This document shows, piece by piece, positions 1 through 64,000 of a stretch of 64,000 nucleotides of DNA. The notes under the pieces are model-generated. The model was given only the letters and a program-made list of their open reading frames with translations. It ran no database searches and was not told the origin of the DNA. Source of the stretch: Macrostomum lignano (taxonomy: Eukaryota); assembly GCA_002269645.1 (NCBI GenBank), contig NIVC01000210.1, positions 25,469 to 89,468 of the forward strand. Reading direction: 5' to 3'. Both the position numbers and the translations under genes were made by a program. The first letter of the stretch is position 1. Every line of letters starts with the position of its first letter.

Positions 1-454
1 TTCGGATAGCAACCGATATATTGAATACAGATTAAGCAGTAACGAGGCAAAGATTACTAAAGTAGCGCTCGAAATTTATGGAAATGTTTTGAAGGCCACT
101 TTTCGTCAAAAAATACACTAGTTTTCATTTTTCAATCGGGCATTAAAATCTCTTAACTTCTCTGAAAATGAAAACTTCCTATCTCCGTAGTGTATTTTTC
201 GGCGAAAAGTGGCCTTCAAAACTTTTTCCATGAAACATGAGTGTTGCGTCCTGTGTATAGGTTGCTTTAGTTGTCCTTGTTACGAGGCTCCAGAGCGAGG
301 GTGAGGAAATTATAATTTCCCCCAACATAAGGAAACTTAAAAATTTTGGAATTTAACATAAATGTACAAAATAAATACTACTTCAACGCGCATGGTAAGT
401 AGTACGGTATACTGTACGTAATTTGATAAAATTTTAATAACGCCTCACTATTTA

Positions 455-1232
455 TCAGTATCGTATCGACAGTATCGACAGTATCGACAGTACCGACAGT
501 ATGGACAGTACCGACAGTATCGACAGTACCGACAGTACCGACAGTACCGACAGTACCGACAGTACCGACAGTATCGACAGTACCGACAGTACCGACAGTA
601 CCGACAGTATCGACAGTACCGACAGTACCGACAGTACCGACAGTATCGACAGTACCGACAGTACCGACAGTACCGACAGTATCGACAGTACCGACAGTAC
701 CGACAGTACCGACAGTATCGACAGTACCGACAGTACCGACAGTATCGACAGTACCGACAGTACCGACAGTACCGACAGTACCGACAGTACCGACAGTACC
801 GACAGTATCGACAGCACCGACAGTATCGACAGTACCGACAGTACCGACAGTATCGACAGTATCGACAGTATCGACAGTACCGACAGTATCGACAGTATCG
901 ACAGTACCGACAGTATCGACAGTACCGACAGTACCGACAGTACCGACAGTATCGACAGTATCGACAGTACCGACAGTACCGACAGTATCGACAGTACCGA
1001 CAGTACCGACAGTACCGACAGTACCGACAGTACCGACAGTATCGACAGTACCGACAGTATCGACAGTACCGACAGTACCGACAGTATCGACAGTATCGAC
1101 AGTACCGACAGTACCGACAGTACCGACAGTATCGACAGTACCGACAGTACCGACAGTATCGACAGTATCGACAGTACCGACAGTACCGACAGTATCGACA
1201 GTATCGACAGTACTGACAGTACCGACAGTATC
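455..1232. repeat. 9-bp tandem satellite (GACAGTAYC)n
   Basis: Directly visible mixed GACAGTACC/GACAGTATC units; explains the low-complexity ORFs at 448-1257, 455-817 and 501-1235. Confidence 0.98.
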
Positions 1233-1362
1233 TAGTAGCTACTTTAATAATACTCATGTTAATACATAAAAATGCCAGGCGACCGCTATTTTAAAAGCTA
1301 AAGCTTTTAAATTACATGTCTGAATTACATGTTCATTTTACACGTTACACGTTTCTGAATTA

Positions 1363-1497
1363 CAGGTTCCAGGACGCCCTTGGAAACCTTAGAGCTCTTG
1401 TAGACATATTTCGCGACAGTAAGATACCATAAAAAAAAAATTCTCGCGAACCAGCTCTACAAGAGCTCGAAGGTTTCCAAGGGCGTCCTGGAACCTG
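1363..1497. repeat. 42-bp inverted repeat with ~50-bp spacer (hairpin/MITE-like)
   Basis: 1363-1404 CAGGTTCCAGGACGCCCTTGGAAACCTTAGAGCTCTTGTAGA is the reverse complement of 1456-1497 with one mismatch. Confidence 0.85.
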
Positions 1498-2713
1498 CAG
1501 TAAGCGTACCATAGTCTTTGTACATTTACTTCTGAATTTCTTTGAATTAGACTCATTCATTGACAGAATCTCAGTCGCCACCTGGAGACTAGACCCAGCA
1601 AATCTATCGGTCTTTCCGTTAGTCTCTCTCTTATTTACCACCAATCAACAAAAGAAGAGCATGATAACGATATACCTATGAAAACGATATCACAACAAAT
1701 GAAGTTTGTTTGAATGTTTCCCTTCCAGCAATCCGAGTTCAAGCGCCTATTCGCCAGTGGACGTCCTTCGTGATGTCATATACGTCGGCGAACTATGGAA
1801 TGTGTCATGGCTAATAAGCTACGAACGCATTCGAACGTAACTAAACGCATCAAGAGAGTGTTCCACAAAATACTCGTATTATTCTAAATAGTTACTGTAG
1901 ACTTTAAAGCAATTTTAAAGATCCTTGGAAGTGAAAAGTCTCAAAACTTCAGTCATAGAATAGACTGATATACTACTCAAAGTAAAAAGTAAACACTGAG
2001 GCTGCTCAGCAGCAGAAAGAGCTCTTTTGTCTATTTGAGTTCAGTTAAAAATCGTAAGCTTAAAGTAAGCTTGTATCCTTAGTGAGCGAAACAACACAAT
2101 TTCTTGAGTTGTCAAGCAGCAATTTATTGTTCTTGTGTCCCTACATAGTGCGCATAAAATCGCAGTAATAACATAACGCTACGGGTCCCTCGGCATGCGA
2201 AACGCGCGGAACATTTACACAAGTGTTTTGCAGCTGCTTCGGGTTGGCTGGCATAGTCGCATAGAAACTGTTTGCTCTGGAACTGCTGGCGACGGCTCAA
2301 ATTTTGGTCCATGAAGATGTTTGCTCTGCGCCCGACTACAGGAGTTTCTGGTGTTACATATGCATGCCTAAATTGGTTTACAGCCCACCCAGACTTTTCT
2401 GGAATTGGCAATCAAGAAAAGCAGAGAAACCATGTTAGCTTTCTTCTGCGGAATTTCCTGACATTCTCGGTCGCCTAAGCGATGCTGAATGTTTTTTGCC
2501 AGGAAATTCATTTTGCAGCTCACTTACAAGAGAACTTTCTAATACTGGCGAACCCTTTGTCGGCGTCTTGAGGCGTTGAAATTTCAACAAACTTGTAATA
2601 ATTTTCTCGCCTTGCAGTCGCTATGGTGATATAAAATTTTTTACACAGAAAGCTGTTTTTTCTTTCTAGAGCTGTATTAACTTTTTATTAGTATTGATTT
2701 TTACGTAGTTTCA

Positions 2714-3410
2714 ACGACAGTATCGACAGTATCGACAGTATCGACAGTATCGACAGTATCGACAGTATCGACAGTATCGACAGTATCGACAGTATCGATA
2801 GTATCGACAGTATCGACAGTATCGACAGTATCGACAGTATCGACAGTATCGACAGTATCGACAGTATCGACAGTATCGACAGTATCGACAGTATCGACAG
2901 TATCGACAGTATCGACAGTATCGACAGTATCGACAGTATCGACAGTATCGACAGTATCGACAGTATCGACAGTATCGACAGTATCGACAGTATCGACAGT
3001 ATCGATAGTATCGACAGTATCGACAGTACCGACAGTATCGACAGTATCGACAGTATCGACAGTATCGACAGTATCGACAGTATCGACAGTATCGACAGTA
3101 TCGACAGTATCGACAGTATCGACAGTATCGACAGTATCGACAGTATCGACAGTATCGACAGTATCGACAGTATCGACAGTATCGATAGTATCGACAGTAT
3201 CGACAATATCGACAGTATCGACAGTATCGATAGTATCGACAGTATCGACAGTATCGACAATACCGACAGTACCGACAGTATCGACAGTATCGACAGTACC
3301 GACAGTACCGACAGTATCGACAGTATCGACAGTACCGACAGTACCGACAGTATCGACAGTATCGACAGTATCGACAGTAACGACAGTACCGCCAGTACCG
3401 ACAGTATAGA
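2714..3410. repeat. 9-bp tandem satellite (GACAGTATC)n, second array
   Basis: Same unit and orientation as 455-1232; mostly ATC variant, with ACC variants near the right end. Confidence 0.98.
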
Positions 3411-3502
3411 TACTCAACAGTAGATACTCAACAGTATTATAGTTTTAGTTCATTAGTCAGAGTACTTCAATTCAGTGTGCAAGTCGATGCAGTGGAAGTC
3501 CT

Positions 3503-4393
3503 CTACCGGACCAGAATCGCCAGGTAGTCGGCAACCCGACCGTGATCTTTCCACGTAGCGTTGATACCCAAATTGTAGAGGATCGTTGGAAAAGTAGTAA
3601 AATTAAAAAACGTGCACCAATCGCTGGGGGTGTCAATGATCACCATGGAGCCAGTATCCGTCGGGCATAGCTGGGAAAATATGTTTATGAAAAAACGTCG
3701 CCTAACCAGGGAGCCAGACACGGAACCTTCGAGGCTGAATTCGTTGAACTTTTCGTTTTTCAGATTCGTTATGGGGGCCGTCTCGATAAGTCTCTGACGG
3801 GTGAACCAACTGGTCTGGTTCACTCGCTCAGCAGCGGTTCCAACATCGAACACCCATCGCATCACAACAGATGAGTTTCTGTAGACCTGCACAATGAACT
3901 GCTTGTAGACTAGGCTAGAAATCAATCGCTGCATGTCATTGAGCAGACTCGACCTGAATGCGGCGGGCAGGGTTGCAGCCTCCGGGTGAGCCGGCTGGAT
4001 CACGTAGTCGAATTCGGCAGCAACAGAATTGAACAGCTCCCAGGCTTTTTGACCGCTGCCGCTCTTGATGCTGAAGACGACGTGCTCAAGAGCGATGCGG
4101 CTAAGAGGCATTTTCAGAGTGTAGCTGCAGCTGCTTGAGCAGAGCTTGTATCGAGGGCACAGTGACGCAATCAACTGACACGACTTTCCGGAGTTCTCGA
4201 AAACTATGGCTGAAGGGTCGGTGGACATGGCAGCCGCGATTGAGCATTGCAGTTTGTCTCTGGTGACCAAGGTGGCAGTCACTGAGCAGTTCGGGTACAA
4301 GGCGTACTGCTTAAACTCAACTCTCTTAGTTGGACACGTCAGCAAAGTTGCGGCTGCACTCTGTGCCAACAGAAGCAATACAAGCAGAATCAT
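3503..4393 (-). CDS. Secreted protein, paralog 1 (signal peptide, Cys-rich possibly PAN/apple-like N-terminus, uncharacterised C-terminal domain), single exon, 296 aa
   Basis: Hydrophobic N-terminus MILLVLLLLAQSAAA; aligns over its full length with 4930-5841 and 10324-11235 (shared CPRY.LC, EH.V.S.K.G.G, AFRS.LL.DMQRLIS.L, WF..RL, RRFF.N...C..D.G.M). Confidence 0.8.
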   Translation of the reverse strand: MILLVLLLLAQSAAATLLTCPTKRVEFKQYALYPNCSVTATLVTRDKLQCSIAAAMSTDPSAIVFENSGKSCQLIASLCPRYKLCSSSCSYTLKMPLSRIALEHVVFSIKSGSGQKAWELFNSVAAEFDYVIQPAHPEAATLPAAFRSSLLNDMQRLISSLVYKQFIVQVYRNSSVVMRWVFDVGTAAERVNQTSWFTRQRLIETAPITNLKNEKFNEFSLEGSVSGSLVRRRFFINIFSQLCPTDTGSMVIIDTPSDWCTFFNFTTFPTILYNLGINATWKDHGRVADYLAILVR

Positions 4394-4929
4394 GGTGTCT
4401 TGAAGAGCCTTGAACTTAACTTGAGAAATTTTTCAATAGCTTGGCTTCGTTGCTGTGAATTGATTTCTGAGAGCGAGATAGCTTAAATATTTCTATCCAT
4501 AGCCAATCAGATGCCAGAGTCGACAGCCCAGACTTCATGCTAATCAATGGCCAATTCGCCATCTAAGTCAAGGACTTTTACTGCATAGGTAATTTTTCCC
4601 CCGCTCAATATTTTATCTTGGATTACTCAAAATCCTGAAAAATCCTTTCGCTCTACTTTAGTAGGCACAAGTGGGTATGTTGAAAGTAATTACGAAAGAA
4701 TGCGATATTTTGGACTCAGCTTCTCTACGGAGCATGAGACGACGTCTTCCAATAACATGACTAAGTTAGGCTTAGCCAATACGGAGAAGGTAAAGGGAGT
4801 AAATATACTTGGAGAACATCGTAAAAGGCTTTTTAATCCACATACACTGCCGAACAACCGATCGACCAAGCTTAAGGGATCAAAGATAATTTTCAAACAA
4901 GTTTTTATACAGACCATTAAACTAAAACT

Positions 4930-5841
4930 ATGAATAACTTTCTCCCACTAATTGTACTGCTCTATAACGTCATCTTCAATTTTCATTTTGCAACATTAAC
5001 TGCCTGTAGCTCTAAAAGGCTTCAGTACAGAAAGTATGGCTTCCTGCCCAACTGCTCCGAGTCCCTCACGCTGAGCACCGGACGCGCTCACGATTGCGTT
5101 ATGGCTGCAGCTTTGTCACCCGCCCTGTCTGCTGCGATCGTGTCTACTTCCGAGGCCGAATGTCACGTGACCACCGCCCAGTGTCCTCGCTACCTGTTGT
5201 GTTCCACTGACTGTCCCTACACCGTGCTCATTCCTGCCAGTGTGCTTAACAGCTTCGAGCACATCGTGATGAGCGTGAAGGGCGGCTGCGGTTTCAAAGT
5301 GTGGAACGTGCTGACTGGGTCGGCACTGCGCCCTGACCCTGCCGTTCAGCCAGCTCACCAAGACGCCGCCGACCTACCGGACGCCTTCCGCTCGAACGTT
5401 CTCGACGACATGCAGCGCCTGATCTCCGGCCTGACCTTCAAGCAGCTCATCGTGCAGCTGTACAAGAACTCCGCTGTGGTTGTGAGGCTCGTGTTTGAAG
5501 TCGGGACGAACTCCTCCAGTGTCAACCTGATGAACTGGTTCAGCAAGGAGCGTCTCGTACAGAGCTGGCCGGTGACCAACCTCGCCAACATGAGCACGAA
5601 CTTCTTCAGCATCAAAGGAGAAAATAGAGGCTTGTTTCAGAGACGCTTTTTTGTCAACTTTAACTATGGTGGCTGCAATAATGACCGCGGGCTCATGGCA
5701 GTCTTGGATTCCAACGATGACGATTGCGCAGCATACCAATACTCACAGCCGATTCCTCGAATCGTGTTTAGTTCGGATCCCAGTCGCACAATGGCGACGA
5801 CAATTCAGGATGCCGAACATTTTGCCATTTTGGCGCGCTAA
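4930..5841 (+). CDS. Secreted protein, paralog 2, single exon, 303 aa
   Basis: Signal-peptide-like start, GC-rich coding body, full-length similarity to paralogs 1 and 3; head-to-head with paralog 1. Confidence 0.85.
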   Translation: MNNFLPLIVLLYNVIFNFHFATLTACSSKRLQYRKYGFLPNCSESLTLSTGRAHDCVMAAALSPALSAAIVSTSEAECHVTTAQCPRYLLCSTDCPYTVLIPASVLNSFEHIVMSVKGGCGFKVWNVLTGSALRPDPAVQPAHQDAADLPDAFRSNVLDDMQRLISGLTFKQLIVQLYKNSAVVVRLVFEVGTNSSSVNLMNWFSKERLVQSWPVTNLANMSTNFFSIKGENRGLFQRRFFVNFNYGGCNNDRGLMAVLDSNDDDCAAYQYSQPIPRIVFSSDPSRTMATTIQDAEHFAILAR

Positions 5842-6039
5842 AGTTGAAAAATTATTAGACTACATATAACCAACGTTGGGATCAATGATACATATTTTTG
5901 CATATTACCATTTGTTTGCACGACATTAATTGTCTAATGGTTTACTCGTAGATATTTTTCGTTATCGAGTTTTGCTATCTTTCAGTGTCATAATTATATA
6001 ATAGTTAATTAATCTTATTAATCTTTATTGATAGTAAAT

Positions 6040-6332
6040 AAAAATTGATTACACCTGCCCTAATGGGCAGATGCGTAACCGACAGCTCAGCCGCTGCTAT
6101 TGCCTGGCGCATTTGAAGGCTGCGTACGGCTGTTCAGTCCAAGGAACGAGGGGTCACCATGCACACACACCCTCAATTACCCCAGCTACATGAAAGGATG
6201 GCACCAAATTTACAGATGGGTGAGCTGAAGCAATTGCTCAACGACACAAACTGTTTCAAGGGGGTCGAGAATCGAACCCCCAACCTTTCAAACCTGAGTC
6301 CGACATTCTTACCACTCAGATACACGAGCCTC
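6040..6332 (-). mobile_element. tRNA-derived SINE family 1 (CORE/MIR-like centre), copy 1
   Basis: Minus strand has A-box-like TGAGTGG and B-box GGTTCGATTC; body shared with copies at 15976, 37978 and 56872; A/T-rich tail. Confidence 0.75.
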
Positions 6333-7329
6333 ACAACCAAAATCCCCAAGATATTGGGTAACTTTTAAAAATGCTGCATTGAACTATTATTGAAAAGGTA
6401 TCCTTTTTAATGCTGTAGGTAGTAAGCCTATACATAATTTGTCAATAAAGTCAAGCGTAATGCATGACTAGTTTGTTGAGCTGCTAATTTTTGTGTCAAA
6501 TAAAGTAAAAATTGATAGACTAATAAACCGACTCAATTCATTTACATCTTGTCAAGTGCGATTTTTTGTTTGGCTTTTGAAATGGAAGTCTTCTTTAACG
6601 ATCAATGCAGAATTTTAGTCAAACACAAAGGAAATTTCTCTGTATCTTAAATAGGAACACAAATTGCCGGAAGCAGTGAGATGCATAGACATGTTATGAT
6701 AAAATTTGATTGACATTGATAAGCCGACATTCACTGTGTCGTGAATAGGGTCATTGAGCGAGAACCGGCGACCACTTTTAGCAGCAATAAAACACGCTTT
6801 TAGTTTTAACTAAGTGTTGCATTTGACTACATGAGCCCAGCTTTGTCAGCCTTTGCCTAAAAGCATTGTAAAACGCATTTATGTATTTACGTTGTTGCAT
6901 GAAAGCTCCTAACACGTCTGTATCTACTCTGGTTTAGAGTCAAATGTCTCTGAGATGCAAAGCAAATACTCTATATTAAGCAGTTCACACCTAATGGCTG
7001 GCACGACACCGCCAGTGGTGTTCGCATATAATTTTGATGGTATTCACAGACACAAGAATTCTAGATAACTCACTAGTATGGTTCGGAGTTGGTAATTCTG
7101 TTAAACTACTTCTAAATAGCTCGTAAGTAGTGTAATGCGACAATTATGCGTTATTTACGAAAAATTGCTTTTGAAAATCTGCTTGGATATAAATAAAATT
7201 TATCTTCTTCAAAGCTGACAAACGTCTTATTTATCCAGTTTATTATCTGTGCGCTATTTTTGACTTGGGATGCCTCCGCTTTCCCGTCATATAAGTAAAA
7301 GTAAGTCTTGAGTAAAAATTATCTTCGAA

Positions 7330-8501
7330 CACCAAGCACCAAGCACCAAGGGGCTTTAGCACCAAGGGGCTTTAGCACCAAGAGGCTTTAGCACCAAGGG
7401 GCTTTAGCACCAAGGGGCTTTAGCACCAAGAGGCTTTAGCACCAAGGGGCTTTAGCACCAAGGGGCTTTAGCACCAAGAGGCTTTAGCACCAAGGGGCTT
7501 TAGCACCAAGGGGCTTTAGCACCAAGGGGCTTTAGCACCAAGGGGCTTTAGCACCAAGGGGCTTTAGCACCAAGGGGCTTTAGCACCAAGGGGCTTTAGC
7601 ACCAAGGGGCTTTAGCACCAAGGGGCTTTAGCACCAAGAGGCTTTAGCACCAAGGGGCTTTAGCACCAAGGGGCTTTAGCACCAAGGGGCTTTAGCACCA
7701 AGGGGCTTTAGCACCAAGGGGCTTTAGCACCAAGGGGCTTTAGCACCAAGGGGCTTTAGCACCAAGGGGCTTTAGCACCAAGGGGCTTTAGCACCAAGGG
7801 GCTTTAGCACCAAGGGGCTTTAGCACCAAGGGGCTTTAGCACCAAGGGGCTTTAGCACCAAGGGGCTTTAGCACCAAGGGGCTTTAGCACCAAGGGGCTT
7901 TAGCACCAAGGGGCTTTAGCACCAAGGGGCTTTAGCACCAAGGGGCTTTAGCACCAAGGGGCTTTAGCACCAAGGGGCTTTAGCACCAAGGGGCTTTAGC
8001 ACCAAGGGGCTTTAGCACCAAGGGGCTTTAGCACCAAGGGGCTTTAGCACCAAGGGGCTTTAGCACCAAGGGGCTTTAGCACCAAGGGGCTTTAGCACCA
8101 AGGGGCTTTAGCACCAAGGGGCTTTAGCACCAAGGGGCTTTAGCACCAAGGGGCTTTAGCACCAAGGGGCTTTAGCACCAAGGGGCTTTAGCACCAAGGG
8201 GCTTTAGCACCAAGGGGCTTTAGCACCAAGGGGCTTTAGCACCAAGGGGCTTTAGCACCAAGGGGCTTTAGCACCAAGGGGCTTTAGCACCAAGGGGCTT
8301 TAGCACCAAGGGGCTTTAGCACCAAGGGGCTTTAGCACCAAGGGGCTTTAGCACCAAGGGGCTTTAGCACCAAGGGGCTTTAGCACCAAGGGGCTTGAGC
8401 ACCAAGGGGCTTTAGCACCAAGGGGCTTTAGCACCAAGGGGCTTTAGCACCAAGGGGCTTTAGCACCAAGGGGCTTTAGCACCAAGGGGCTTTAGCACCA
8501 A
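7330..8501. repeat. 16-bp minisatellite (TTTAGCACCAAGGGGC)n, about 70 copies
   Basis: Directly visible and nearly homogeneous, with occasional AAGAGG variants. Confidence 0.98.
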
Positions 8502-10323
8502 AAGTCCAAGCTCTGACTCATATCTACTATCAGTTCCCTTTTATATTTCCCTATTAGACAAAAGGGCAAAAGAAGATTCTCAGAATATTTGTTTGGATAG
8601 CCAATTCATCTGGATCCCATTTAGCTCCACTCTGCCACAAGTATTCCATGAGTTTATATGCTATCGTGATATGATTCCGCTATCTTCCGAACGGAAAGTT
8701 GCAAAAGTCAAAATTCCATGTCACCTACATGTAGCTCTTCCTGCCATTCACAAATCCAATTCGAGGATAGCATGGAGGATTCGAGGATAAAGCTGGACAG
8801 TCAGAAAAAATCATGCAGTTTAGATGGAATTTCTACATCTACCTCATAAATTGTATGCATTGAGAAGTCCCTTATTTAATTAAATTCTGTCAGCCATCGC
8901 AAATATGTAACAATTGTTTCCAGATTCATTTGCCAGCCCGAAAGATTATTCGGCTCAGGTATAACATTGATTTTTTCAGAGCGGGGCAGTAGTGCTTGCG
9001 CTGGTCTCTTTCCTGTATTTTCTTTTCCGCTCTCCTCATGGGCGCGCTGGATTAAGCGAGAACCGCAGCACGAAAGAAGATCTCTAACATTTTTGGTAGC
9101 TACAGCTACCAAATCCTCAGTGGCCACCCTTTGTATAACAAAGGAATGTGGAGGGCAGGTGGGTTAAGCAAAAAAAGCATTCTTGTTTTCCCACCGTGTG
9201 TCTGGGCTTCAATGCAGCGAAGTCAAGCAGGTCCAACATGTTCAATGAGGAGGTCCAAAGCTTGGATGAAAAAAATCGATATTACTCGGCTCTGCATGAT
9301 ACAATATCGATTTTTTCAGAGCGGGTGGCTGCAGTAGTGTTTGCCCCGATCTCTTTCCGGCCTTATCTTCTCTCTTTTCTCCTCGTGGGTACCCTGGAGA
9401 GAGCGTCTCCAGCATTTTTCAGCAGTTATCCAGACAGCACAGCTTCAGTGTAGTGGATTTTTTACCTTTGTCAGAAGCCAGGTCTTGAGACAAGAATTTG
9501 GCCTCCAGGGTCTTCAGGTGCATACGCGTAGAATATTTTGAGTTTCTATAGAAGCCTTCTAATTTCAGCAAAGTTACTGTAAATTTAAAGTGCCATGAAA
9601 TTTATTTATTAGCTACCTTGTACAGTTGATTCAATGTAGTTAATTCGGCATTTTAATTTCGACTTGGGACAGAACTTTTGCATGCACTGGAGCTCCTTCG
9701 GGCAACTGGCACTTGGAGTTCTACGAGCTAATTAGACTCGTGCTGTTTATAATATAAATTTACTGAGACAGCTAGGAACATTTTTATGATACCTTATTTT
9801 TTAGGACGGACAGGACCATGTGCTGATGTTGAATTACGTTGGGCAGCATAAGAGATAAAATACTTCTAATCCTTCTTTAGGAACAATGAACATGGAATTA
9901 ATCGGATTATGGTGGCAGGGGAAAATTCTCTTAAGTATTATGTTGGAAGATATTCGAGCTCATTCGAAACCCGCATACTACCGATATCTGTAGTAATAAC
10001 GAATATAGAATCCACGCAATTACGAAGGAAGCGAATTATTCCCCATTATGCTTACCACTTGTCTACCCAATCAAGTAACCCGAATTGAAGCAGGAGTTGA
10101 TGAGCAGGTTGCAGCAGCCGGAGGCTTTTTGTTAGATTTCCTCATTCGCTGCGTCAATCTTCGCCAATGAATGCCAAGGCATCACAGGAGAGTCTACTGA
10201 TACAGATAAATACCAAAGTCCACAGTAAGCTACAACATCCCGCGTTTTCGCTCCCACAGCGGCAAAAAGAACGATTTCTGCATGTAAAGCTTTGCTGTTT
10301 TGCTTATCTATTCAGAAATAAAA

Positions 10324-11235
10324 ATGGGAACTCTACGTCTCATAACGCTAGTATTATATGCGATCGTGAGTACATTCTCTTCGAAAGTGATTGCTGATTG
10401 CACCCATAAGCAATTGCAGTACAAGCGACACGCATTTCGTCCGAACTGCTCTGACCTGATGACGCTGAGCACAGGAAGTGCTCAAGATTGCGTTATGGCT
10501 GCAGCTGTGTCTCCCGTCCAGTCTGCCGCGGTCGTGTCTACTTCCGAAGCCGAATGTCACGTGACCACCGCCCAGTGTCCTCGCTACCTGCTATGCTCCA
10601 CCGACTGTCCCTACACTGTGCTCATGCCTGCCAGTGTACTCAACAGCCTCGAGCACATCGTGATGAGCGTGAAGGGCGGCTGTGGTTACAAGATATGGGA
10701 CGTGCTGACTGGGTCGGCATTGCCACCTGACCCTGTTGTCCAGCTGGCCCCTCCCAGCGCAGCTGCCCTGCCGAACGTCTTCCGCTCGAGCGTGCTGGAC
10801 GACATGCAGCGCCTGATCTCCGGTCTGACCTTCAAGCATCTCATCGTGCAGCTGTACAAGAGCTCCACCGTGGTTGTGAGGCTTGTGTTCGATGTCCGGA
10901 CGAACTCCGCCAGTGTCAACCTGACGAACTGGTTCAGAAAGGAGCGTCTCGTACAGAACTTGCCGGTCACCAACCTCGCCAACATAAGCACGAACTTCTT
11001 CAGCATCGAGGGCGCCACTGACTATACAAACTTGAGAAGATTTTTCATTAACTATAGCTACGGCGGATGCGACATTGACAAAGGGTTTATGGCTATTCTA
11101 GATTCGAAAAATGATGTTTGCTCCATGTACCAGTTTTCAGAGCCGATTCCTCGCATTGTCTTCAGTTCAGATCCGACAAAGTCGATGGCCTCAACACTTC
11201 AAATTGCCGACTACATGGCTATTCTAGTGCGCTAG
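10324..11235 (+). CDS. Secreted protein, paralog 3, single exon, 303 aa from ATG 10324
   Basis: The ORF track starts at TTG 10300; ATG 10324 gives MGTLRLITLVLYAIVSTFS (signal-like) and the same length as paralog 2; centre nearly identical to paralog 2. Confidence 0.85.
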   Translation: MGTLRLITLVLYAIVSTFSSKVIADCTHKQLQYKRHAFRPNCSDLMTLSTGSAQDCVMAAAVSPVQSAAVVSTSEAECHVTTAQCPRYLLCSTDCPYTVLMPASVLNSLEHIVMSVKGGCGYKIWDVLTGSALPPDPVVQLAPPSAAALPNVFRSSVLDDMQRLISGLTFKHLIVQLYKSSTVVVRLVFDVRTNSASVNLTNWFRKERLVQNLPVTNLANISTNFFSIEGATDYTNLRRFFINYSYGGCDIDKGFMAILDSKNDVCSMYQFSEPIPRIVFSSDPTKSMASTLQIADYMAILVR

Positions 11236-12224
11236 TTTGATCTGTGCGTTCAGAATTGGTCACAATGCTGCTTTGACGGGCGAGTTATTGACACAAGTGA
11301 TGTCGTCGGTGATCACTATGTGGCACTACTGAAAACTTTTTACTAAACCTCAAAGCTAACGTAATTTTCATTTTTGTTGCTGTTAAAGGTCAAAAAGTCT
11401 AATTTGGGTGTCAAATTTCTTGTCTCGTATCTATAGTCAAGTATTTTATATAGATTTCTATACTTCTATCATTTTGTATCTCAAACTTGTTTATTGGGGG
11501 ATATTAATCGCACGAACACCCCCGGCCCTACCGCGTTGGGAAACACACTAGGGGTCTTGTCGCGAGAGTTATAAGCTTAGGAGAAAAAAGCTGTGTTTCC
11601 AACAAAGAACTAATTTTTGCGTTTTTTGAACAGATCTGTTGTAAGCCGTTTCTATTTTTGTTTATTAGCTACTGAGAACGATCACATGTAACGTTATATT
11701 CGTCCATTGTTAATAAATTTTCTCTGCATTATATTCAGTGACAGCAATTTTAAAGAAGTCCCTTAAAGTAGCTAGCTTTCCTCTTCAAATACACTTATTG
11801 CCTCCCTTTGAGCTCTTTGCAAACAGAAAAGTAACGACTCTAAACTTTTTAAATTCACACCTTTTCAAGGCTTTGTATTGGAGCTCCTTAAAAAAAGAAA
11901 GTAAAGAGGTGCCTCAAACTTATGATTGGCACATAACTTTAAAATTAGCTAAACCTTTTTCACCTGTAAGAAATTCGTCAAAGAATGAGCAGCCATTTAG
12001 CACATATGGATTTAATTGCAATTTGCATCAGCAGATGCTGCAACTTAACAAGAAGATTCAGAATTGAAATCTGAAGTGCTACAAAAATTCTCATTGCAAT
12101 TCTACCAGCTGCATAACTCTCATATTCGTATCTGCAATGTTATGATAGTTGCCTATTCTCACTACGTATTGACGAAGAAAAATATTCTAAGCAAAATTAC
12201 AGGTGTATATACAATGCCTGTTTG

Positions 12225-12231
12225 TCTGCCC

Positions 12232-12299
<68 letters not shown>

Positions 12300-12300
12300 G
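12225..12300. repeat. (TCTG)n microsatellite
   Basis: Directly visible; explains the CLSV-repeat ORFs. Confidence 0.97.
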
Positions 12301-13352
12301 CTTCAGGTCTGAATTTGGTGGCTACTGGTCTTCAGTCAGGCGAAACTCCTGGATTTTCAACAAGTGGCACCAGTTAACAAAGGACATCTACGAGTAGTTG
12401 GGAATTTTTACAGTGCCAATGGCCCAGCATCAACAGTAGGGATTGGTCTCTCACGAATTTATACGTCATCGTGAAGCTATCGACATCGACGTCTTCAACA
12501 CGTAGCACCGACACACTGTTGTGAATATGTCAGACTCGTTTTTATCATAGACCCTGTTGTGAACTTTAATGATATATAATACAATTTTCAATTCACCATG
12601 CGATACGAGTACCTCAGACGCAAGAAAATCTTTTAGACTGAATATTTGTTCACCAAGTGACACAGTCCATGTGGGTGTGCAACTCCTAAGTGCACACCGC
12701 TGACAAAAACCTGCGGATGAATGCCGTGCAGATTTACGCGGACGGGGCAGTACTCAAGCATCCTATTTACCAAAATTTGAGCTCATTAGATCGATGAGAC
12801 CAACAAAGACGGCGGCTTGCACCAGTGCAGTAGGATCAGTGTAGGCCGAATTGAGAGCAAAGCAAAACAGTTTATTTGTGAAAATTAATTTGAGTTGGTA
12901 CGCTAGTAATACAAAATTTGACGTTATTAAAAACAGTTAAACAGTTAAAAACAGATAAATTTGTCTGTTACTATGTCTGAATGATATTAGCAAAAGCACA
13001 TTCACATAGTTTAAAACAGTAATAATGTAAATTTATCGATAACAATATTAAAATATTATTTGTTACAATACTTCGTTCGTTATAACTAAAACACATCCAC
13101 ATTATTACAAATAGCTAGTCATAATTCATAAAATAAAACTGTTTTCTACAATCTACAATACTGGATTTGTAACAAAACACTGCTTATTTTTCACATTGAG
13201 AAACAGCTTGCAGAGATGATTCCGTCTCAAATTTTTTTCAAACGTACTTAGGCTTGAAGAGCCTAAACGATCTATGTAGAAGTACTGTTAAGTAATTTAT
13301 AACGTATGAAAATGTAAAAGTATGGCCAAGTTAAAAACCAACTGCTTCTATG

Positions 13353-14642
13353 TCACTCGCAGACAGCGTACACGTCGAACTCGTCGTCATAAACGCCGAT
13401 GAGGTCGTCAATGCCGCCGCAAGTGCCCACCATCGTGCCAACAATGGTATCGATAGCACTTTTCGCCTTGTCAATTTCTCTCCTTTGTTCGTCAGTCGGC
13501 GGAGGTCCGACATTCTCAAGGCCGAAGGTCGCTTTGGAGGCCTCTACCAGACCCCGCAGCTGGTCAAATTTGGCTCTGGCGGCTCTCTGGTCATCAGAAG
13601 CGAGCGCTGCTTGCAGGGCGGCCGCCTCCGCCCGCTTGCGAACTGCCAAAGCGGCCCAGTCGGCCTTCGGTGTGGCGGAGTTCAACAGGTCCTGAAGGCG
13701 CTTCTTCTCCATGTCGAGAAACTCAATCAGACCCACGATGAGGCTGTTCCAGGGCTGCAGTGAAGCGTTGACTCGGTCAGCCTCTGCAGTTTGTTGCTGC
13801 ACCCGATCGACCAGATTCGTACAATCGGCCTTGCGTTGAATTGATTTATTAAAGTTTGAAATATTGTATAAAAAGTGTAAATAAAGACTACTTCTGAAAT
13901 TCAAAATTGCTAACTGTTGAGTCGACGTAAAAAATTCCAGTATTTGCAGCGGCAGAATGCTCTCGTACTTGACGTTTCATGCAAAGCAAGCAGAACAGGG
14001 AATAAACGTCAAACATTCCACTAGAGGCAAATTGAAACGACTTTAATGCTGACTTTTACCTCGAACTGCATCCAATGAATGCTGAAGTGCCGGCTGCACA
14101 GCCGCCTGTCGCAGTGCCTGCACTTGACGAAGACAGGGATGGTGCACTGGCCAGCTTCGTCCTTCCACCGGCAGGTGGCGCCCTCTTGGGGTATCAGGTG
14201 AGAGGAACTGATGAGCCTCTCCATTGTGCTGTTCTGTAGCGGTTTGGTGCTAAGCTGGCTCCTGCATATTGGACAAGTGCTGGCTTCCCGAAGAAGCCGC
14301 TCGTAGCAGGGACGGCAGAGCGTGTGATGACTCGCACACACGTAGAGAGGGTCAGTGAAAGTTCCCAAACACACAGGGCATTCTAGGTCTTTGTTAGTTT
14401 CTTCACCTGATTAAGATTGGATCGAATTGTAGAATGAGAAAAATCTTTTGAAAAGCACCAATTATTCCACAATAAAACGACTAATCTTATATATTATATT
14501 ATAGCAGTGCATTGTAATACATAGTAGGGCCTTAATATAGTGCAAACCAATTTGAAAACTAACAAATCAGCATAAAAAATTTACCTGCATCGGTTTCATA
14601 TTGACTGTAACAAAGGTTCAAATATACTCTTGAATCAGCCAT
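13353..14642 (-). CDS. RING + B-box-like + coiled-coil (TRIM-like) gene 1, ~293 aa
   Basis: Exons 14642-14585 (phase 1), 14406-14060 (phase 0), 13829-13353; GT-AG sites, frame continuous. RING CPVC..FTDP..C..HH..C..C..CPIC; second Zn motif C-x8-C..CRHC..C..H..H; helical C-terminal exon. Confidence 0.8.
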
Positions 14643-15975
14643 GCCGTAATTTCTCAAACACCAACAAATTGGAGATTAAAAAGTCGTTTTCAATTTTTAA
14701 CCAAAAGTTTAAACGGCCTAAAACACTTATGTAGAAATAAAAAGCAAGCAGTCCACAGGATGTACCGTCTTTATTATTCTTGCACTTTTCAGAAGCTTTT
14801 TTTCTTTTGATAGATTGTACGTACGAGAAAATAACAAAACTCGTTTTTTAGTTTCTATTTTTAGAAGCAGATAAAATAGCTTAGTTATTAATGTTTCTTT
14901 CGCCAACTCAGTACTGTATGCATACTGCATGTAAATCCAGATTCAGTGGCTGCAATGCATTGGAAAAATAAAAGAAGCATCCTTAAGCATTTTACCACCA
15001 TATAACTTCATTGCCAAAGTAGCCTCGAGGTGGCCTCGTGTCAGCCAGCGATACGGTAATACCTGCAGTTATCGCTGAAGATGGGTTGGATAGAAAACTG
15101 TTAATGCGAAGTAGAGGCTGCGGTAAAAAAGATGCTTGAGAAGGCAGTGCGACCTTGTTGAGAATTCCGTTTCTTTTAATGCAGTGCTGTTGTCATTTAA
15201 AGATATTTTATGCATTCAGAGTACATTTTTGTGCAGCGGAGGGCAGTTGCAATAGCATCTGTTTTTATCGGAGAGGTACTTTATTTTACATCTGCCTTTT
15301 ATTCCTACAATTTACGAGCGTATTATCTTAGCCTTGAAGAAACGCTTCTCATCGTACAATCAAACTCTGTAGCTGCCACTTTTGGCTTTCTGATTTTTGG
15401 TGCTAATTACGGAGGAGCAATGCTTTTGGCTTTGCCAAAGCTAGTTCTGTTTAGCTAATCTCTCCAGTTCACGGTGGGCTCTTCTTTGAGCCTGAAGTTG
15501 AACGTAAAAAGGCTTAGTGTCAAAAATAAAAGAAGCGTGCTGTCAAACATAAGACCAATGAGTTATTGCTGAGCTGTAAGGGCTCATGGGGGAATATCTG
15601 AAATGCCGTGACTTTCAGCAACTTACGGTTAAAGATAGGGTTAAAGTTAGGATTAGGAACCCTTAGGGTTAAAAAATGAAACGATGTCAAGACTCATGAG
15701 GGAATTTCTGAAATGCTGTGGCTCGTAGGGGTTGCTCAGATGCCAAAGGTCAATTGCGAGTTGTTGGTAGGCCAAGCCAAAGGTATAGATCAACGGGAGA
15801 GTTGAGATGAAGCCATGGCCTTAAGGGAGGCTTTGAAAGCTGCTTTGATATATAGGTCGCCTTTTCTGCATTAGAAAGCATATGAGAAGCTTCTGCAAAG
15901 CTTCGCTTTTGTGAAATGAAATCAAACGATTAACATAATTTATAATTTAAATTAGACAAGATGTTTTACTTTCTA

Positions 15976-16248
15976 ATAATAATAATAATTATTGATTACA
16001 CCTGCCAGATGTGCAACCGACAGCTCAGCCGCAGCTATTGCGCGGCGCATCTGAAGGCTGAGTACGGCTGTTCAGTCCAAGGACTGGGGCAGCTAATACT
16101 GGCACCCATTTTACAGCTTGCGTGAACTGAAGCAGTGCAGAGTTTAAGTATCTTGCTCAAGGACACAAATTGTTCCAGGGGATCAGAAATGGAACCCCCG
16201 ACCTTCAGGTCGTGGGTCCGACGCTCTAACCACTAGGCTACTATACCC
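15976..16248 (-). mobile_element. SINE family 1, copy 2 (short internal deletion)
   Basis: (AAT)n tail at left; minus-strand head GTAGCCTAGTGGTTAGAGCG with A-box TAGCCTAGTGG; shared body. Confidence 0.8.
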
Positions 16249-17999
16249 TTTTTATTGAATATACTTTCAAGAAAAAAGAATATTTAATATCTATTTTTGT
16301 ATTCTCCACCAGCCTTTATTCTCCACTAGATTTACTTGATCTTGATGGAACTTGATCTGGATACTGCAGTTGACACCCATGCAGCTTTACATGTACAGCC
16401 AGAATTGTAACGAAAATGTTGCAAATTTTTGTAAGATTTATTTGTTTCCAGTTTAAAGCTATAGGCTCGGTTCATTATTTGAATTCAGATTCAGATCCGG
16501 TTGTGAAACTCAAATAAGAAATCTACATGTGGCAGCTGCTTTACTTGTGAGAGTTTGCATTCGGCATCGTGTTGGTGCGACAGGCAAACGTTTATATTAG
16601 CAACTGCTAACCCTGCTATTTAACACCGATCCAGACGGGCTAACTAAAATTTTTCCCAGCACGCTCAGTTTTTTTGTGGATGCTGCAAAATGGAGGTTCT
16701 ATCCTATATTGAGTTTCGATGGGGAGGCGGCTTGCTGAGATACCAAGGGCCAATTGGTATTTGTTGTTAGGTCAAGCATAAAGGGAGAGTTATAGGGGAG
16801 GGGCAAAGGGAGTCTTTGATGGCAAAGCTCGCGTGGGTGATGCTTTATTGCCCAAAGCATCATTTCCCTAAAATACTAACAATAGCGACTGTACAAGATC
16901 ATGGGGAAACTTCTAAAATTCTAAAATCCATTCTTTGTTGCCTCATCAATATAAGCGCTGATTGCTAGTATATCTTTCTAATAATTAGCAAGGCCATGCA
17001 AAGCTCAATTTAAAGATTTTAATGATCAAAAGAACCAGTTTTTGTCATGTCTAAATTATCTGTTACGAATATTGTGAAATATCTGCCCTGTCTTAACAGA
17101 AAGGAGACAGAAAAACTAATAATGGTGCTACTTTCGCAGATCCTTGTAAGTAGTATGATAGATATCACTACATTTACGCATCCAAAGCATTAAACTTGAA
17201 AGTGGAGCAAATCTTCATTGTCCAGTCAGAGGAAAAAATAGAAGAGGTCAGAGGTGAGAGATGCATTTAAAAGAGGTAAGAGAGAGAGAAGAGAGACCGA
17301 ATGAAATTTATATGCAACATTCAGCTTTTATGATTAGTTTATAATTTATAGTTTCACTAAATTAAGAGTTGACGTCACCAAGAACTGATACTGATACCTG
17401 CAATAATTTTGCGATTTCAGGGCCGGTTTTACTGGCTCTGTAATCGGTTTTAGTGACCGGGGCCGGTGCCTCTGCCAAAGCTCATAGAGGTGAGGTTTGG
17501 GTGGGGGTGAGGGTGCGGTGTGTGCAGTGTGCGTTGTGTGGGGTGGTGGGGGTTGGGGTCACGCTGGCCCTTTTATTCGCGCCTTCTGCCCCTCAGTGTT
17601 GGCATGCTTGGCTAAATCTTTTTTCTGTGTGCTTGCCTTTGCATTTATCCTCTGCTTTTATCCCTCTGATTTTACCCGTTTGCTTGTACGAGCTAACACG
17701 TTGATTTCGAGTCAAATACACTCGCTTCGCTGGGTTCGTTTCGCCCGCTTTTTCGTCTTCTCCTTGTTCCTTTCGGCCCGGTTGGCTAAATTTTATCTTT
17801 TCACACCTTGACTGTTTTCATCTATCTACGAGCGTACTATCGTAGTATCTGAGAATAATCTAATCAAAAAGACGAAACATATACATGTAGGAAAAATAGG
17901 CAATGCACGAGGTTAAGACAAGCATATGTAGTTTCTTTGTCACATGTGAAAACTGCTTTCCATGCGCACACTTACGCTTCTTTTTTCGTCCAGTGTTGC

Positions 18000-19560
18000 C
18001 TAAACGAATCTTAAAACAGAAACGATGCCCCGGTATGACCACAGCAGCGCCCTCAACGCGTCCTTGAAGCCGTAGCCGTCCTGCAGGTGCGTCTACAGGC
18101 CGACGACTTTCAGTAATGGTTGAAGCGCTCGAATGCAGCGTTGCCTTGCGGGTGGTAGTGCCGCGACTGGCGGTGCTGGGTGCCGCAGCGCTGGAGGAAG
18201 TTTTTGAAATCATCGGGCATGAACTGCGACCCGCCGTCCGTGCTGATGCTCTTTGGGAGTCCCCAGCGGCTGAACCACGTCGTTGGGGCGTTGATCACAT
18301 CAGCTGTGGTCCCTGGGGACATGCAGGCTGCTTCTGGCCACTTCGAATGCGGGTCGTACAGCACCAGAATGAAGCGACATGAGTTCGGCGCCGAATGCAG
18401 CTCCCCGAAGATGTCGAGCTGAAGCTCCTCCCAAGGTCGCGTCGGCCACTTCGTCGGAGTCATCAGCCAGCACCGTTTTGGATGTCTTGAAGTTTTTCTC
18501 GCTGAGCAGGCAGGCCTCGCAGTGCCGCACGAACTCCTCGATTTGGCTGTCGATCTGCAGCCACCAGACCGAGTCCCCGCAGTGCTGCTTCATTCTGCTC
18601 ACTCCGAGGTGCTCAAAGTGGGCCAGCTGCAACGTCGTCTTTCTCAACAACGCGGGGATCACCGCGCGCAACCCATTCGCCAGGCACTTGCCTTCGTTCC
18701 AGACTGTGAGCTGCTCCTTGATCCGCCAGAACGGCTGCAGCTCCGGCCTAAAGCTGCTTGATGGAACTCGGCCAGCCCTCAAGCGTCATCTCGATCGCCT
18801 GGCTGATCACCGGGTCCTGTAGAGATGCCTCAGCCAGTTCGCTTGGGCTCACGATCTGCAGCGCGCCAGACCGCAGGACGGCGTTCACCTGGAGCTTCGC
18901 TGGGTCCTCCTCGCTGCTGTCGTTGCGCGCGCCGTGTTGCGACAAAAAGTCCGGAACGGTGTTCTTTTCCCCGGAACGTGGCAGACCTGGAAGTCGTACG
19001 CGTGCAGGCGGTCGGCCCACCGGTGCAGTCTTAATGGCAGGTGCCCGCTGCCCTGAGCCGTCAGCGACGTAGTCTGCGCTTGATGGTCCGTGTGCGACTC
19101 AAATCTCCGGCCGAACAGGAAATAGTGCCACCTCTCATAACTCTCATGCCTCTCGCATGCCAATGCCTCTCTTTCAGACGCGGAGTCGCTGACAGGGTTC
19201 GGGATGCAAACGCAACTGGTCTCCGGACGCCGGCGCAGTCTTCTTGAAGCAAAACTGAGGTCATTGCAGATTCGGATCTTACCGTCAGGATTTGGGACGA
19301 CCACCAGATTCGAGATCCACTCGGATGCCTGGATCTCCACGACGATCCTGTTGAGAGCCCCGTCCTCCAGAGCGACGCCTACAGCTGAACCCTGTTGGGA
19401 AGCTGCGACCCCCAGGTCCCCAGTAGAGCTCCCGTCCCGTGTCCCAGGGAGACGCAGGAAAATGACAGAGCAGAACTCACGAGCTTCCGTGAAAAAGCCG
19501 ATGCAGTTCGCACTTTGCTATGGTAGACAAGTAAGTTTGTTTTGAAGTAGCCAACGATAG
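18000..19560 (-). mobile_element. Degenerate, internally deleted Ty3/Gypsy pol fragment
   Basis: Frameshifted pieces in order: RT start (SEWISNLVVVPNPDGKIRICND), RNase H (VAFASRTLS, EREALA, FESHTDHQ, RWADRL), integrase H2C2 (AHFEHLG..CEAC), integrase core (PWEELQLDIFG, ISTDGGSQF, HPQGNAAFERFN). No LTR pair recognised. Confidence 0.9.
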
Positions 19561-19670
19561 GACCAAGAAAACGCAAGGCCGCGGCTGCCCACTAGACAGC
19601 AAATTTATTATATTATATTAACTGATATATAATATATATAATATATTATTAATTAATAATAATATATTAT

Positions 19671-19715
19671 TAATAAATAAGCTCCATAATAATATATTAT
19701 GGAGCTTATTTATTA
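19671..19715. repeat. Perfect 20-bp hairpin with 5-nt loop in an AT-rich tract
   Basis: TAATAAATAAGCTCCATAAT-aatat-ATTATGGAGCTTATTTATTA. Confidence 0.8.
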
Positions 19716-21093
19716 TATCAGTTATATCAGTTATAATATATACTTTCTTTATAATATTATAATATATATATATAAGTTATAATATATTTAAGGTACTTTC
19801 TAATGTATTTAAAAAGGTAAACTAACTCAGCTAGAGGCTGGATGTTTTTAAAGTATCTCACAGTTAAAAATATAAATTTCGGCACCCTTCTCTACTGCAA
19901 GTCGTCTCCGCTGCACATACATAAACTCTTACTCTTCTTGAACTTTTAAATTTGTCATTTATTCTTACCATTTTGCATCTTTGTCTTGATGAGATGATTT
20001 CACCTTACATCATCTAGCCTCTACAAGAGTTATTTTACCTTTTTAAATTTCATTACAAATTTCGGAGAACTGCCTTTGGTTGCGCGTGTGCAGTGTTTGC
20101 TTTTGCTAGTTCTCCTAGTCCTAGCTAATGCCTCTTAGCTAAAATGGGCTTTTCTCTGAGCCTGAAGGTAAACGGAGGGAGCTAGTTAATAAACAAGCTG
20201 TATCACTTTGTACGCCTGCTCACTCTTACGCTTTATACTGGGCCTCTTCATCTCCACGCTGCATCCGTCTTTTCAGGGCTACTCTAAGACAGATTGAGTT
20301 CAACAAAGTTCAACATTGTTTAAGAAAAATGGTTAATGCCTACACAGCCTGGGGATCATCGTTTTACGCACAGACTTTCAAATCAAGAGAAGAGTACGAG
20401 TGCTCTTACAAGCAGACATTTAGTTCGTATTTAGTCTTGCAGTCCATCTTATAGCTACGCTTTTTAGAAACACAGAATCGAAGGCAGAATAGATAGAAAA
20501 AGACAAATAGTGGTTGGTACTTTTGCATATCCTTGTAAGTAGCATGATAGATGCTTTCTCTGGGTTTCGTAGTAGATTTGCTCACGTATGCGTGAGGAAA
20601 ATGTTTTGTATTTATATTTTAGAATTTTAAACGTACTAAAAGTGGAATATTCAATCATATATTTCAGCAGTATAGTTAAAATATGGAAGAGCAGGGCAGC
20701 TATTGAAACAGTGAACTACACTGGAATAAATAATTTACGGGTTTATAATAAGTGTTTTATATGCATAAATTAGTTTTACCTGTGTGCAGTTGCAGCTACA
20801 CTCATACAAAAACTAGCTACTTAGGAAGTTTACAAGTTAAAATTTTATTTGCTTCAAAAAGTGAGCTTGAGTTTAGGAACTGAGGAGCCTTTTGCGTTTC
20901 TAAATATCATTGAAGTCATTGTGGAAATAACAGACAAACTGCTAAATGGTGCTGGGGTTAGTGATAGTGAAGAAAAAATCTACATTCTTCAAACTCCGAC
21001 TTCATCGGGAATGCTGTAAGTTGTATGTCCTGAGTTAACTTTTTGCTTTTTTGTCATGGCTTTGAGACATAGCAATTGTTTGCTGCAAAAAGA

Positions 21094-21730
21094 TTATTCT
21101 GGAATGCCACCGCAAGTTCTAGTTGCAGTGTCGATTACGGTGTCCAGCTTTGATTTACAAGCTTCAATTTCCTTTTTCTGCTCACTGGTTTGAGGCAACC
21201 CGAAAGCTTTCGATTCCAGCTTGGGCGCTTCAGCAGTAGCAGCTTTCAGCCGGTCTGCGATGGCTTTGGCTTCCTGCATTTGGAAAGATTGAAGGGATTT
21301 TTGCAGGCCCTCCGTCTCAGCCCCTCGGGAAGACCCAGCAGCTGCCTGCTCCAGCCTCTGCTCTGTGGTTCTCAGCAGCTTCTCCAGGTGCTCTTTTTTC
21401 TTACCGATAAATTCGATAAGATTTTTTGATTTGAGCTTTCCAAGGCTGCAGTGTAGCGCTGACTTGTGCGCATTCCTTTGCGTCCTTCTCCACTGTGTTC
21501 AACAGGTTCAGGCATTCAGTCTAAAATATAAGCGTTCCGTCTTATTAATTTGAATTCGAATAAATCTTAAATACTTCAGGTTCCATTACCTGAAACTTCG
21601 ATCGATGATCGCTGAAGTGCACATCACAAAGATTCTTGTCGCAGTGACCGCACTTGACGAGGATCGAGTAGGAGCATTGGCTTTCGCCTTCGCCTGCGCT
21701 AAAATAAGTGCCTGCGGCGCTAAAGTCAGT
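21094..21730 (-). pseudogene. TRIM-like gene 2 pseudogene (RING deleted, frameshift and stop in coiled-coil exon)
   Basis: Retains B-box part (ILVKCGHCDKNLCDVHFSDHRSKFQ|gtaatg) and a coiled-coil exon similar to 26913-27518 (TECLNLLNTVEKDAKECAQVSATLQPWKAQ), disrupted near 21420; upstream flank joins directly to post-RING sequence. Confidence 0.8.
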
Positions 21731-22039
21731 GCTAAAGTTTGATGGGGCTTGGAGTTCTTAGTTCAAAAACCAGTTTCACGCGAGCTCGCATAGATTTATT
21801 TTTATGTTTTAAAACTCCCTCCCCAGATGCAGTGAATTCTAAGCAAAAAAGGAAATAAAAAGCGCACTTAAAGCATTTCACCACCTTTTAACTTCATTGG
21901 CAAGAACATATTGGATTTTCACTTATTTGCAGACAGTTTCAGATAATAAAGCCTGCAGGAGTATCTTAGCTACCTTTGGGAAGTGACGTTGTGCAAGCTG
22001 ATGATACCGTTTTGTCTTTGTTGTCGCGGTGACCAGATG

Positions 22040-22380
22040 GTTTACTTGCCAGAAAGCTTTAGTGCGAAGCAGAGCTGGAACTCACTGGAACTCCGCCCCT
22101 TGAGTGCCATACTGCGCCGGCGCCGCCAGATGCTGCTGGGCCACTGCCTACGGACCCTGGGTCGCGGCACGCCCGTCCCTCTGGCCCTGACCATGCTGCA
22201 CCGGCCGACCGAGCAATTGCGCCGTGGCCAGGCTCGCACTGCCACCTAACGAACTGCCTCATCGCTGACTTGCAGGCGCTTGAGCTGACCCCTCAGGCTG
22301 CTGCTGCCTGCCCCTCCCGCCTGTTCTGCGAACGCGTGCGCGCAAGGACCTCCCCTCTGCGTCTTATTATATATATACTC
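22040..22380 (+). mobile_element. 3' fragment of a non-LTR retrotransposon (RTE-like RT C-terminus)
   Basis: LSAILRRRRQMLLGHCLR...RPTEQLRRGQARTAT resembles the RTE-type post-RT tail; ends in a TA-rich tail; diverged second copy at ~22960-23215. Confidence 0.6.
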
Positions 22381-22959
22381 GTATATTTACCGCAGCCTAA
22401 TTCCGCTGCGCCTTAAATGTTTTCTTCAAAATAACCCAGCTATTCCCCGCAACAACTTGGGCTGCAGACAAAAACCATATGATTGGCTTGCACAACGCCA
22501 TTTCTTAAAGGTAATTAAAACACTTCTACGAGCTGTATTAAATACAATCAGTTAGCTTTGTCTGCCAGTTAATGACATTACATTATGCTCTTGGTGAGTA
22601 AGTAAAGAGGTGGTGAAATTCTCAAGGTGCCATTCCTTTATTCCTTCTGCATCTCCATGTATTGTTGCCTAAACGAATGGAGTTTAATTTGAGTTTAAAC
22701 TCCCTTCGAAATTTAGTTTTTACGCATGTAAATTTGCTTGAAACGGACTTCGACCCTAGAACTCAAAGCCCTTCCCAACTTTCATCTACAACACACTCAC
22801 CCCTACTACTACTGGCCCCACTATGTTTTTCTGACCAATCACGTTACTGTTCGACAGGTGGCATCACTTGATTGCTTGGCGAGGAGGTCGAAGACAGCTC
22901 ATACTCATATCGAAGAATATTTTATGTATCCTGTCAAGCATTTAATGTGTGCCACCTAG

Positions 22960-23215
22960 CTTAGATGGGCCTCCTACCCCCGCAATGGACGCCCAAACAG
23001 TACTAGCAGCCCACTGAGCGCCTGCGCCGTGGCCAAGGCCGAACTGTGACGCTAAATGATACGTTTCTGACTGACTTACAGGCCATCGGACTCAGCCCCC
23101 AGTCCGCCATGACTTGCCCTTATCGGTTGTTCTGCGAACGCGTCCTTGCAAAGACTAGCTAGATGTCTTTTTGTCTGTGCTTCTCTCTGCATCGCTATAT
23201 ATATACGAGTATATA
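22960..23215 (+). mobile_element. Second, diverged LINE 3' fragment
   Basis: CCCACTGAGCGCCTGCGCCGTGGCCAAGGCCGAACT and TGTTCTGCGAACGCGT match the 22200-22345 segment; TA tail. Confidence 0.55.
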
Positions 23216-23460
23216 CCTAGCTTAGATACGAGATAATTTGTGTCTCCAGGGTTTCTGTTTACCGGCTCGGTCCCTCTTTAGGAACTGGACTCGCTTTAGC
23301 ACCGCTCAATAATACTCATCATCTACGTCTTTTTCCGTTTCTACTCGTACGTAGTAACGTAGTATATTTTAAAGTAGAAACATGGATTCTAAATATCATT
23401 ATTAGAATGTTAGAATGATACTAGAATGTTATTCGACAGATAAACCCTGAAATTTTAGAT

Positions 23461-24230
23461 ATGAGCTCAAGAGACGACGAAGACCTGAAGTGCCCGGTGT
23501 GCAAATACATCTTTACTGATCCGTGCTTCATGTGCCCAAACCACTACACTCTGTGCCGCAAATGTCACAAACGCGTTTTGGAGATGTCCCTTTTTGGACC
23601 CGCAAAGTGTCCGGTGTGCCGAAAGATGCTTTCCACACCAACAGAGCACGCCTCCATGGCCAGGATCGTCAAAAAATCCAACTCAAAACCGCCGCCCAGC
23701 GCCACCTACCAGGTACGCGAACAGAGATCCCGGTGCTTCAACTCAGTCTTTGTCAAGTGCGGCCACTGCGACCTGAATGTTTCCAATCTGCACTTCGTTG
23801 AAAATCGGATGCAGTTTCAGGTCATTTAAGCTTAAGTATTTAGCAGGTATTAACTCGAAAACACATAATACGGAACGCTTGCCTTGCCAGACTGAATGCG
23901 AGAACTTGTTAAAATCTGTGGGGAATGACGCGAAGTAATGCGACAAAGTCAGCGCTAAACTGCAGCCTTAGAAAGCTCAGATCACTAACCTTAGCAAATT
24001 TATCGATCTAGAAAAAAGCGCTTAGAGCAGCTCTAGAGAACCACAGAGCAGAGGCTGGAGCAGGCAGCGGCTGGGTCCTCCCGCCGAGCTGAGGCAGACA
24101 GCCTCAGCGCCGAAGCTGGAGTCGCAAGATTTCGGACCGCCTCCAACCGATGAGCAGAAGAATGAAATCGAAGCTTGCAAAGCAAGGCTGGTCTCCATAA
24201 TCGGGACTGCAACACGAACTTTGGGTGGTG
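23461..24230 (+). pseudogene. TRIM-like gene 3 pseudogene
   Basis: Intact RING/B-box exon 23461-23820, intron 23821-23890; coiled-coil exon from 23891 has TAA at 23936-23938, further stops and an internal deletion relative to gene 4. Confidence 0.85.
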
Positions 24231-26494
24231 TCAAAGAACAATTTCAATCACCGCGTCGCAGCAAAACAGCCAGATATTCTGGACCACATACAACATTTAT
24301 GACGGAGTCGGAATGTAAATGCGATGGATGCCGTAGATCCCGTAGATTAGGTTTTAGTTCCCCAGTGCCACCAATGTTTGAACTACTTTTATTTTTAGAA
24401 GCTTTTGAAAGCTTTCTTTTTAGAAGAAATTCGAAATAATTTGAACTGAACAAATTCATGGCATGTAGAGGAGCACCAGGCTCCTCAGTTTCTAAACTGA
24501 AGTGGAATTTTCAATCCAAGTAGCTAGTTTTTATAACCATTGTAACTGCACCGAATTACGAAGCATCTACGAGCTATGCATATGTAACCATTATGGCCCA
24601 ACTTTCAAGTTAAATGCGCTGGCTGCATAAATGCAACAATAGTTTTATACTACTTACAAGAATCCGCGAAAGTAGTACCAACTATTTGTCTTTATCTGTC
24701 TCCTTTCTGTCCAATACAAAGCAGATATTTCACAATCCTTCGTAACAGATATTTTTAGACATGGCAGAAAGAAAATGTGTGCTACGAATGCTTTTTATCA
24801 ACACTCCTTACTATTTTGCCTATCTACGAGTATTAGTATAGAAGATTAGTAGATTTGGATGGATAAAAATTCAAGCCTGTAGATCCGCAAGGCCACCTCT
24901 CCGGCGCTTTTGCGTTTCTAAAAAGCGTAGCCACAAGATGGACAGACAAAGAGACAAAGTGTTTGCCAATTTCTACCGGCAGGAGTGCTCTTACAAGCAA
25001 AATTCTCTGGATTCAATCAGTCTCTACATGTATTTGAAACGATGCTCGACAAGGCTGGAGGCATTGAACACATTGTTGCTAAACTTGTCTTTTTCTAAGA
25101 CTGGTTTTATTTAGTCTGGCTGACATGAAATAATTGATCGTTTTCGTTGAACTTAACCTGTAATGGAGTAACCCTGAAGGTAAAGATGCAGAGGGAATAT
25201 GAGGAGGTGTACGGACAGATGCAGCTCGAATATATTGACTAACCCCACCGCTTAACTTTAGGCTTCGAGAGGAGCCCACCCTAAAGTTGAGAAATTAGCT
25301 AAGAGAAATACAATAGCTAGCTAAACCAAACACAAGCACAACCAAAGCCAGTGCTCCACTGTAATTTGTACTCGAAAAGTTGAGAATGTGATAAATATCT
25401 GTTTCAGGCTGTAAGATAACAAATTGGCTCTTCAAGGCTAAGATTCCGAAATGAAAATTATAAAAGAAAGATGTAAAATAAGGTACCTCACAGATAAAAT
25501 AAGTATTTCATCACACTTCTGAGCTGCAAACTCGTCTCTGCTGTACATACATGCACATGAACTCTGAATGCATAAAATAGTTTGAAGCGACAATAGCAAT
25601 ACTGGACGCAGAATTGGAATTCTAAACAGGGCTGCACCACTTTCTCAGGCATTTTATTTACCGCAGCCTCTGCTTCGCACTACGTAAAGCTTTCTAGCAA
25701 ATAACCCATCTGGTCTTCGCGACAACTTGTGCCGCAGAAAAAAACGGTATCATCAGCTTACACAACGTCACTTCCCAAAGGTAGCTAAGACACTCCTGCA
25801 GGCTGTATTATCTGAAATTTTGTCTGCAATTAAGTGAAAGTACAGTATGTTCTTGCCAATGAAGTTAAAAGGTGGTGAAATGCTTTTAGTGCGCTTTTTA
25901 TTTCATTTATTTCATAGAATTCACTGCATCTGTGAGGGGAGTTTTAAAGATTAAAATATTTTTTATGTAGCTCGTATGCGGGCCAGCGTGAAACTGATTT
26001 CGACCTGAGAACTCCAAGCCCCATTATACTTTTGCACCAGATTAACCTCTACAGCAACTCCAACTTCAACCTTAGATTAAACCGATTGATGCGTGACGGT
26101 TTTTTCTTTCTATGAGTATCCCCCAATTAGTTATTTTTCACCTTTACTGAGACATGCTTTCATTGCTGACCCCACTAAGTTTTTCTGATCAATCCTGGTA
26201 CCTTCCGGTAGATGTCTATCACTTGGTTGCTTGGCGGCGAGGTCAAGAATACCTCAAGACCATTTATATCGCGTGCCACGCACGTACTTTGTGCCACCAA
26301 ACTCAGAGAACACAGTGCTGCCAGCGTTTTTATCAACTGTCTTGGTAATTGCTTCTCTTGCTTCTCCAGACCACTCAGTAATCTTCATCTTTTTCTTTTA
26401 TCGTTTCAACATTCCAATAGTGTATGAATATTTTATAAATTGTTAAGAGGGACATAAAATTGCTGTTTATCAGCTAAATCATTAAGTTTTAGAT

Positions 26495-27518
26495 ATGAGC
26501 TCAATAGAATACGAAGACCTGCTGTGCCCAGTGTGCAAAGACATCTTTACCGATCCGTGCTTCGTATGCCCGAACCATCACATCCTGTGCCGCGAATGCC
26601 ACAAAGGCCTTTTGGAGACGTCCCCTTACACTGCAAAGTGTCCGGAATGCAGAGAAAAGCTGTCCACACCGAAGCAGGACGCTATCAGAGCCAAGCTCGT
26701 CCAGACTTTCACCACCAGCGCCACCTGCCAGGTGCGCGAAGACGAAACCCAGTGCTGCAACTCAGTCTTTGTCAAGTGCGGTCACTGCAACCTGAATGTT
26801 TGCGATCTTCACTTCAGTGAGCATCGACTGAAGTTTAAGGTAATGTAAGCTGAAGTATTTATTAGGAAGGATTCAAAAGCAAACTAACAGAACGGAACGC
26901 TTGCCTTCCCAGACTGAATGCGAGAACCTGTTAGAATCTGTGGAAAATGACGCGACTGAATGCGAACGAGTCAGCGCTACACTGCAGCCTTGGAAAGCTC
27001 AGATCGCCAGTCTTATCGAATTTATCGATATAGAAAAAGAGCGCCTCGAAGAGCTGCTGAGAGCCACAGAGCAGAGGCTGGAGCAGGCAGCTGCCGGGTC
27101 CTCCCGCCGAGCTGAGGCAGACGGTCTGCGAGCCTCCATTCGATCTGGCCAACTGCAGCAAGCCAAAGCCATCGCAGATCAACTGCAAGCTGCTGCTACT
27201 GAAGCGCCAAAGCTGGACTCGCAAGATTTCGGGTTGCCTCCAACCGATGAGCAGAAAAATGAGATTGAAGCTGGTAAAGCAAAGCTGGAAACCATAATCA
27301 GGACTGCTGCAGAAATTTGCGGTGCTTTTAGCGGTAGCAATGAGTTTCATGTTCCTTCTTATGATTCTTCGTCCTTGAGCCCTGCAGAACTCTCGAGCCC
27401 AATCTATGCTGAACACCTCTTGCAAAGTGAGGTAGTCTATAACCCAATGGCCCTTAATACAGATCCCCATGAATTCGATGCGGATGACTATTCTGCTTTT
27501 TTAGTGAGACTAGATTAA
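26495..27518 (+). CDS. TRIM-like gene 4 (RING + B-box-like + coiled coil), ~316 aa
   Basis: Exons 26495-26839 and 26913-27518 with a 73-bp phase-0 GT-AG intron; open frame; closest paralog of genes 2 and 3. Confidence 0.85.
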
Positions 27519-28325
27519 TAATTGGAGTATTAATCTGGTCGGTTACTCTTCGCTGCAGCCGGGTGCCCGGAACTTCTATTCAAGTCAAGTTACTTCTATT
27601 CGACATTAACTCCCATATGCTAGACGCAACCCATAAACTCAAAACTGTACAATGGTTGGTTGTGTATGGTTTAAAGGTCGACAATGATTAATTTCGTCAC
27701 GAGTGACTAAAATTAATCACAATATCAGTAAATCTCTAAGATCTTCATTGTCTTTGATAAAACCATGCACACAATAACATTGTCTTTTTAAAAGTATTTT
27801 TAAAAGCCTCAAATAATGACTTTGAAGCTGTGATGTTGTCGGTTTAAGTGGCTCCGCAAAGGGCTGTTTTGACATACAGTTTCTCACTTAATATTTTCCA
27901 TTTTTTGTATGCGCACGTTTACTTGTAGTAGTGCCCAACGAATCTTTATCAATTGCTAATCATTGCGTACATTGTAATTTTTGCGTACATCTGTAGGGTC
28001 TACGCGCGATCAATACCTTCTGTATTTGCTTTTCCCTCGCCAGCCAATGAAAACTCCGCGCATATATTATGCTAATTTTCCTGCGCTCCTTTATTAACCC
28101 CTCCTGACGGCAAGCGGGGGTTTTCACCTTCTCTCCTCGGCTCGCGCGCTCTCAGTTTGTTATCTCCTTATCTCTCGCCCCGGCCCCACCCCGAGTGGAC
28201 CAGACATGTTTACGCCTTCTCGGCTCTCTCGCTCTCTCTGCCTCACTCCGCCACGGGTAGCCACGCCTCCGCTAGGCCCAATCATACCACTCCTGTCTGC
28301 CTGCTGCCTGTACGAGCTCTTTGAG

Positions 28326-28398
28326 CACCGCCATCACTGTATACTCACCGCCATCACTGTATACTCACCGCCATCACTGTATACTCACCGCCATCACT
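28326..28398. repeat. 20-bp tandem repeat (CACCGCCATCACTGTATACT), ~3.6 copies
   Basis: Directly visible. Confidence 0.9.
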
Positions 28399-29704
28399 CT
28401 GTTAATTTGCTTCATCCCCATCCTCAATATACTCAATCTACTCAATTCAAACCCATTGTTGCAGCCGCCAGTGCCCCCGCGCCATAAGCCTCTGTATTGA
28501 CATTAATAATTATAATAAACCAGTTGGCGTCCTTGGTTTGTTTACCGCCATTGCCAAGTGCTACCGCTACAAATCCACTCCGCCATTGTTGAGTTCCCCA
28601 TTATTTTGGAAAACTGCAACTAAAACGTCACAAAGCGTTAAGTAATGAGCGTACAGCATGGGACATGAGTTGCGTCGAATGGCTCGTATGACATCCATAG
28701 TTATATGAGAAACAGAACGGTCCCTGATTTTTTTCTTTGACTTTTTTCCGCTTTTCTTCTCACTGTATGTTCACCTGTTTTTCTATAGATTTTAGTCTGG
28801 ATTTTTTAAAACATTTCCTTGGACTGAAGATAATCCTTTAGTTGACATCATTACCTAAATTTTCTTTGTTGTTTTAGCTGAATTTGTATGCCTCTCTACG
28901 AGTTCACTTGGAGGCATTAGAAAAGTATTTCTAGGTTTTTTAAGGTCTAACAGGGACTGTGTCATTTCTATTTTGGGGCCTAACTTAAATTGGGCGTCGG
29001 TTGTCACAGCTAATGAAACGCTCAATTTGATATACAGCAGTAAATTTGTTTGCATATTCATGCGCTCCATTTTCGCTCTGAACTATGTGTACTGAACTGA
29101 ACAATAGCAGGATAATTGGTGCGCTTGATATAATAGTTGCTTCAAGAGGGGATAGAGTGTACGAGAACAAAAGTATTTGCAAAAAGTTAGGAAAACAACG
29201 CGTTTTTAAGGCTAATCATTTCAATCTGAAATAAAAAATTACTTACTCTTCATTTCGATGCTAATGCTTTTATCACTAATGGTACATCTAGATCGTTAAA
29301 TCATCGCTGCCCAAACACTGTATTTCAGTCGCAAAGAGACTTGAGACTGTAAATTGTTGTTATCGAAATTTTTATAATGATAAAAAGAATAATGTCTGAA
29401 AAAGTGGCAGGTTTTTTTATATCGCAAGTTATAGTGATTTGCTTGTGACTAATATCTGGTCCGAGTTCGCGTGCTAACAGGCTGCTATTAGAGTAACGAG
29501 TAAACACACAACGAATTAGTGGCAACCGATGACTTATGGATTATTCGCTTATGAATACTTGTTTTTTTCACAGACACTAATGGTACATGTGGTTAGTAAA
29601 CTATCTGATGCTAAGCAGATAATTGGCAACGAAACAGCTATAAGTTTCGATGGTACGCTCGTATGACTTCGAAGATGGCCTTAGTGGGAAACACTACTTA
29701 ACAG

Positions 29705-30008
29705 TAGAAAGACCACGCTGTTTTTCTCCATGGGAAATACCACGGGGTGTATTACAAATACGCCTGATCTCTCTGGCCTTAAGTTCTCTATATCTGTCTG
29801 GCCCTCTTCATATTCCCACTGTATTCGTCTCTTCAGGACTTGTTCTAGGCAAGTTAAGTTTAATAAATGGGAGAATTTATTTCAAATTTGCCGGACTAGA
29901 TAACACCAGTTCTCGTTTTTAGTAACAATGGTTAAAAGTAGCAACTATCTACTAGAGACCACGCTGTTTTTCTCCATGGGGAAATACCACGAGGTGTATT
30001 ACAAATAC
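29705..30008 (+). repeat. ~55-bp direct repeat (29705-29762 and 29953-30008)
   Basis: AGACCACGCTGTTTTTCTCCATGGG(G)AAATACCACG(G/A)GGTGTATTACAAATAC occurs twice. Confidence 0.85.
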
Positions 30009-30619
30009 ACACGACCGATTCCACGATAGCTCGCAAACCGAATTACTGATTTTCGTAAAAGTCCACGATATGGATAGAAATTTTCCGCCCTTTCCGACGA
30101 ACTAACTTTCAAAGTCATCCGACGTCAGCATCGTCAAGATATTCAACGATTCTTGTCGAAGACACTGGGGGCAAGAACATCCAACACTACACTGTATAAA
30201 CCTTTATGGTAAATCCATATTGGCTCAATAATCTGGGTCCATTTGTTATCAACATCCCAGGCACCAGGGCCCCTTTCATCACCGTCTGGAGCATCGGCGG
30301 CGACCGTCGGGACCTTCAACAAAAGCACCCGATCGGCATCTCAGAGACGGCTGCGTTCTCAAATCTGAAATGGAAGAACCCTCTTCTGCATGCAGGATTC
30401 AGCCAGTAGACATAATCAGTGAATTGAAATGGACGATGGCGATCCTCTAGGTTGACAAACAGGCGACTTTCGGGACCTTCAACGGAGTGCTACCATGCGG
30501 CCCTGACGAGCTTTCACCTCAACATTGTGTTTTTTACAAGGTACCAAACCAGGTATGTATACATATTATACAATGGTCGTGCACCATTTTCAGCATTCAG
30601 CTCTGTCTGGACGACATTT

Positions 30620-32420
30620 GGGACATTTGATGGGTTCGGCCTTTTTAAGCCTACAGCTTCAGGCCTCAGAACTCAGAAATGAATCACTTAGAACTCTGGC
30701 CTCTCACTCCTGTCAGATGGTCAGCCCCATGGTAGCTAGATTGTGGGCGAGCAGCAAGGTCCTATAGCTAAGAGAAGACAGCGAGAGACAAGCAGGGAGA
30801 ATTTGAAAGGTAGAAATTAGCTAATCCGCAGATTAACTAACTCGCTGCCAGTCCGTGCGCCCCGGCTCACCAAACCGGAGCTATCGAAATCGGACTTCCG
30901 ACTAGAGGGGCACTGCACTTACCTGCCATCTAGTGTCTTTTAGCTGTCTAAATCTCGAAGTCATAGTCGAATAGAAGGGACGCTGCTGGGACTAAGATCG
31001 CATTGCCATGCAGGGACAGAGAGGACTTCTGCAGGGGGTTCTTGCGCTGGCGAGCCTTTATACACTACTGAAACTGAAAATACTATTTCATTACCAAATT
31101 CCCAGAAGTAAATGTACAAGTACACGTAATTGCACGCTTTTTGGCACTAAATGTGTTAACACGTCGGCAGATAGCGATGATGTAGATGTATTGTCGCCTT
31201 TGGAGATCTTCAGACAAATATTTAACTTGTCCGAGCCGCCCGAGACTGCGCGATAGCACCAGTCTGGCTCTGAATTTGCATGCTCAACATAATGATTTCT
31301 TAGATCGACTGATTGACTGGGAACTGTGCCGCTTCCGGTTCACTGTGACCCCTGCCTCTAGATTTAGACGCTCATCTCAGCTGGCATTGCGAAAAAGAAA
31401 GAAAACGCTAAGTCTAACTTCCAGATTTGACTTTCTCACTTAATCCGCAATCCTAAACACCTTAGATTGGGTCAGAGCTAATGGCTAATTTTAATATTAA
31501 TTGACACTTCTGCCTCGAGATTGGCACGCAAAATAGCAAGTAAGCAAAATTGCAAATCCTATCAGACTACCTAGAAAGGGGTCAGACAAAGGGCGCACCC
31601 AGTTAAGCAGGTCAAGAAAGCCTCTCACCAAAACAATCAGAGGACCTAACTGCCGGTAGCCAAAGAATCCACGGAGACCGAGCCGCCCGGACGAAATGCT
31701 GCTGCTGATCTTAACTGACGAGTGCCGCCGCTACTCTTCGCTTGCCGGTTGTTGTTGCTGCTCTTAGTTCGCGGTCGGGAAGTACTGACGATGCTTCTCA
31801 GGGGGAGTTTAGCTGCAGAAGCCGAAACTGCCGGGGGGAGGGAGACCAGAAGTCGACAGGGATCAGACTGGCAGGACCGGCCAAGGCCAAGGTCAGGGCG
31901 TGCCAGAAAGTTGTCGAGCGCGGGCCGAGTTGCCGCCTTTTATAGCTCTCGCGCGGCCGATTTGTTATAATGCACGCCGAATTTTCTGATTGGCTGAGAG
32001 CATTTGTTAAAATAGGCGCCGAATTTTCTGATTGGTCGAGCCGGAGGCAGTCAGGTCGACTCTGATTAGCTGAGCTCAAGACCCCAACACCTACCCCACC
32101 AGGTGGCCTTCGGACCCCAGGGAAGTTGACAGGTGCGGTCATAAATCATGGGCAAAACGCAATAAAAGCCCCTTGTCTAGACATCCGGGCGCCAAAAGTG
32201 ACAGCAAAACGCCCATAAATAAAAGGAGAAAGTAACAGAGCGAGTGGGGAGAAAGCTGGAAAGACCTCTTTGACCCAGACAGGCTGGAGCCAAAAGTGAC
32301 AGCTAGACGGCCATAAATCACCGAAAACAGTGAAAAAGCCGCAAATCTGGGGGTCAGAATGGGGTCGAAAACACTCCTCCCAGACTTGGTGTCGCCTGTC
32401 TAGACTGTTGGAGGTCAATC
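30620..32420 (-). mobile_element. Left arm of a diverged inverted duplication (LTR-like or unclassified repeat with CCAAT boxes and TATA)
   Basis: 30690-31000 is the reverse complement of ~34670-35010 (e.g. CCTGTCAGATGGTCAGCCCCATGGTAGCT vs AGCTACCATGGGGCTGACCATCTGACAGG); weaker homology continues inward; TTCTGATTGG boxes at ~31985 and ~32025. Confidence 0.6.
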
Positions 32421-33559
32421 CGTCTCAAACCCAGACAGTCTGACCCTTACATTAAGTCCTTAGTATAATTAATAGTAATGCTATAACATAGTATAAAGTT
32501 CAGCCCAGATGAGGGAATTTGAGAGAAAAACCAAACCTAGCCTACTGACAGTAAGGGAAAAGCGCATCGAAGCCAACTGCGCTGTTTTAAGATTGAAAAA
32601 AGGTGCGTCCTCATCACATTCAACGGAGTGCTACCACGCGGCCCTGACGAGCTTTCACCCCCAACATCGTGATTTTTCTGTCAAGGCACCAAGCCAGGCA
32701 TGTGTGCATATTATACAATGCTTTTTACCATGTTAAATTGGAGAGTTACAAATTTAACTTGCGACTGAAAACTATAAAATATTTAATTTGTCTAAAATGA
32801 TATTACTGTGACTTCACGGTCTTTCTGAATGAAAAGCCCGGTCGCAATGGTGTCAAGCTGTTCCTGCTGACATCGGCTGGGAATCCAGAAGAGATTCAGG
32901 ATGACATGGACATCCGCTGTGTTCAATGCGGAAATCTGCACTGGCAAAGGAACACTGCTGTCCACTACTTGAAAGAAGTATAAAAATATTTTTGCATTTA
33001 TGCAGCCAGTGCATTTAACCTGAAAGTGAAGCCGAATGTACTATTGTTCGGTGAAAGAAAAACATAGGAGAGATGAGAGATGCATTTAAGTGAGACTTTA
33101 TGGTGTGCTTAAAATCTATAGTTTTGATTAATGAAGAGTTGACCCACCAACTGCAGAAAATGCTAAGTTGGCACTTTGTAATAAGTTTTACTCTTTTAAG
33201 CTCTTAATGCTTCGTATAGGCCATCATATTATCTAAAAAAATGTAGGCAAACTAAACAATGATATACTCGTACACTATAAGGTAAATAGTGACAGCCACC
33301 TGCGCCTCACTCAGTGCTGGGGCTGGCGCCAGATGGTCTGAGAGGATGCGGGCGGTAGCTTTTTTTCTCATCATTTTGACAGTCCATCAAGATTTATGAG
33401 GTCAGGGCCTATTGTTCGTGTTCACTCAAGCGTGTGACAGCTTTGGCAGCTATGCGTTTTACCTCTAAAAGTACGATGGGATTAGCGATTAGCGATTTCT
33501 CTTCATTATCTTCACTTTCTAATTAATAAGAGCTTTCTAATGTATATTTTTTCATTAAT

Positions 33560-35070
33560 TTCTGCCAATCCTACGCGGAAAGTCATAAATCATTTTGTTG
33601 CGATTTTTATTGATTTATGGCCGCATCTGTCATATATTTACGACCCCGAGGGAACTGATAGGATCTCTTGGTCACGTGACTTTGGGTGGCAGCAAGCTCA
33701 GCCGATCAGAAAATTCGACGTGCGTTGTAACAAATCGGCTCAGCCAATCAGAATCGAGGTGTTCCATTATAACAAATTGCGGTCCAGTTGGTGGCTATTT
33801 AAACCGGCGTTTTTGGACGGCGCGGACCTCAACTGGCTCGGAACTTCCTGCTACTTGCTCGGGCCCAGTACACGACCGTCGTTTCTTGATCCCCGGATTG
33901 CGACTTCCCCCATCATCATCAAGGATGAGTCCCCCTGGTCGTCAGCAGTAAACATCAAAGTTAAGAGCATCACCTGCTAGCTATCAGCGAAGATTGGGAC
34001 ATCAGCATCATCCCGGGTCTACAGCTGCGAAGCACTAAGCCGATTCGGTCGCTGTGGATTTCCTGGTCTCCGCCTGTTGAGTTTCTGATTGGTTGGGTGA
34101 GAGGCTACCTAGACTTGCTTGATTGGGTGATTCCTCATCTGTCCCCTGTTTCAGTAGCTGGATTAGGCGCACACTTTTGCTCATTTTGTTCAGTAGTGCT
34201 GTTACTGAGGCAGAAATCATTCAATAATACTGATAGTAGTCTGAAACTCCAATTCAATCTGAAGTGTGAGGAGATCTAAGGAGAAGGTTAGATCTAACAG
34301 TAATTTTTATCGGTTTTATTTCTTTGTTCGCCGATGGCTCAGATGAGTAGCTAAGCTAGTAGGCGCCGGTCACAGTGGACCAATGGCAAGGCAGTTCTCA
34401 ATCGATCAATCTATCAAATCAGTTAGCGAAACTGCCAGTAGTGCAGAATCGGCGCCAGAGATGTACTTTGTGCACTCTAGGTTCGCCAAGCGGCTCGGGT
34501 AATGAATCATGCGGTCTCCGAGGTTCGAGTTAGCCTATCATCAGCACTAGGAGAGGCTGGTTGGCGCGTTGAAGGCCAAAAGTACAATTCTTCGTATTTA
34601 GCAATGTAATAGTACATGTAGCTACCCCATAGTCTCGCCACTGCAAGAATCCCCTGCACAAGTCCCCTCTGTACCTGCATGGCCAATGCGATCAAGTCCC
34701 AGCAGTGTCTCTTAACATCGGCTATGACTTCGAGATTGACAGCAAAAAGACACTAGTTGGCAGGCAAGTGCAAAGCCCCTTCTAGTCGGAAGCCCGATTT
34801 CGAGAGTCCCGGTGTGGTGAGCCAGGACGTACGGGCTGGTGGCAGCGAGTTAGTTGATCTGCGGATTAGCTAATTTCTACTTTCAAAATTCTCCCTGCTC
34901 GTCTCTCGCTGTCCCTCTCTTAGCTATAGGACCTAGACTGCTCGCCACACGATCAAGCTACCATGGGGCTGACCATCTGACAGGAGTGGGGGGGGCAGGA
35001 CTCTAATTGATTTATTTCTGAGACCTGAGGCCCAAAGGCTTCCCCACAAGGGAGCTGAAAGGCCGAAACC
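33560..35070 (+). mobile_element. Right arm of the diverged inverted duplication
   Basis: CAGCCGATCAGAA and CAGCCAATCAGAA boxes at 33699-33755, TATTTAAA at ~33796, then sequence colinear in reverse complement with 30620-31930. Confidence 0.6.
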
Positions 35071-35729
35071 CATCCTATATACTAAAAATGATCACAGCTA
35101 AAAATGTCCAAAAACGATTTTATCGAAATGATTAAACCTAATTGTCGGTTAAAACCTAATTGTTCAAGTGAAACAGTGCTGTACACGAGTTCATGGGCAT
35201 GAAACTTTAACTTAACTTCTGCTAGTGTAATAATCTAGGGATTTCAGATATGGACTTATCAGGGACTTAGAATAATACGAGAATAAGGGTTTATGTTAAA
35301 AAGTATCTAGACAAAAATTTCAAAATAATTATTGAACTCATAACTCGCTATCGTCGTTAACTTTTCTTAGCTCAAGTGTCCCTTTTCGGGGTATCAATGA
35401 ATGAAATTTCGTACCACTTTAAAGCTCACTTTCAGGGAGGTTATTGACATAGATTTGATTTTGCGGGATTTAATCGATCACTTTCCCGGATATATTGCAA
35501 GGATTATTGTATGTATCTAAATAAGCGAGCTTCTCTCTTCTCTTCCATCGTGACTCGAAAAATTTCTTAATGAAATTTTGTCTATGGTAAGAATGTGGGG
35601 GCTTCGCCCCCACACCCCCAGCAGGGGCTTCGCCCCCACACCCCAATCCCCAACTTCAACCATAGACATACAAGTATGGCTCCGGGATTTATCTGAATAC
35701 ATCCCGCAAAATTAAAGTAGTTTAAATAA

Positions 35730-36900
35730 GATATTCTATGGATTTTTCGGTCGGTATTTCACTTAAATCCCGAGAGCCGATACAAATCCCTCGGGCCTCA
35801 GGCCCTCGTGATTTATACAAATAACTCCCTCAAAAGGCATGTTTAATCTGATACTTAAACCCCAAAAGACTAACGCAGAATAAAAGCAAGTGGCACAAAA
35901 GACCGGCAGACGCGGCCCAGAAAGGGAAAACGAACCCCTTAAGCGACGAAATATATTGATTTGGTAATTTAAAAGAGAAAAAATTTTTTTGCCAAATTAC
36001 GCCGACTCAGCGGCCGCGACGCGTGACTAAATAGCACAGAGGCGGAGGGGGAGGCTGCCCTAAGCCCTGCACGCACGCAGAACACCAGCGCCCCACCAAC
36101 CCACCAAAGCGAGGCCAGGCCGGCGCGGGGGGTTTAAAACCAGTTAGAGTCAGATACCTGCCTCAAACTGACGTATTATACTTTTATAGGATAATTATGA
36201 TTTAGTTTTCTTCTACGCTTTCGTACTTTTATAATTTCGTAACAGTAACGCAACAATTTTCGGCTTTTTATTTCAGTTCATTCAATCAGACGACGTTTTA
36301 CTTTTTCCAAGCTACTGATTATACCTTGTATTTTTGGACCATGGACACTAGCATCCGATTGGCAGCGGTAAACACGGGATCTCCGATAATGTTTACCTCC
36401 TCACAGCGTCCGCCATCTGTCTTTCAGAGGACTTCGGGATTCCTTCTCGTTCAATTTCTTTAAGTTCCTCGAGCGCATCTTCGCTTAGGTCCTGAATCTC
36501 TTCAGCGTCTAGTTGTCGAGCGAACTCGCCACTCAATTCTTCCAAATAGCGGGTTGCTGACTCTGACGACACCCAATGCAACTTCTCTGTTGACAGACCA
36601 CTGATAAGTTGGTCGGGAAGATTCGCATAGTTCAACATTCTTAGTCAGTAGTTGATTCGACAGACAGAACTTTCTAGAATCGTTGCTTCAAAACGCGGCT
36701 CCATAGCCCCGTCCTCTCGATTAATCCGAGTGTTAGTCTATGGCACAAAGATTTGCCTATCCACCGAAAAAAAGCCTTCGACCATGGACTTTCTCAACTT
36801 TCTGCCTATCTCTAACATAGTGCCCGCAAATTTCCACATTGTTACCCGCAAATTTCTTGCATTGATTAAGTTAGTGACAATCTTATTGACATAGAATTTT
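35730..36900 (-). mobile_element. Possible Crypton-like (tyrosine-recombinase/DUF3504-type) remnant
   Basis: ORF 36393-36638 ends LEELKEIEREGIPKSSERQMADAVRR, reminiscent of Crypton-type N-termini; CCCTCGGGCCTCAGGCCCTCG motif at ~35788. Based on recall only; no catalytic domain seen. Confidence 0.3.
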
Positions 36901-37304
36901 GCTAGTTGTCAATGCGGAATTCTATGTTAATGTTATATTGTTGCGATGCATGCATCATTCGGGGCTCAAGAATGATCATACAAGAAAAAGATATTATATG
37001 TTTTATGCTTTTAAAAAGCTCATTAAAACAAATTTTAAAAAGCATCTTGTTCATGCTCTATAGAAGTTAAAAATTCCTACTATATTATCAGGTTGAAATG
37101 TTGCATAATCATCATATTGGCATATAATTTAATCGAACTATATTTTAAGCACGGCCGTGCTGATGCAAATTTCACACTGCAGGTAAAAATAGTTAAATAT
37201 TTTCTTTCAAGTATTCGCTGGCTGCATTCGAAATGGCAGTTGTCATATATATCGAAGTTTCATTAGTTCGCATTGCTTTTGGCTTGTCTCTCAAGTCTCC
37301 ATAG

Positions 37305-39831
37305 TCAGGGTACAAAGCGACGCAGAATCTGCCTGAACGGCTCCTCAGGATGGCCTCTACCAGCGGCCGAGAACCTCCCAGTCGGTCGAAGGACGCCGCT
37401 AGGCGTGAGTATCGTCGAGTCGCCGTGCACCGCCTCTAGAAACGGTCGCTCCATCTCGTGTCCCAACTCTGTCGCTTTTAGATCGAATTCCTGACCGGAT
37501 TTTACCGGCGGAGACACCTTCGGCGTCTTAGTCAACGAATTCAAGTTGTGAAGTCCTCGACGATTAAGTCTGTTGAAGGCGACGCTGGCCACTTTTAAGT
37601 CGCCAGTGTCCAGAGCTTCGCGCAACTCGACAGCATCGGCAGCCGCGGAAGTTGACAGGGCAGCTCCGCGCGAGGAATCCGCCATCTCGGCGGCCATAGC
37701 GGAGAGCGCATCAAATCGCTGCCGCTGATGCTCCAGGGCATCGCGACAGTCGGCAAAGAGGCGACTCCACTGCTGCAGAGCCGACTGGCGCTGCTTGGCT
37801 GACTGGTTTGCCGACTCTGCCGCTCTAATTAAAGTGCTGGACTCCTCCTGAAAGAAAATTTGACAAGTTGACATGTAGAACATGAACACTAATTGCAGCA
37901 ATATCCGTTGTAAACCGTTGCTTTGTTAAAATTTGAGCGAAAAATGTTAGTTTTAGTTTTAGAACTTTAGTTTTATGTAATAATAATTAATTACCTCGTT
38001 CACCTGCCCAAATAGGCAGATGTGCAACCGACAGCTCAGCCGCAGCTATTGCGCGGCGCATCTGAAGGCTGCGTACGGCTGTTCAGTCCAAGGACTGGGG
38101 AGGGGGGGGTCGCCACACGCACCCTCAATTACCCCAGCTAATGCTGGCACCCATTTTACAGCTGGGTGAACTGAAGCAATGCAGAGTTAAGTGCCTTGCT
38201 CAACGACACAAATTGTTCCGAGTGGGTTGAGAATCGAATCGAGGATCGACCTTTCAGTCGTGAGTTTCGACGCTGTAACCATTAGGCTACAACCCCTTTG
38301 TTGCAGTTTATTAATATTTGTTGTTACTTTGGTAAAACAATAGGAATCGGAAATCCTATTATAGTTTAGAATTTATAGCTTTGCATACGAGTATAAGTAG
38401 CAAACTACGAGCATAAGGTATAAATACGGTATTCCACCCAAATAATTTTTATTGTCAAAGCTGTCAATCAGTTATAATTGTGTTCCCCGTGTAAAGTCAA
38501 CAGATCATCAAGTACTCGTAAAAAATATATGTAAAGTCAGCTTAATGAAAGCCAATCTTAGATTCATGAAAGGTCTAGAAATGGAGGATCAAGGCTGAAA
38601 GCATTGCAGCAAACCTGGGAGAAATCCGAATGACCATATTTTTTAAGGATTCAAAATGGTCTAGCGCTTATTAAGGTATTCAATCGCTGTTTATTAAAAA
38701 AGTGTTTGTTATGCTACTGATTGAGGGAAATACCAATGAAAGAAAACATACGGCTATTGATACGGATCGAACTGCTACAAACCGATGACTACTTCTACCG
38801 ATTGATCTGCTACAAACCGATGACTACTTCTACCGATTGATCTGCTACAAACCGATGACTATTTCTATCGATTGATCTGCTACAAATCAATGACTACTTC
38901 TACCGATTGATCTGCTACAAACCGATGACTATTTCTATCGATTGATCTGCTACAAATCAATGACTATTTCTATCGATTGATCTGCTACAAACCGATGACT
39001 ACTTCTACCGATTGATCTGCTACAAACCGATGACTACTTCTACCGATTGATCTGCTACAAATCAATGACTATTTCTATCGATTGATCTGCTACAAACCGA
39101 TGCCTACGTCTACCGATCGAGGACTAATAAATTTAAACAACTATAAAAGATTGAACGACCGTCCAGCAATCACGCGCTTTCGTTAAACTAACTCTGAACG
39201 TTTTAACTTACGATTATAACCCACCTTAAATCGCATCTGATCGTTAGCGTAATGCATCTCGCACAGGTTCCGATCGCAGTGCTCGCACCTGGCAAATACC
39301 TGCTGCAGACAGGCACAGTTACCGGCACCCTCTCGAGCGTCGCATTTCGCGTGATGAAGCCACTGCTCCCGCCGACGCCAGCTGTCTACCACGCCGCGGA
39401 CGTGAGGATTCTCCAGCGGACGATCGACCAGACGCTCGCGACAAATCGGACAGCGGGCCACCTCGCCAGACGAGCGACATTTGGTTGCGATAGCCTGGTG
39501 ACATCCGCGGCACAGAGTGTGATGACGGCTGCACACGAAGCACGGATCAACGAAGGTGCTCAGGCACACTGGGCATTTCAGCTCCTCTTCGAGATCTTTG
39601 ACTGCCGGAATCGAAACGTATTTTTGCATTTAAATAGACAGTTTCAAAACTTGGGCACTTTGCTCAGGTTTGTTGCGTTTTAAGATTGATTCAATTTGAT
39701 TATAGTCGACCGTAATACCGAAAGACTTAATTGTTACAATGTCATAGGTTTGAATTTTTACAACAAACAACTTTACAATGCAGAAACAACAACTGAGATA
39801 ACTTACAGGTTCCACTTTCTGCAGACATCAT
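37305..39831 (-). CDS. TRIM-like gene 5, ~314 aa
   Basis: Exons 39831-39807 (MMSAESGT, phase 1), 39601-39225 (RING + B-box-like), 37847-37305 (coiled coil); frame continuous; intron 2 contains a SINE and the 35-bp repeat. Confidence 0.8.
37978..38296 (-). mobile_element. SINE family 1, copy 3 (intronic)
   Basis: Head GGGGTTGTAGCCTAATGG on minus strand; core-like segment; TAA-rich tail. Confidence 0.8.
38765..39118. repeat. 35-bp minisatellite (GATCTGCTACAAACCGATGACTACTTCTACCGATT), ~10 copies
   Basis: Directly visible, head-to-tail without spacers. Confidence 0.95.
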
Positions 39832-41134
39832 CGCAGGCCTAGTCATAGTCCTTCTTTATAGTCAAGGTACTTTAGATTGAAACAATTGCAAGGTTGAGTC
39901 AGTTGCAGGAAAAAGTGTCACCTCAACAAAGATGAAGCTCTTCACATGGCCTGAACGCTTTAAGAAGAGGAGGCCTCTTGTGTTCTCTGAGCAGACAGAA
40001 GTTTAGTTCTCACTCTGGTCTGTACACTGGGAATATAGTACATTCACTTACGAGTACAGCTGGGATAGGGCGGACTAGAAAGAGATTGCAGCTCAGTGAG
40101 TATATATGGAGTACAGCAAAGGTTTGCGAAGCTACACTGCAGACACCTCAGACTGTACGCCGGCACGGAAATTGAAATGTTTATTGTCTGAGACCGTTGG
40201 ACTGTACTTACTCGGAATGCCTTATCAAACTATGAAAGATTACCGAAGTAATTCAGGAAAAAGCGCTGAGTGCAATTCCAGGCACTGAGAGATAATATGA
40301 ATTCAAAATAAATTTTAACCTTTTTGCTAATGACAGATGTTTCGTATCCACTCAGTTACTATAAATATGCAGTACTCCGAAGTACGAATTCAAACTATGT
40401 TCTGGAAATGCCAACAACTGCACTACCGCCAACTTCATTCTTTTTTGTGTCTTTAATCAAACTTTACCATTTTTAAAGTCTATCAAAATAGATAGTAATA
40501 TTATATTCTGATGCCACACTTTCGAGGACATTGACTCACAATTGACTCGCAATGTGGCAATGCGCGGAATCAAACAACTTGTCGAGGTGCATTATAGCGC
40601 ATAATATCGGTATAACTTTTGGCTTTTAATTTAATCGCTCTATTTTTTAATGGAAAGAAACATTTAAAAGATTCTGACAGAACAAAGCCATGATACCCTG
40701 CTGTATGTATATTCATACTGTATAAACAAGAAATTAGACAGGGAGATACAACTGTAGCCATCTATGTTTCGCATTCATGGAGGTGTGCAAATTGTAGATT
40801 CACTCTGAAAAATTACTCGTAGAAGCTTCCTAGGGATTCAAATTATCAATATTATTCTACGAAAAAAGGAGTTTATATGACTGAATCATCATTCGTCAAG
40901 CTTGTTTCTGTTTCTTTTCAGAAACATGTTCAACGGGATGTGAAAGACTGATCGAAGCTTATATCTTTATAAACGCCGGCTATGACAAGCTGTATCAAAT
41001 ATGAATTAGATAGTACTCGTATTTTTTAAGAATAACGACACCCAGAAGAAAGAATAATAGTTGAAAAAACCAAACTCAACACAAACGTCAGAAAGTAGTT
41101 CTCCGTTCATCAATCACAACTAATTCTGAATCAT

Positions 41135-43618
<2,484 letters not shown>

Positions 43619-43996
43619 TTTTCAGTAAGAATTCTAATTGCAAAATTCATACAATGCGAAGAATCCGAGAAATAAAACTTAGAGGTAGAGCTTGCATGGT
43701 TCCTAGTTCTAAAGCGCGTTTAATGTAAAAAATCAGATTGTAAGTGCAATGTCTATTTATAGAGTAGCCAGTGCGTACGCTTCTAGTGTACAAAAGAACA
43801 GAATTCCAACGTACTTCTCGGCGTACAGTACGTACTCGTACAATGGGTATAGGTACAGCGTACGTTAGTCAGTGCATACTATTTCTCTTGCTCTTTCCCA
43901 CGCAGCAATTTCAAATAAATATCCGTAAAACCAACTGCTGTCTTTCGCTTGGACACAACAACCTTTATAATTATAACCTACCATTCGATCTACAAA

Positions 43997-46539
43997 ATGA
44001 ACGATTTTGGTTCAGGTAAGGTTGAAAGCAAGTTAATCCCCAAATTTAAGTAAAACAGGCCTGCTTTGAAGCTTTTTAAAATTTTTTATGGAATTTCGAT
44101 TCAAATTGAAACAATACGTGCGCCCGTTCTTGCATAGTTCTAATTAGGAGAGTAGCGGAGCTGGAATTAGTTTGAGGGTTCATCAACGCAAATTGGCCTG
44201 TCCAAAGCTGTCTTGCGATTCCCATGGCTTATGACGGCCAACCAAGTCTCAAGGGACAGGGTAAAGGTCGGGGATGCCCGACGATGGGAATAGCGGCGTT
44301 TTTGCGTCATTTATGTGTTTAGGGTTTTTTATTGAACCAAGCAAGATTAGCAGTTTAAATATTGAGGGTTTCATTGACACTATAGCAAAATGACAAAATA
44401 AAAAAGTGCATTTTGGTCATTTTTGTAGACTGTACTTGGTTTTGGTTGATTTTTTATACATGAGCCCAAAACCCAACGCCTGGCCCTCTGCAATGAGCAA
44501 ATCATCTCAAGGTTTCAATGTTGTTCCTATATTTTATACTTCTGATTTGCAGAGGTTGCTGAGGAGCTGCTATGCCCCGTGTGCTTGGACCCCTACAACG
44601 ACCCCGTATATGTGTGCATCCATCACCATAGCCTGTGCCGCGAATGCTACCAAATGATTGTTTCGACAGCTGGCAGTGACATCCCGCAGTGTCCGCAGTG
44701 CCGAGAGAAATTGACCAGACCCGTTGATAATACTCAACTGCGCCGTCTGGTGGAGGCTCACCAACAGCAATCTCAGCAGGCGGTCCAATGCCAGGACTCT
44801 TCCTCTGGCGGCATCTGTGCTCGGCGTAGTGCTGAGCGATGCGGGCACTGCGAGCAGAGCTTCTGCGCGCAGCACTTCATCGCTCATAAAGAGCAGTTTC
44901 AAGTGCGTATGAAATTCACTGTTTCTTTATTGTTTTTTAAGGTTCTCGCTCTGAAGATTAATTTTTAGGTTCTTAAATGCGATCACTGATTTCAGACCGA
45001 TTGCGTTGAGCTTTTGTCGGCTGCAGATGAAGCAGCTCAGCAGTCAGAGAGTCGACAAAGAGTGCTAACCGAATGGGAAGTCTTTATTCAAAGCTGTGTA
45101 GCGCATCTGATTGAGAATTCGAGACTGCAGCGATTAATTCCCGAATCCTGGCTCGACGATGCATCCCGGAGGCACGCCGAAGATTTACGAAGCACCCTCA
45201 ACGCCGGTGACCTGCGGGCAGCCAGAGTTGCCTATGATGAACTCAGGATGGCCAAAGCGAGATTCGACCAGCAAGGACCGCCTCGCGAGATCGTTGGAGA
45301 GTTCAGCCGAGATGCGTTGTTCTCTCTGTTTCAAGAGAAGCTTTCAGCTCTGCTGACCGCAGCCGAACAGGTGTACCTTGACGGCATCTACGGCTTGGTC
45401 GAACGCGTTTGCCACATTGGAATTTCCACAGTCAAGCTGAAGATTGGGAAAGAGATTCAGAAAATTCCGGAGCTCAAATGCCGGCTTAGTTTCGTCCTGC
45501 CCGGTCGAGGCAGTCACTTCACTCCCTATGTTGACCTCAAAGCCATTCGTGCCGAGCAATTTGAAAGGGACATTCTGATTCGTTTCGATTTCCAGCAGCA
45601 GTTCGACTACAGCACCATCAGTATGTCGAACGGTCCGGCCGTTTTAGCACAGTTTCTGCAGAGAGGACCGATTGAACTGCCGTTTTGTCTTCAGATGAAG
45701 TTTAAGGAGAGGCTGGCCTCCGGGGTGGCTGAAAATACCTACTGCAGCAGAATGTATCAACTCGCAGCTTTGCTGCCACTGGCGGAGGCGATCAGTCGTG
45801 GGGAGAGCATCGAAAACGTGGAGTGTCCTTGTGAGATTCTGAATAAGAAGTACACTTTAAATTACCTTTGTCTACTGAGTCATGACCCTGTTATTTAAAC
45901 TACAAAAGCTTTTAGTGATAAAATGCACCAAAAACTCGCGAAACTAACTTTTCTGGTTTCTTAGAAAATATTTGGATTCTGGGCTTGCGCAAAAATGCAA
46001 TGCTGTCAAGCTGAAATAGGAAATAGCTTCTCTTCAACACAAATGATAATAATATTCGTTTTTGTAGAAGCAGATTTATAGTAAACTTTTCTGCTGGTTA
46101 GATCAGAGGTATTTGGAAAGAGTACTTAATTGTTCAAAATCAATAGTTTTTTGCTTTATGAACTAATTAGATAGAAATTGACTTTTACAACTGTAATGCG
46201 CATACAAAATCAAGGATTTACAGAAGTTGCCCTGTCTGTCTAATGAGTGTCTGACTGGTGGAACTTAACATTGAAAACGTGAGCTCCTAGCTCGACCGTA
46301 AAGACCAGCTGACGCAGTGCAATTAGCCAGTCGTTGGAAGCCGGTTCCGGCTTCTTCTGAGATTGAATCTCCAAGAATCAGCCTTAATTGGTCTTCCCGC
46401 AGTGCTGGATGAAAATGAGGCACCTCGCGGATATGTCACGGTGTCCACCAACCTGCCGTGTCTGCTGAACCAAGTCTACCGGGAGCTGCCGGCTGAGGAG
46501 CAAAGCGAAGTTGAATTGAGGCTTCGAGGAGAAGAGTAA
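43997..46539 (+). CDS. Chimeric TRIM-like gene 7: RING + B-box-like + coiled coil + RPGRIP1L RID-type C2 domain, ~446 aa
   Basis: Exons 43997-44015 (phase 1), 44553-44902, 44996-45830 (phase 1, donor CCTT|GTGAG), 46403-46539. C-terminus (VCHIGISTVKL, SFVLPG, IRFDFQQQFDYS, PIELPFCL, ISRGESIE..P | RGYVTVSTNLPCLLNQVYRELP) aligns with the RID copies at 47.6-57.9 kb. Confidence 0.8.
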
Positions 46540-47621
46540 TTTCGTTCGTCCGAAGTCAAAATATGGTAAAATTGAAAGGTTAATTAGTTCGCTAACGATG
46601 AAAACTGGAAACTATGGCGTTGTCTGAACAGATTTTAAAAAACTTTTTTTGAACAGTAATTGTTTCTTCAAATATTACTCCAGTGGTTGTCTACATGTAT
46701 ATTTAAACAACTTCATACAATACTATCGCCGTAGTATTTCTGTTCTGACCTCAGTTGGTGCCTCAAAAGGCGTGACTACGCACTTCTTTCAAGCTCAGGA
46801 AGCAGGAAAATATTGGATTGCTATTAACTTTTCGCAAAAAATTTTTTGTTCAATTTTTATAGAAAATATTGGAAGAGATTATTTAGCTAGCCAGGAGTTT
46901 TACACATGATTCTTTTTGTCAAGAGTACGAGCGAATTATGCACTGTGCTCGTTTTGTGTTATAGATATTCTATTTACTCTAGAAAGTTTTTTAGGGTGGT
47001 TTGTAGCTCGTAGGTTTGGACGCACTCATCTTGACGTCGTCCGTTGTTAAATTTCAGCATCTTTCAGAGTCGTGTGGTGAGGAAAACACACGCGTAGTGT
47101 CCTATTTAAGGCTTTAAATGATTTCTTTTCGAGTCATTGTATAATTATAACTTTAAACCAACTGGTTAATTAAGCGTCTTTTTCAATTGTTTGTCTCCAA
47201 TTTTCGCAGTATTCACGCTCGTATTTAACTAAATGGAACGTATTACGAGCTAAAAAGCATATATATTTTGAATTATCGAAGTGCGTATTTTTTTAACCTC
47301 AAAACTTATTAATCATGTGAAGAACAGTTTAGTTTCATAAAACGCTTTTTGGGGTTTTTTGGGGTACACGCTCAAAAAATCGCTTATTTTTAAGCAAAAC
47401 AAAGAGTTCTTAAACAATTAATTACCCATAAAACTTTGTTTAAGTTACTTACGGGGATAAGGCATTTATTAAGGCACTTTATCAGATACCTCGTGCAGAA
47501 TCAAACAGCTCAAAAGTTAAAGGCTGCATTATTCGACTCGAACTCACATGCAAACTAATCACAGACAAATATAACAAGAGTTATAAAGTGAAAATCGATA
47601 TGAATCCAGTATAATATGGAA

Positions 47622-50600
47622 TTAAAAGTCAGGTGGTGAGTCACCTTTTGAGAGATGAAAGCATAAAATTAAGTCTTTCAGACTCAAAAAATATCACTGC
47701 ATTCCATACTCACTTTTAACGTGATGAAGCAGCCGTGGCAGGCTGGTTTCAATCGCGATGCTGCCAATCTTCTTCTCGTTTTGAATGACTGAAATGAAAA
47801 CGTTGATTGAATCTGGGGTGATTAACAGTAAAATACATTTTTTCTTTGTTGGATTGTGTTTTAAATGGTGTTTTTTTTATTAGATTAGAGGCAGGGGGGT
47901 TGTGTGCACCCTGGCGCACTTTAAGCGACATAGGCACACAACCGGCGAGAGGCATTACTGCCCATTCCGCCGACTCCCCTGAGCAGGCATACAAGCACGC
48001 GGATACGTACGCAGGCACACACTCACACAGGAGTGTACAGCGGCCCTAACTTTATATTAATCGTTAGGCATGTACACTTCACGGCGCCTTGGGGGGTTGG
48101 CTCTCAAGGCCGTTAATTGCACGAGCAGAGCCAAGCCGAGATTCCAATTCAGCCCCAAATTAATGTGACTGCACTTGGAATCGAGCCTGGGTCGCTGGCA
48201 CACCAGAGCAGCTGCGCTACCGCTGGGCTACGGCCCCCGTTAAATGGTGTTTTAGAAATCGAACAAACTCGGAGAAGAAGTATAGCTCGTAGATCTATTT
48301 TTACCGTTACAGAAAATAACAAAAATTAAATATAAATATTAAATATTAAATATAAAAACTGACACTCTGCGGAACCTTTGTGAGAATTCTATTTATCGGT
48401 TGATTTTTTATAATTCGGCTAAAGTAACTTGGTCACTCATTTAGTAGTCAATATATGATCCACTACACAAAACTTTAATGCCTTATAAAAGACCCACGAA
48501 ACATTTCAACGTCTGTAGACCCCACGTCGATGTACGTCGCAGGCAATTGGGTATTTTGACGTTACGCCGAAGGACAATGACATCATGCGTAGGTCAGAAT
48601 TCGATGTAATGTATTAAATGTACAAATCTGCCCCCCAACATAGATGGACGTCGAAAACGTCTGCTGACCTAAATGACTTCAAATTGCAGACGGGAGAGAG
48701 AAATCTCTAAATCTCACGTGGAAACTCGTTCCAGATACAGCGGTCCTGTTCGATACTGGGTTGCAGGCCAACTCTAGCCTCGCACAAGTCGCCGGCTGCC
48801 TTACAAGCCAGCGTGAATCGAAGCTCGACTGGATCAGCCAGTAGCAAGCTGGTTAGCTGCTTCCTCATTCCTTCTTCTGAGTAATCGAAGCGCCATATAT
48901 AGTCGAAGTTTAGGCGATAATCTCCAGGCTGAGACCACCCGGGTCTGGGGATGAGCACGCTGGGCGTGTGCGTATCCTCAGAGTCGGAATAGCCAGGTAG
49001 ATTGAAGTAAACATAGCAGAATTGGTTGTTAAGTTTGGGATTTTCTAAGACCTCACTGTTCTCCATTAGATGCACAGTTGATATGGCGATGTCGCAGTGC
49101 CTCGAAACACTTTTCACTGTGAATGGTTTTTGTGTTTATGCTTTTTCTAGAATTCGAAGCGTTTACAAGGGTTAAAAGTCGAAAATACTTACTCCTATAA
49201 TTCAGATGACTTCTGATGCTGATAGGTACAAATCTAAGTAGAGATTTTGGTAGCTCACGGCCGATCTCCAGTAGCAAGCTGGGCAAATCCGTGCTGATTT
49301 TGATGCTGCCCACCTGCTCGGTCTTCGCCATTACTAAAAGTTTTTGATAAAATTCATTACAAAATCCGAAATTCATATTTACCGTATACGCTTAACCAAG
49401 AAAAAAGCAAGTTTACACGTACCAGGAAATCTCTCGTCTCTAACATCTACATGTACTTCACGTCTTAAGTAATCATCGAGTTTTATGATAGTCCTGCCCA
49501 ATTCAGTCTTAACGAAAGAGCTTGCCAAGTTTGGTGATTTGCAAAATACTTTGAACGCGATCTGCAGGTTTCCCTCGAGAATCGACTTGGCCAGCATCAG
49601 GCGGTTTTGGTAGTTGCCTGTCATGCTGTAGTCGTAAGTCTTTTCAAAATTGAAAGCAAGAAGGAACCCGTTTTTCGGAGATTGCACCGAATTCAGGACT
49701 GGTCTCAAAAGAGACGTCATTGTTTCTTGAAGCTTGAAGCCGACTAGGTCAAATGCTACGTAGCACTTTCCCTTGCCAAGCTGTGAATTTGTCAAGACTT
49801 CAGATGAGCCGTTCAGTTGCACGTCAGCTATTCGCACAGTGCAGTTCTCAACGAAGGCTTCATCGAATTTGCGAATAGGCTGATTATTACCTGTAATCGA
49901 AAGGTACATGTCTGTCGTATCTATGGGAATGCATAGTTGTAAATATGAAGACTCATTTATTTAATAGTTAAAAATACAAGGATAGTTCGACATTGTCTCA
50001 CCCTCGGCTTCATTTTCCTCAGCAGTAGGTTTTTGGACGTCCTCAAACGAGTCTAACCGTTTCCTGATCGAAATTAGCAGACTCGGCAGGCTCATGCTGA
50101 TTTTGATGCTGCCAACTTTATTACCGTTTGACAGTACTAAAGTTACAAGGGATATGTTTGTTGCGACAACAATTCGGACACTATCAGCATGTGATGGTAA
50201 AAGCCACCTAGCTTTTTAACAGACAGTAGACAGTTTTTTAAACTCGTGAAACTTGACTGAAATCTGCATTGCTTGCATACTAAGAACTCAGATTAATGCC
50301 ATACGATGATCGATGCTATCATATAACACTGGGACTACTGAAACAAAGGGAAAACCACCGTTGGACTAGTGCCTGTTAATAATAGCTAAGAATTATATCA
50401 TTAAAAGTTATTCCTATCTTTATTGTGCTACTCGGGTAAACGGATGACACATTTTGAGTCTCCCCAAGCCACTGACTGTCTATCTACCGATCTAAAAAAA
50501 CTCACGTGGAAAGCTTTGTTTTCGAATATCCTCGCCTCGAGCAACAAACTCGTCCATTTTGACAGTCGCCTTGCCAAGATCCATGTAGAATTCACTCTCT

Positions 50601-53600
50601 GAGTCAGACGGCTCGCAAGCTACCACGAACGGAATCTCGATGCACTTTTGTCTTAAAAGCAGCATAGTTAATATTTTGCTCTTGCTTGCGCTGCTGTAGT
50701 CGTAGACTCCTTGGAAATTGTAGCTGAGGCAGAACTCCTCAGGTCGCGACCGGCCCGGCCTGGGCGTCGGCACAGATCCGGGCGTTTCCGTCTCCTCGCT
50801 TCGGAAACTGGGTAGCGAGAAGAGCACGGAGCACTTGGTGTTGTCGAGTTCTGGCTTCCTCAAAACATCGCTTGTTTCACTGAGCTCCACATTGAATATC
50901 TGGACTTTACAGGTTTCCATAGTGAATGAAACTAAACCTAGTAGCTTTTTTAAGTCGTTCTAATTCTGTCTGGCATCATTTAAATAGCAAGTTCGCAAAC
51001 TGCAACTTCAGCAGAACTTCGGAATCTAAGAGGGAAGCTGAAGTTCTTAGGTAAAAATTGTCCACCTCAATGAACTCCCACTTTGTCTGAGTAATTTGGG
51101 CTCTGGAATAATATTAGCAAAAAATGAAGTCAGAGATCTTCTACGTGCTGCAAAAGCCAATCTTCCTTTGTGCGAAAGAGAGTTAGAAATTGTCAGAAAA
51201 GTGGATGCGCTGCACACATCTTTGAGTACGTCATTGTGCATAATAAAATGGCAGCACTAAAATTAGCAGCTTACCCAAATGAAGTTCGCTTGATATTTTC
51301 TATTTATCTACCAAAATATAAAAATAAAAACGCTGAAACAATATCTAATTCATAATATAATCAGAATATAATTCTGAATTAGAAATAAAAACAAAAATTG
51401 CAAACTTATTCACTAAGAATCTACGATACACACACCGTAAAACATAACAAACGAGATTCTGTATAGATGTACATGTTAGTACAGGAAATTTAATTTAGAA
51501 ATAACCTGATGCATCAGTTACACAACCAATGAGCATATGCTTACATGTAAAGTTGAGCAAAATATTAGTAGCATGTACAGCTGATTCTAACGAGCGCACT
51601 GTTTTGATTTTAGCTCTCATAACTTTTTTAGCAGAATTTCAAACCACTTGGGCACTTTGAAATTGATAAGCTTTCTAGCTCTTTAAAAAAGTTATTGACT
51701 TTTTTTTACCCTCTGGTATTTCATCGCAGATTTCCCGCAGCAGACTGGGCAAGTTGGTGCTAATCGTGATGCTGCCAACAACTTCATCTCCGTTCAGTAC
51801 TGAAATAATAAAAAACGGCGTGTCTGGTGAACGACGCGTCTACTCGACATGTTCACTCAAAGCCCATTATACTGACATTTAAGCACGCACAAACATGAAA
51901 ACAATCATAAAATCATCAACTCAATCATGAAATTATCAACTCAATCATGAATCATCAACTCAATCATGATATCATCAACTCAATTATGAATCATCAATGT
52001 AATCATGAGATCATCAACTCAATCATGAATCATCAACTCAATCAGGAAATAATCAACTCAATAACGAAATCATCAACTCAATCAATGAATCATCAGTGTA
52101 ATCATGAGATCATCAACGCAATCATTAAATCATCAACGCAATCATTAAATAAACAACTCAATCATGAGATCATCAACTCAATCATGAGATCATCAACTCA
52201 ATCATGAATCATCAGCTGAATCTGGAAACAATCAACTCAATAACGAAATCATCAAAGCAATCAATGAATCATCAGTGTAATCATGAGATCATCAATGCAA
52301 TCAATAAATCATCAACTCAATCCATAAAATCAACAACTCATTTTTGAAATAATCAACTCAATCATGAGATCATCAACGCAATCGTGAAATCATCAAATCA
52401 ATCAATGAATCATCAATGTAAGCATAAATTCATCACCGCAATCATTAAGTCATCAACTCAATCATGAAATCATCAGCTCAATCAATGAATCATTGACTCG
52501 ATCATGAACTCCTGAACTCATGAATTTGATTATCATCAAAAGCGTGGATCATTCAAAATTAAGACCACAAAAGAACATCAAAAGTTAGCTAGGATAAAAA
52601 ATTAAAGCGAATAAACTAATTAATTAACATGTCTTGAAAAAACCTACACGGAAAGCTCTCGTCTTGAATGTCCTTGCCATCAGACACACGATCTTCGAGC
52701 TTGACGACCGCAGTGCCAAAATCCAAGAAGAACTCGCTATCCTGATCCTCCGCCTCGCACACCAAGGTGAACGGAAGTTCAACTGGACTCGCCATTAACA
52801 GAGTGGCAAGCTGGATCCGCTTATTGTAATTTGTATCGTAGCTGTAGTCAAATCTCTTCTGGAAGTTAAACCGAAGATGGAAATCTTTTGCCTTGGTCCG
52901 GCCTGGTCTTGGTGTTGGTAGCGAGAGAGAAGTCTCCGTTTCGTCCATATCAAAACCAGGTAGATCGAAGGACACAAAGCTGTTGGTGTTGTCGAGCTCG
53001 GGATTCTGTAGAGCTCGGCAAGATTGCTCTAGCTGGACACTCGATATACAAACTGTACACATCTCGCGCGAGTCTGCTTTAGAAGTCGACTGAGTCCTCC
53101 GACTGAGTGCTGAAGTTTGTTTCAGGTTTCAAACTCTTATTGAGAGTGTCTTTACGAGAAAATGACGAATAAATACAGAGTAAAATGGCAACAATAAAGC
53201 TTAAATTCTCACAGTCTTTATTATGATCATCGGCAGCTGGATTCGTTTCTATGCAAACGGCGAGCAGTAAGCTGGGCATACTTGTGCTCAGTTTTATCGT
53301 GCCAACTTGCTCTTTGTAGTAGGAAAGCACTAAAATATAAAACATCCGATTGATAGTACGCTCGTAGTTAAGGAACTGATTTCAATTGATTACCTACCGG
53401 TATTTTAAAAATATAACATTCTCAACCCGCACCAGGAAAGCTTTCCTTTTGGACGTCGTCCTTTCGAGCAATTCTATTATCGAGTCTGACAACGGCTCGG
53501 CCCAGATTAACTTCACTTTGCGATTCGTCCGGCAGGCACATCAAGGTAAAATTGACATCAGCATGATACCGGCTGAGCATATCATCCAGAGCCTGCCGCT

Positions 53601-53841
53601 TGCCTCTGCTCGAATAGTCGTATGAACTTTCGTAATCGAATTTCAAGACCAGATCCTGGCGTGTGGACGCTCCTGGTTTTCGGGTCGGCAGGATGGCGGG
53701 GGTCCTGGTGACCTCCAGCTTATAGCTTGGCAGATCGAAAAGCACGTAGAACTTTGAACTTCTCAGATTCAATCCTGCCAAATCAGGGCAAGTCTGGTCG
53801 AGCCGGACGCTGAATATTTTCACCAAGCAGCTTGATTCCAT
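47622..53841 (-). CDS. Multi-RID gene: five tandem RPGRIP1L-derived C2 (RID-type) domains, ~914 aa
   Basis: Exons 53841-53433, 53329-53213, 53109-52648, 51799-51710, 50931-50506, 50136-50002, 49890-49423, 49333-49193, 49116-48718, 47788-47714, 47644-47622; all ten introns GT-AG and phase 1; total 2745 nt with no internal stop. Confidence 0.7.
47920..48240 (-). mobile_element. tRNA-derived SINE family 2, copy 1 (intronic)
   Basis: Minus-strand head GGGCCGTAGCCCAGCGG (A-box) ... GGCTCGATTCC (B-box-like); body shared with 59860-60100. Confidence 0.7.
51895..52530. repeat. Degenerate ~20-bp tandem repeat (ATCATGAAATCATCAACTCA-like)
   Basis: Directly visible; lies within predicted intron 52647-51800; explains the MNHQ-repeat ORF. 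Confidence 0.9.
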
Positions 53842-54708
53842 GGCTCCGCTGTAAAATCCGTATAAAATCGATGTAAAATTCAGATATTATTAGGTTGATA
53901 AGAAAGTTCTCGCCGTTTTTAGAAAATTCCAGAAACTTTTTTTCCAGAATGTTCTGAACTACTGATTGACTGAATTACTGAATAAATTTGTTTGAATTAC
54001 TTCGTTGAATAACTTTGTTGTTATACTCGTGAAATCTCAGTTTGTTGAAATGAAGAAAAAACAGCGAGAACTTTCTTATCAACCGAATATAATTATTATC
54101 AGTTGCTCTTTCTGCAAGCTTACCCAAATTGATGGTTCTTTACTATCAAGACTTGCAGTCAATATAATCGTACTTGCATATATGATTACGAACTTATACA
54201 CTGCTACAGAGGTATTCTGAAACTTTTTCTGCATTGTGGTTGGCTTTTTAGCGAGAGACAGTTTGCATTTTGAAAGACTCACAATTCGTTCCGATGGATG
54301 GACGTATGTACGAATGAGCGCTCAGAAAGACTTACTCATGCATGATATGTGAGAGAACCATTTAATTTCGACAAATCTTACACTATTCATCACTGGTCTA
54401 TTATACGAGTACATTAAACTGCCTGCCAACTCTCTGAAATTAGCTCTTATTGTGGAGTATGTGCGTACTTAGCATCCACATCTAGTCTGTCTGAGGTTTG
54501 CGTCCACTTTTTACAAAGCATTCTTTTATTAAAATGCGTCTAAACAGTCTCTAAGCGTAGCTTTCTGTATGCTAGAAAGACTACTGCACTCGTACATCCG
54601 TTTTAGTAAGTTACATGTATTTTTAATTTTTCTCAAAAATAGTGCATCAAACCTCTAAAGGACAGTTAATTGCTTGCTTGCTTTCTTTTATTTGAAAGTA
54701 AAATTCAC

Positions 54709-55464
54709 TGTAGCCTAGTGGGTTGTAGCCTAGTGGGTTGTAGCCTAGTGGGTTGTAGCCTAGTGGGTTGTAGCCTAGTGGGTTGTAGCCTAGTGGGTTG
54801 TAGCCTAGTGGGTTGTAGCCTAGTGGGTTGTAGCCTAGTGGGTTGTAGCCTAGTGGGTTGTAGCCTAGTGGGTTGTAGCCTAGTGGGTTGTAGCCTAGTG
54901 GGTTGTAGCCTAGTGGGTTGTAGCCTAGTGGGTTGTAGCCTAGTGGGTTGTAGCCTAGTGGGTTGTAGCCTAGTGGGTTGTAGCCTAGTGGGTTGTAGCC
55001 TAGTGGGTTGTAGCCTAGTGGGTTGTAGCCTAGTGGGTTTTAGCCTAGTGGGTTGTAGCCTAGTGGGTTGTAGCCTAGTGGGTTTTAGCCTAGTGGGTTG
55101 TAGCCTAGTGGGTTGTAGCCTAGTGGGTTGTAGCCTAGTGGGTTGTAGCCTAGTGGGTTGTAGCCTAGTGGGTTGTAGCCTAGTGGGTTGTAGCCTAGTG
55201 GGTTGTAGCCTAGTGGATTGTAGCCTAGTGGGTTGTAGCCTAGTGGGTTGTAGCCTAGTGGGTTGTAGCCTAGTGGGTTGTAGCCTAGTGGGTTGTAGCC
55301 TAGTGGGTTGTAGCCTAGTGGGTTGTAGCCTAGTGGGTTGTAGCCTAGTGGGTTGTAGCCTAGTGGGTTGTAGCCTAGTGGGTTGTAGCCTAGTGGGTTG
55401 TAGCCTAGTGGGTTGTAGCCTAGTGGGTTGTAGCCTAGTGGGTTGTAGCCTAGTGGGTTGTAGC
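54709..55464. repeat. 15-bp minisatellite (GGTTGTAGCCTAGTG)n, ~50 copies
   Basis: Directly visible; unit matches the 5' end/A-box of SINE family 1. Confidence 0.98.
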
Positions 55465-56647
55465 GAAATATTATAAATTTTGTCCTAAAAAAAGCTTTCC
55501 ATCCCCCTAATGATAAATCCTCGAACGAACTTTTAAACTGCGTCCTTTAGATGTCCATGAAAACTTTCTCAAATTTGAGTCCCACACCGCCTTTCTAACA
55601 AAATACGTAGAGTGTACTAGCGTAAATAATAAATAAAATTCCATTCGTGCCAATGCTGCAATTCCACTTGCATTGTTCAAAAACAGGTCTTTTGAAAGAG
55701 ATTTTCTTACCATGTTATACTCAGAATCTAAAAGTATTCTGATTTTTGCATGTACTGCATTTCATACTGTATGGTATTGAATGATGGGTCTTTGATCGAA
55801 CCAAAAAGTCTGAATTTAGAGCAAACCTTATCGTTTTTGAATTCGCTCGTATATTTTCTATCCGATATTTAGTGTCAGCTGATGCAGAATCTTTCATAAC
55901 TCTAAATAACTTAACCAAATAAGCATCATTCGAAGAGGATATAGTTAAAATTAGATTTAAAATTTTCTCAAATCGACCAACCGGCACATCTATCAGGCGC
56001 ATAACCCTTAGAAAAGCGTTTATTTCGCTTTTGAGTTACAAAGCAATTTTTAACTTAACTTTATCCCTGCTCGTCGCAATCGCGCTAAAGTAGTTACGCT
56101 CGTAGAAGTAAAAATATCAAATATTCAAGTCGGTAAAGAACGAGACGCAGCATCTGCGATAGAAGATAGACAGGTTTTTTTCAACATTTTTGTAGAAAAT
56201 CACAGCGAGAAAGCGAAAGATCAGACGTCGAAATAATAAATAAAATAGTTCCTAAGAGTACGAGCCTATTCCTTTACAGTGCGAGGTTTCTGAGAGTGCA
56301 TGTTTACTCTTACAGAAATACCGAAAAGAGACAGTTTCGTCCAAATTCTACCACAAAGTACCTTAACCGAAACGGGAACGATCTAGAAACTATTAGCAAG
56401 ACACTCCAGGTGCCGATATTACCAAGCTACCATAACTAGCCATAAATCTAAAAAACTAGAAAATACGTAACACCATTTAGCTTCAAAACATGACACGTGC
56501 CAGACGTTATTATAACGTACAACAAAATCGCAGTGTACTATGATGAGAATCGCATAAAGGTAATAAAATATCTGCAGGTTTTTTACAAAATCCATTATAC
56601 TAAAATCAAGTCTAAAATGTCTTTAACAGCCAGAAGACAGAGCAGGA

Positions 56648-59600
56648 TTAGTTAACGAATCTGACGGCAGACTTTTTCGCGTCCGGGAGTTCGTTGTAGA
56701 CCTCCAGTAGCAGGCTCGGCAGGTTCATGCTGATTTTGATGCTGCCCACTTGTTCATCGTTCAGCATTACTAAAATTGTTAGAAGACACATGGCATGATT
56801 AATGTGAGGTTTGGATTAGTCAAACTTTTTTATTTACCAAATATTGAAAAAAATATAATTACATATTACTACTAATGATAATAATTGATTAAACCTGCCC
56901 AAAGGGTATTACGTGGCGCATCTGAAGGCTGCGTACGGCTGTTCAGTCCAAGGACTGGGGGGTCGCCAGATAGCCTCAATTACCCCAGCTAATGCTGGCA
57001 CCCATTTTACAGCTGGGTGAACTGAAGCAATGCAGAGTTAAGTGTCTTGCTCAACGACACAAATTGTTCTGAGAGGGTCCAAAATCAAACAACCGACCTT
57101 TCAGTCGCTTGTCCAACGCTCTGTAACCACTAAGGCTACAACAAGTATTTGTGAAAGTGTATTTCAAATAATCCTACTCGAGTTTTCACCCGAGTCAACT
57201 GGAACTCACGAGGAAAGATCTCTTCTCGAATGTCCTCGCCTTGAGCGATTCGATCGTCCAAATTGACCATCGTTTTGCCCAGATCCACGAAAAATTCGCT
57301 CTCTGGATCAGACGGCTCGCACACCACAGTAAACGGGATCTCAATACTCTTCTGTCCCAATAGCAGCATCGCCAGTACTTTGCGCTTCTCGTAGCTGCCG
57401 GCGAAACTGTAGTCGTAGACTCTCTGAAAGTTGTAACTGAGGCAGAACTCATTGGGTCGGGACTGGCCGGGCCTGGGCGTCCAGAGAGACACTGGCGTCT
57501 CCGTCTCCTCCTGCGAGAAGCCAGGCAAGAGGAAGAACACGTAGCACTTGGTGTCATCGAGGTCGGGATTTCTTAAAGCCTGGCAGGTCTCGCTAAATTG
57601 CACGTTGAATATCTGGACTGTGCAGGCTTCCATTGAAGCACGACCAGTAGCTGTCAGCATCAGCTGCTGGCGGAGCTCGTCCCCGTGGCTACTCTCCGTC
57701 ACCACGCCATCGGATTCCTCCGCCTCCGGTGCCGGACGCTCTGTGTCCTCGTAGTCGTCCTCATACTCAACCTCCTCCACTTCGTCTTCCGGTTCCGCCT
57801 CGGCAACGTCGTAATCGTCGTCTCGCAGACTGACGGACTGCAGATGCGAAGCGACGCCGCTTCTACCAACGCTTGGACCTGAAGAATTCGTGGAGTTTAG
57901 AATTCGCTTGGAGCTTGGAACTATTGGTTTAGTCTTTATCTTCTGCAACCTGCTTATTCGTTTTTTAGACAAGCCCTGGGTCAGGGTCATTGACAATGCC
58001 GAACTCACCTAACGATGTATTTCTCACGTCCTGCGTATCCGTGATGCTAGTTACGCTGTCGGTGACGGATGCTAAAGTGATGAAACCAGTTAGGAAAATT
58101 TTAGCAGCCTTGTTTTAGCCAGAAATAGTACTAACAGTAGGTTGATTAAACATGCATAGGCCTACCATCCATGAGGGTGCTGACCCGAGTCTGGCTCGCC
58201 TGCGTATCGCCAGCGCCACCGCTGCCGCCGATGCCAAGCCGACGCTCTGCCGCGGCAGCGGCTAAAGCAGCGGCCGACGGCGCGTGCCGTTTCGGCGGTT
58301 GCGGCGTCTGAGACACCTGCGGCTGAATTTGGAGTTGGGATTCAAAAATACAGCTAGCTAAAAAATAAACTTCAGTAAATTTTTTATTATCTTATCAACA
58401 CTACCAACCTGATTGTCCCCAGTCAGAGATCCCGACCGACTGCCAGTTCGTGCACTCGGTCGTGGCGACGACGATCCCGACGCTGAATTCGGTGCTACAG
58501 CCGACGCTGTTGGCGATGGACCATGGCTGCTTCCGCTGGCACTTCCTGTGCCTCGGCGCGGGGTTCTCGGCTGCTGAACTGGCTGTGGCTGCGGCTGCTG
58601 GGGCTGAGGTCGCTGCTGCGTGCTTCTCGCTGATCCGGTGTCGGATCCCAAGGCCACCGCCGCGCTGCGATCAAGAGTAGAGTCATACCCAGGTTCCCGA
58701 CGGTGCTTCAACTGCGGCTTGTCTCTCAGCAGTTCAGCTTCGCCAGTCATCAGTGGCAGAGGCTCGGCAGGTCCGTCCCAATGACCAGCTGGATTGTACG
58801 CAAACTGCCAGCTGAGCTCAAGCTCCAGAGTGCCGTTCGGCTGCTGATCAGCTCCGAGTAGTTGGTAGATGCCCTGCACAGCCCGGTTCTGGCTTAAGGA
58901 CACTAGATCGATCTACATGGGGATACGAGTAGATAGGGGATTAGTAATGGGGTAAATCGGTAAGAATAAGAATCTTTTGGGTCTTGAATATGCGAGAAAT
59001 ATGAAAAGTTCAGCCATGGCTGTTAAAACGTGTCTAAATCCTTATTGAAAACAATGAATGACATCCAAGTCACCTTAGCAACGCCTAGGTAGGCGCTTTC
59101 AAGAGGATCGTCTTCGTCCAGCACCCAGACGACGAGCTTCTGCGTCTTCAAATAGCGATCCAACTCTGGGGTCGGCGTCAGAGTCAGCTGCTGGTAGAAT
59201 TGGAACTCTGGATCGCTCGAGTTTGGGATGGCGGGCGAAACAGTGTCCTCACAGTCGAAGAACTTGTAGGAGCAGTACGGCGTCGGCTGGAAGTCCGGTC
59301 GGCGAGCTTTCAAGCCTCGACAGCGGACGATCTTCACGCCCAGAGTGTTGGCACCGCCGGCTGCGCGACGATTCTGCGCCAGGTCGTCGAGAGCTTTCAG
59401 GCCCTCCGCGGCCGCTTGGTGATTGGCGGACATGTAGCCCAGAGCCTTGGCGCGCTCCCGGTAGAGCCGCATCGCCTGCTCCATGGGCACCCGCATCCGC
59501 ATCCAGTAGTCCAGGCAGCCCACCACCGTGCCTCCGTCCACCGACACCAGCTGAGCTCGGCCGGACACCGGGGCGGTCGGTTTCGAGTCGAGCAGCTCGC

Positions 59601-62600
59601 GGAAGTAAAGTCGACAAGCGGCCACTTGATGATAAGTGACGCCTACTGAGTGGTAGAGCTCCAGCCGTGCCTGTTGTGGGGCAGATTACGCTTCCAGTAG
59701 AATACGAGCAGAGAGAGTCTAAATGTATTTCCGATGAGTTTTTACTAAACAAGTTTCCGAAAATTAAAGGGGCTCATCAAGCGGTGGTTCGGCGGTGAAG
59801 GTAATTCTGTCCACTTCGCTGACTTCTGAGCACATCAAAGCTACAAGCGCGCCAATACTGTACGCAGGCACGCACTCATACACGTACGCTCACACAGGAT
59901 GTACAGCGGCCTTGACTTTCTAAGGCATGTACACTCTCTGTGCTTTGGGGGGGTTGGTTCTCATTGGTGTGAATTGCACGACAACCCACGGGAAAATTTT
60001 CGAGCACACAAGCCCCAAATGGATGTCGCCACGCACGGAAGCAAACCAGGGGTTGAGTCGCAGGAGTCAGCAGCGTTTCCCTCTGAGCTACTATGCTTCT
60101 TAATCCGCTTAGTATCACAAAGAGCTGATCAAATGACCAACAACACGTGTACATTACCTTTTCCTTGTTTATGTAGTGCAGGAACGAATCGTCAACCTTC
60201 ACCACGTACTGCACGGTCTTGTTGAACTCGGCCACTCCGCCAGCTGCGCGCAGCACATCGGTGGTCTGCAACTCGCACACATAGAACGGCCAGGTGCAAA
60301 ACAGGGACGGATTCGAGTCGCCACCGAGCAGCTGGATTCCTTCATCTGTCAGGGTTAGACGGCCAACGTGCAGCTCGACGAGATTTTCGCCGTTTTGCAG
60401 GTGCACAGTTTCGTCGATTTCGTCCACTCCGTCGGCCTCTTCGCTTTGAAGCTGGTTTTGCTGGTCGAGCAGAGCGAATTGCTTGGTGCCTGCAATGATA
60501 GCCCGGGGTGTCAAATAAGCTGTGCTGAACTACAGAAACGTCTTTTTTGCGATTGAGCATTAAACGTCTGTTGTGCCAGGCTTCTAAGCAATCCGAAGAA
60601 AAGGTAGGGTACACTCAGTACTGAAAGTTCTTGTAAGGGACTAGACAGCACTCTCGATAGCTTGAGTACGGCTTTATAAATCTCGTTTAGATCCAGCACT
60701 GAGAGTGAGCATAATTAATTGTTTTATCGTCTTGATCGCGACATGAATCATTTGTCCAGATCCCTTAAACCGTTGAAGGCTAAGAACTCTTCTTAAAAAA
60801 ACTGCTTTCTCATCGCAACACCGGTAGAGACACTCACCATAGGCAACGTCTCTGAGCTGTCGCTCCAGTTTTCGAATTCTTGCAGCTCGAATGTCGAGTA
60901 GCTTGGCCGATTCGGCCATCTTGGCGTCGTGATCCGCTTTCATCGCTTCTAGGCGACGCTCCGTCAACGACAGGCTGGCCTTCAGGTCCTGATTGATGCG
61001 ATACTGAGCCTCCAGTAGCTGCCGTGTCTTGTCAAGCTCTTGGATCGTGTCCGAGTGGGCGGCTTCGATCTCGCGTAGGCGTCGCTGGTTGTCCTTTGAA
61101 ACCTCAGCGTCCACTTGATGTAGGAAGTCTAGCTCAGATGGTTGCTGCTGCTGGCGCCGCTGCTTCACCAGCACGATGGCCTCTTCAACTTCGTCCAAGT
61201 CCACAGCACCCTCCTGCAGTTTTCGTCGTCGGAGAAATGTTCGAACCCGTTTGAATTTATAGAAGGACCCACTTTCGATTTAAAATGGAATGTCAAGATA
61301 GGACTTGCTAGCGCAGTCTCTTATCACTGTATTAACTATTTATAATCAAATCCAGTTGTGCGTTTAGCCCCAGTTGGTCTCAAAAGTGTTTTTCTTTGAT
61401 TAAAAAAGTCTATTGAGAATTACGAGTGTCAAATCAAAAAAAAATTCTACAAGCTACAGTGTGTTTTTTCTAAACTGTTTGCTCTCATCAGAAAAGCTAA
61501 TCACCGGGATGAGCAGGACTTCCTCACCGCCGGAGATAAGAATAATGTTACCAGTAGGGCTGCGGCTACTCTAACGCAAAGCCTCCGTTGACATTGTAAC
61601 ACAAACACGGAATGAATTTGGTCGCGTACGGAAACGAACCAGGGATGGTGACGTGGTCAGAAGCGTCTTACCATTGAGCTTCTCTTTTCTCTCACCGCTG
61701 ATTGTGGGACAACGTCGCCAAATGCGTAGCATCAAGTGGCCTACAACCTTATTGCAAATATGCTTTTACGAGCGTAGGTATGTGTCCTAAATATAAAATT
61801 GCAAACTTGCAAAACAAATGCATACTTGTATCAGCTTTACAAGCATCGTGGAATTCAATAGAATGATAAATAAGTTCTGAAATATCTAACGAAAATCCCA
61901 ATATGCCTTAAATATCCAGCACTAACCTTGTTAATAAACTTCATTTTTTCTCGCAGGCTCTCATGCTTCTGCTGCAACTCGTAAAATTTGATTCTCAGAT
62001 TGCTCAGCTCTTTTTCAACTTCTTCGCCTTTGTTCCGTTCGTCCTCCAATCGGTCGAGGAACTCGCCTTTCTCGCCGACGTCTCGGTGCATTGTGGCCTC
62101 CAGCTGCTGAATCTGCGTCATCAGGGCCAGCTCGCGAGCTTTCCACTGACGCTCGCGCTCGGTGTCGAAAGCGCTGCAAAGTTCAGTAGAAGTTGCAAGC
62201 TGCAAGGGCATCTGATTTGTGAATGATTTGAAAAGCTATCCACCCCCTAGTTGTGCAATGGACGACAAAAGGACTCAAAGACAAGGCTCCTGAGCAAGTC
62301 CGTCTCTTTGTCTTTAACTTTATCAAGCTTTATAATTTTGATATGTTTGTTATGCTTGAATCACAAACAAACATAACAAAAATAACATTGGGTCTGCATT
62401 CTATCATATACAGATTCATATCTTTCTTCTCAAGTAGTCCTTGAAATCAACATCGTTCAAATCGGATAGTTGCTCAATTTGGAATCGAAAGTGTTATTTT
62501 GTCTGTAAAAAACTGGAGAAAGTTCACATCTTTCAAATGCAATTCGTATTTATCAAGCAAAATTTCCCATATTTTAAAGATTTTGCGATTGTGCGGTAGC

Positions 62601-63700
62601 TGTTTGAAATGCGACTAAAATATAGGCAGCTCTGACCTGTTTGTCAGCTTCTCGTTGGCTTCTCGCAGAATATTCGCCTCCTTGTTGGCGTCCTCAAGCG
62701 CGTGCTCCAGCTCCATCAGTCGCCGTCTGGTTGCCTGCGCCGATCCGGCGCTCTCCTTCATGCTCTCGCCTCGCGCTCTCGAGCTCTCAGCTCACGCTTC
62801 ATCCGCTCCAACTCCTCTAGGAAGCCGCGAGTTCGTCTCCACTGTCTCGCGCATCCGCTCCTCGTGCTGCTCGCAGCGCGCCTGCAGCTGCTCAATGATG
62901 GCGGACTTTTCGCGTAGCTCACGTTGTAGGCGAACCTTGTCGAGATCTTCCTGCATGGCTGAGCGCTTGTCTGTGCCGGCCTGCATGCGAGCCAAGTCCA
63001 ACTCCGACTGAAGGTCCTGCGTCAGTTTTTTGACAGTTGAACGAATCGGTAATTGTCCTAATAAAATTTGAATAGCCTATAGATACAAGTCAAAAGTAAT
63101 TGCGTAATTGGTTTTTCTTTCCGTGTTAAATAAAATGGCTCGCTATCCTACGTGAAGTACTCAAATGATGCTGTCACTACAAAATGACTTCAATTCAAAT
63201 TTTAACAAATCAGTATTGAAAGAGCTAGTATAATAAAAATTATTAGTACTTTCTTGTCTTAATTTTCTGTCTCACCTGTATCCGCCTCTGGTGCTCCATC
63301 TCCTGAGCGTACAACTTGTCCTTGAGTGCATCCAACTCAGATTCCAGGCGCTCGTTAGCCATCTGCAGCTGGGTTCGCTCGTTGCGCATATCTTCTGAGC
63401 GTCCCAGGCTGCGCTGACGCTGATCCCGCTGCATCTGCATCGACTGTTGCTGCTGCTGCGGTGGCTGGTAAAGGACTCGCGTGTTGGGACCTCCGCGGGG
63501 CCGCGCTCGACCGCTGGCAGTCCGAGTCTCTCTGACCAGCGTTGCCGCCACCCGGCTTCGCCTGCTGCAGGAGCGACAGCCGCTGCCGCAGGTTCTCAGT
63601 CTGCTTCTCCAGCTCGGCATTGCGCAGCTCAAGTTTCACCACCTGATCGGTGGCGCGCAGCTCCGCGGCGCTGGCGCCGTTTTGCACTTTTAGGGCGCGA
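56648..63700 (-). CDS. RPGRIP1L: RPGRIP1L / Fantom (MKS5) ortholog, 5'-incomplete
   Basis: Exons ~63690-63276, 63016-62637, 62173-61927, 61213-60838, 60489-60158, 59670-59074, 58912-58409, 58316-58166, 58071-58009, 57878-57210, 56769-56648. Recognisable motifs: LLDIRAARIRKLERQLRDVAYG; C2N (GENLVELHV, FCTWPFY, QYVVKVDDSFLHY); DYWMRMRVPMEQAMRLYRERAKALGY; C2C (PYCSYKFFD); RID (EETETPVSL). Apparent indels in the two 5'-most exons. Confidence 0.93.
56872..57143 (-). mobile_element. SINE family 1, copy 4 (last intron of RPGRIP1L)
   Basis: Minus strand TTGAGCAAGACACTTAACTCTGCATTGCTTCAGTTCACCCAGCTGTAAAATGGG; head GTTGTAGCCTTAGTGG. Confidence 0.8.
59860..60100 (-). mobile_element. SINE family 2, copy 2 (diverged, RPGRIP1L intron)
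   Basis: CACACAGGATGTACAGCGGCC...AGGCATGTACAC...GGGGGGTTGG...AATTGCACGA is colinear with 48020-48125. Confidence 0.65.
61600..61690 (-). mobile_element. Degenerate tRNA-like SINE head
   Basis: Minus strand AGCTCAATGG (A-box-like) ... GGTTCGTTTCC (B-box-like); single copy in the window. Confidence 0.35.
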
Positions 63701-64000
63701 ATCTGGGCGATTGTTTTGGTTTTGGTTCGAGGGCGTTACGCAGAATTTTGTGCTTTTTATGCGACTCTGGGCGTATGACTCTCGCACTGATCTTTATGAA
63801 TACGAAAAAATTAAATAGATTACGATTTTTAGCAAGACCTCATCAATAAAATGCATGCGCTTCCCATTGAATAAATTCATTGAAACCATCGCATGAGGAT
63901 AAACTGCACTACAGTTTTTTTTCGCACCGCTATTTAAAATCAGAATTTCATTCTGATTTTTTTAAAGCTAGCTGTTTAAAAAGGCTGAGAAAATGTACAA

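Follow-up and report, generated by a model that had tools for sequence, protein, structure and literature searches.

A TRIM-like RING protein of Macrostomum lignano with a C-terminal RPGRIP1-type RID: a candidate chimeric E3 ligase encoded beside its parental gene families

In a 64,000-nucleotide stretch of the Macrostomum lignano genome (part of contig NIVC01000210.1; the stretch is here called the window) the gene Mlig013276 encodes a protein in which a TRIM-like RING/B-box/coiled-coil (RBCC) half is followed by a C2 domain of the RID type found in RPGRIP1 and RPGRIP1L. Our preferred reading, to which we give a probability of roughly 55%, is that Mlig013276 is a genuine, transcribed and lineage-specific chimera that acts as a TRIM-like E3 with the RID as its recognition module. 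Like the TRIM/RBCC ligases, the candidate shows an N-terminal C3HC4 RING, followed by a B-box-like Cys/His motif and a predicted long helical region, and its C-terminal beta-sandwich is placed where TRIMs have their substrate-recognition domain. In other TRIMs PRY-SPRY, NHL or MATH serve as C-terminal protein-recognition domains. The C-terminal module of the candidate is instead an RPGRIP1-type RID with a C2 fold, which to our knowledge is not among the known TRIM C-terminal domains. In the neighbouring RBCC-only paralogues no further domain follows the RBCC part. The features of the candidate and of its flanking genes are listed in Table 1.

Table 1. Features of Mlig013276 and of related genes in the window (aa, residues of the candidate protein).
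Feature	Position	Strand	Remarks
TE, RBCC-only (P0007)	13356..14410	-	paralogue
TC, RBCC-only (P0008)	26486..27515	+	316 aa
TB, RBCC-only (P0009)	37308..39629	-	annotated, 319 aa
TA, RBCC-only	41138..42441	-	closest paralogue (43% identity, RING/B-box); head-to-head with the candidate
Candidate exon 1	43997..44015	+	ATG and MNDFGS; phase-1 GT donor; start equals GenBank CDS start
Candidate exon 2	44553..44902	+	RING and B-box-like zinc motif; phase-0 donor common to all TRIM-like paralogues
C3HC4 RING finger, aa 14-56	44573..44701	+	CPVC..C.HHH..C..C..CPQC; ligand positions 8/8
B-box-like zinc motif, aa 86-118	44789..44887	+	C-x8-C-x7-C-x-H-C-x4-C-x2-H-x3-H
Candidate exon 3	44996..45830	+	helical/coiled-coil region, then main part of RID
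Helical/coiled-coil region, aa 124-255	44996..45391	+	5' portion of exon 3
RID-type C2 domain, main part, aa 261-401	45407..45830	+	continuous with coiled coil in exon 3; ends in Pro and 1 base, then gtgag
Candidate exon 4	46403..46539	+	end of the RID: final strand, C-terminal helices (GYVTVSTNLPCLLNQVYRELP...) and stop codon
Tandem array of 5 extra RID units	47694..53841	-	RID exon and small exon in each
R5	RID exon 49096-48719; small exon 47788	-	internal deletions
R4	RID exon 49852-49424; small exon 49333	-	
R3	RID exon 50920-50507; small exon 50136	-	
R2	RID exon 53065-52649; small exon 51799	-	annotated together with R1
R1	RID exon 53832-53434; small exon 53329	-	R1 and R2 form one annotated gene
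Parent gene RID exon R0	57633-57211; last exon 56769-56648	-	RPGRIP1L-family gene
RPGRIP1/RPGRIP1L-family parent gene (P0010)	56648..64000	-	annotated product 1290 aa; 5' end past window

The coding sequence of Mlig013276 comprises 1341 nt and is open for 446 aa across four exons with GT-AG borders at all three introns, which confirms the four-exon model of about 446 aa put forward in a preliminary description of the locus. The protein is identical to GenBank PAA67346.1 and PAA87951.1 ("hypothetical protein BOX15_Mlig013276") as well as to UniProt A0A1I8J8Z0, and the GenBank gene span is likewise 2543 bp. Over this region the window matches contig NIVC01000210.1 at 100% identity. The GenBank annotation of M. 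lignano was derived from a genome-guided RNA-seq assembly using StringTie, TACO, TBONE and TransDecoder (PMC5730564). Public entries name the protein "RING-type" only, because Pfam misses its RID. A search of M. lignano papers found no functional, expression-level, localisation or phenotype data on Mlig013276.

Chimeric gene models may arise from an assembly or annotation artefact, in this case through the false joining of a TRIM-like gene and a fragment of a RID. Redundancy and repeat content are high in the M. lignano assemblies (PMC5730564), and in the older annotation neighbouring TRIM-like genes were indeed over-merged, as its 806-aa product P0006 is spread over several distinct loci of the window. 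Such an artefact is nevertheless essentially refuted for the candidate. The gene is found on two Mlig_3_7 contigs that show no difference over the entire gene including introns, and an older independent assembly contains a 446-aa model that is 98% identical, so that the ORF of 446 codons, the four exons and every splice site are intact in three independent assembled copies. The junction between coiled coil and RID lies inside the uninterrupted exon 3 at about aa 255-261 (45390-45410), and since exon and ORF are continuous here, neither splicing nor read-through is required. A diverged paralogue, P0012, has the same collinear architecture (see below). The assembly chimera that the preliminary description had named as a possible refutation was therefore not borne out. 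Because the two contig copies are identical even in their introns, dN/dS between them is uninformative.

The RING of the candidate is complete (C14-x2-C17-x10-C28-x-HHH-x2-C35-x2-C38-x14-C53-x2-C56), and its Cys and His residues are invariant among the TRIM-like paralogues. Several Pfam RING models matched the candidate with E values of 1e-4 to 7e-3, every one of them under its gathering score. When a profile of the TRIM-like family was compared with known proteins, it matched the TRIM21 RING at E 3.7e-10, and TRIM72, TRIM32 and TRIM25 were matched as well. In the B-box-like motif seven positions (C86, C95, C103, H105, C106, C111 and H114) do not vary within the TRIM-like family and align with the C..C...C..C....C..H...H motif located after the RING of bona fide TRIMs; in one of these TRIMs the equivalent stretch gives a weak ANCHR-like_BBOX match. 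Pfam zf-B_box showed no match on the candidate or on its TRIM-like paralogues, the region aligned to the TRIM21 B-box at low confidence, and its pLDDT in the AF2 model was below 50. The full-length AF2 model predicts helices at 112-169, 178-192, 196-210 and 228-255 with pLDDT of roughly 40-70. Pfam TRIM_CC had no match on the candidate, and the TRIM-like family profile aligns with TRIM72 as far as position 195.

The N-terminal paralogy to neighbouring RING/B-box/coiled-coil genes stated in the preliminary description was reproduced: for residues 3-138 there are matches at five further sites of the window, with identities of 29-43% and E values of 1e-17 to 1e-24, and residues 124-255 are paralogous to a neighbour at 41680-41405. 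As a whole, the half spanning aa 1-255 is paralogous to the four intact RBCC-only genes of the window, and it has TRIM21 and TRIM72 among its relatives. Its more distant database matches are bona fide TRIMs with RING, B-box, TRIM_CC and PRY-SPRY.

For the C-terminal part, an HMM of the six RIDs nearby matched aa 261-440 of the candidate over model positions 2-175 of 183 with 63.7 bits (E 7.6e-22, one target). As a sequence match this is far beyond chance, and the RID homology claimed earlier holds. Residues 258-358 also match minus-strand RID exons in the window, and a profile of all seven RIDs matched the human RPGRIP1 RID (4QAM_B) at 8e-11. A word-indexed search with the seven-RID alignment returned the R1+R2 gene products as sole matches. 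Pfam RPGR1_C (PF18111) gave no match on the candidate directly at E<=1, and its gathering score is passed by four of the six neighbouring RIDs. RID homology is therefore demonstrated by way of local paralogues and profiles. Of the domains for which a Pfam scan had been proposed, the RING was recovered below gathering score, whereas RPGR1_C and zf-B_box were not.

The AF2 model of the C-terminal domain reached a pLDDT of 84.6 and a pTM of 0.82. In agreement with the proposed fold, the best PDB match in Foldseek was 4QAM_B, the RPGRIP1 RID, with E 1.4e-8 and TM scores of 0.61/0.64; it ranked above generic C2 domains, and dysferlin C2A and the RPGRIP1L C2 domain came next. The homology with the RPGRIP1/RPGRIP1L RID (4QAM chain B) covers the domain in full, down to the C-terminal helices. 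Judged from profiles and predicted structure together, the C-terminal part is a diverged RPGRIP1-type RID. It is the most diverged RID copy in the window, beyond the reach of the Pfam model, and carries an insertion of about 8 residues ahead of the penultimate strands. In the candidate the RID stands behind an RBCC module, whereas in RPGRIP1L it stands behind a body of coiled coil, C2-N and C2-C.

The RID exons of the candidate and of all six minus-strand copies end in a Pro codon plus one base followed by gt, that is, in a phase-1 intron, and in each of the seven local copies the next exon is small and carries the motif G-x-I/V-x-I/V-S-x-x-L/M-P-x-L-L. Intron and last exon are thus the same as in the RPGRIP1L-family parent gene, which lies 11 kb from the candidate and has Pfam matches to C2-C2_1, C2 and RPGR1_C (2.8e-13). 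The phase-1 intron and small last exon had been called ancestral; they are common to the seven local copies, and their ancestry is demonstrated for these seven only. In line with the preliminary description, the junction falls inside exon 3 and the RID is inverted relative to the array, the candidate being encoded on the plus strand and the other six RIDs on the minus strand. No RID remnants were found in the window 3' of the RBCC-only paralogues TA and TB, which gives no sign of a recent RID loss from these two genes.

Both parental gene families of the chimera flank the candidate, and on these sequence relationships its origin is local. A member of the local TRIM-like family would have lost its short C-terminal tail, and the RBCC gene would have been joined in frame, within one exon, to a RID copy from the adjacent tandem array. 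In the resulting protein the RING would recruit a charged E2, the helical region would dimerise the protein, and the C-terminal beta-sandwich would recognise a protein partner, as PRY-SPRY, NHL or MATH do elsewhere.

The preliminary description knew of no RBCC-RID architecture, but the candidate is not unique. M. lignano has a second, intact RBCC-RID protein, A0A1I8GQ13 (P0012), which is 26% identical to the candidate and collinear with it in RING, B-box-like motif, helical region and RID, with the junction at the same place. Unlike the candidate, P0012 is encoded outside the window and known only from the older ML2-based annotation. A global MAFFT alignment of full-length and fragment sequences, in which RID fragments were smeared over the N-terminus, was set aside. 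The RIDs of P0012 and the candidate group together with 91% bootstrap, and in the RBCC tree both N-terminal halves fall into the TA/TB subfamily (100% bootstrap). As both RIDs sit on long branches, their grouping could reflect long-branch attraction. Taken together, the trees and the shared junction point to one fusion that was kept through duplication and long divergence.

P0012 also bears on the view that the candidate is a young and effectively neutral chimera. A TRIM-like promoter would drive its expression, and the gene, a by-product of heavy local duplication in a recently duplicated genome, would drift towards a pseudogene with no selected function. The locus is indeed full of duplicates and decayed copies: two further TRIM-like copies of the window, TD and TF, are degraded, R5 has internal deletions, and R3-R5 and TA are missing from the transcript-based GenBank annotation. 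The candidate RID, the most diverged of the window, has moreover lost a conserved loop (see below). Homologue database searches found no orthologue of the candidate beyond M. lignano. In a word-indexed search with the full candidate protein the sole match was its own cluster; the exhaustive search was run with a profile of hybrid rows, in which a window TRIM paralogue was joined to a window RID and one residue per row was removed. However, the ORF and splice sites are intact in all three assembled copies, every Cys/His position of the RING and of the B-box-like motif is retained, and the C-terminal domain still yields a confident C2 model. That P0012 is also intact at 26% identity is hard to square with neutrality over such divergence. 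We therefore consider a neutral chimera rather unlikely.

A parallel case was found in another phylum. Mytilus proteins of about 250 aa, among them CAG2186541.1 (named 'RPGRIP1L') and the 'protein fantom' of M. galloprovincialis, combine B-box and RPGR1_C. They resemble the candidate in that a TRIM-type zinc finger, here a B-box, is fused ahead of a RID that stands alone, but are without RING and coiled coil. In contrast to the candidate, their RID is canonical, with Pfam scores of 167-178 bits in full-length members and the ELETPFSLPKPK loop present. Since Mytilus belongs to another phylum and its RIDs fall outside the clade of all M. lignano RIDs, the fusion is independent. At the level of sequence, the Mytilus proteins show that the RID is reusable beside TRIM-type zinc fingers. 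Oysters, clams and a sea urchin have RID proteins of the stand-alone kind as well. A C-type lectin gene adjoins the Mytilus B-box+RID gene examined.

Across the canonical RIDs of flatworm, mussel and human no stretch is better conserved than the loop ETETPxSLPxPRPG. It is kept in human RPGRIP1, in the Mytilus proteins and in R0, R2, R3, P0013 and P0015, and is not found in the candidate (SHFTPYVDLKAIRAEQ) or in P0012 (NWNYSAKVELSNSNKCK). The loss of the loop in both flatworm chimeric RIDs makes inherited RPGR binding doubtful and favours a changed partner over an inherited one, such as the transition-zone partners that the preliminary description had proposed. Because these RIDs also sit on long branches, we consider it more probable, as far as their sequences indicate, that the ligand is new or modified than that binding to the RPGR RCC1-like domain or to PSMD2 was plainly inherited. 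The loss could also mean that the binding function is gone altogether.

These partners are central to the possibility that the candidate acts as a regulator or competitor. In that case its RID would compete with RPGRIP1L for RPGR or for the 19S subunit PSMD2/Rpn1, or would dock the RBCC module on the proteasome of the ciliary base, tuning transition zone or proteasome while marking no new substrates. In mammals the RID binds the RCC1-like domain of RPGR (PMC4519163), and the mouse Rpgrip1l RID on its own binds the proteasome subunit Psmd2 and enhances the activity of ciliary-base proteasomes (PMC4494006). RID-only proteins, such as those encoded at the locus and in the invertebrates named above, would fit a role of this kind. 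Yet the chimeric RIDs are without the loop that R0, R2 and R3 of the array keep, which makes shared partners doubtful, and we regard the regulator role as quite improbable.

An immune sensor was also considered, in which the RID as an integrated decoy would imitate a ciliary host protein that pathogen effectors attack, binding being answered by signalling or degradation through the TRIM part. TRIM families often expand in lineage-specific clusters and frequently have roles in innate immunity; the candidate does lie in a cluster of fast-diverging paralogues, and the lectin gene in Mytilus is weakly suggestive. A decoy should stay similar to the protein it mimics, however, and the candidate RID is the most diverged of its kind in the window and has lost the loop. 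An immune decoy thus appears very unlikely.

By analogy with the TRIM ligases, Mlig013276 is most likely a RID-guided, lineage-specific TRIM-like E3. A wider proposal can be held tentatively and at low probability: the RID would be a portable recognition domain captured more than once by TRIM-type zinc-finger proteins, as RBCC-RID in Macrostomum and as B-box-RID in Mytilus, and the flatworm RBCC-RID proteins would form an unrecognised class of TRIM-like E3s that ubiquitinate one defined target of the ciliary base or the proteasome, whether PSMD2/Rpn1, an RPGR-like propeller or a ligand that evolved anew.

If neutral, the candidate would be no more than what a genome with so much duplication ordinarily produces. 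If it is an active ligase, it would extend the range of TRIM C-terminal recognition domains by a new kind. The locus presents a rare domain shuffle with both parents still beside the product, which lies between the TRIM-like cluster and the RPGRIP1L-derived RID array, and thereby a clean example of how new ligase specificities arise. The mussel B-box+RID fusion and the stand-alone invertebrate RIDs suggest a life of the RID outside RPGRIP1L that has gone undiscussed, and this bears on ligands besides RPGR, such as PSMD2. M. lignano offers RNAi and transgenesis, which makes these questions testable. Should the RBCC-RID class of E3s hold true, it would provide a direct and genetically tractable link between ubiquitination and the transition zone in a transgenic flatworm.

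The window, which is eukaryotic, matches contig NIVC01000210.1 of the Mlig_3_7 assembly of Macrostomum lignano at 100% identity in the region of the candidate gene, Mlig013276. As the preliminary description had proposed, its four exons join into an open frame (1341 nt, 446 aa); all introns have canonical GT-AG borders. The product is identical in sequence to GenBank PAA67346.1/PAA87951.1 ("hypothetical protein BOX15_Mlig013276g2/g1") and UniProt A0A1I8J8Z0, and the GenBank gene span is likewise 2543 bp, so the gene model is correct but not new. An older independent assembly yields a 446-aa model (A0A1I8GNY8) that is 98% identical. Public annotation gives either no Pfam domain or "RING-type domain" only and leaves the part corresponding to the RPGR-interacting C2 domain (RID) of RPGRIP1/RPGRIP1L unannotated; the candidate is an already annotated protein whose RID was previously unrecognised. 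The GenBank annotation rests on RNA-seq reads assembled with genome guidance (StringTie, TACO, TBONE boundary pipeline, TransDecoder) and not from ab initio prediction (PMC5730564). The candidate model is annotated on both of the two contigs carrying the gene, whereas no gene is given in the Mlig_3_7 annotation for the adjacent RID units R3-R5 or for the paralogue TA; together this provides indirect evidence for an mRNA across all four exons. The junction between the RING/B-box/coiled-coil (RBCC) half and the RID falls within the uninterrupted exon 3 (ORF 45014-45898), so splicing is not needed to join both halves. An origin of the fusion in faulty assembly or annotation is of negligible probability, being disposed of by this single-exon junction and by three independent assembled copies. 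The central observation, an RBCC joined to a RID in one open gene, is confirmed, and the interpretation offered with it finds partial support.

Paralogy of the first two-thirds to the neighbouring RING/B-box genes was borne out: residues 3-138 have five further matches in the window, at 29-43% identity. Intact models could be built for four paralogues (TA, TB, TC and TE), three of which match database proteins at 99.6-100% identity. All four share a phase-0 intron behind the second zinc motif, encode about 275-320 aa and end after the helical region without a C-terminal domain. Two further copies, TD and TF, have decayed and show that genes of the TRIM-like cluster continue to be born and lost. 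The candidate RING is a complete C3HC4 (aa 14-56), and the seven Cys/His of its second zinc motif (aa 86-118) are invariant across the family. In the Pfam scan of the candidate protein RING models matched weakly, but zf-B_box gave no match. A family profile matches the TRIM21 RING (E 3.7e-10) as well as TRIM72 (positions 8-195), TRIM32 and TRIM25, and the relatives that come next in an exhaustive search, outside the flatworm, are TRIMs of canonical build (B-box, TRIM_CC, PRY-SPRY). On these sequence relationships the label "TRIM-like" is justified; support for the putative B-box and coiled coil consists of pattern, alignment and low-confidence AlphaFold2 helices.

Coordinates of the candidate, its paralogues and related RID genes (window positions unless a contig is named)
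Feature	Position	Strand	Description
Candidate exons	43997-44015, 44553-44902, 44996-45830, 46403-46539	+	joined to the open frame
TA	42441-41138	-	intact RBCC-only paralogue model
TB	39629-37308	-	intact RBCC-only paralogue model
TC	26486-27515	+	intact RBCC-only paralogue model
TE	14410-13356	-	intact RBCC-only paralogue model
TD	~23425-24436	+	decayed TRIM-like copy; premature stop and frame change past B-box exon
TF	~21757-21097	-	decayed TRIM-like copy without RING
R1-R5	47694-53841	-	five tandem RID units downstream of the RPGRIP1L-family gene; RID exon and small terminal exon each
Mytilus edulis locus L003	CAJPWZ010000139.1, 10001-21323 in L003		B-box and RID
Mytilus proteins P0116, P0165, P0166, P0176, P0177			B-box and RID; annotated "RPGRIP1L" or "protein fantom"

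A retrotransposon remnant with integrase zinc-binding (PF17921) and RT RNase H-like (PF17917) domains lies between TRIM-like copies at 18300-19340 (-), in the GC-rich 18-20 kb bin. The TB intron contains a 35-mer minisatellite of 10 copies (38761-39117). One database protein of the family, P0006 (UniProt A0A1I8GQ11, 806 aa, older assembly), maps to 26486-27308, 19095-18009, 14233-13356 and 11061-10594, its pieces being scattered over separate loci and both strands of the window. P0006 is likely an over-merged prediction, which calls for caution with ML2-based UniProt models of the family, including that of the second M. lignano RBCC-RID protein, P0012.

RID homology had been claimed for the last ~190 aa, and it held. 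An HMM of the six neighbouring RIDs matches aa 261-440 of the candidate over model positions 2-175 of 183 (63.7 bits, E 7.6e-22 for one target), and a seven-sequence RID profile matches the human RPGRIP1 RID (PDB 4QAM chain B) over the whole domain (E 8e-11). AlphaFold2 with a small alignment folded aa 256-446 into a beta-sandwich followed by two helices (pLDDT 84.6, pTM 0.82). Foldseek ranked 4QAM_B first for this model (E 1.4e-8, TM 0.61/0.64), with dysferlin C2A, the C2 domain of RPGRIP1L and further C2 domains behind it. Pfam RPGR1_C (PF18111) itself, proposed as a check, did not detect the candidate RID in the Pfam scan. By alignment and model, the C-terminal domain is predicted to be a diverged RID.

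The presumed source of this domain lies nearby on the minus strand. An RPGRIP1/RPGRIP1L-family gene, whose 5' end falls beyond the window, encodes a 1290-aa product with C2-C2_1, C2 and RPGR1_C domains, the last being termed R0 here. R1 and R2 form an annotated two-RID gene (protein 331-370 aa); R3-R5 are open exons, R5 with internal deletions. With R1-R5, a ciliary C2 domain has expanded in a lineage-specific manner into genes that stand alone. The phase-1 intron after the Pro and the small last exon described for the candidate are indeed shared with all six minus-strand RIDs: each RID exon ends in (F/C)P plus one base before gt, and each last exon carries a G-x-I/V-x-I/V-S-x-x-L/M-P-x-L-L motif. 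Several minisatellites of the window are long and very regular and yield long spurious ORFs, e.g. 54670-55476; besides the 35-mer in the TB intron they include a 15-mer of 50 copies between R0 and R1 (54709-55464), a 20-mer array within the R2 intron (51902-52520), a 16-mer of 72 copies (7342-8501) and two 9-mer arrays, each with about 80 copies (463-1230, 2715-3407).

The candidate sits exactly between both parental families, head-to-head with TA at a distance of about 1.5 kb on one side and, on the other, tail-to-tail with R5 (end of the last R5 exon: 47694). Most of the gap between TA and the candidate start codon consists of an (ACTA)n microsatellite with about 263 repeats (42449-43499); it is this array that makes GC and AT skew spike strongly in the 42-44 kb bin. 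The helical region can be aligned between candidate and paralogues to about aa 255, near the paralogue ends, and past this point the RID begins at the usual N-terminal Cys. A search of the window found no RID remnants behind TA or TB. Simple read-through is ruled out by the orientation of the candidate RID; the simplest route would be that a RID unit was duplicated in inverted orientation and the TRIM stop codon was then lost.

We searched 1.84 billion representative proteins exhaustively with a full-length profile made of the candidate and four composite rows, in each of which a TRIM paralogue and a RID from the window were joined; such a composite is legitimate because profile columns are independent. 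Macrostomum species besides M. lignano are probably thinly covered by the collections searched. Among the best 150 of 2449 matches (E<=1e-3), rescanned with separate RBCC and RID HMMs, both halves were present only in the candidate's own cluster and in P0012 (A0A1I8GQ13, M. lignano, 420 aa), whose gene is not encoded within the 64-kb window. P0012 shares 26% identity with the candidate and is collinear with it from RING through RID, its junction falling at the matching place. Neighbour-joining trees place its RID as sister to that of the candidate (91% bootstrap) and unite all M. lignano RIDs in one clade (100%). Both RBCC halves fall within the TA/TB subfamily (100% bootstrap). This fits a single fusion, later duplicated and far diverged, with long-branch attraction as a possible confounder.

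A 14-sequence RID alignment used in a word-indexed search retrieved 30 RID proteins, and no RING occurs in any of them. In several Mytilus proteins of about 250 aa, a Pfam-significant B-box (PF00643, PF22586) is found together with a canonical RPGR1_C, and one of these proteins has a THAP domain in addition; one of the genes spans 11 kb and adjoins a C-type lectin gene. In the mussels a TRIM-type zinc finger was joined to a RID independently of the flatworm fusion. Short RID-only proteins occur in oysters, one clam and one sea urchin. The preliminary description knew of no comparable architecture. Among the best 150 of 2449 matches and the 30 RID proteins, RING, B-box, coiled coil and RID together were found in M. 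lignano only, but P0012 carries them as well, and the RID is reused beside a zinc finger of the TRIM type in other species too.

By analogy with TRIMs, the candidate would act as a RING E3 ligase, dimerised by its helical region, with the RID-derived C2 domain selecting the partner. To such a predicted E3 with the RID as recognition module we assign a probability of about 0.55. A neutral young chimera is unlikely, the main argument against it being intact ORFs in two paralogues (candidate and P0012) of only 26% identity. To our knowledge, RIDs in mammals serve as C2 domains for protein binding, with no binding of calcium or lipid. One of their partners is the RCC1-like domain of RPGR (PMC4519163); in mouse, the RID of Rpgrip1l binds Psmd2, a 19S subunit, and by itself increases proteasome activity at the ciliary base (PMC4494006). 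By analogy RPGR and PSMD2 would be the obvious candidate partners. The ETETPxSLPxPRPG loop is kept in R0, R2, R3, the other M. lignano RPGRIP1-like protein, Mytilus proteins and human RPGRIP1 and is lost from both candidate and P0012; the candidate RID carries an insertion of about 8 residues, and both proteins lie on long branches. For these reasons either partner is doubtful. Less probable still than a neutral chimera would be a protein that competes for or regulates the partners of RPGRIP1L, or one that docks on the proteasome, and the immune decoy suggested earlier is highly improbable.

The candidate, which belongs to a lineage-restricted family, may best be described as a predicted TRIM-like ligase with an unusual C-terminal domain. 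Its locus represents a clean, testable case of local domain shuffling, to which the mussels provide a convergent parallel.

Follow-up and report, generated by a model that had tools for sequence, protein, structure and literature searches.

The question raised by this locus is how many proteins are encoded by an array of five diverged RID (Pfam RPGR1_C) modules, which lies on the minus strand of Macrostomum lignano contig NIVC01000210.1. The 64,000-nt stretch of this contig that was analysed is referred to here as the window. The original prediction held that the five modules were derived from the last two exons of RPGRIP1L and constitute one gene with five tandem domains. We asked where the modules came from, which of their junctions are used, and how selection has acted on each of them.

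The array lies 2.8 kb downstream of a complete RPGRIP1L paralogue on the same strand. This P0001-type gene occupies positions 56648..63699 (minus strand), as located by tblastn with P0001, by sequence and by the Pfam domains of P0001. It contains coiled coils, C2-C2_1, C2 and RID. The large exon encoding its RID extends to 57211, where a phase-1 donor follows (CTC|GTGAGT), and phase-1 introns flank this exon on either side. The terminal exon (56769-56648) is free of any phase-1 GT and ends the protein with ...ELPDAKKSAVRFVN and a TAA stop. The full parent gene lies immediately upstream in the same orientation, and the predicted origin of the modules from the 3' end of RPGRIP1L is supported. 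No RID array was found when we looked downstream of the other RPGRIP1L paralogue (P0002, locus L005), so the array is specific to the P0001-type paralogue. When the modules were placed in a neighbour-joining tree, module 3 paired with the parent (78% bootstrap), and this was the only supported grouping; the duplication order of the remaining modules was without support.

All five predicted pairs of diverged terminal exons were recovered, each with its large and its small exon, on the minus strand. Every large exon (5/5) ends in F-P plus one base before GT, in phase 1, and every small exon (5/5) is of the type (V/L)xxxxxVGSIKIS..LPSLL. Exon 1, the large exon of module 1 (53433..53841), is the CDS start of the public protein PAA87952.1; its ATG at 53841 has the context GCCATGG, lies 7 nt past a TTACAG acceptor, and is followed by a phase-1 donor at the exon end. 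Sequence and public models were the basis for exon 2, the small exon of module 1 (53213..53329), in which the ancestral stop is gone and a phase-1 donor (ACT|GTGAGA) is present, and on exon 3, the large exon of module 2 (52648..53109), which has a phase-1 CTTCAG acceptor. Exon 4, the small exon of module 2, spans 51675..51799 as annotated in the public model and read from the sequence. It ends in the tail EIPEGKKKSITFLKS and a TAG stop at 51677-51675; the originally predicted version covers 51799-51710 and has its donor after 51710 (AGG|GTAAAA).

The exons of modules 3–5 were delimited from the sequence. Exon 5 (module 3 large, 50506..50931) follows a TTTAG acceptor at 50932 and carries a conserved Met (ATG at 50920, context ACTATGG). 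Exon 6 (module 3 small, 50002..50136) has a phase-1 donor, AGG|GTGAGA, and reading through it leads to a stop at about 49965 that overlaps an AATAAA. Module 4 consists of exon 7 (large, 49423..49890, TTACAG acceptor) and exon 8 (small, 49193..49333, phase-1 donor GGA|GTAAGT), the tail of which (ELPKSLLRFV...) extends beyond the ancestral stop position. In exon 9 (module 5 large, 48718..49116) the domain start carries no start codon. For exon 10 (module 5 small, 47694..47788) there are two options: a phase-1 donor after 47714 (AAA|GTGAGT), or read-through to a TGA at 47696-47694. A possible exon 11 (47622..47644), short and terminal, would encode ...SDSPPDF followed by a stop, and an AATAAA lies downstream of it at 47470-47465. 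Joining the exons at the originally predicted junctions rebuilt the 11-exon model exactly (2745 nt, 914 aa, one terminal stop), while the 10-exon variant with read-through in exon 10 gives 913 aa. The presence of five modules is far beyond chance. The stop-free joining of all exons is weaker evidence than the modules themselves, because a phase-compatible GT...AG at 51710/50931 has a chance of about 1 in 3 by our estimate.

Next, we determined whether each module encodes a RID. A Pfam scan found RPGR1_C in the concatenated five-module protein (E 2.7e-41) and singly in modules 1–4, with scores of 31.2, 43.6, 44.8 and 32.7 bits against a gathering score of 22.9 bits; the parent RID scored 59.2 bits. 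Module 5 alone gave no match to RPGR1_C at E<=0.01, and the TPRPG motif is gone from module 4. The RID profile matched chain B of 4QAM, the RPGRIP1 RID structure (E 1.4e-10). Modules 4 and 5 were modelled singly with AlphaFold, from input alignments of only 7 paralogous sequences, with a pLDDT of 83.6 for module 4 and 82.8 for module 5. In Foldseek, 4QAM_B was the top match to both models (TM 0.70 and 0.78, respectively). Both modules are thus predicted to form a C2-type beta-sandwich with a C-terminal helix. In the 913-aa model Pfam found only RPGR1_C: no coiled coil, C2-C2_1 (PF11618) or central C2 was detected, which agrees with the predicted absence of the remaining RPGRIP1L domains. The array represents a partial paralogue rather than an orthologue of RPGRIP1L.

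Herein, we propose how the array may have formed. Ancient tandem duplications would have copied the 3' module of RPGRIP1L five times downstream of the parent. The copied unit would comprise the RID-encoding part of the penultimate exon, specifying the C2-type beta-sandwich, and the small terminal exon, which would encode the last RID strand and the C-terminal helix. Since the parental large exon has phase-1 introns on both sides, modules could be joined by stop loss and donor gain. Multi-domain frames would then arise whenever a small exon lost its stop codon and gained a phase-1 GT. Both changes would have taken place in small exons 1, 3, 4 and 5, while module 2 would have retained the ancestral tail and stop. 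This pattern, with module 2 as the sole exception, makes two proteins the most likely output of the locus. The locus may offer a clear illustration of multi-domain gene assembly, the route being tandem copies of a terminal exon pair bounded by phase-1 introns.

The first of the two proteins is already present in public annotation. The product of exons 1–4 (370 aa) is identical to PAA87952.1 (BOX15_Mlig026271, UniProt A0A267GRP1), labelled as a M. lignano 'RPGRIP1 C-terminal domain-containing protein'. It consists of modules 1–2, uses the junction between them, and stops inside the second small exon (exon 4). Three types of public model exist, from two sources (370, 331 and 325 aa), and all of them stop inside exon 4; in the 331- and 325-aa UniProt isoform models (A0A1I8J8Y7, A0A1I8GPY1) exon 2 is skipped. 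The module 2 tail, EIPEGKKKSITFLKS, shows homology to that of the parent, ELPDAKKSAVRFVN, and also aligns with the P0002 tail.

Modules 3–5 have no gene call in any of the four genome loci. A profile HMMER search of 1.84 billion cluster representatives found no protein with modules 3–5, nor did a word-indexed search of a collection of 5.8 billion proteins. The first word-indexed search, with the 913-aa query, returned only two RPGRIP1L paralogues and missed the 370-aa protein, which is identical to the first 359 residues of the query. Absence from that search was therefore not treated as evidence, and exact look-ups and HMMER were added. None of nine alternative products, among them the 913-aa protein, single-module read-throughs, modules 3–5, modules 4–5 and exons 1–6, was found in the collection by exact look-up. 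No paper on Mlig026271, Mlig004133 or Mlig024872 was found in a literature search. What is already known is the 370-aa two-RID gene; what is new is an in-frame block of modules 3–5 without annotation. This block is probably an annotation gap in the M. lignano reference, comprising three intact RID modules without a gene model.

Next, we examined the junctions between modules. According to the original prediction, each small exon has its own phase-1 donor. This was the case for exons 2, 6, 8 and 10 (small exons 1, 3, 4 and 5), which have phase-1 GT[GA]AG donors, each with a chance of about 4–6% per exon by our estimate, but in exon 4 no GT[GA]AG is present and only GTAAAA is available. The spacers after small exons 1, 3 and 4 measure 103, 111 and 76 nt, and the spacer between modules 2 and 3 measures 778 nt, a length shared by all four genome copies. 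Among six resolved RPGRIP1L introns, genuine donors are as weak as GTTGGT and GTGACT; GTAAAA is inside their range, and judging the junctions by splice-site strength was dropped. Between exons 4 and 5 there is no canonical AATAAA, only an ATTAAA at 51494. An ATTAAA downstream of exon 4 and an AATAAA downstream of each of exon 6 and exon 10/11 are candidate poly(A) signals, and as an arbiter of gene number these signals were not decisive. In M. lignano, trans-splicing of spliced leaders is common, as are operons whose spacers are shorter than 1 kb (PMC8629364). The criteria for a spliced-leader operon are same-strand genes less than 1 kb apart and, in the downstream gene, a YTNCAG spliced-leader acceptor near the ATG. 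At this locus, about 745 nt separate the stop of exon 4 from the acceptor of exon 5, and the TTTAG of exon 5 lies 11 nt ahead of the ATG.

The array locus is present in four genome copies, which allowed old and recent selection to be considered separately. Between modules, synonymous sites are saturated (pS 0.71–0.85) and pN is 0.34–0.51, which points to all five modules having long been kept as coding sequence under long-term purifying selection. Module 3 differs from the parent by a dS of 0.98 and a dN of 0.20. In each of the four copies, the ten exons and their splice sites are all intact, and no module contains a stop codon. Among genome copies, modules 1–2 have accumulated 18 synonymous and 11 non-synonymous changes (omega 0.20, p<1e-4), compared with an omega of 0.11 for RPGRIP1L as a control. 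Modules 3–5 have accumulated 8 synonymous and 17 non-synonymous changes (omega 0.69, p=0.26), a constraint not distinguishable from neutrality with the low power of only 25 substitutions; their exon variation equals that of neighbouring introns. The constraint differs between modules 1–2 and modules 3–5 (Fisher p=0.033). In two of the four copies, loci L003 and L004 on contigs NIVC01004714.1 and NIVC01002920.1, a 1-nt deletion in codon 8 of exon 7 breaks the proposed exon 6/7 frame; by our reading, a CAG acceptor 11 nt downstream can offset it. Two further exon indels occur in modules 3–5, and two of the three exon indels are in frame. Judged by these substitutions, strong recent constraint is seen on modules 1–2 only, and recent constraint on modules 3–5 appears relaxed. 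The predicted purifying selection is seen in all modules in the long term and in modules 1–2 recently; in modules 3–5 recent evolution is not distinguishable from neutrality (omega 0.69).

Our tentative reading, to which we give somewhat less than an even chance, is that the locus holds two genes, the annotated two-RID gene (modules 1–2) and a three-RID gene (modules 3–5). The first would encode the 370-aa protein (Mlig026271) and the second a protein of about 551 aa with three RIDs that starts at the conserved Met of module 3. The three-RID protein would have its own promoter, or be a downstream cistron trans-spliced to a spliced leader; we infer that modules 3–5 are expressed. This split into two and three domains fits better than one five-domain gene. 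In the latter, exon 4 would be spliced to exon 5, always or as a substantial isoform, giving 913 or 914 aa with five RIDs. Every junction is indeed in phase 1, with an open frame over 2745 nt, and GT and AG are conserved in 4/4 copies. Apart from those within introns or exons, the first canonical AATAAA is at 47470; weak genuine donors exist in M. lignano, and the spacer between modules 2 and 3 is fixed at 778 nt in all copies. However, the three public model types all stop in exon 4, the tail of which has kept its homology to the parental tail past the proposed donor, implying that it is translated. Exon 4 alone among the small exons lacks GT[GA]AG, the phase match at 51710/50931 is expected by chance in about one case in three, and recent constraint is unequal between modules 1–2 and 3–5. 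What holds of the single gene originally predicted are its modules, its frame and the junction of modules 1 and 2. Against the single gene stand the public stop in exon 4, the GTAAAA donor, the 778-nt spacer, the relaxed modules 3–5 and the deletion in L003/L004, and we regard it as possible, on the unlikely side.

The relaxed constraint also bears on a reading in which only the two-RID gene is alive and modules 3–5, once coding, are now transcriptionally silent relics in early decay. They appear in neither public annotation, their omega is about 0.7 with exon variation equal to intron variation, and they contain a frameshift in 2/4 copies and two more exon indels. The TPRPG motif is lost in module 4, and module 5 fails Pfam. 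We nevertheless consider such decay unlikely: the modules contain no stop codon across the four copies and their splice sites are all intact, two of three exon indels are in frame while the deletion can, by our reading, be offset by the downstream CAG acceptor, the test has low power with its 25 substitutions, and both modelled modules (4 and 5) fold confidently as RID in AlphaFold. The shared phase 1 of the parental donor ahead of the RID exon and of the module acceptors would also let the modules serve RPGRIP1L as alternative C-terminal RID cassettes, through splicing of that donor to exons 3, 5, 7 or 9. This is very improbable: no such product was found in the collections searched, introns of 5–9 kb would be needed where those observed measure 76–930 nt, and the acceptor of exon 1, which carries its own ATG, is phase-incompatible. 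Finally, the Met at the domain start is kept in modules 1–3, the exon 6 read-through stop overlaps an AATAAA, and operon spacers of about 100 bp are typical in M. lignano (PMC8629364), as expected if each module were a single-domain gene of its own or one cistron of a five-cistron operon. We find this scarcely credible, since modules 1 and 2 are joined in public models and the exon 2 read-through stop falls within exon 3; by our reading, moreover, modules 4 and 5 lack an in-frame ATG past their acceptors, and the ATG of the spliced leader itself would be out of frame for them.

We compared the array with known systems. Its modules share the domain family and fold of the RPGRIP1/RPGRIP1L RID (PF18111; 4QAM chain B), and share with the neighbouring parent gene the split into large and small exon at a phase-1 boundary. 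RPGRIP1 and RPGRIP1L have coiled coils, C2-C2_1 and C2, whereas in the array the RID is free-standing and repeated and its ligand binding is putative. The public models of Mlig026271 end after module 2, while the array continues with modules 3–5, which are in no public protein. Tandem RPGR1_C domains in one polypeptide are known from the haptophyte Prymnesium parvum (KAL1530447.1, 2984 aa, 10–11 domains), where the repeats are nearly identical and therefore recent; in this protein the RID array follows the coiled coil, C2-C2_1 and C2 of a full RPGRIP1-like protein as its tail, and the gene is not RID-only. The protist-like ENA proteins P0013 and P0030 have 5 and 4 matched tandem RPGR1_C stretches, respectively. 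In the window, the two-exon RID module occurs a seventh time, in the public model of the convergent neighbour BOX15_Mlig013276 (PAA87951.1, 446 aa; 44549-46536, plus strand), where it shows the phase-1 split of the other copies (CP|LL...). Unlike the array modules, this copy is joined in one TRIM-like protein with a RING finger, a zinc-binding region and a coiled coil, which makes the RID the C-terminal domain of a putative E3 ligase.

Coiled coils, C2-C2_1 and C2 place RPGRIP1L at the ciliary transition zone, and the vertebrate RID has as ligands the RCC1-like domain of RPGR and the proteasome subunit PSMD2 (19S). The Rpgrip1l RID of mouse, taken by itself, binds Psmd2 and increases ciliary proteasome activity (PMC4494006). 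RID-only proteins would be free bivalent or trivalent molecules that bind RID ligands away from the transition zone, and could serve as adaptors or competitors; a multivalent RID scaffold or competitor, as originally suggested, is a putative function. In mouse cells the isolated RID acts in trans; proteins made only of RIDs, in an animal that is heavily ciliated and transgenic-tractable, would therefore represent a natural experiment on the RID apart from its anchoring at the transition zone. A more far-reaching and doubtful idea is that the RPGRIP1L RID was turned into a free-standing multivalent family that would titrate RPGR and PSMD2 or re-target them away from the transition zone. Beside the parent, this family would comprise the two-RID protein, the three-RID protein (or a five-RID isoform) and the TRIM-like RING/coiled-coil/RID E3 ligase, and if true it would be a lineage-specific regulator of cilium-associated proteolysis. 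The reach of the locus is moderate: it is lineage-specific, databases already include half of it, and the function is putative.

As predicted, the repeats of the array region lie inside introns, a SINE in intron 9 and a satellite in intron 3, and none lies in an exon. The SINE-like insert (379 bp; 47875..48253, minus strand) was identified by sequence and has a 14-bp target-site duplication, AAAACACCATTTAA. Its head is tRNA-like by our reading, and ARAGORN called no tRNA in the insert. The insertion site is empty in loci L003 and L004. The satellite, identified by sequence, has a 20-bp unit and spans 51902..52520; across genome copies, intron 3 measures 848, 636 and 530 nt.

When the minus strand was translated from 54.0 to 47.5 kb, five long open segments were seen; each ends in F-P plus one base and GT, and a short VLxxxxxVGSIKISxxLPSLL-type segment comes after each. 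The resulting large exons (53841–53433, 53109–52648, 50931–50506, 49890–49423 and 49116–48718) and small exons (53329–53213, 51799–51675, 50136–50002, 49333–49193 and 47788–47694) are numbered 1–10 from 5' to 3', small exons being even. With the modelled boundaries, all large-to-small and small-to-large junctions are phase 1, and the ten exons form a frame of 913 aa. The original prediction, a single gene of 11 exons with an extra splice at 47714/47644, was reproduced exactly (2745 nt; 914 aa plus stop), and the five-module model matched Pfam RPGR1_C, the RID, at E 2.7e-41. When modules were scanned singly, modules 1–4 scored above the gathering score and module 5 below it; the module profile retrieved the human RPGRIP1 RID structure 4QAM_B (E 1.4e-10). 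The two modules that deviate most were modelled confidently by AlphaFold (pLDDT 82.8 for module 5 and 83.6 for module 4), and their best structural match was again 4QAM_B (TM 0.78 and 0.70, respectively). In both models, the small exon contributes the final beta-strand plus the C-terminal helix; thus, one exon pair makes one complete domain. The observation of five modules is confirmed. The satellite at 51902–52520 and the SINE-like insert at 47875–48253 are intronic, as had been claimed. The insert (379 bp, intron 9, with a 14-bp target-site duplication, AAAACACCATTTAA) is an insertion polymorphism: among the four genome copies of the locus, it is present in L001 and L002 (the contig studied here), while L003 and L004 have the empty site. 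It is therefore recent, having arisen after the locus copies diverged.

The full parent gene, an RPGRIP1L paralogue, lies directly upstream of the array on the same strand. ORFs at 63.7–57.2 kb match the RPGRIP1L-type protein P0001 (coiled coils, C2-C2_1, C2, RPGR1_C). The parental RID large exon terminates at 57211 in EEIFP plus C, followed by GTGAGT, and the terminal exon (56769–56648) encodes LMLNDEQVGSIKISMNLPSLLLEVYNELPDAKKSAVRFVN and a stop. The parental RID exon is of the symmetric 1-1 type, since the exon preceding it likewise ends in phase 1. Given the phase-1 introns on either side of this exon and the phase-1 start of the terminal one, tandem duplicates of the pair are in compatible frames from the outset, and concatenation of the domains, a step suggested by the anatomy, would have needed just loss of the stop and a phase-1 GT. 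Pfam gave only RIDs in the array products, in agreement with the predicted lack of the coiled coils and other C2 domains of RPGRIP1L; this rules the products out as orthologues of RPGRIP1L, and they should lack its anchoring. No comparable RID array was found within 10 kb of the second RPGRIP1L paralogue (P0002). M. lignano also has, on other contigs, a third RPGRIP1L-like group with a C-terminal RID (P0008/P0077/P0078, ~1016 aa, Mlig022890 and Mlig033584), so the expansion of the family goes beyond genome duplication.

Part of the array is already annotated. An exact look-up identified exons 1–4, with exon 4 read to the TAG at 51677–51675, as PAA87952.1 (BOX15_Mlig026271g2, 370 aa), named "RPGRIP1 C-terminal domain-containing protein" in UniProt, and the other three locus copies have sister entries. 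Public models thus already use the predicted junction 53213/53109 and exon 3's phase-1 acceptor. Two UniProt models from an earlier assembly, A0A1I8J8Y7 (331 aa) and A0A1I8GPY1 (325 aa), share the stop in exon 4 and join exon 1 to exon 3. Skipping of exon 2 (53329–53213) would cost module 1 its final strand and its helix, and is either a real isoform or a gene-prediction artefact. Over modules 3–5 there is no gene call in any of the four loci, and the next gene, which encodes 446 aa, lies on the other strand. Neither an HMMER search of 1.84 billion cluster representatives with the RID profile nor a word-indexed search with the 550-aa module 3–5 product found a protein with modules 3–5, and no publication with the names of these genes turned up in a literature search.

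In comparisons of one module with another, synonymous sites have reached saturation (pS 0.71–0.85; random expectation 0.75), while non-synonymous differences are just 0.34–0.51, including the unannotated pairs 3-4, 3-5 and 4-5; the modules were therefore duplicated long ago, before the genome duplication. Module 3 differs from the parent with dS 0.98 and dN 0.20, and 21 core positions are invariant in all seven RIDs compared (modules 1–5, the parent and P0002). Across all four locus copies, no module contains a stop codon and 19/19 splice dinucleotides are conserved. By the saturated pS with low pN, the lack of stops and the kept splice sites, every module was maintained as protein-coding over most of its history, and random pseudo-exons are ruled out.

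The four contigs carrying the locus are 96–99% identical to one another. Recent substitutions were counted among three distinct haplotype or homeologue sequences, with the mutation spectrum taken from introns. Modules 1–2 had 18 synonymous and 11 non-synonymous substitutions (omega ~0.20; p<1e-4 versus neutrality), while modules 3–5 had 8 and 17 (omega ~0.69; p=0.26); for the RPGRIP1L control (L002 versus L001) the counts were 13 and 4 (omega ~0.11; p=2e-5). The two groups of modules differ (Fisher p=0.033), and an omega of 0.2 is rejected for modules 3–5 (p=0.002). Variation in exons 5–10 (1.7%) is close to that of cleanly aligned surrounding introns (~1.2%). Three exon indels occur in modules 3–5, namely two in-frame 6-nt deletions and one 1-nt deletion in exon 7 codon 8, common to L003 and L004, that breaks the modelled exon 6/7 frame. 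Use of a CAG acceptor 11 nt farther downstream would bring exon 7 back into frame; the deletion is possibly an assembly error. Modules 3–5 are currently under less constraint than modules 1–2, weak and absent selection being inseparable with 25 substitutions. Purifying selection, as originally predicted, is seen in the long term for all modules; in the recent changes of modules 3–5 it may be weak or absent. The RPGRIP1L of L003 differs from that of the window at no more than one position in the exons compared (a gap in the 59676–59056 segment), but its RID array differs by 1–3%, with 8 synonymous changes in module 1 alone; the locus copies are therefore mosaics, haplotypes or homeologues having exchanged sequence by recombination or gene conversion.

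That modules 3–5 are silent relics, as their near-neutral recent substitutions might suggest, is unlikely. Any multi-domain model requires four small exons (2, 6, 8 and 10) to be spliced to a further exon; their phase-1 donors are GTGAGA, GTGAGA, GTAAGT and GTGAGT, all fitting the M. lignano consensus GT[G/A]AG (PMC8629364). These donors are very likely real, because by our own estimate the chance of an in-phase motif in a tail of 20–30 codons is only ~4–6% per exon. The frame of modules 1, 3 and 4 extends beyond the ancestral stop position to the donor, and the spacers to the next module are 103, 111 and 76 nt, lengths into which a promoter would not fit. Neither module 4 nor module 5 has its own start codon, and the ATG that ends the M. 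lignano spliced leader (PMC8629364) would be out of frame for both. Preservation of these modules without a start codon implies translation within a fused 3-4-5 protein, and five separate cistrons, one per exon pair, are scarcely credible. The modules might instead serve RPGRIP1L as alternative RID cassettes, as the symmetric parental exon would allow; this is highly improbable. RPGRIP1L itself does not continue into the array, since its terminal exon contains no phase-1 GT.

The junction between exons 4 and 5 (51710/50931) is the doubtful one. The sole candidate donor of exon 4 is GTAAAA, made by the Gly-Lys codons of its tail, EIPEGKKKSITFLKS plus stop, which aligns with the parental tail, ELPDAKKSAVRFVN plus stop, and ends one codon later. 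As the tail is still alignable though neutral sites are saturated, its translation is implied. A 778-nt spacer precedes exon 5, module 3 retains the ancestral Met in good context (ACTATGG) 11 nt past the acceptor, and all public models end at exon 4. By our estimate, the chance of a phase-compatible GT...AG pair here is ~1 in 3. We tentatively favor two genes, one with two RIDs and one with three. Against a firm split, genuine RPGRIP1L donors include the weak GTTGGT and GTGACT, and ATTAAA (51494) is present between exons 4 and 5 but AATAAA is absent. These points leave some room for a five-RID isoform made by exon 4-to-5 splicing, which is nonetheless rather doubtful given the GTAAAA donor, the parental-like tail, the long spacer and the ends of the public models. 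Of the single five-RID gene first proposed, the joins 1-2 and 3-4-5 are thus supported by phase-1 donors of the consensus type and short spacers, while the join between them is not.

The RID of RPGRIP1 has the RCC1-like domain of RPGR as a ligand (PDB 4QAM), and the isolated RID of mouse Rpgrip1l binds Psmd2 (PMC4494006). Since that RID alone raises proteasome activity at the ciliary base, including in Rpgrip1l-null cells (PMC4494006), a free RID can act in trans. By analogy, the array products would most likely be soluble bi- or trivalent binders of RID partners, acting as adaptor or competitor. Tandem RIDs in a single polypeptide are not unique to M. lignano: Prymnesium parvum KAL1530447.1 has 10–11 RPGR1_C repeats after a full RPGRIP1-like N-terminus, and the protist-like ENA proteins P0013 and P0030 have 5 and 4 matched RPGR1_C stretches. 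Among 72 hits, the only animal-assigned multi-RID proteins were the Mlig026271 models. What is new here is the RID-only architecture, the origin from a neighboring gene and the three unannotated modules.

The convergent neighbor PAA87951.1 (BOX15_Mlig013276, 446 aa; 44549–46536, plus strand) is TRIM-like, with a RING finger, a second Cys/His-rich region and a coiled coil. Its C-terminus is a seventh copy of the RID exon pair, the large exon extending to 45829 with VECP at its end and the small exon covering 46402–46536; this copy is ~26–32% identical to the other RIDs and looks like a RID exon-shuffled onto a putative E3 ligase. A tandem family of genes with a RING-finger exon and a coiled-coil exon occupies much of the window, at 13.3–14.4 kb (−), 23.46–23.83 kb (+), 26.5–27.5 kb (+), 37.3–39.6 kb (−) and 41.1–42.4 kb (−). 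Its members are 29–43% identical to the N-terminal half of the RING/RID protein, have weak Sina_RING and zf-C3HC4 matches, and within the window none has a RID. Three paralogous single-exon ORFs of ~300 aa, at 3503–4393 (−), 4930–5841 (+) and 10300–11235 (+), have no Pfam match; with a hydrophobic N-terminus, conserved cysteines and the motif CPRY(K/L)LCS(S/T)(S/D)CPYT, they may form a family of secreted proteins specific to the lineage. The stretch separating RPGRIP1L from the array holds a near-perfect satellite with the 15-bp unit TGTAGCCTAGTGGGT (54709–55464; 50 copies, 99% matches), which varies in length among the locus copies. Two long microsatellite arrays of 6-/9-bp type lie at the window start (448–1257 and 2688–3417), and a GC-rich stretch at 17.8–19.5 kb (−) holds retroelement remnants, with ORF fragments matching the rve integrase core (E 2.6e-9) and RT_RNaseH (E 3.6e-6).
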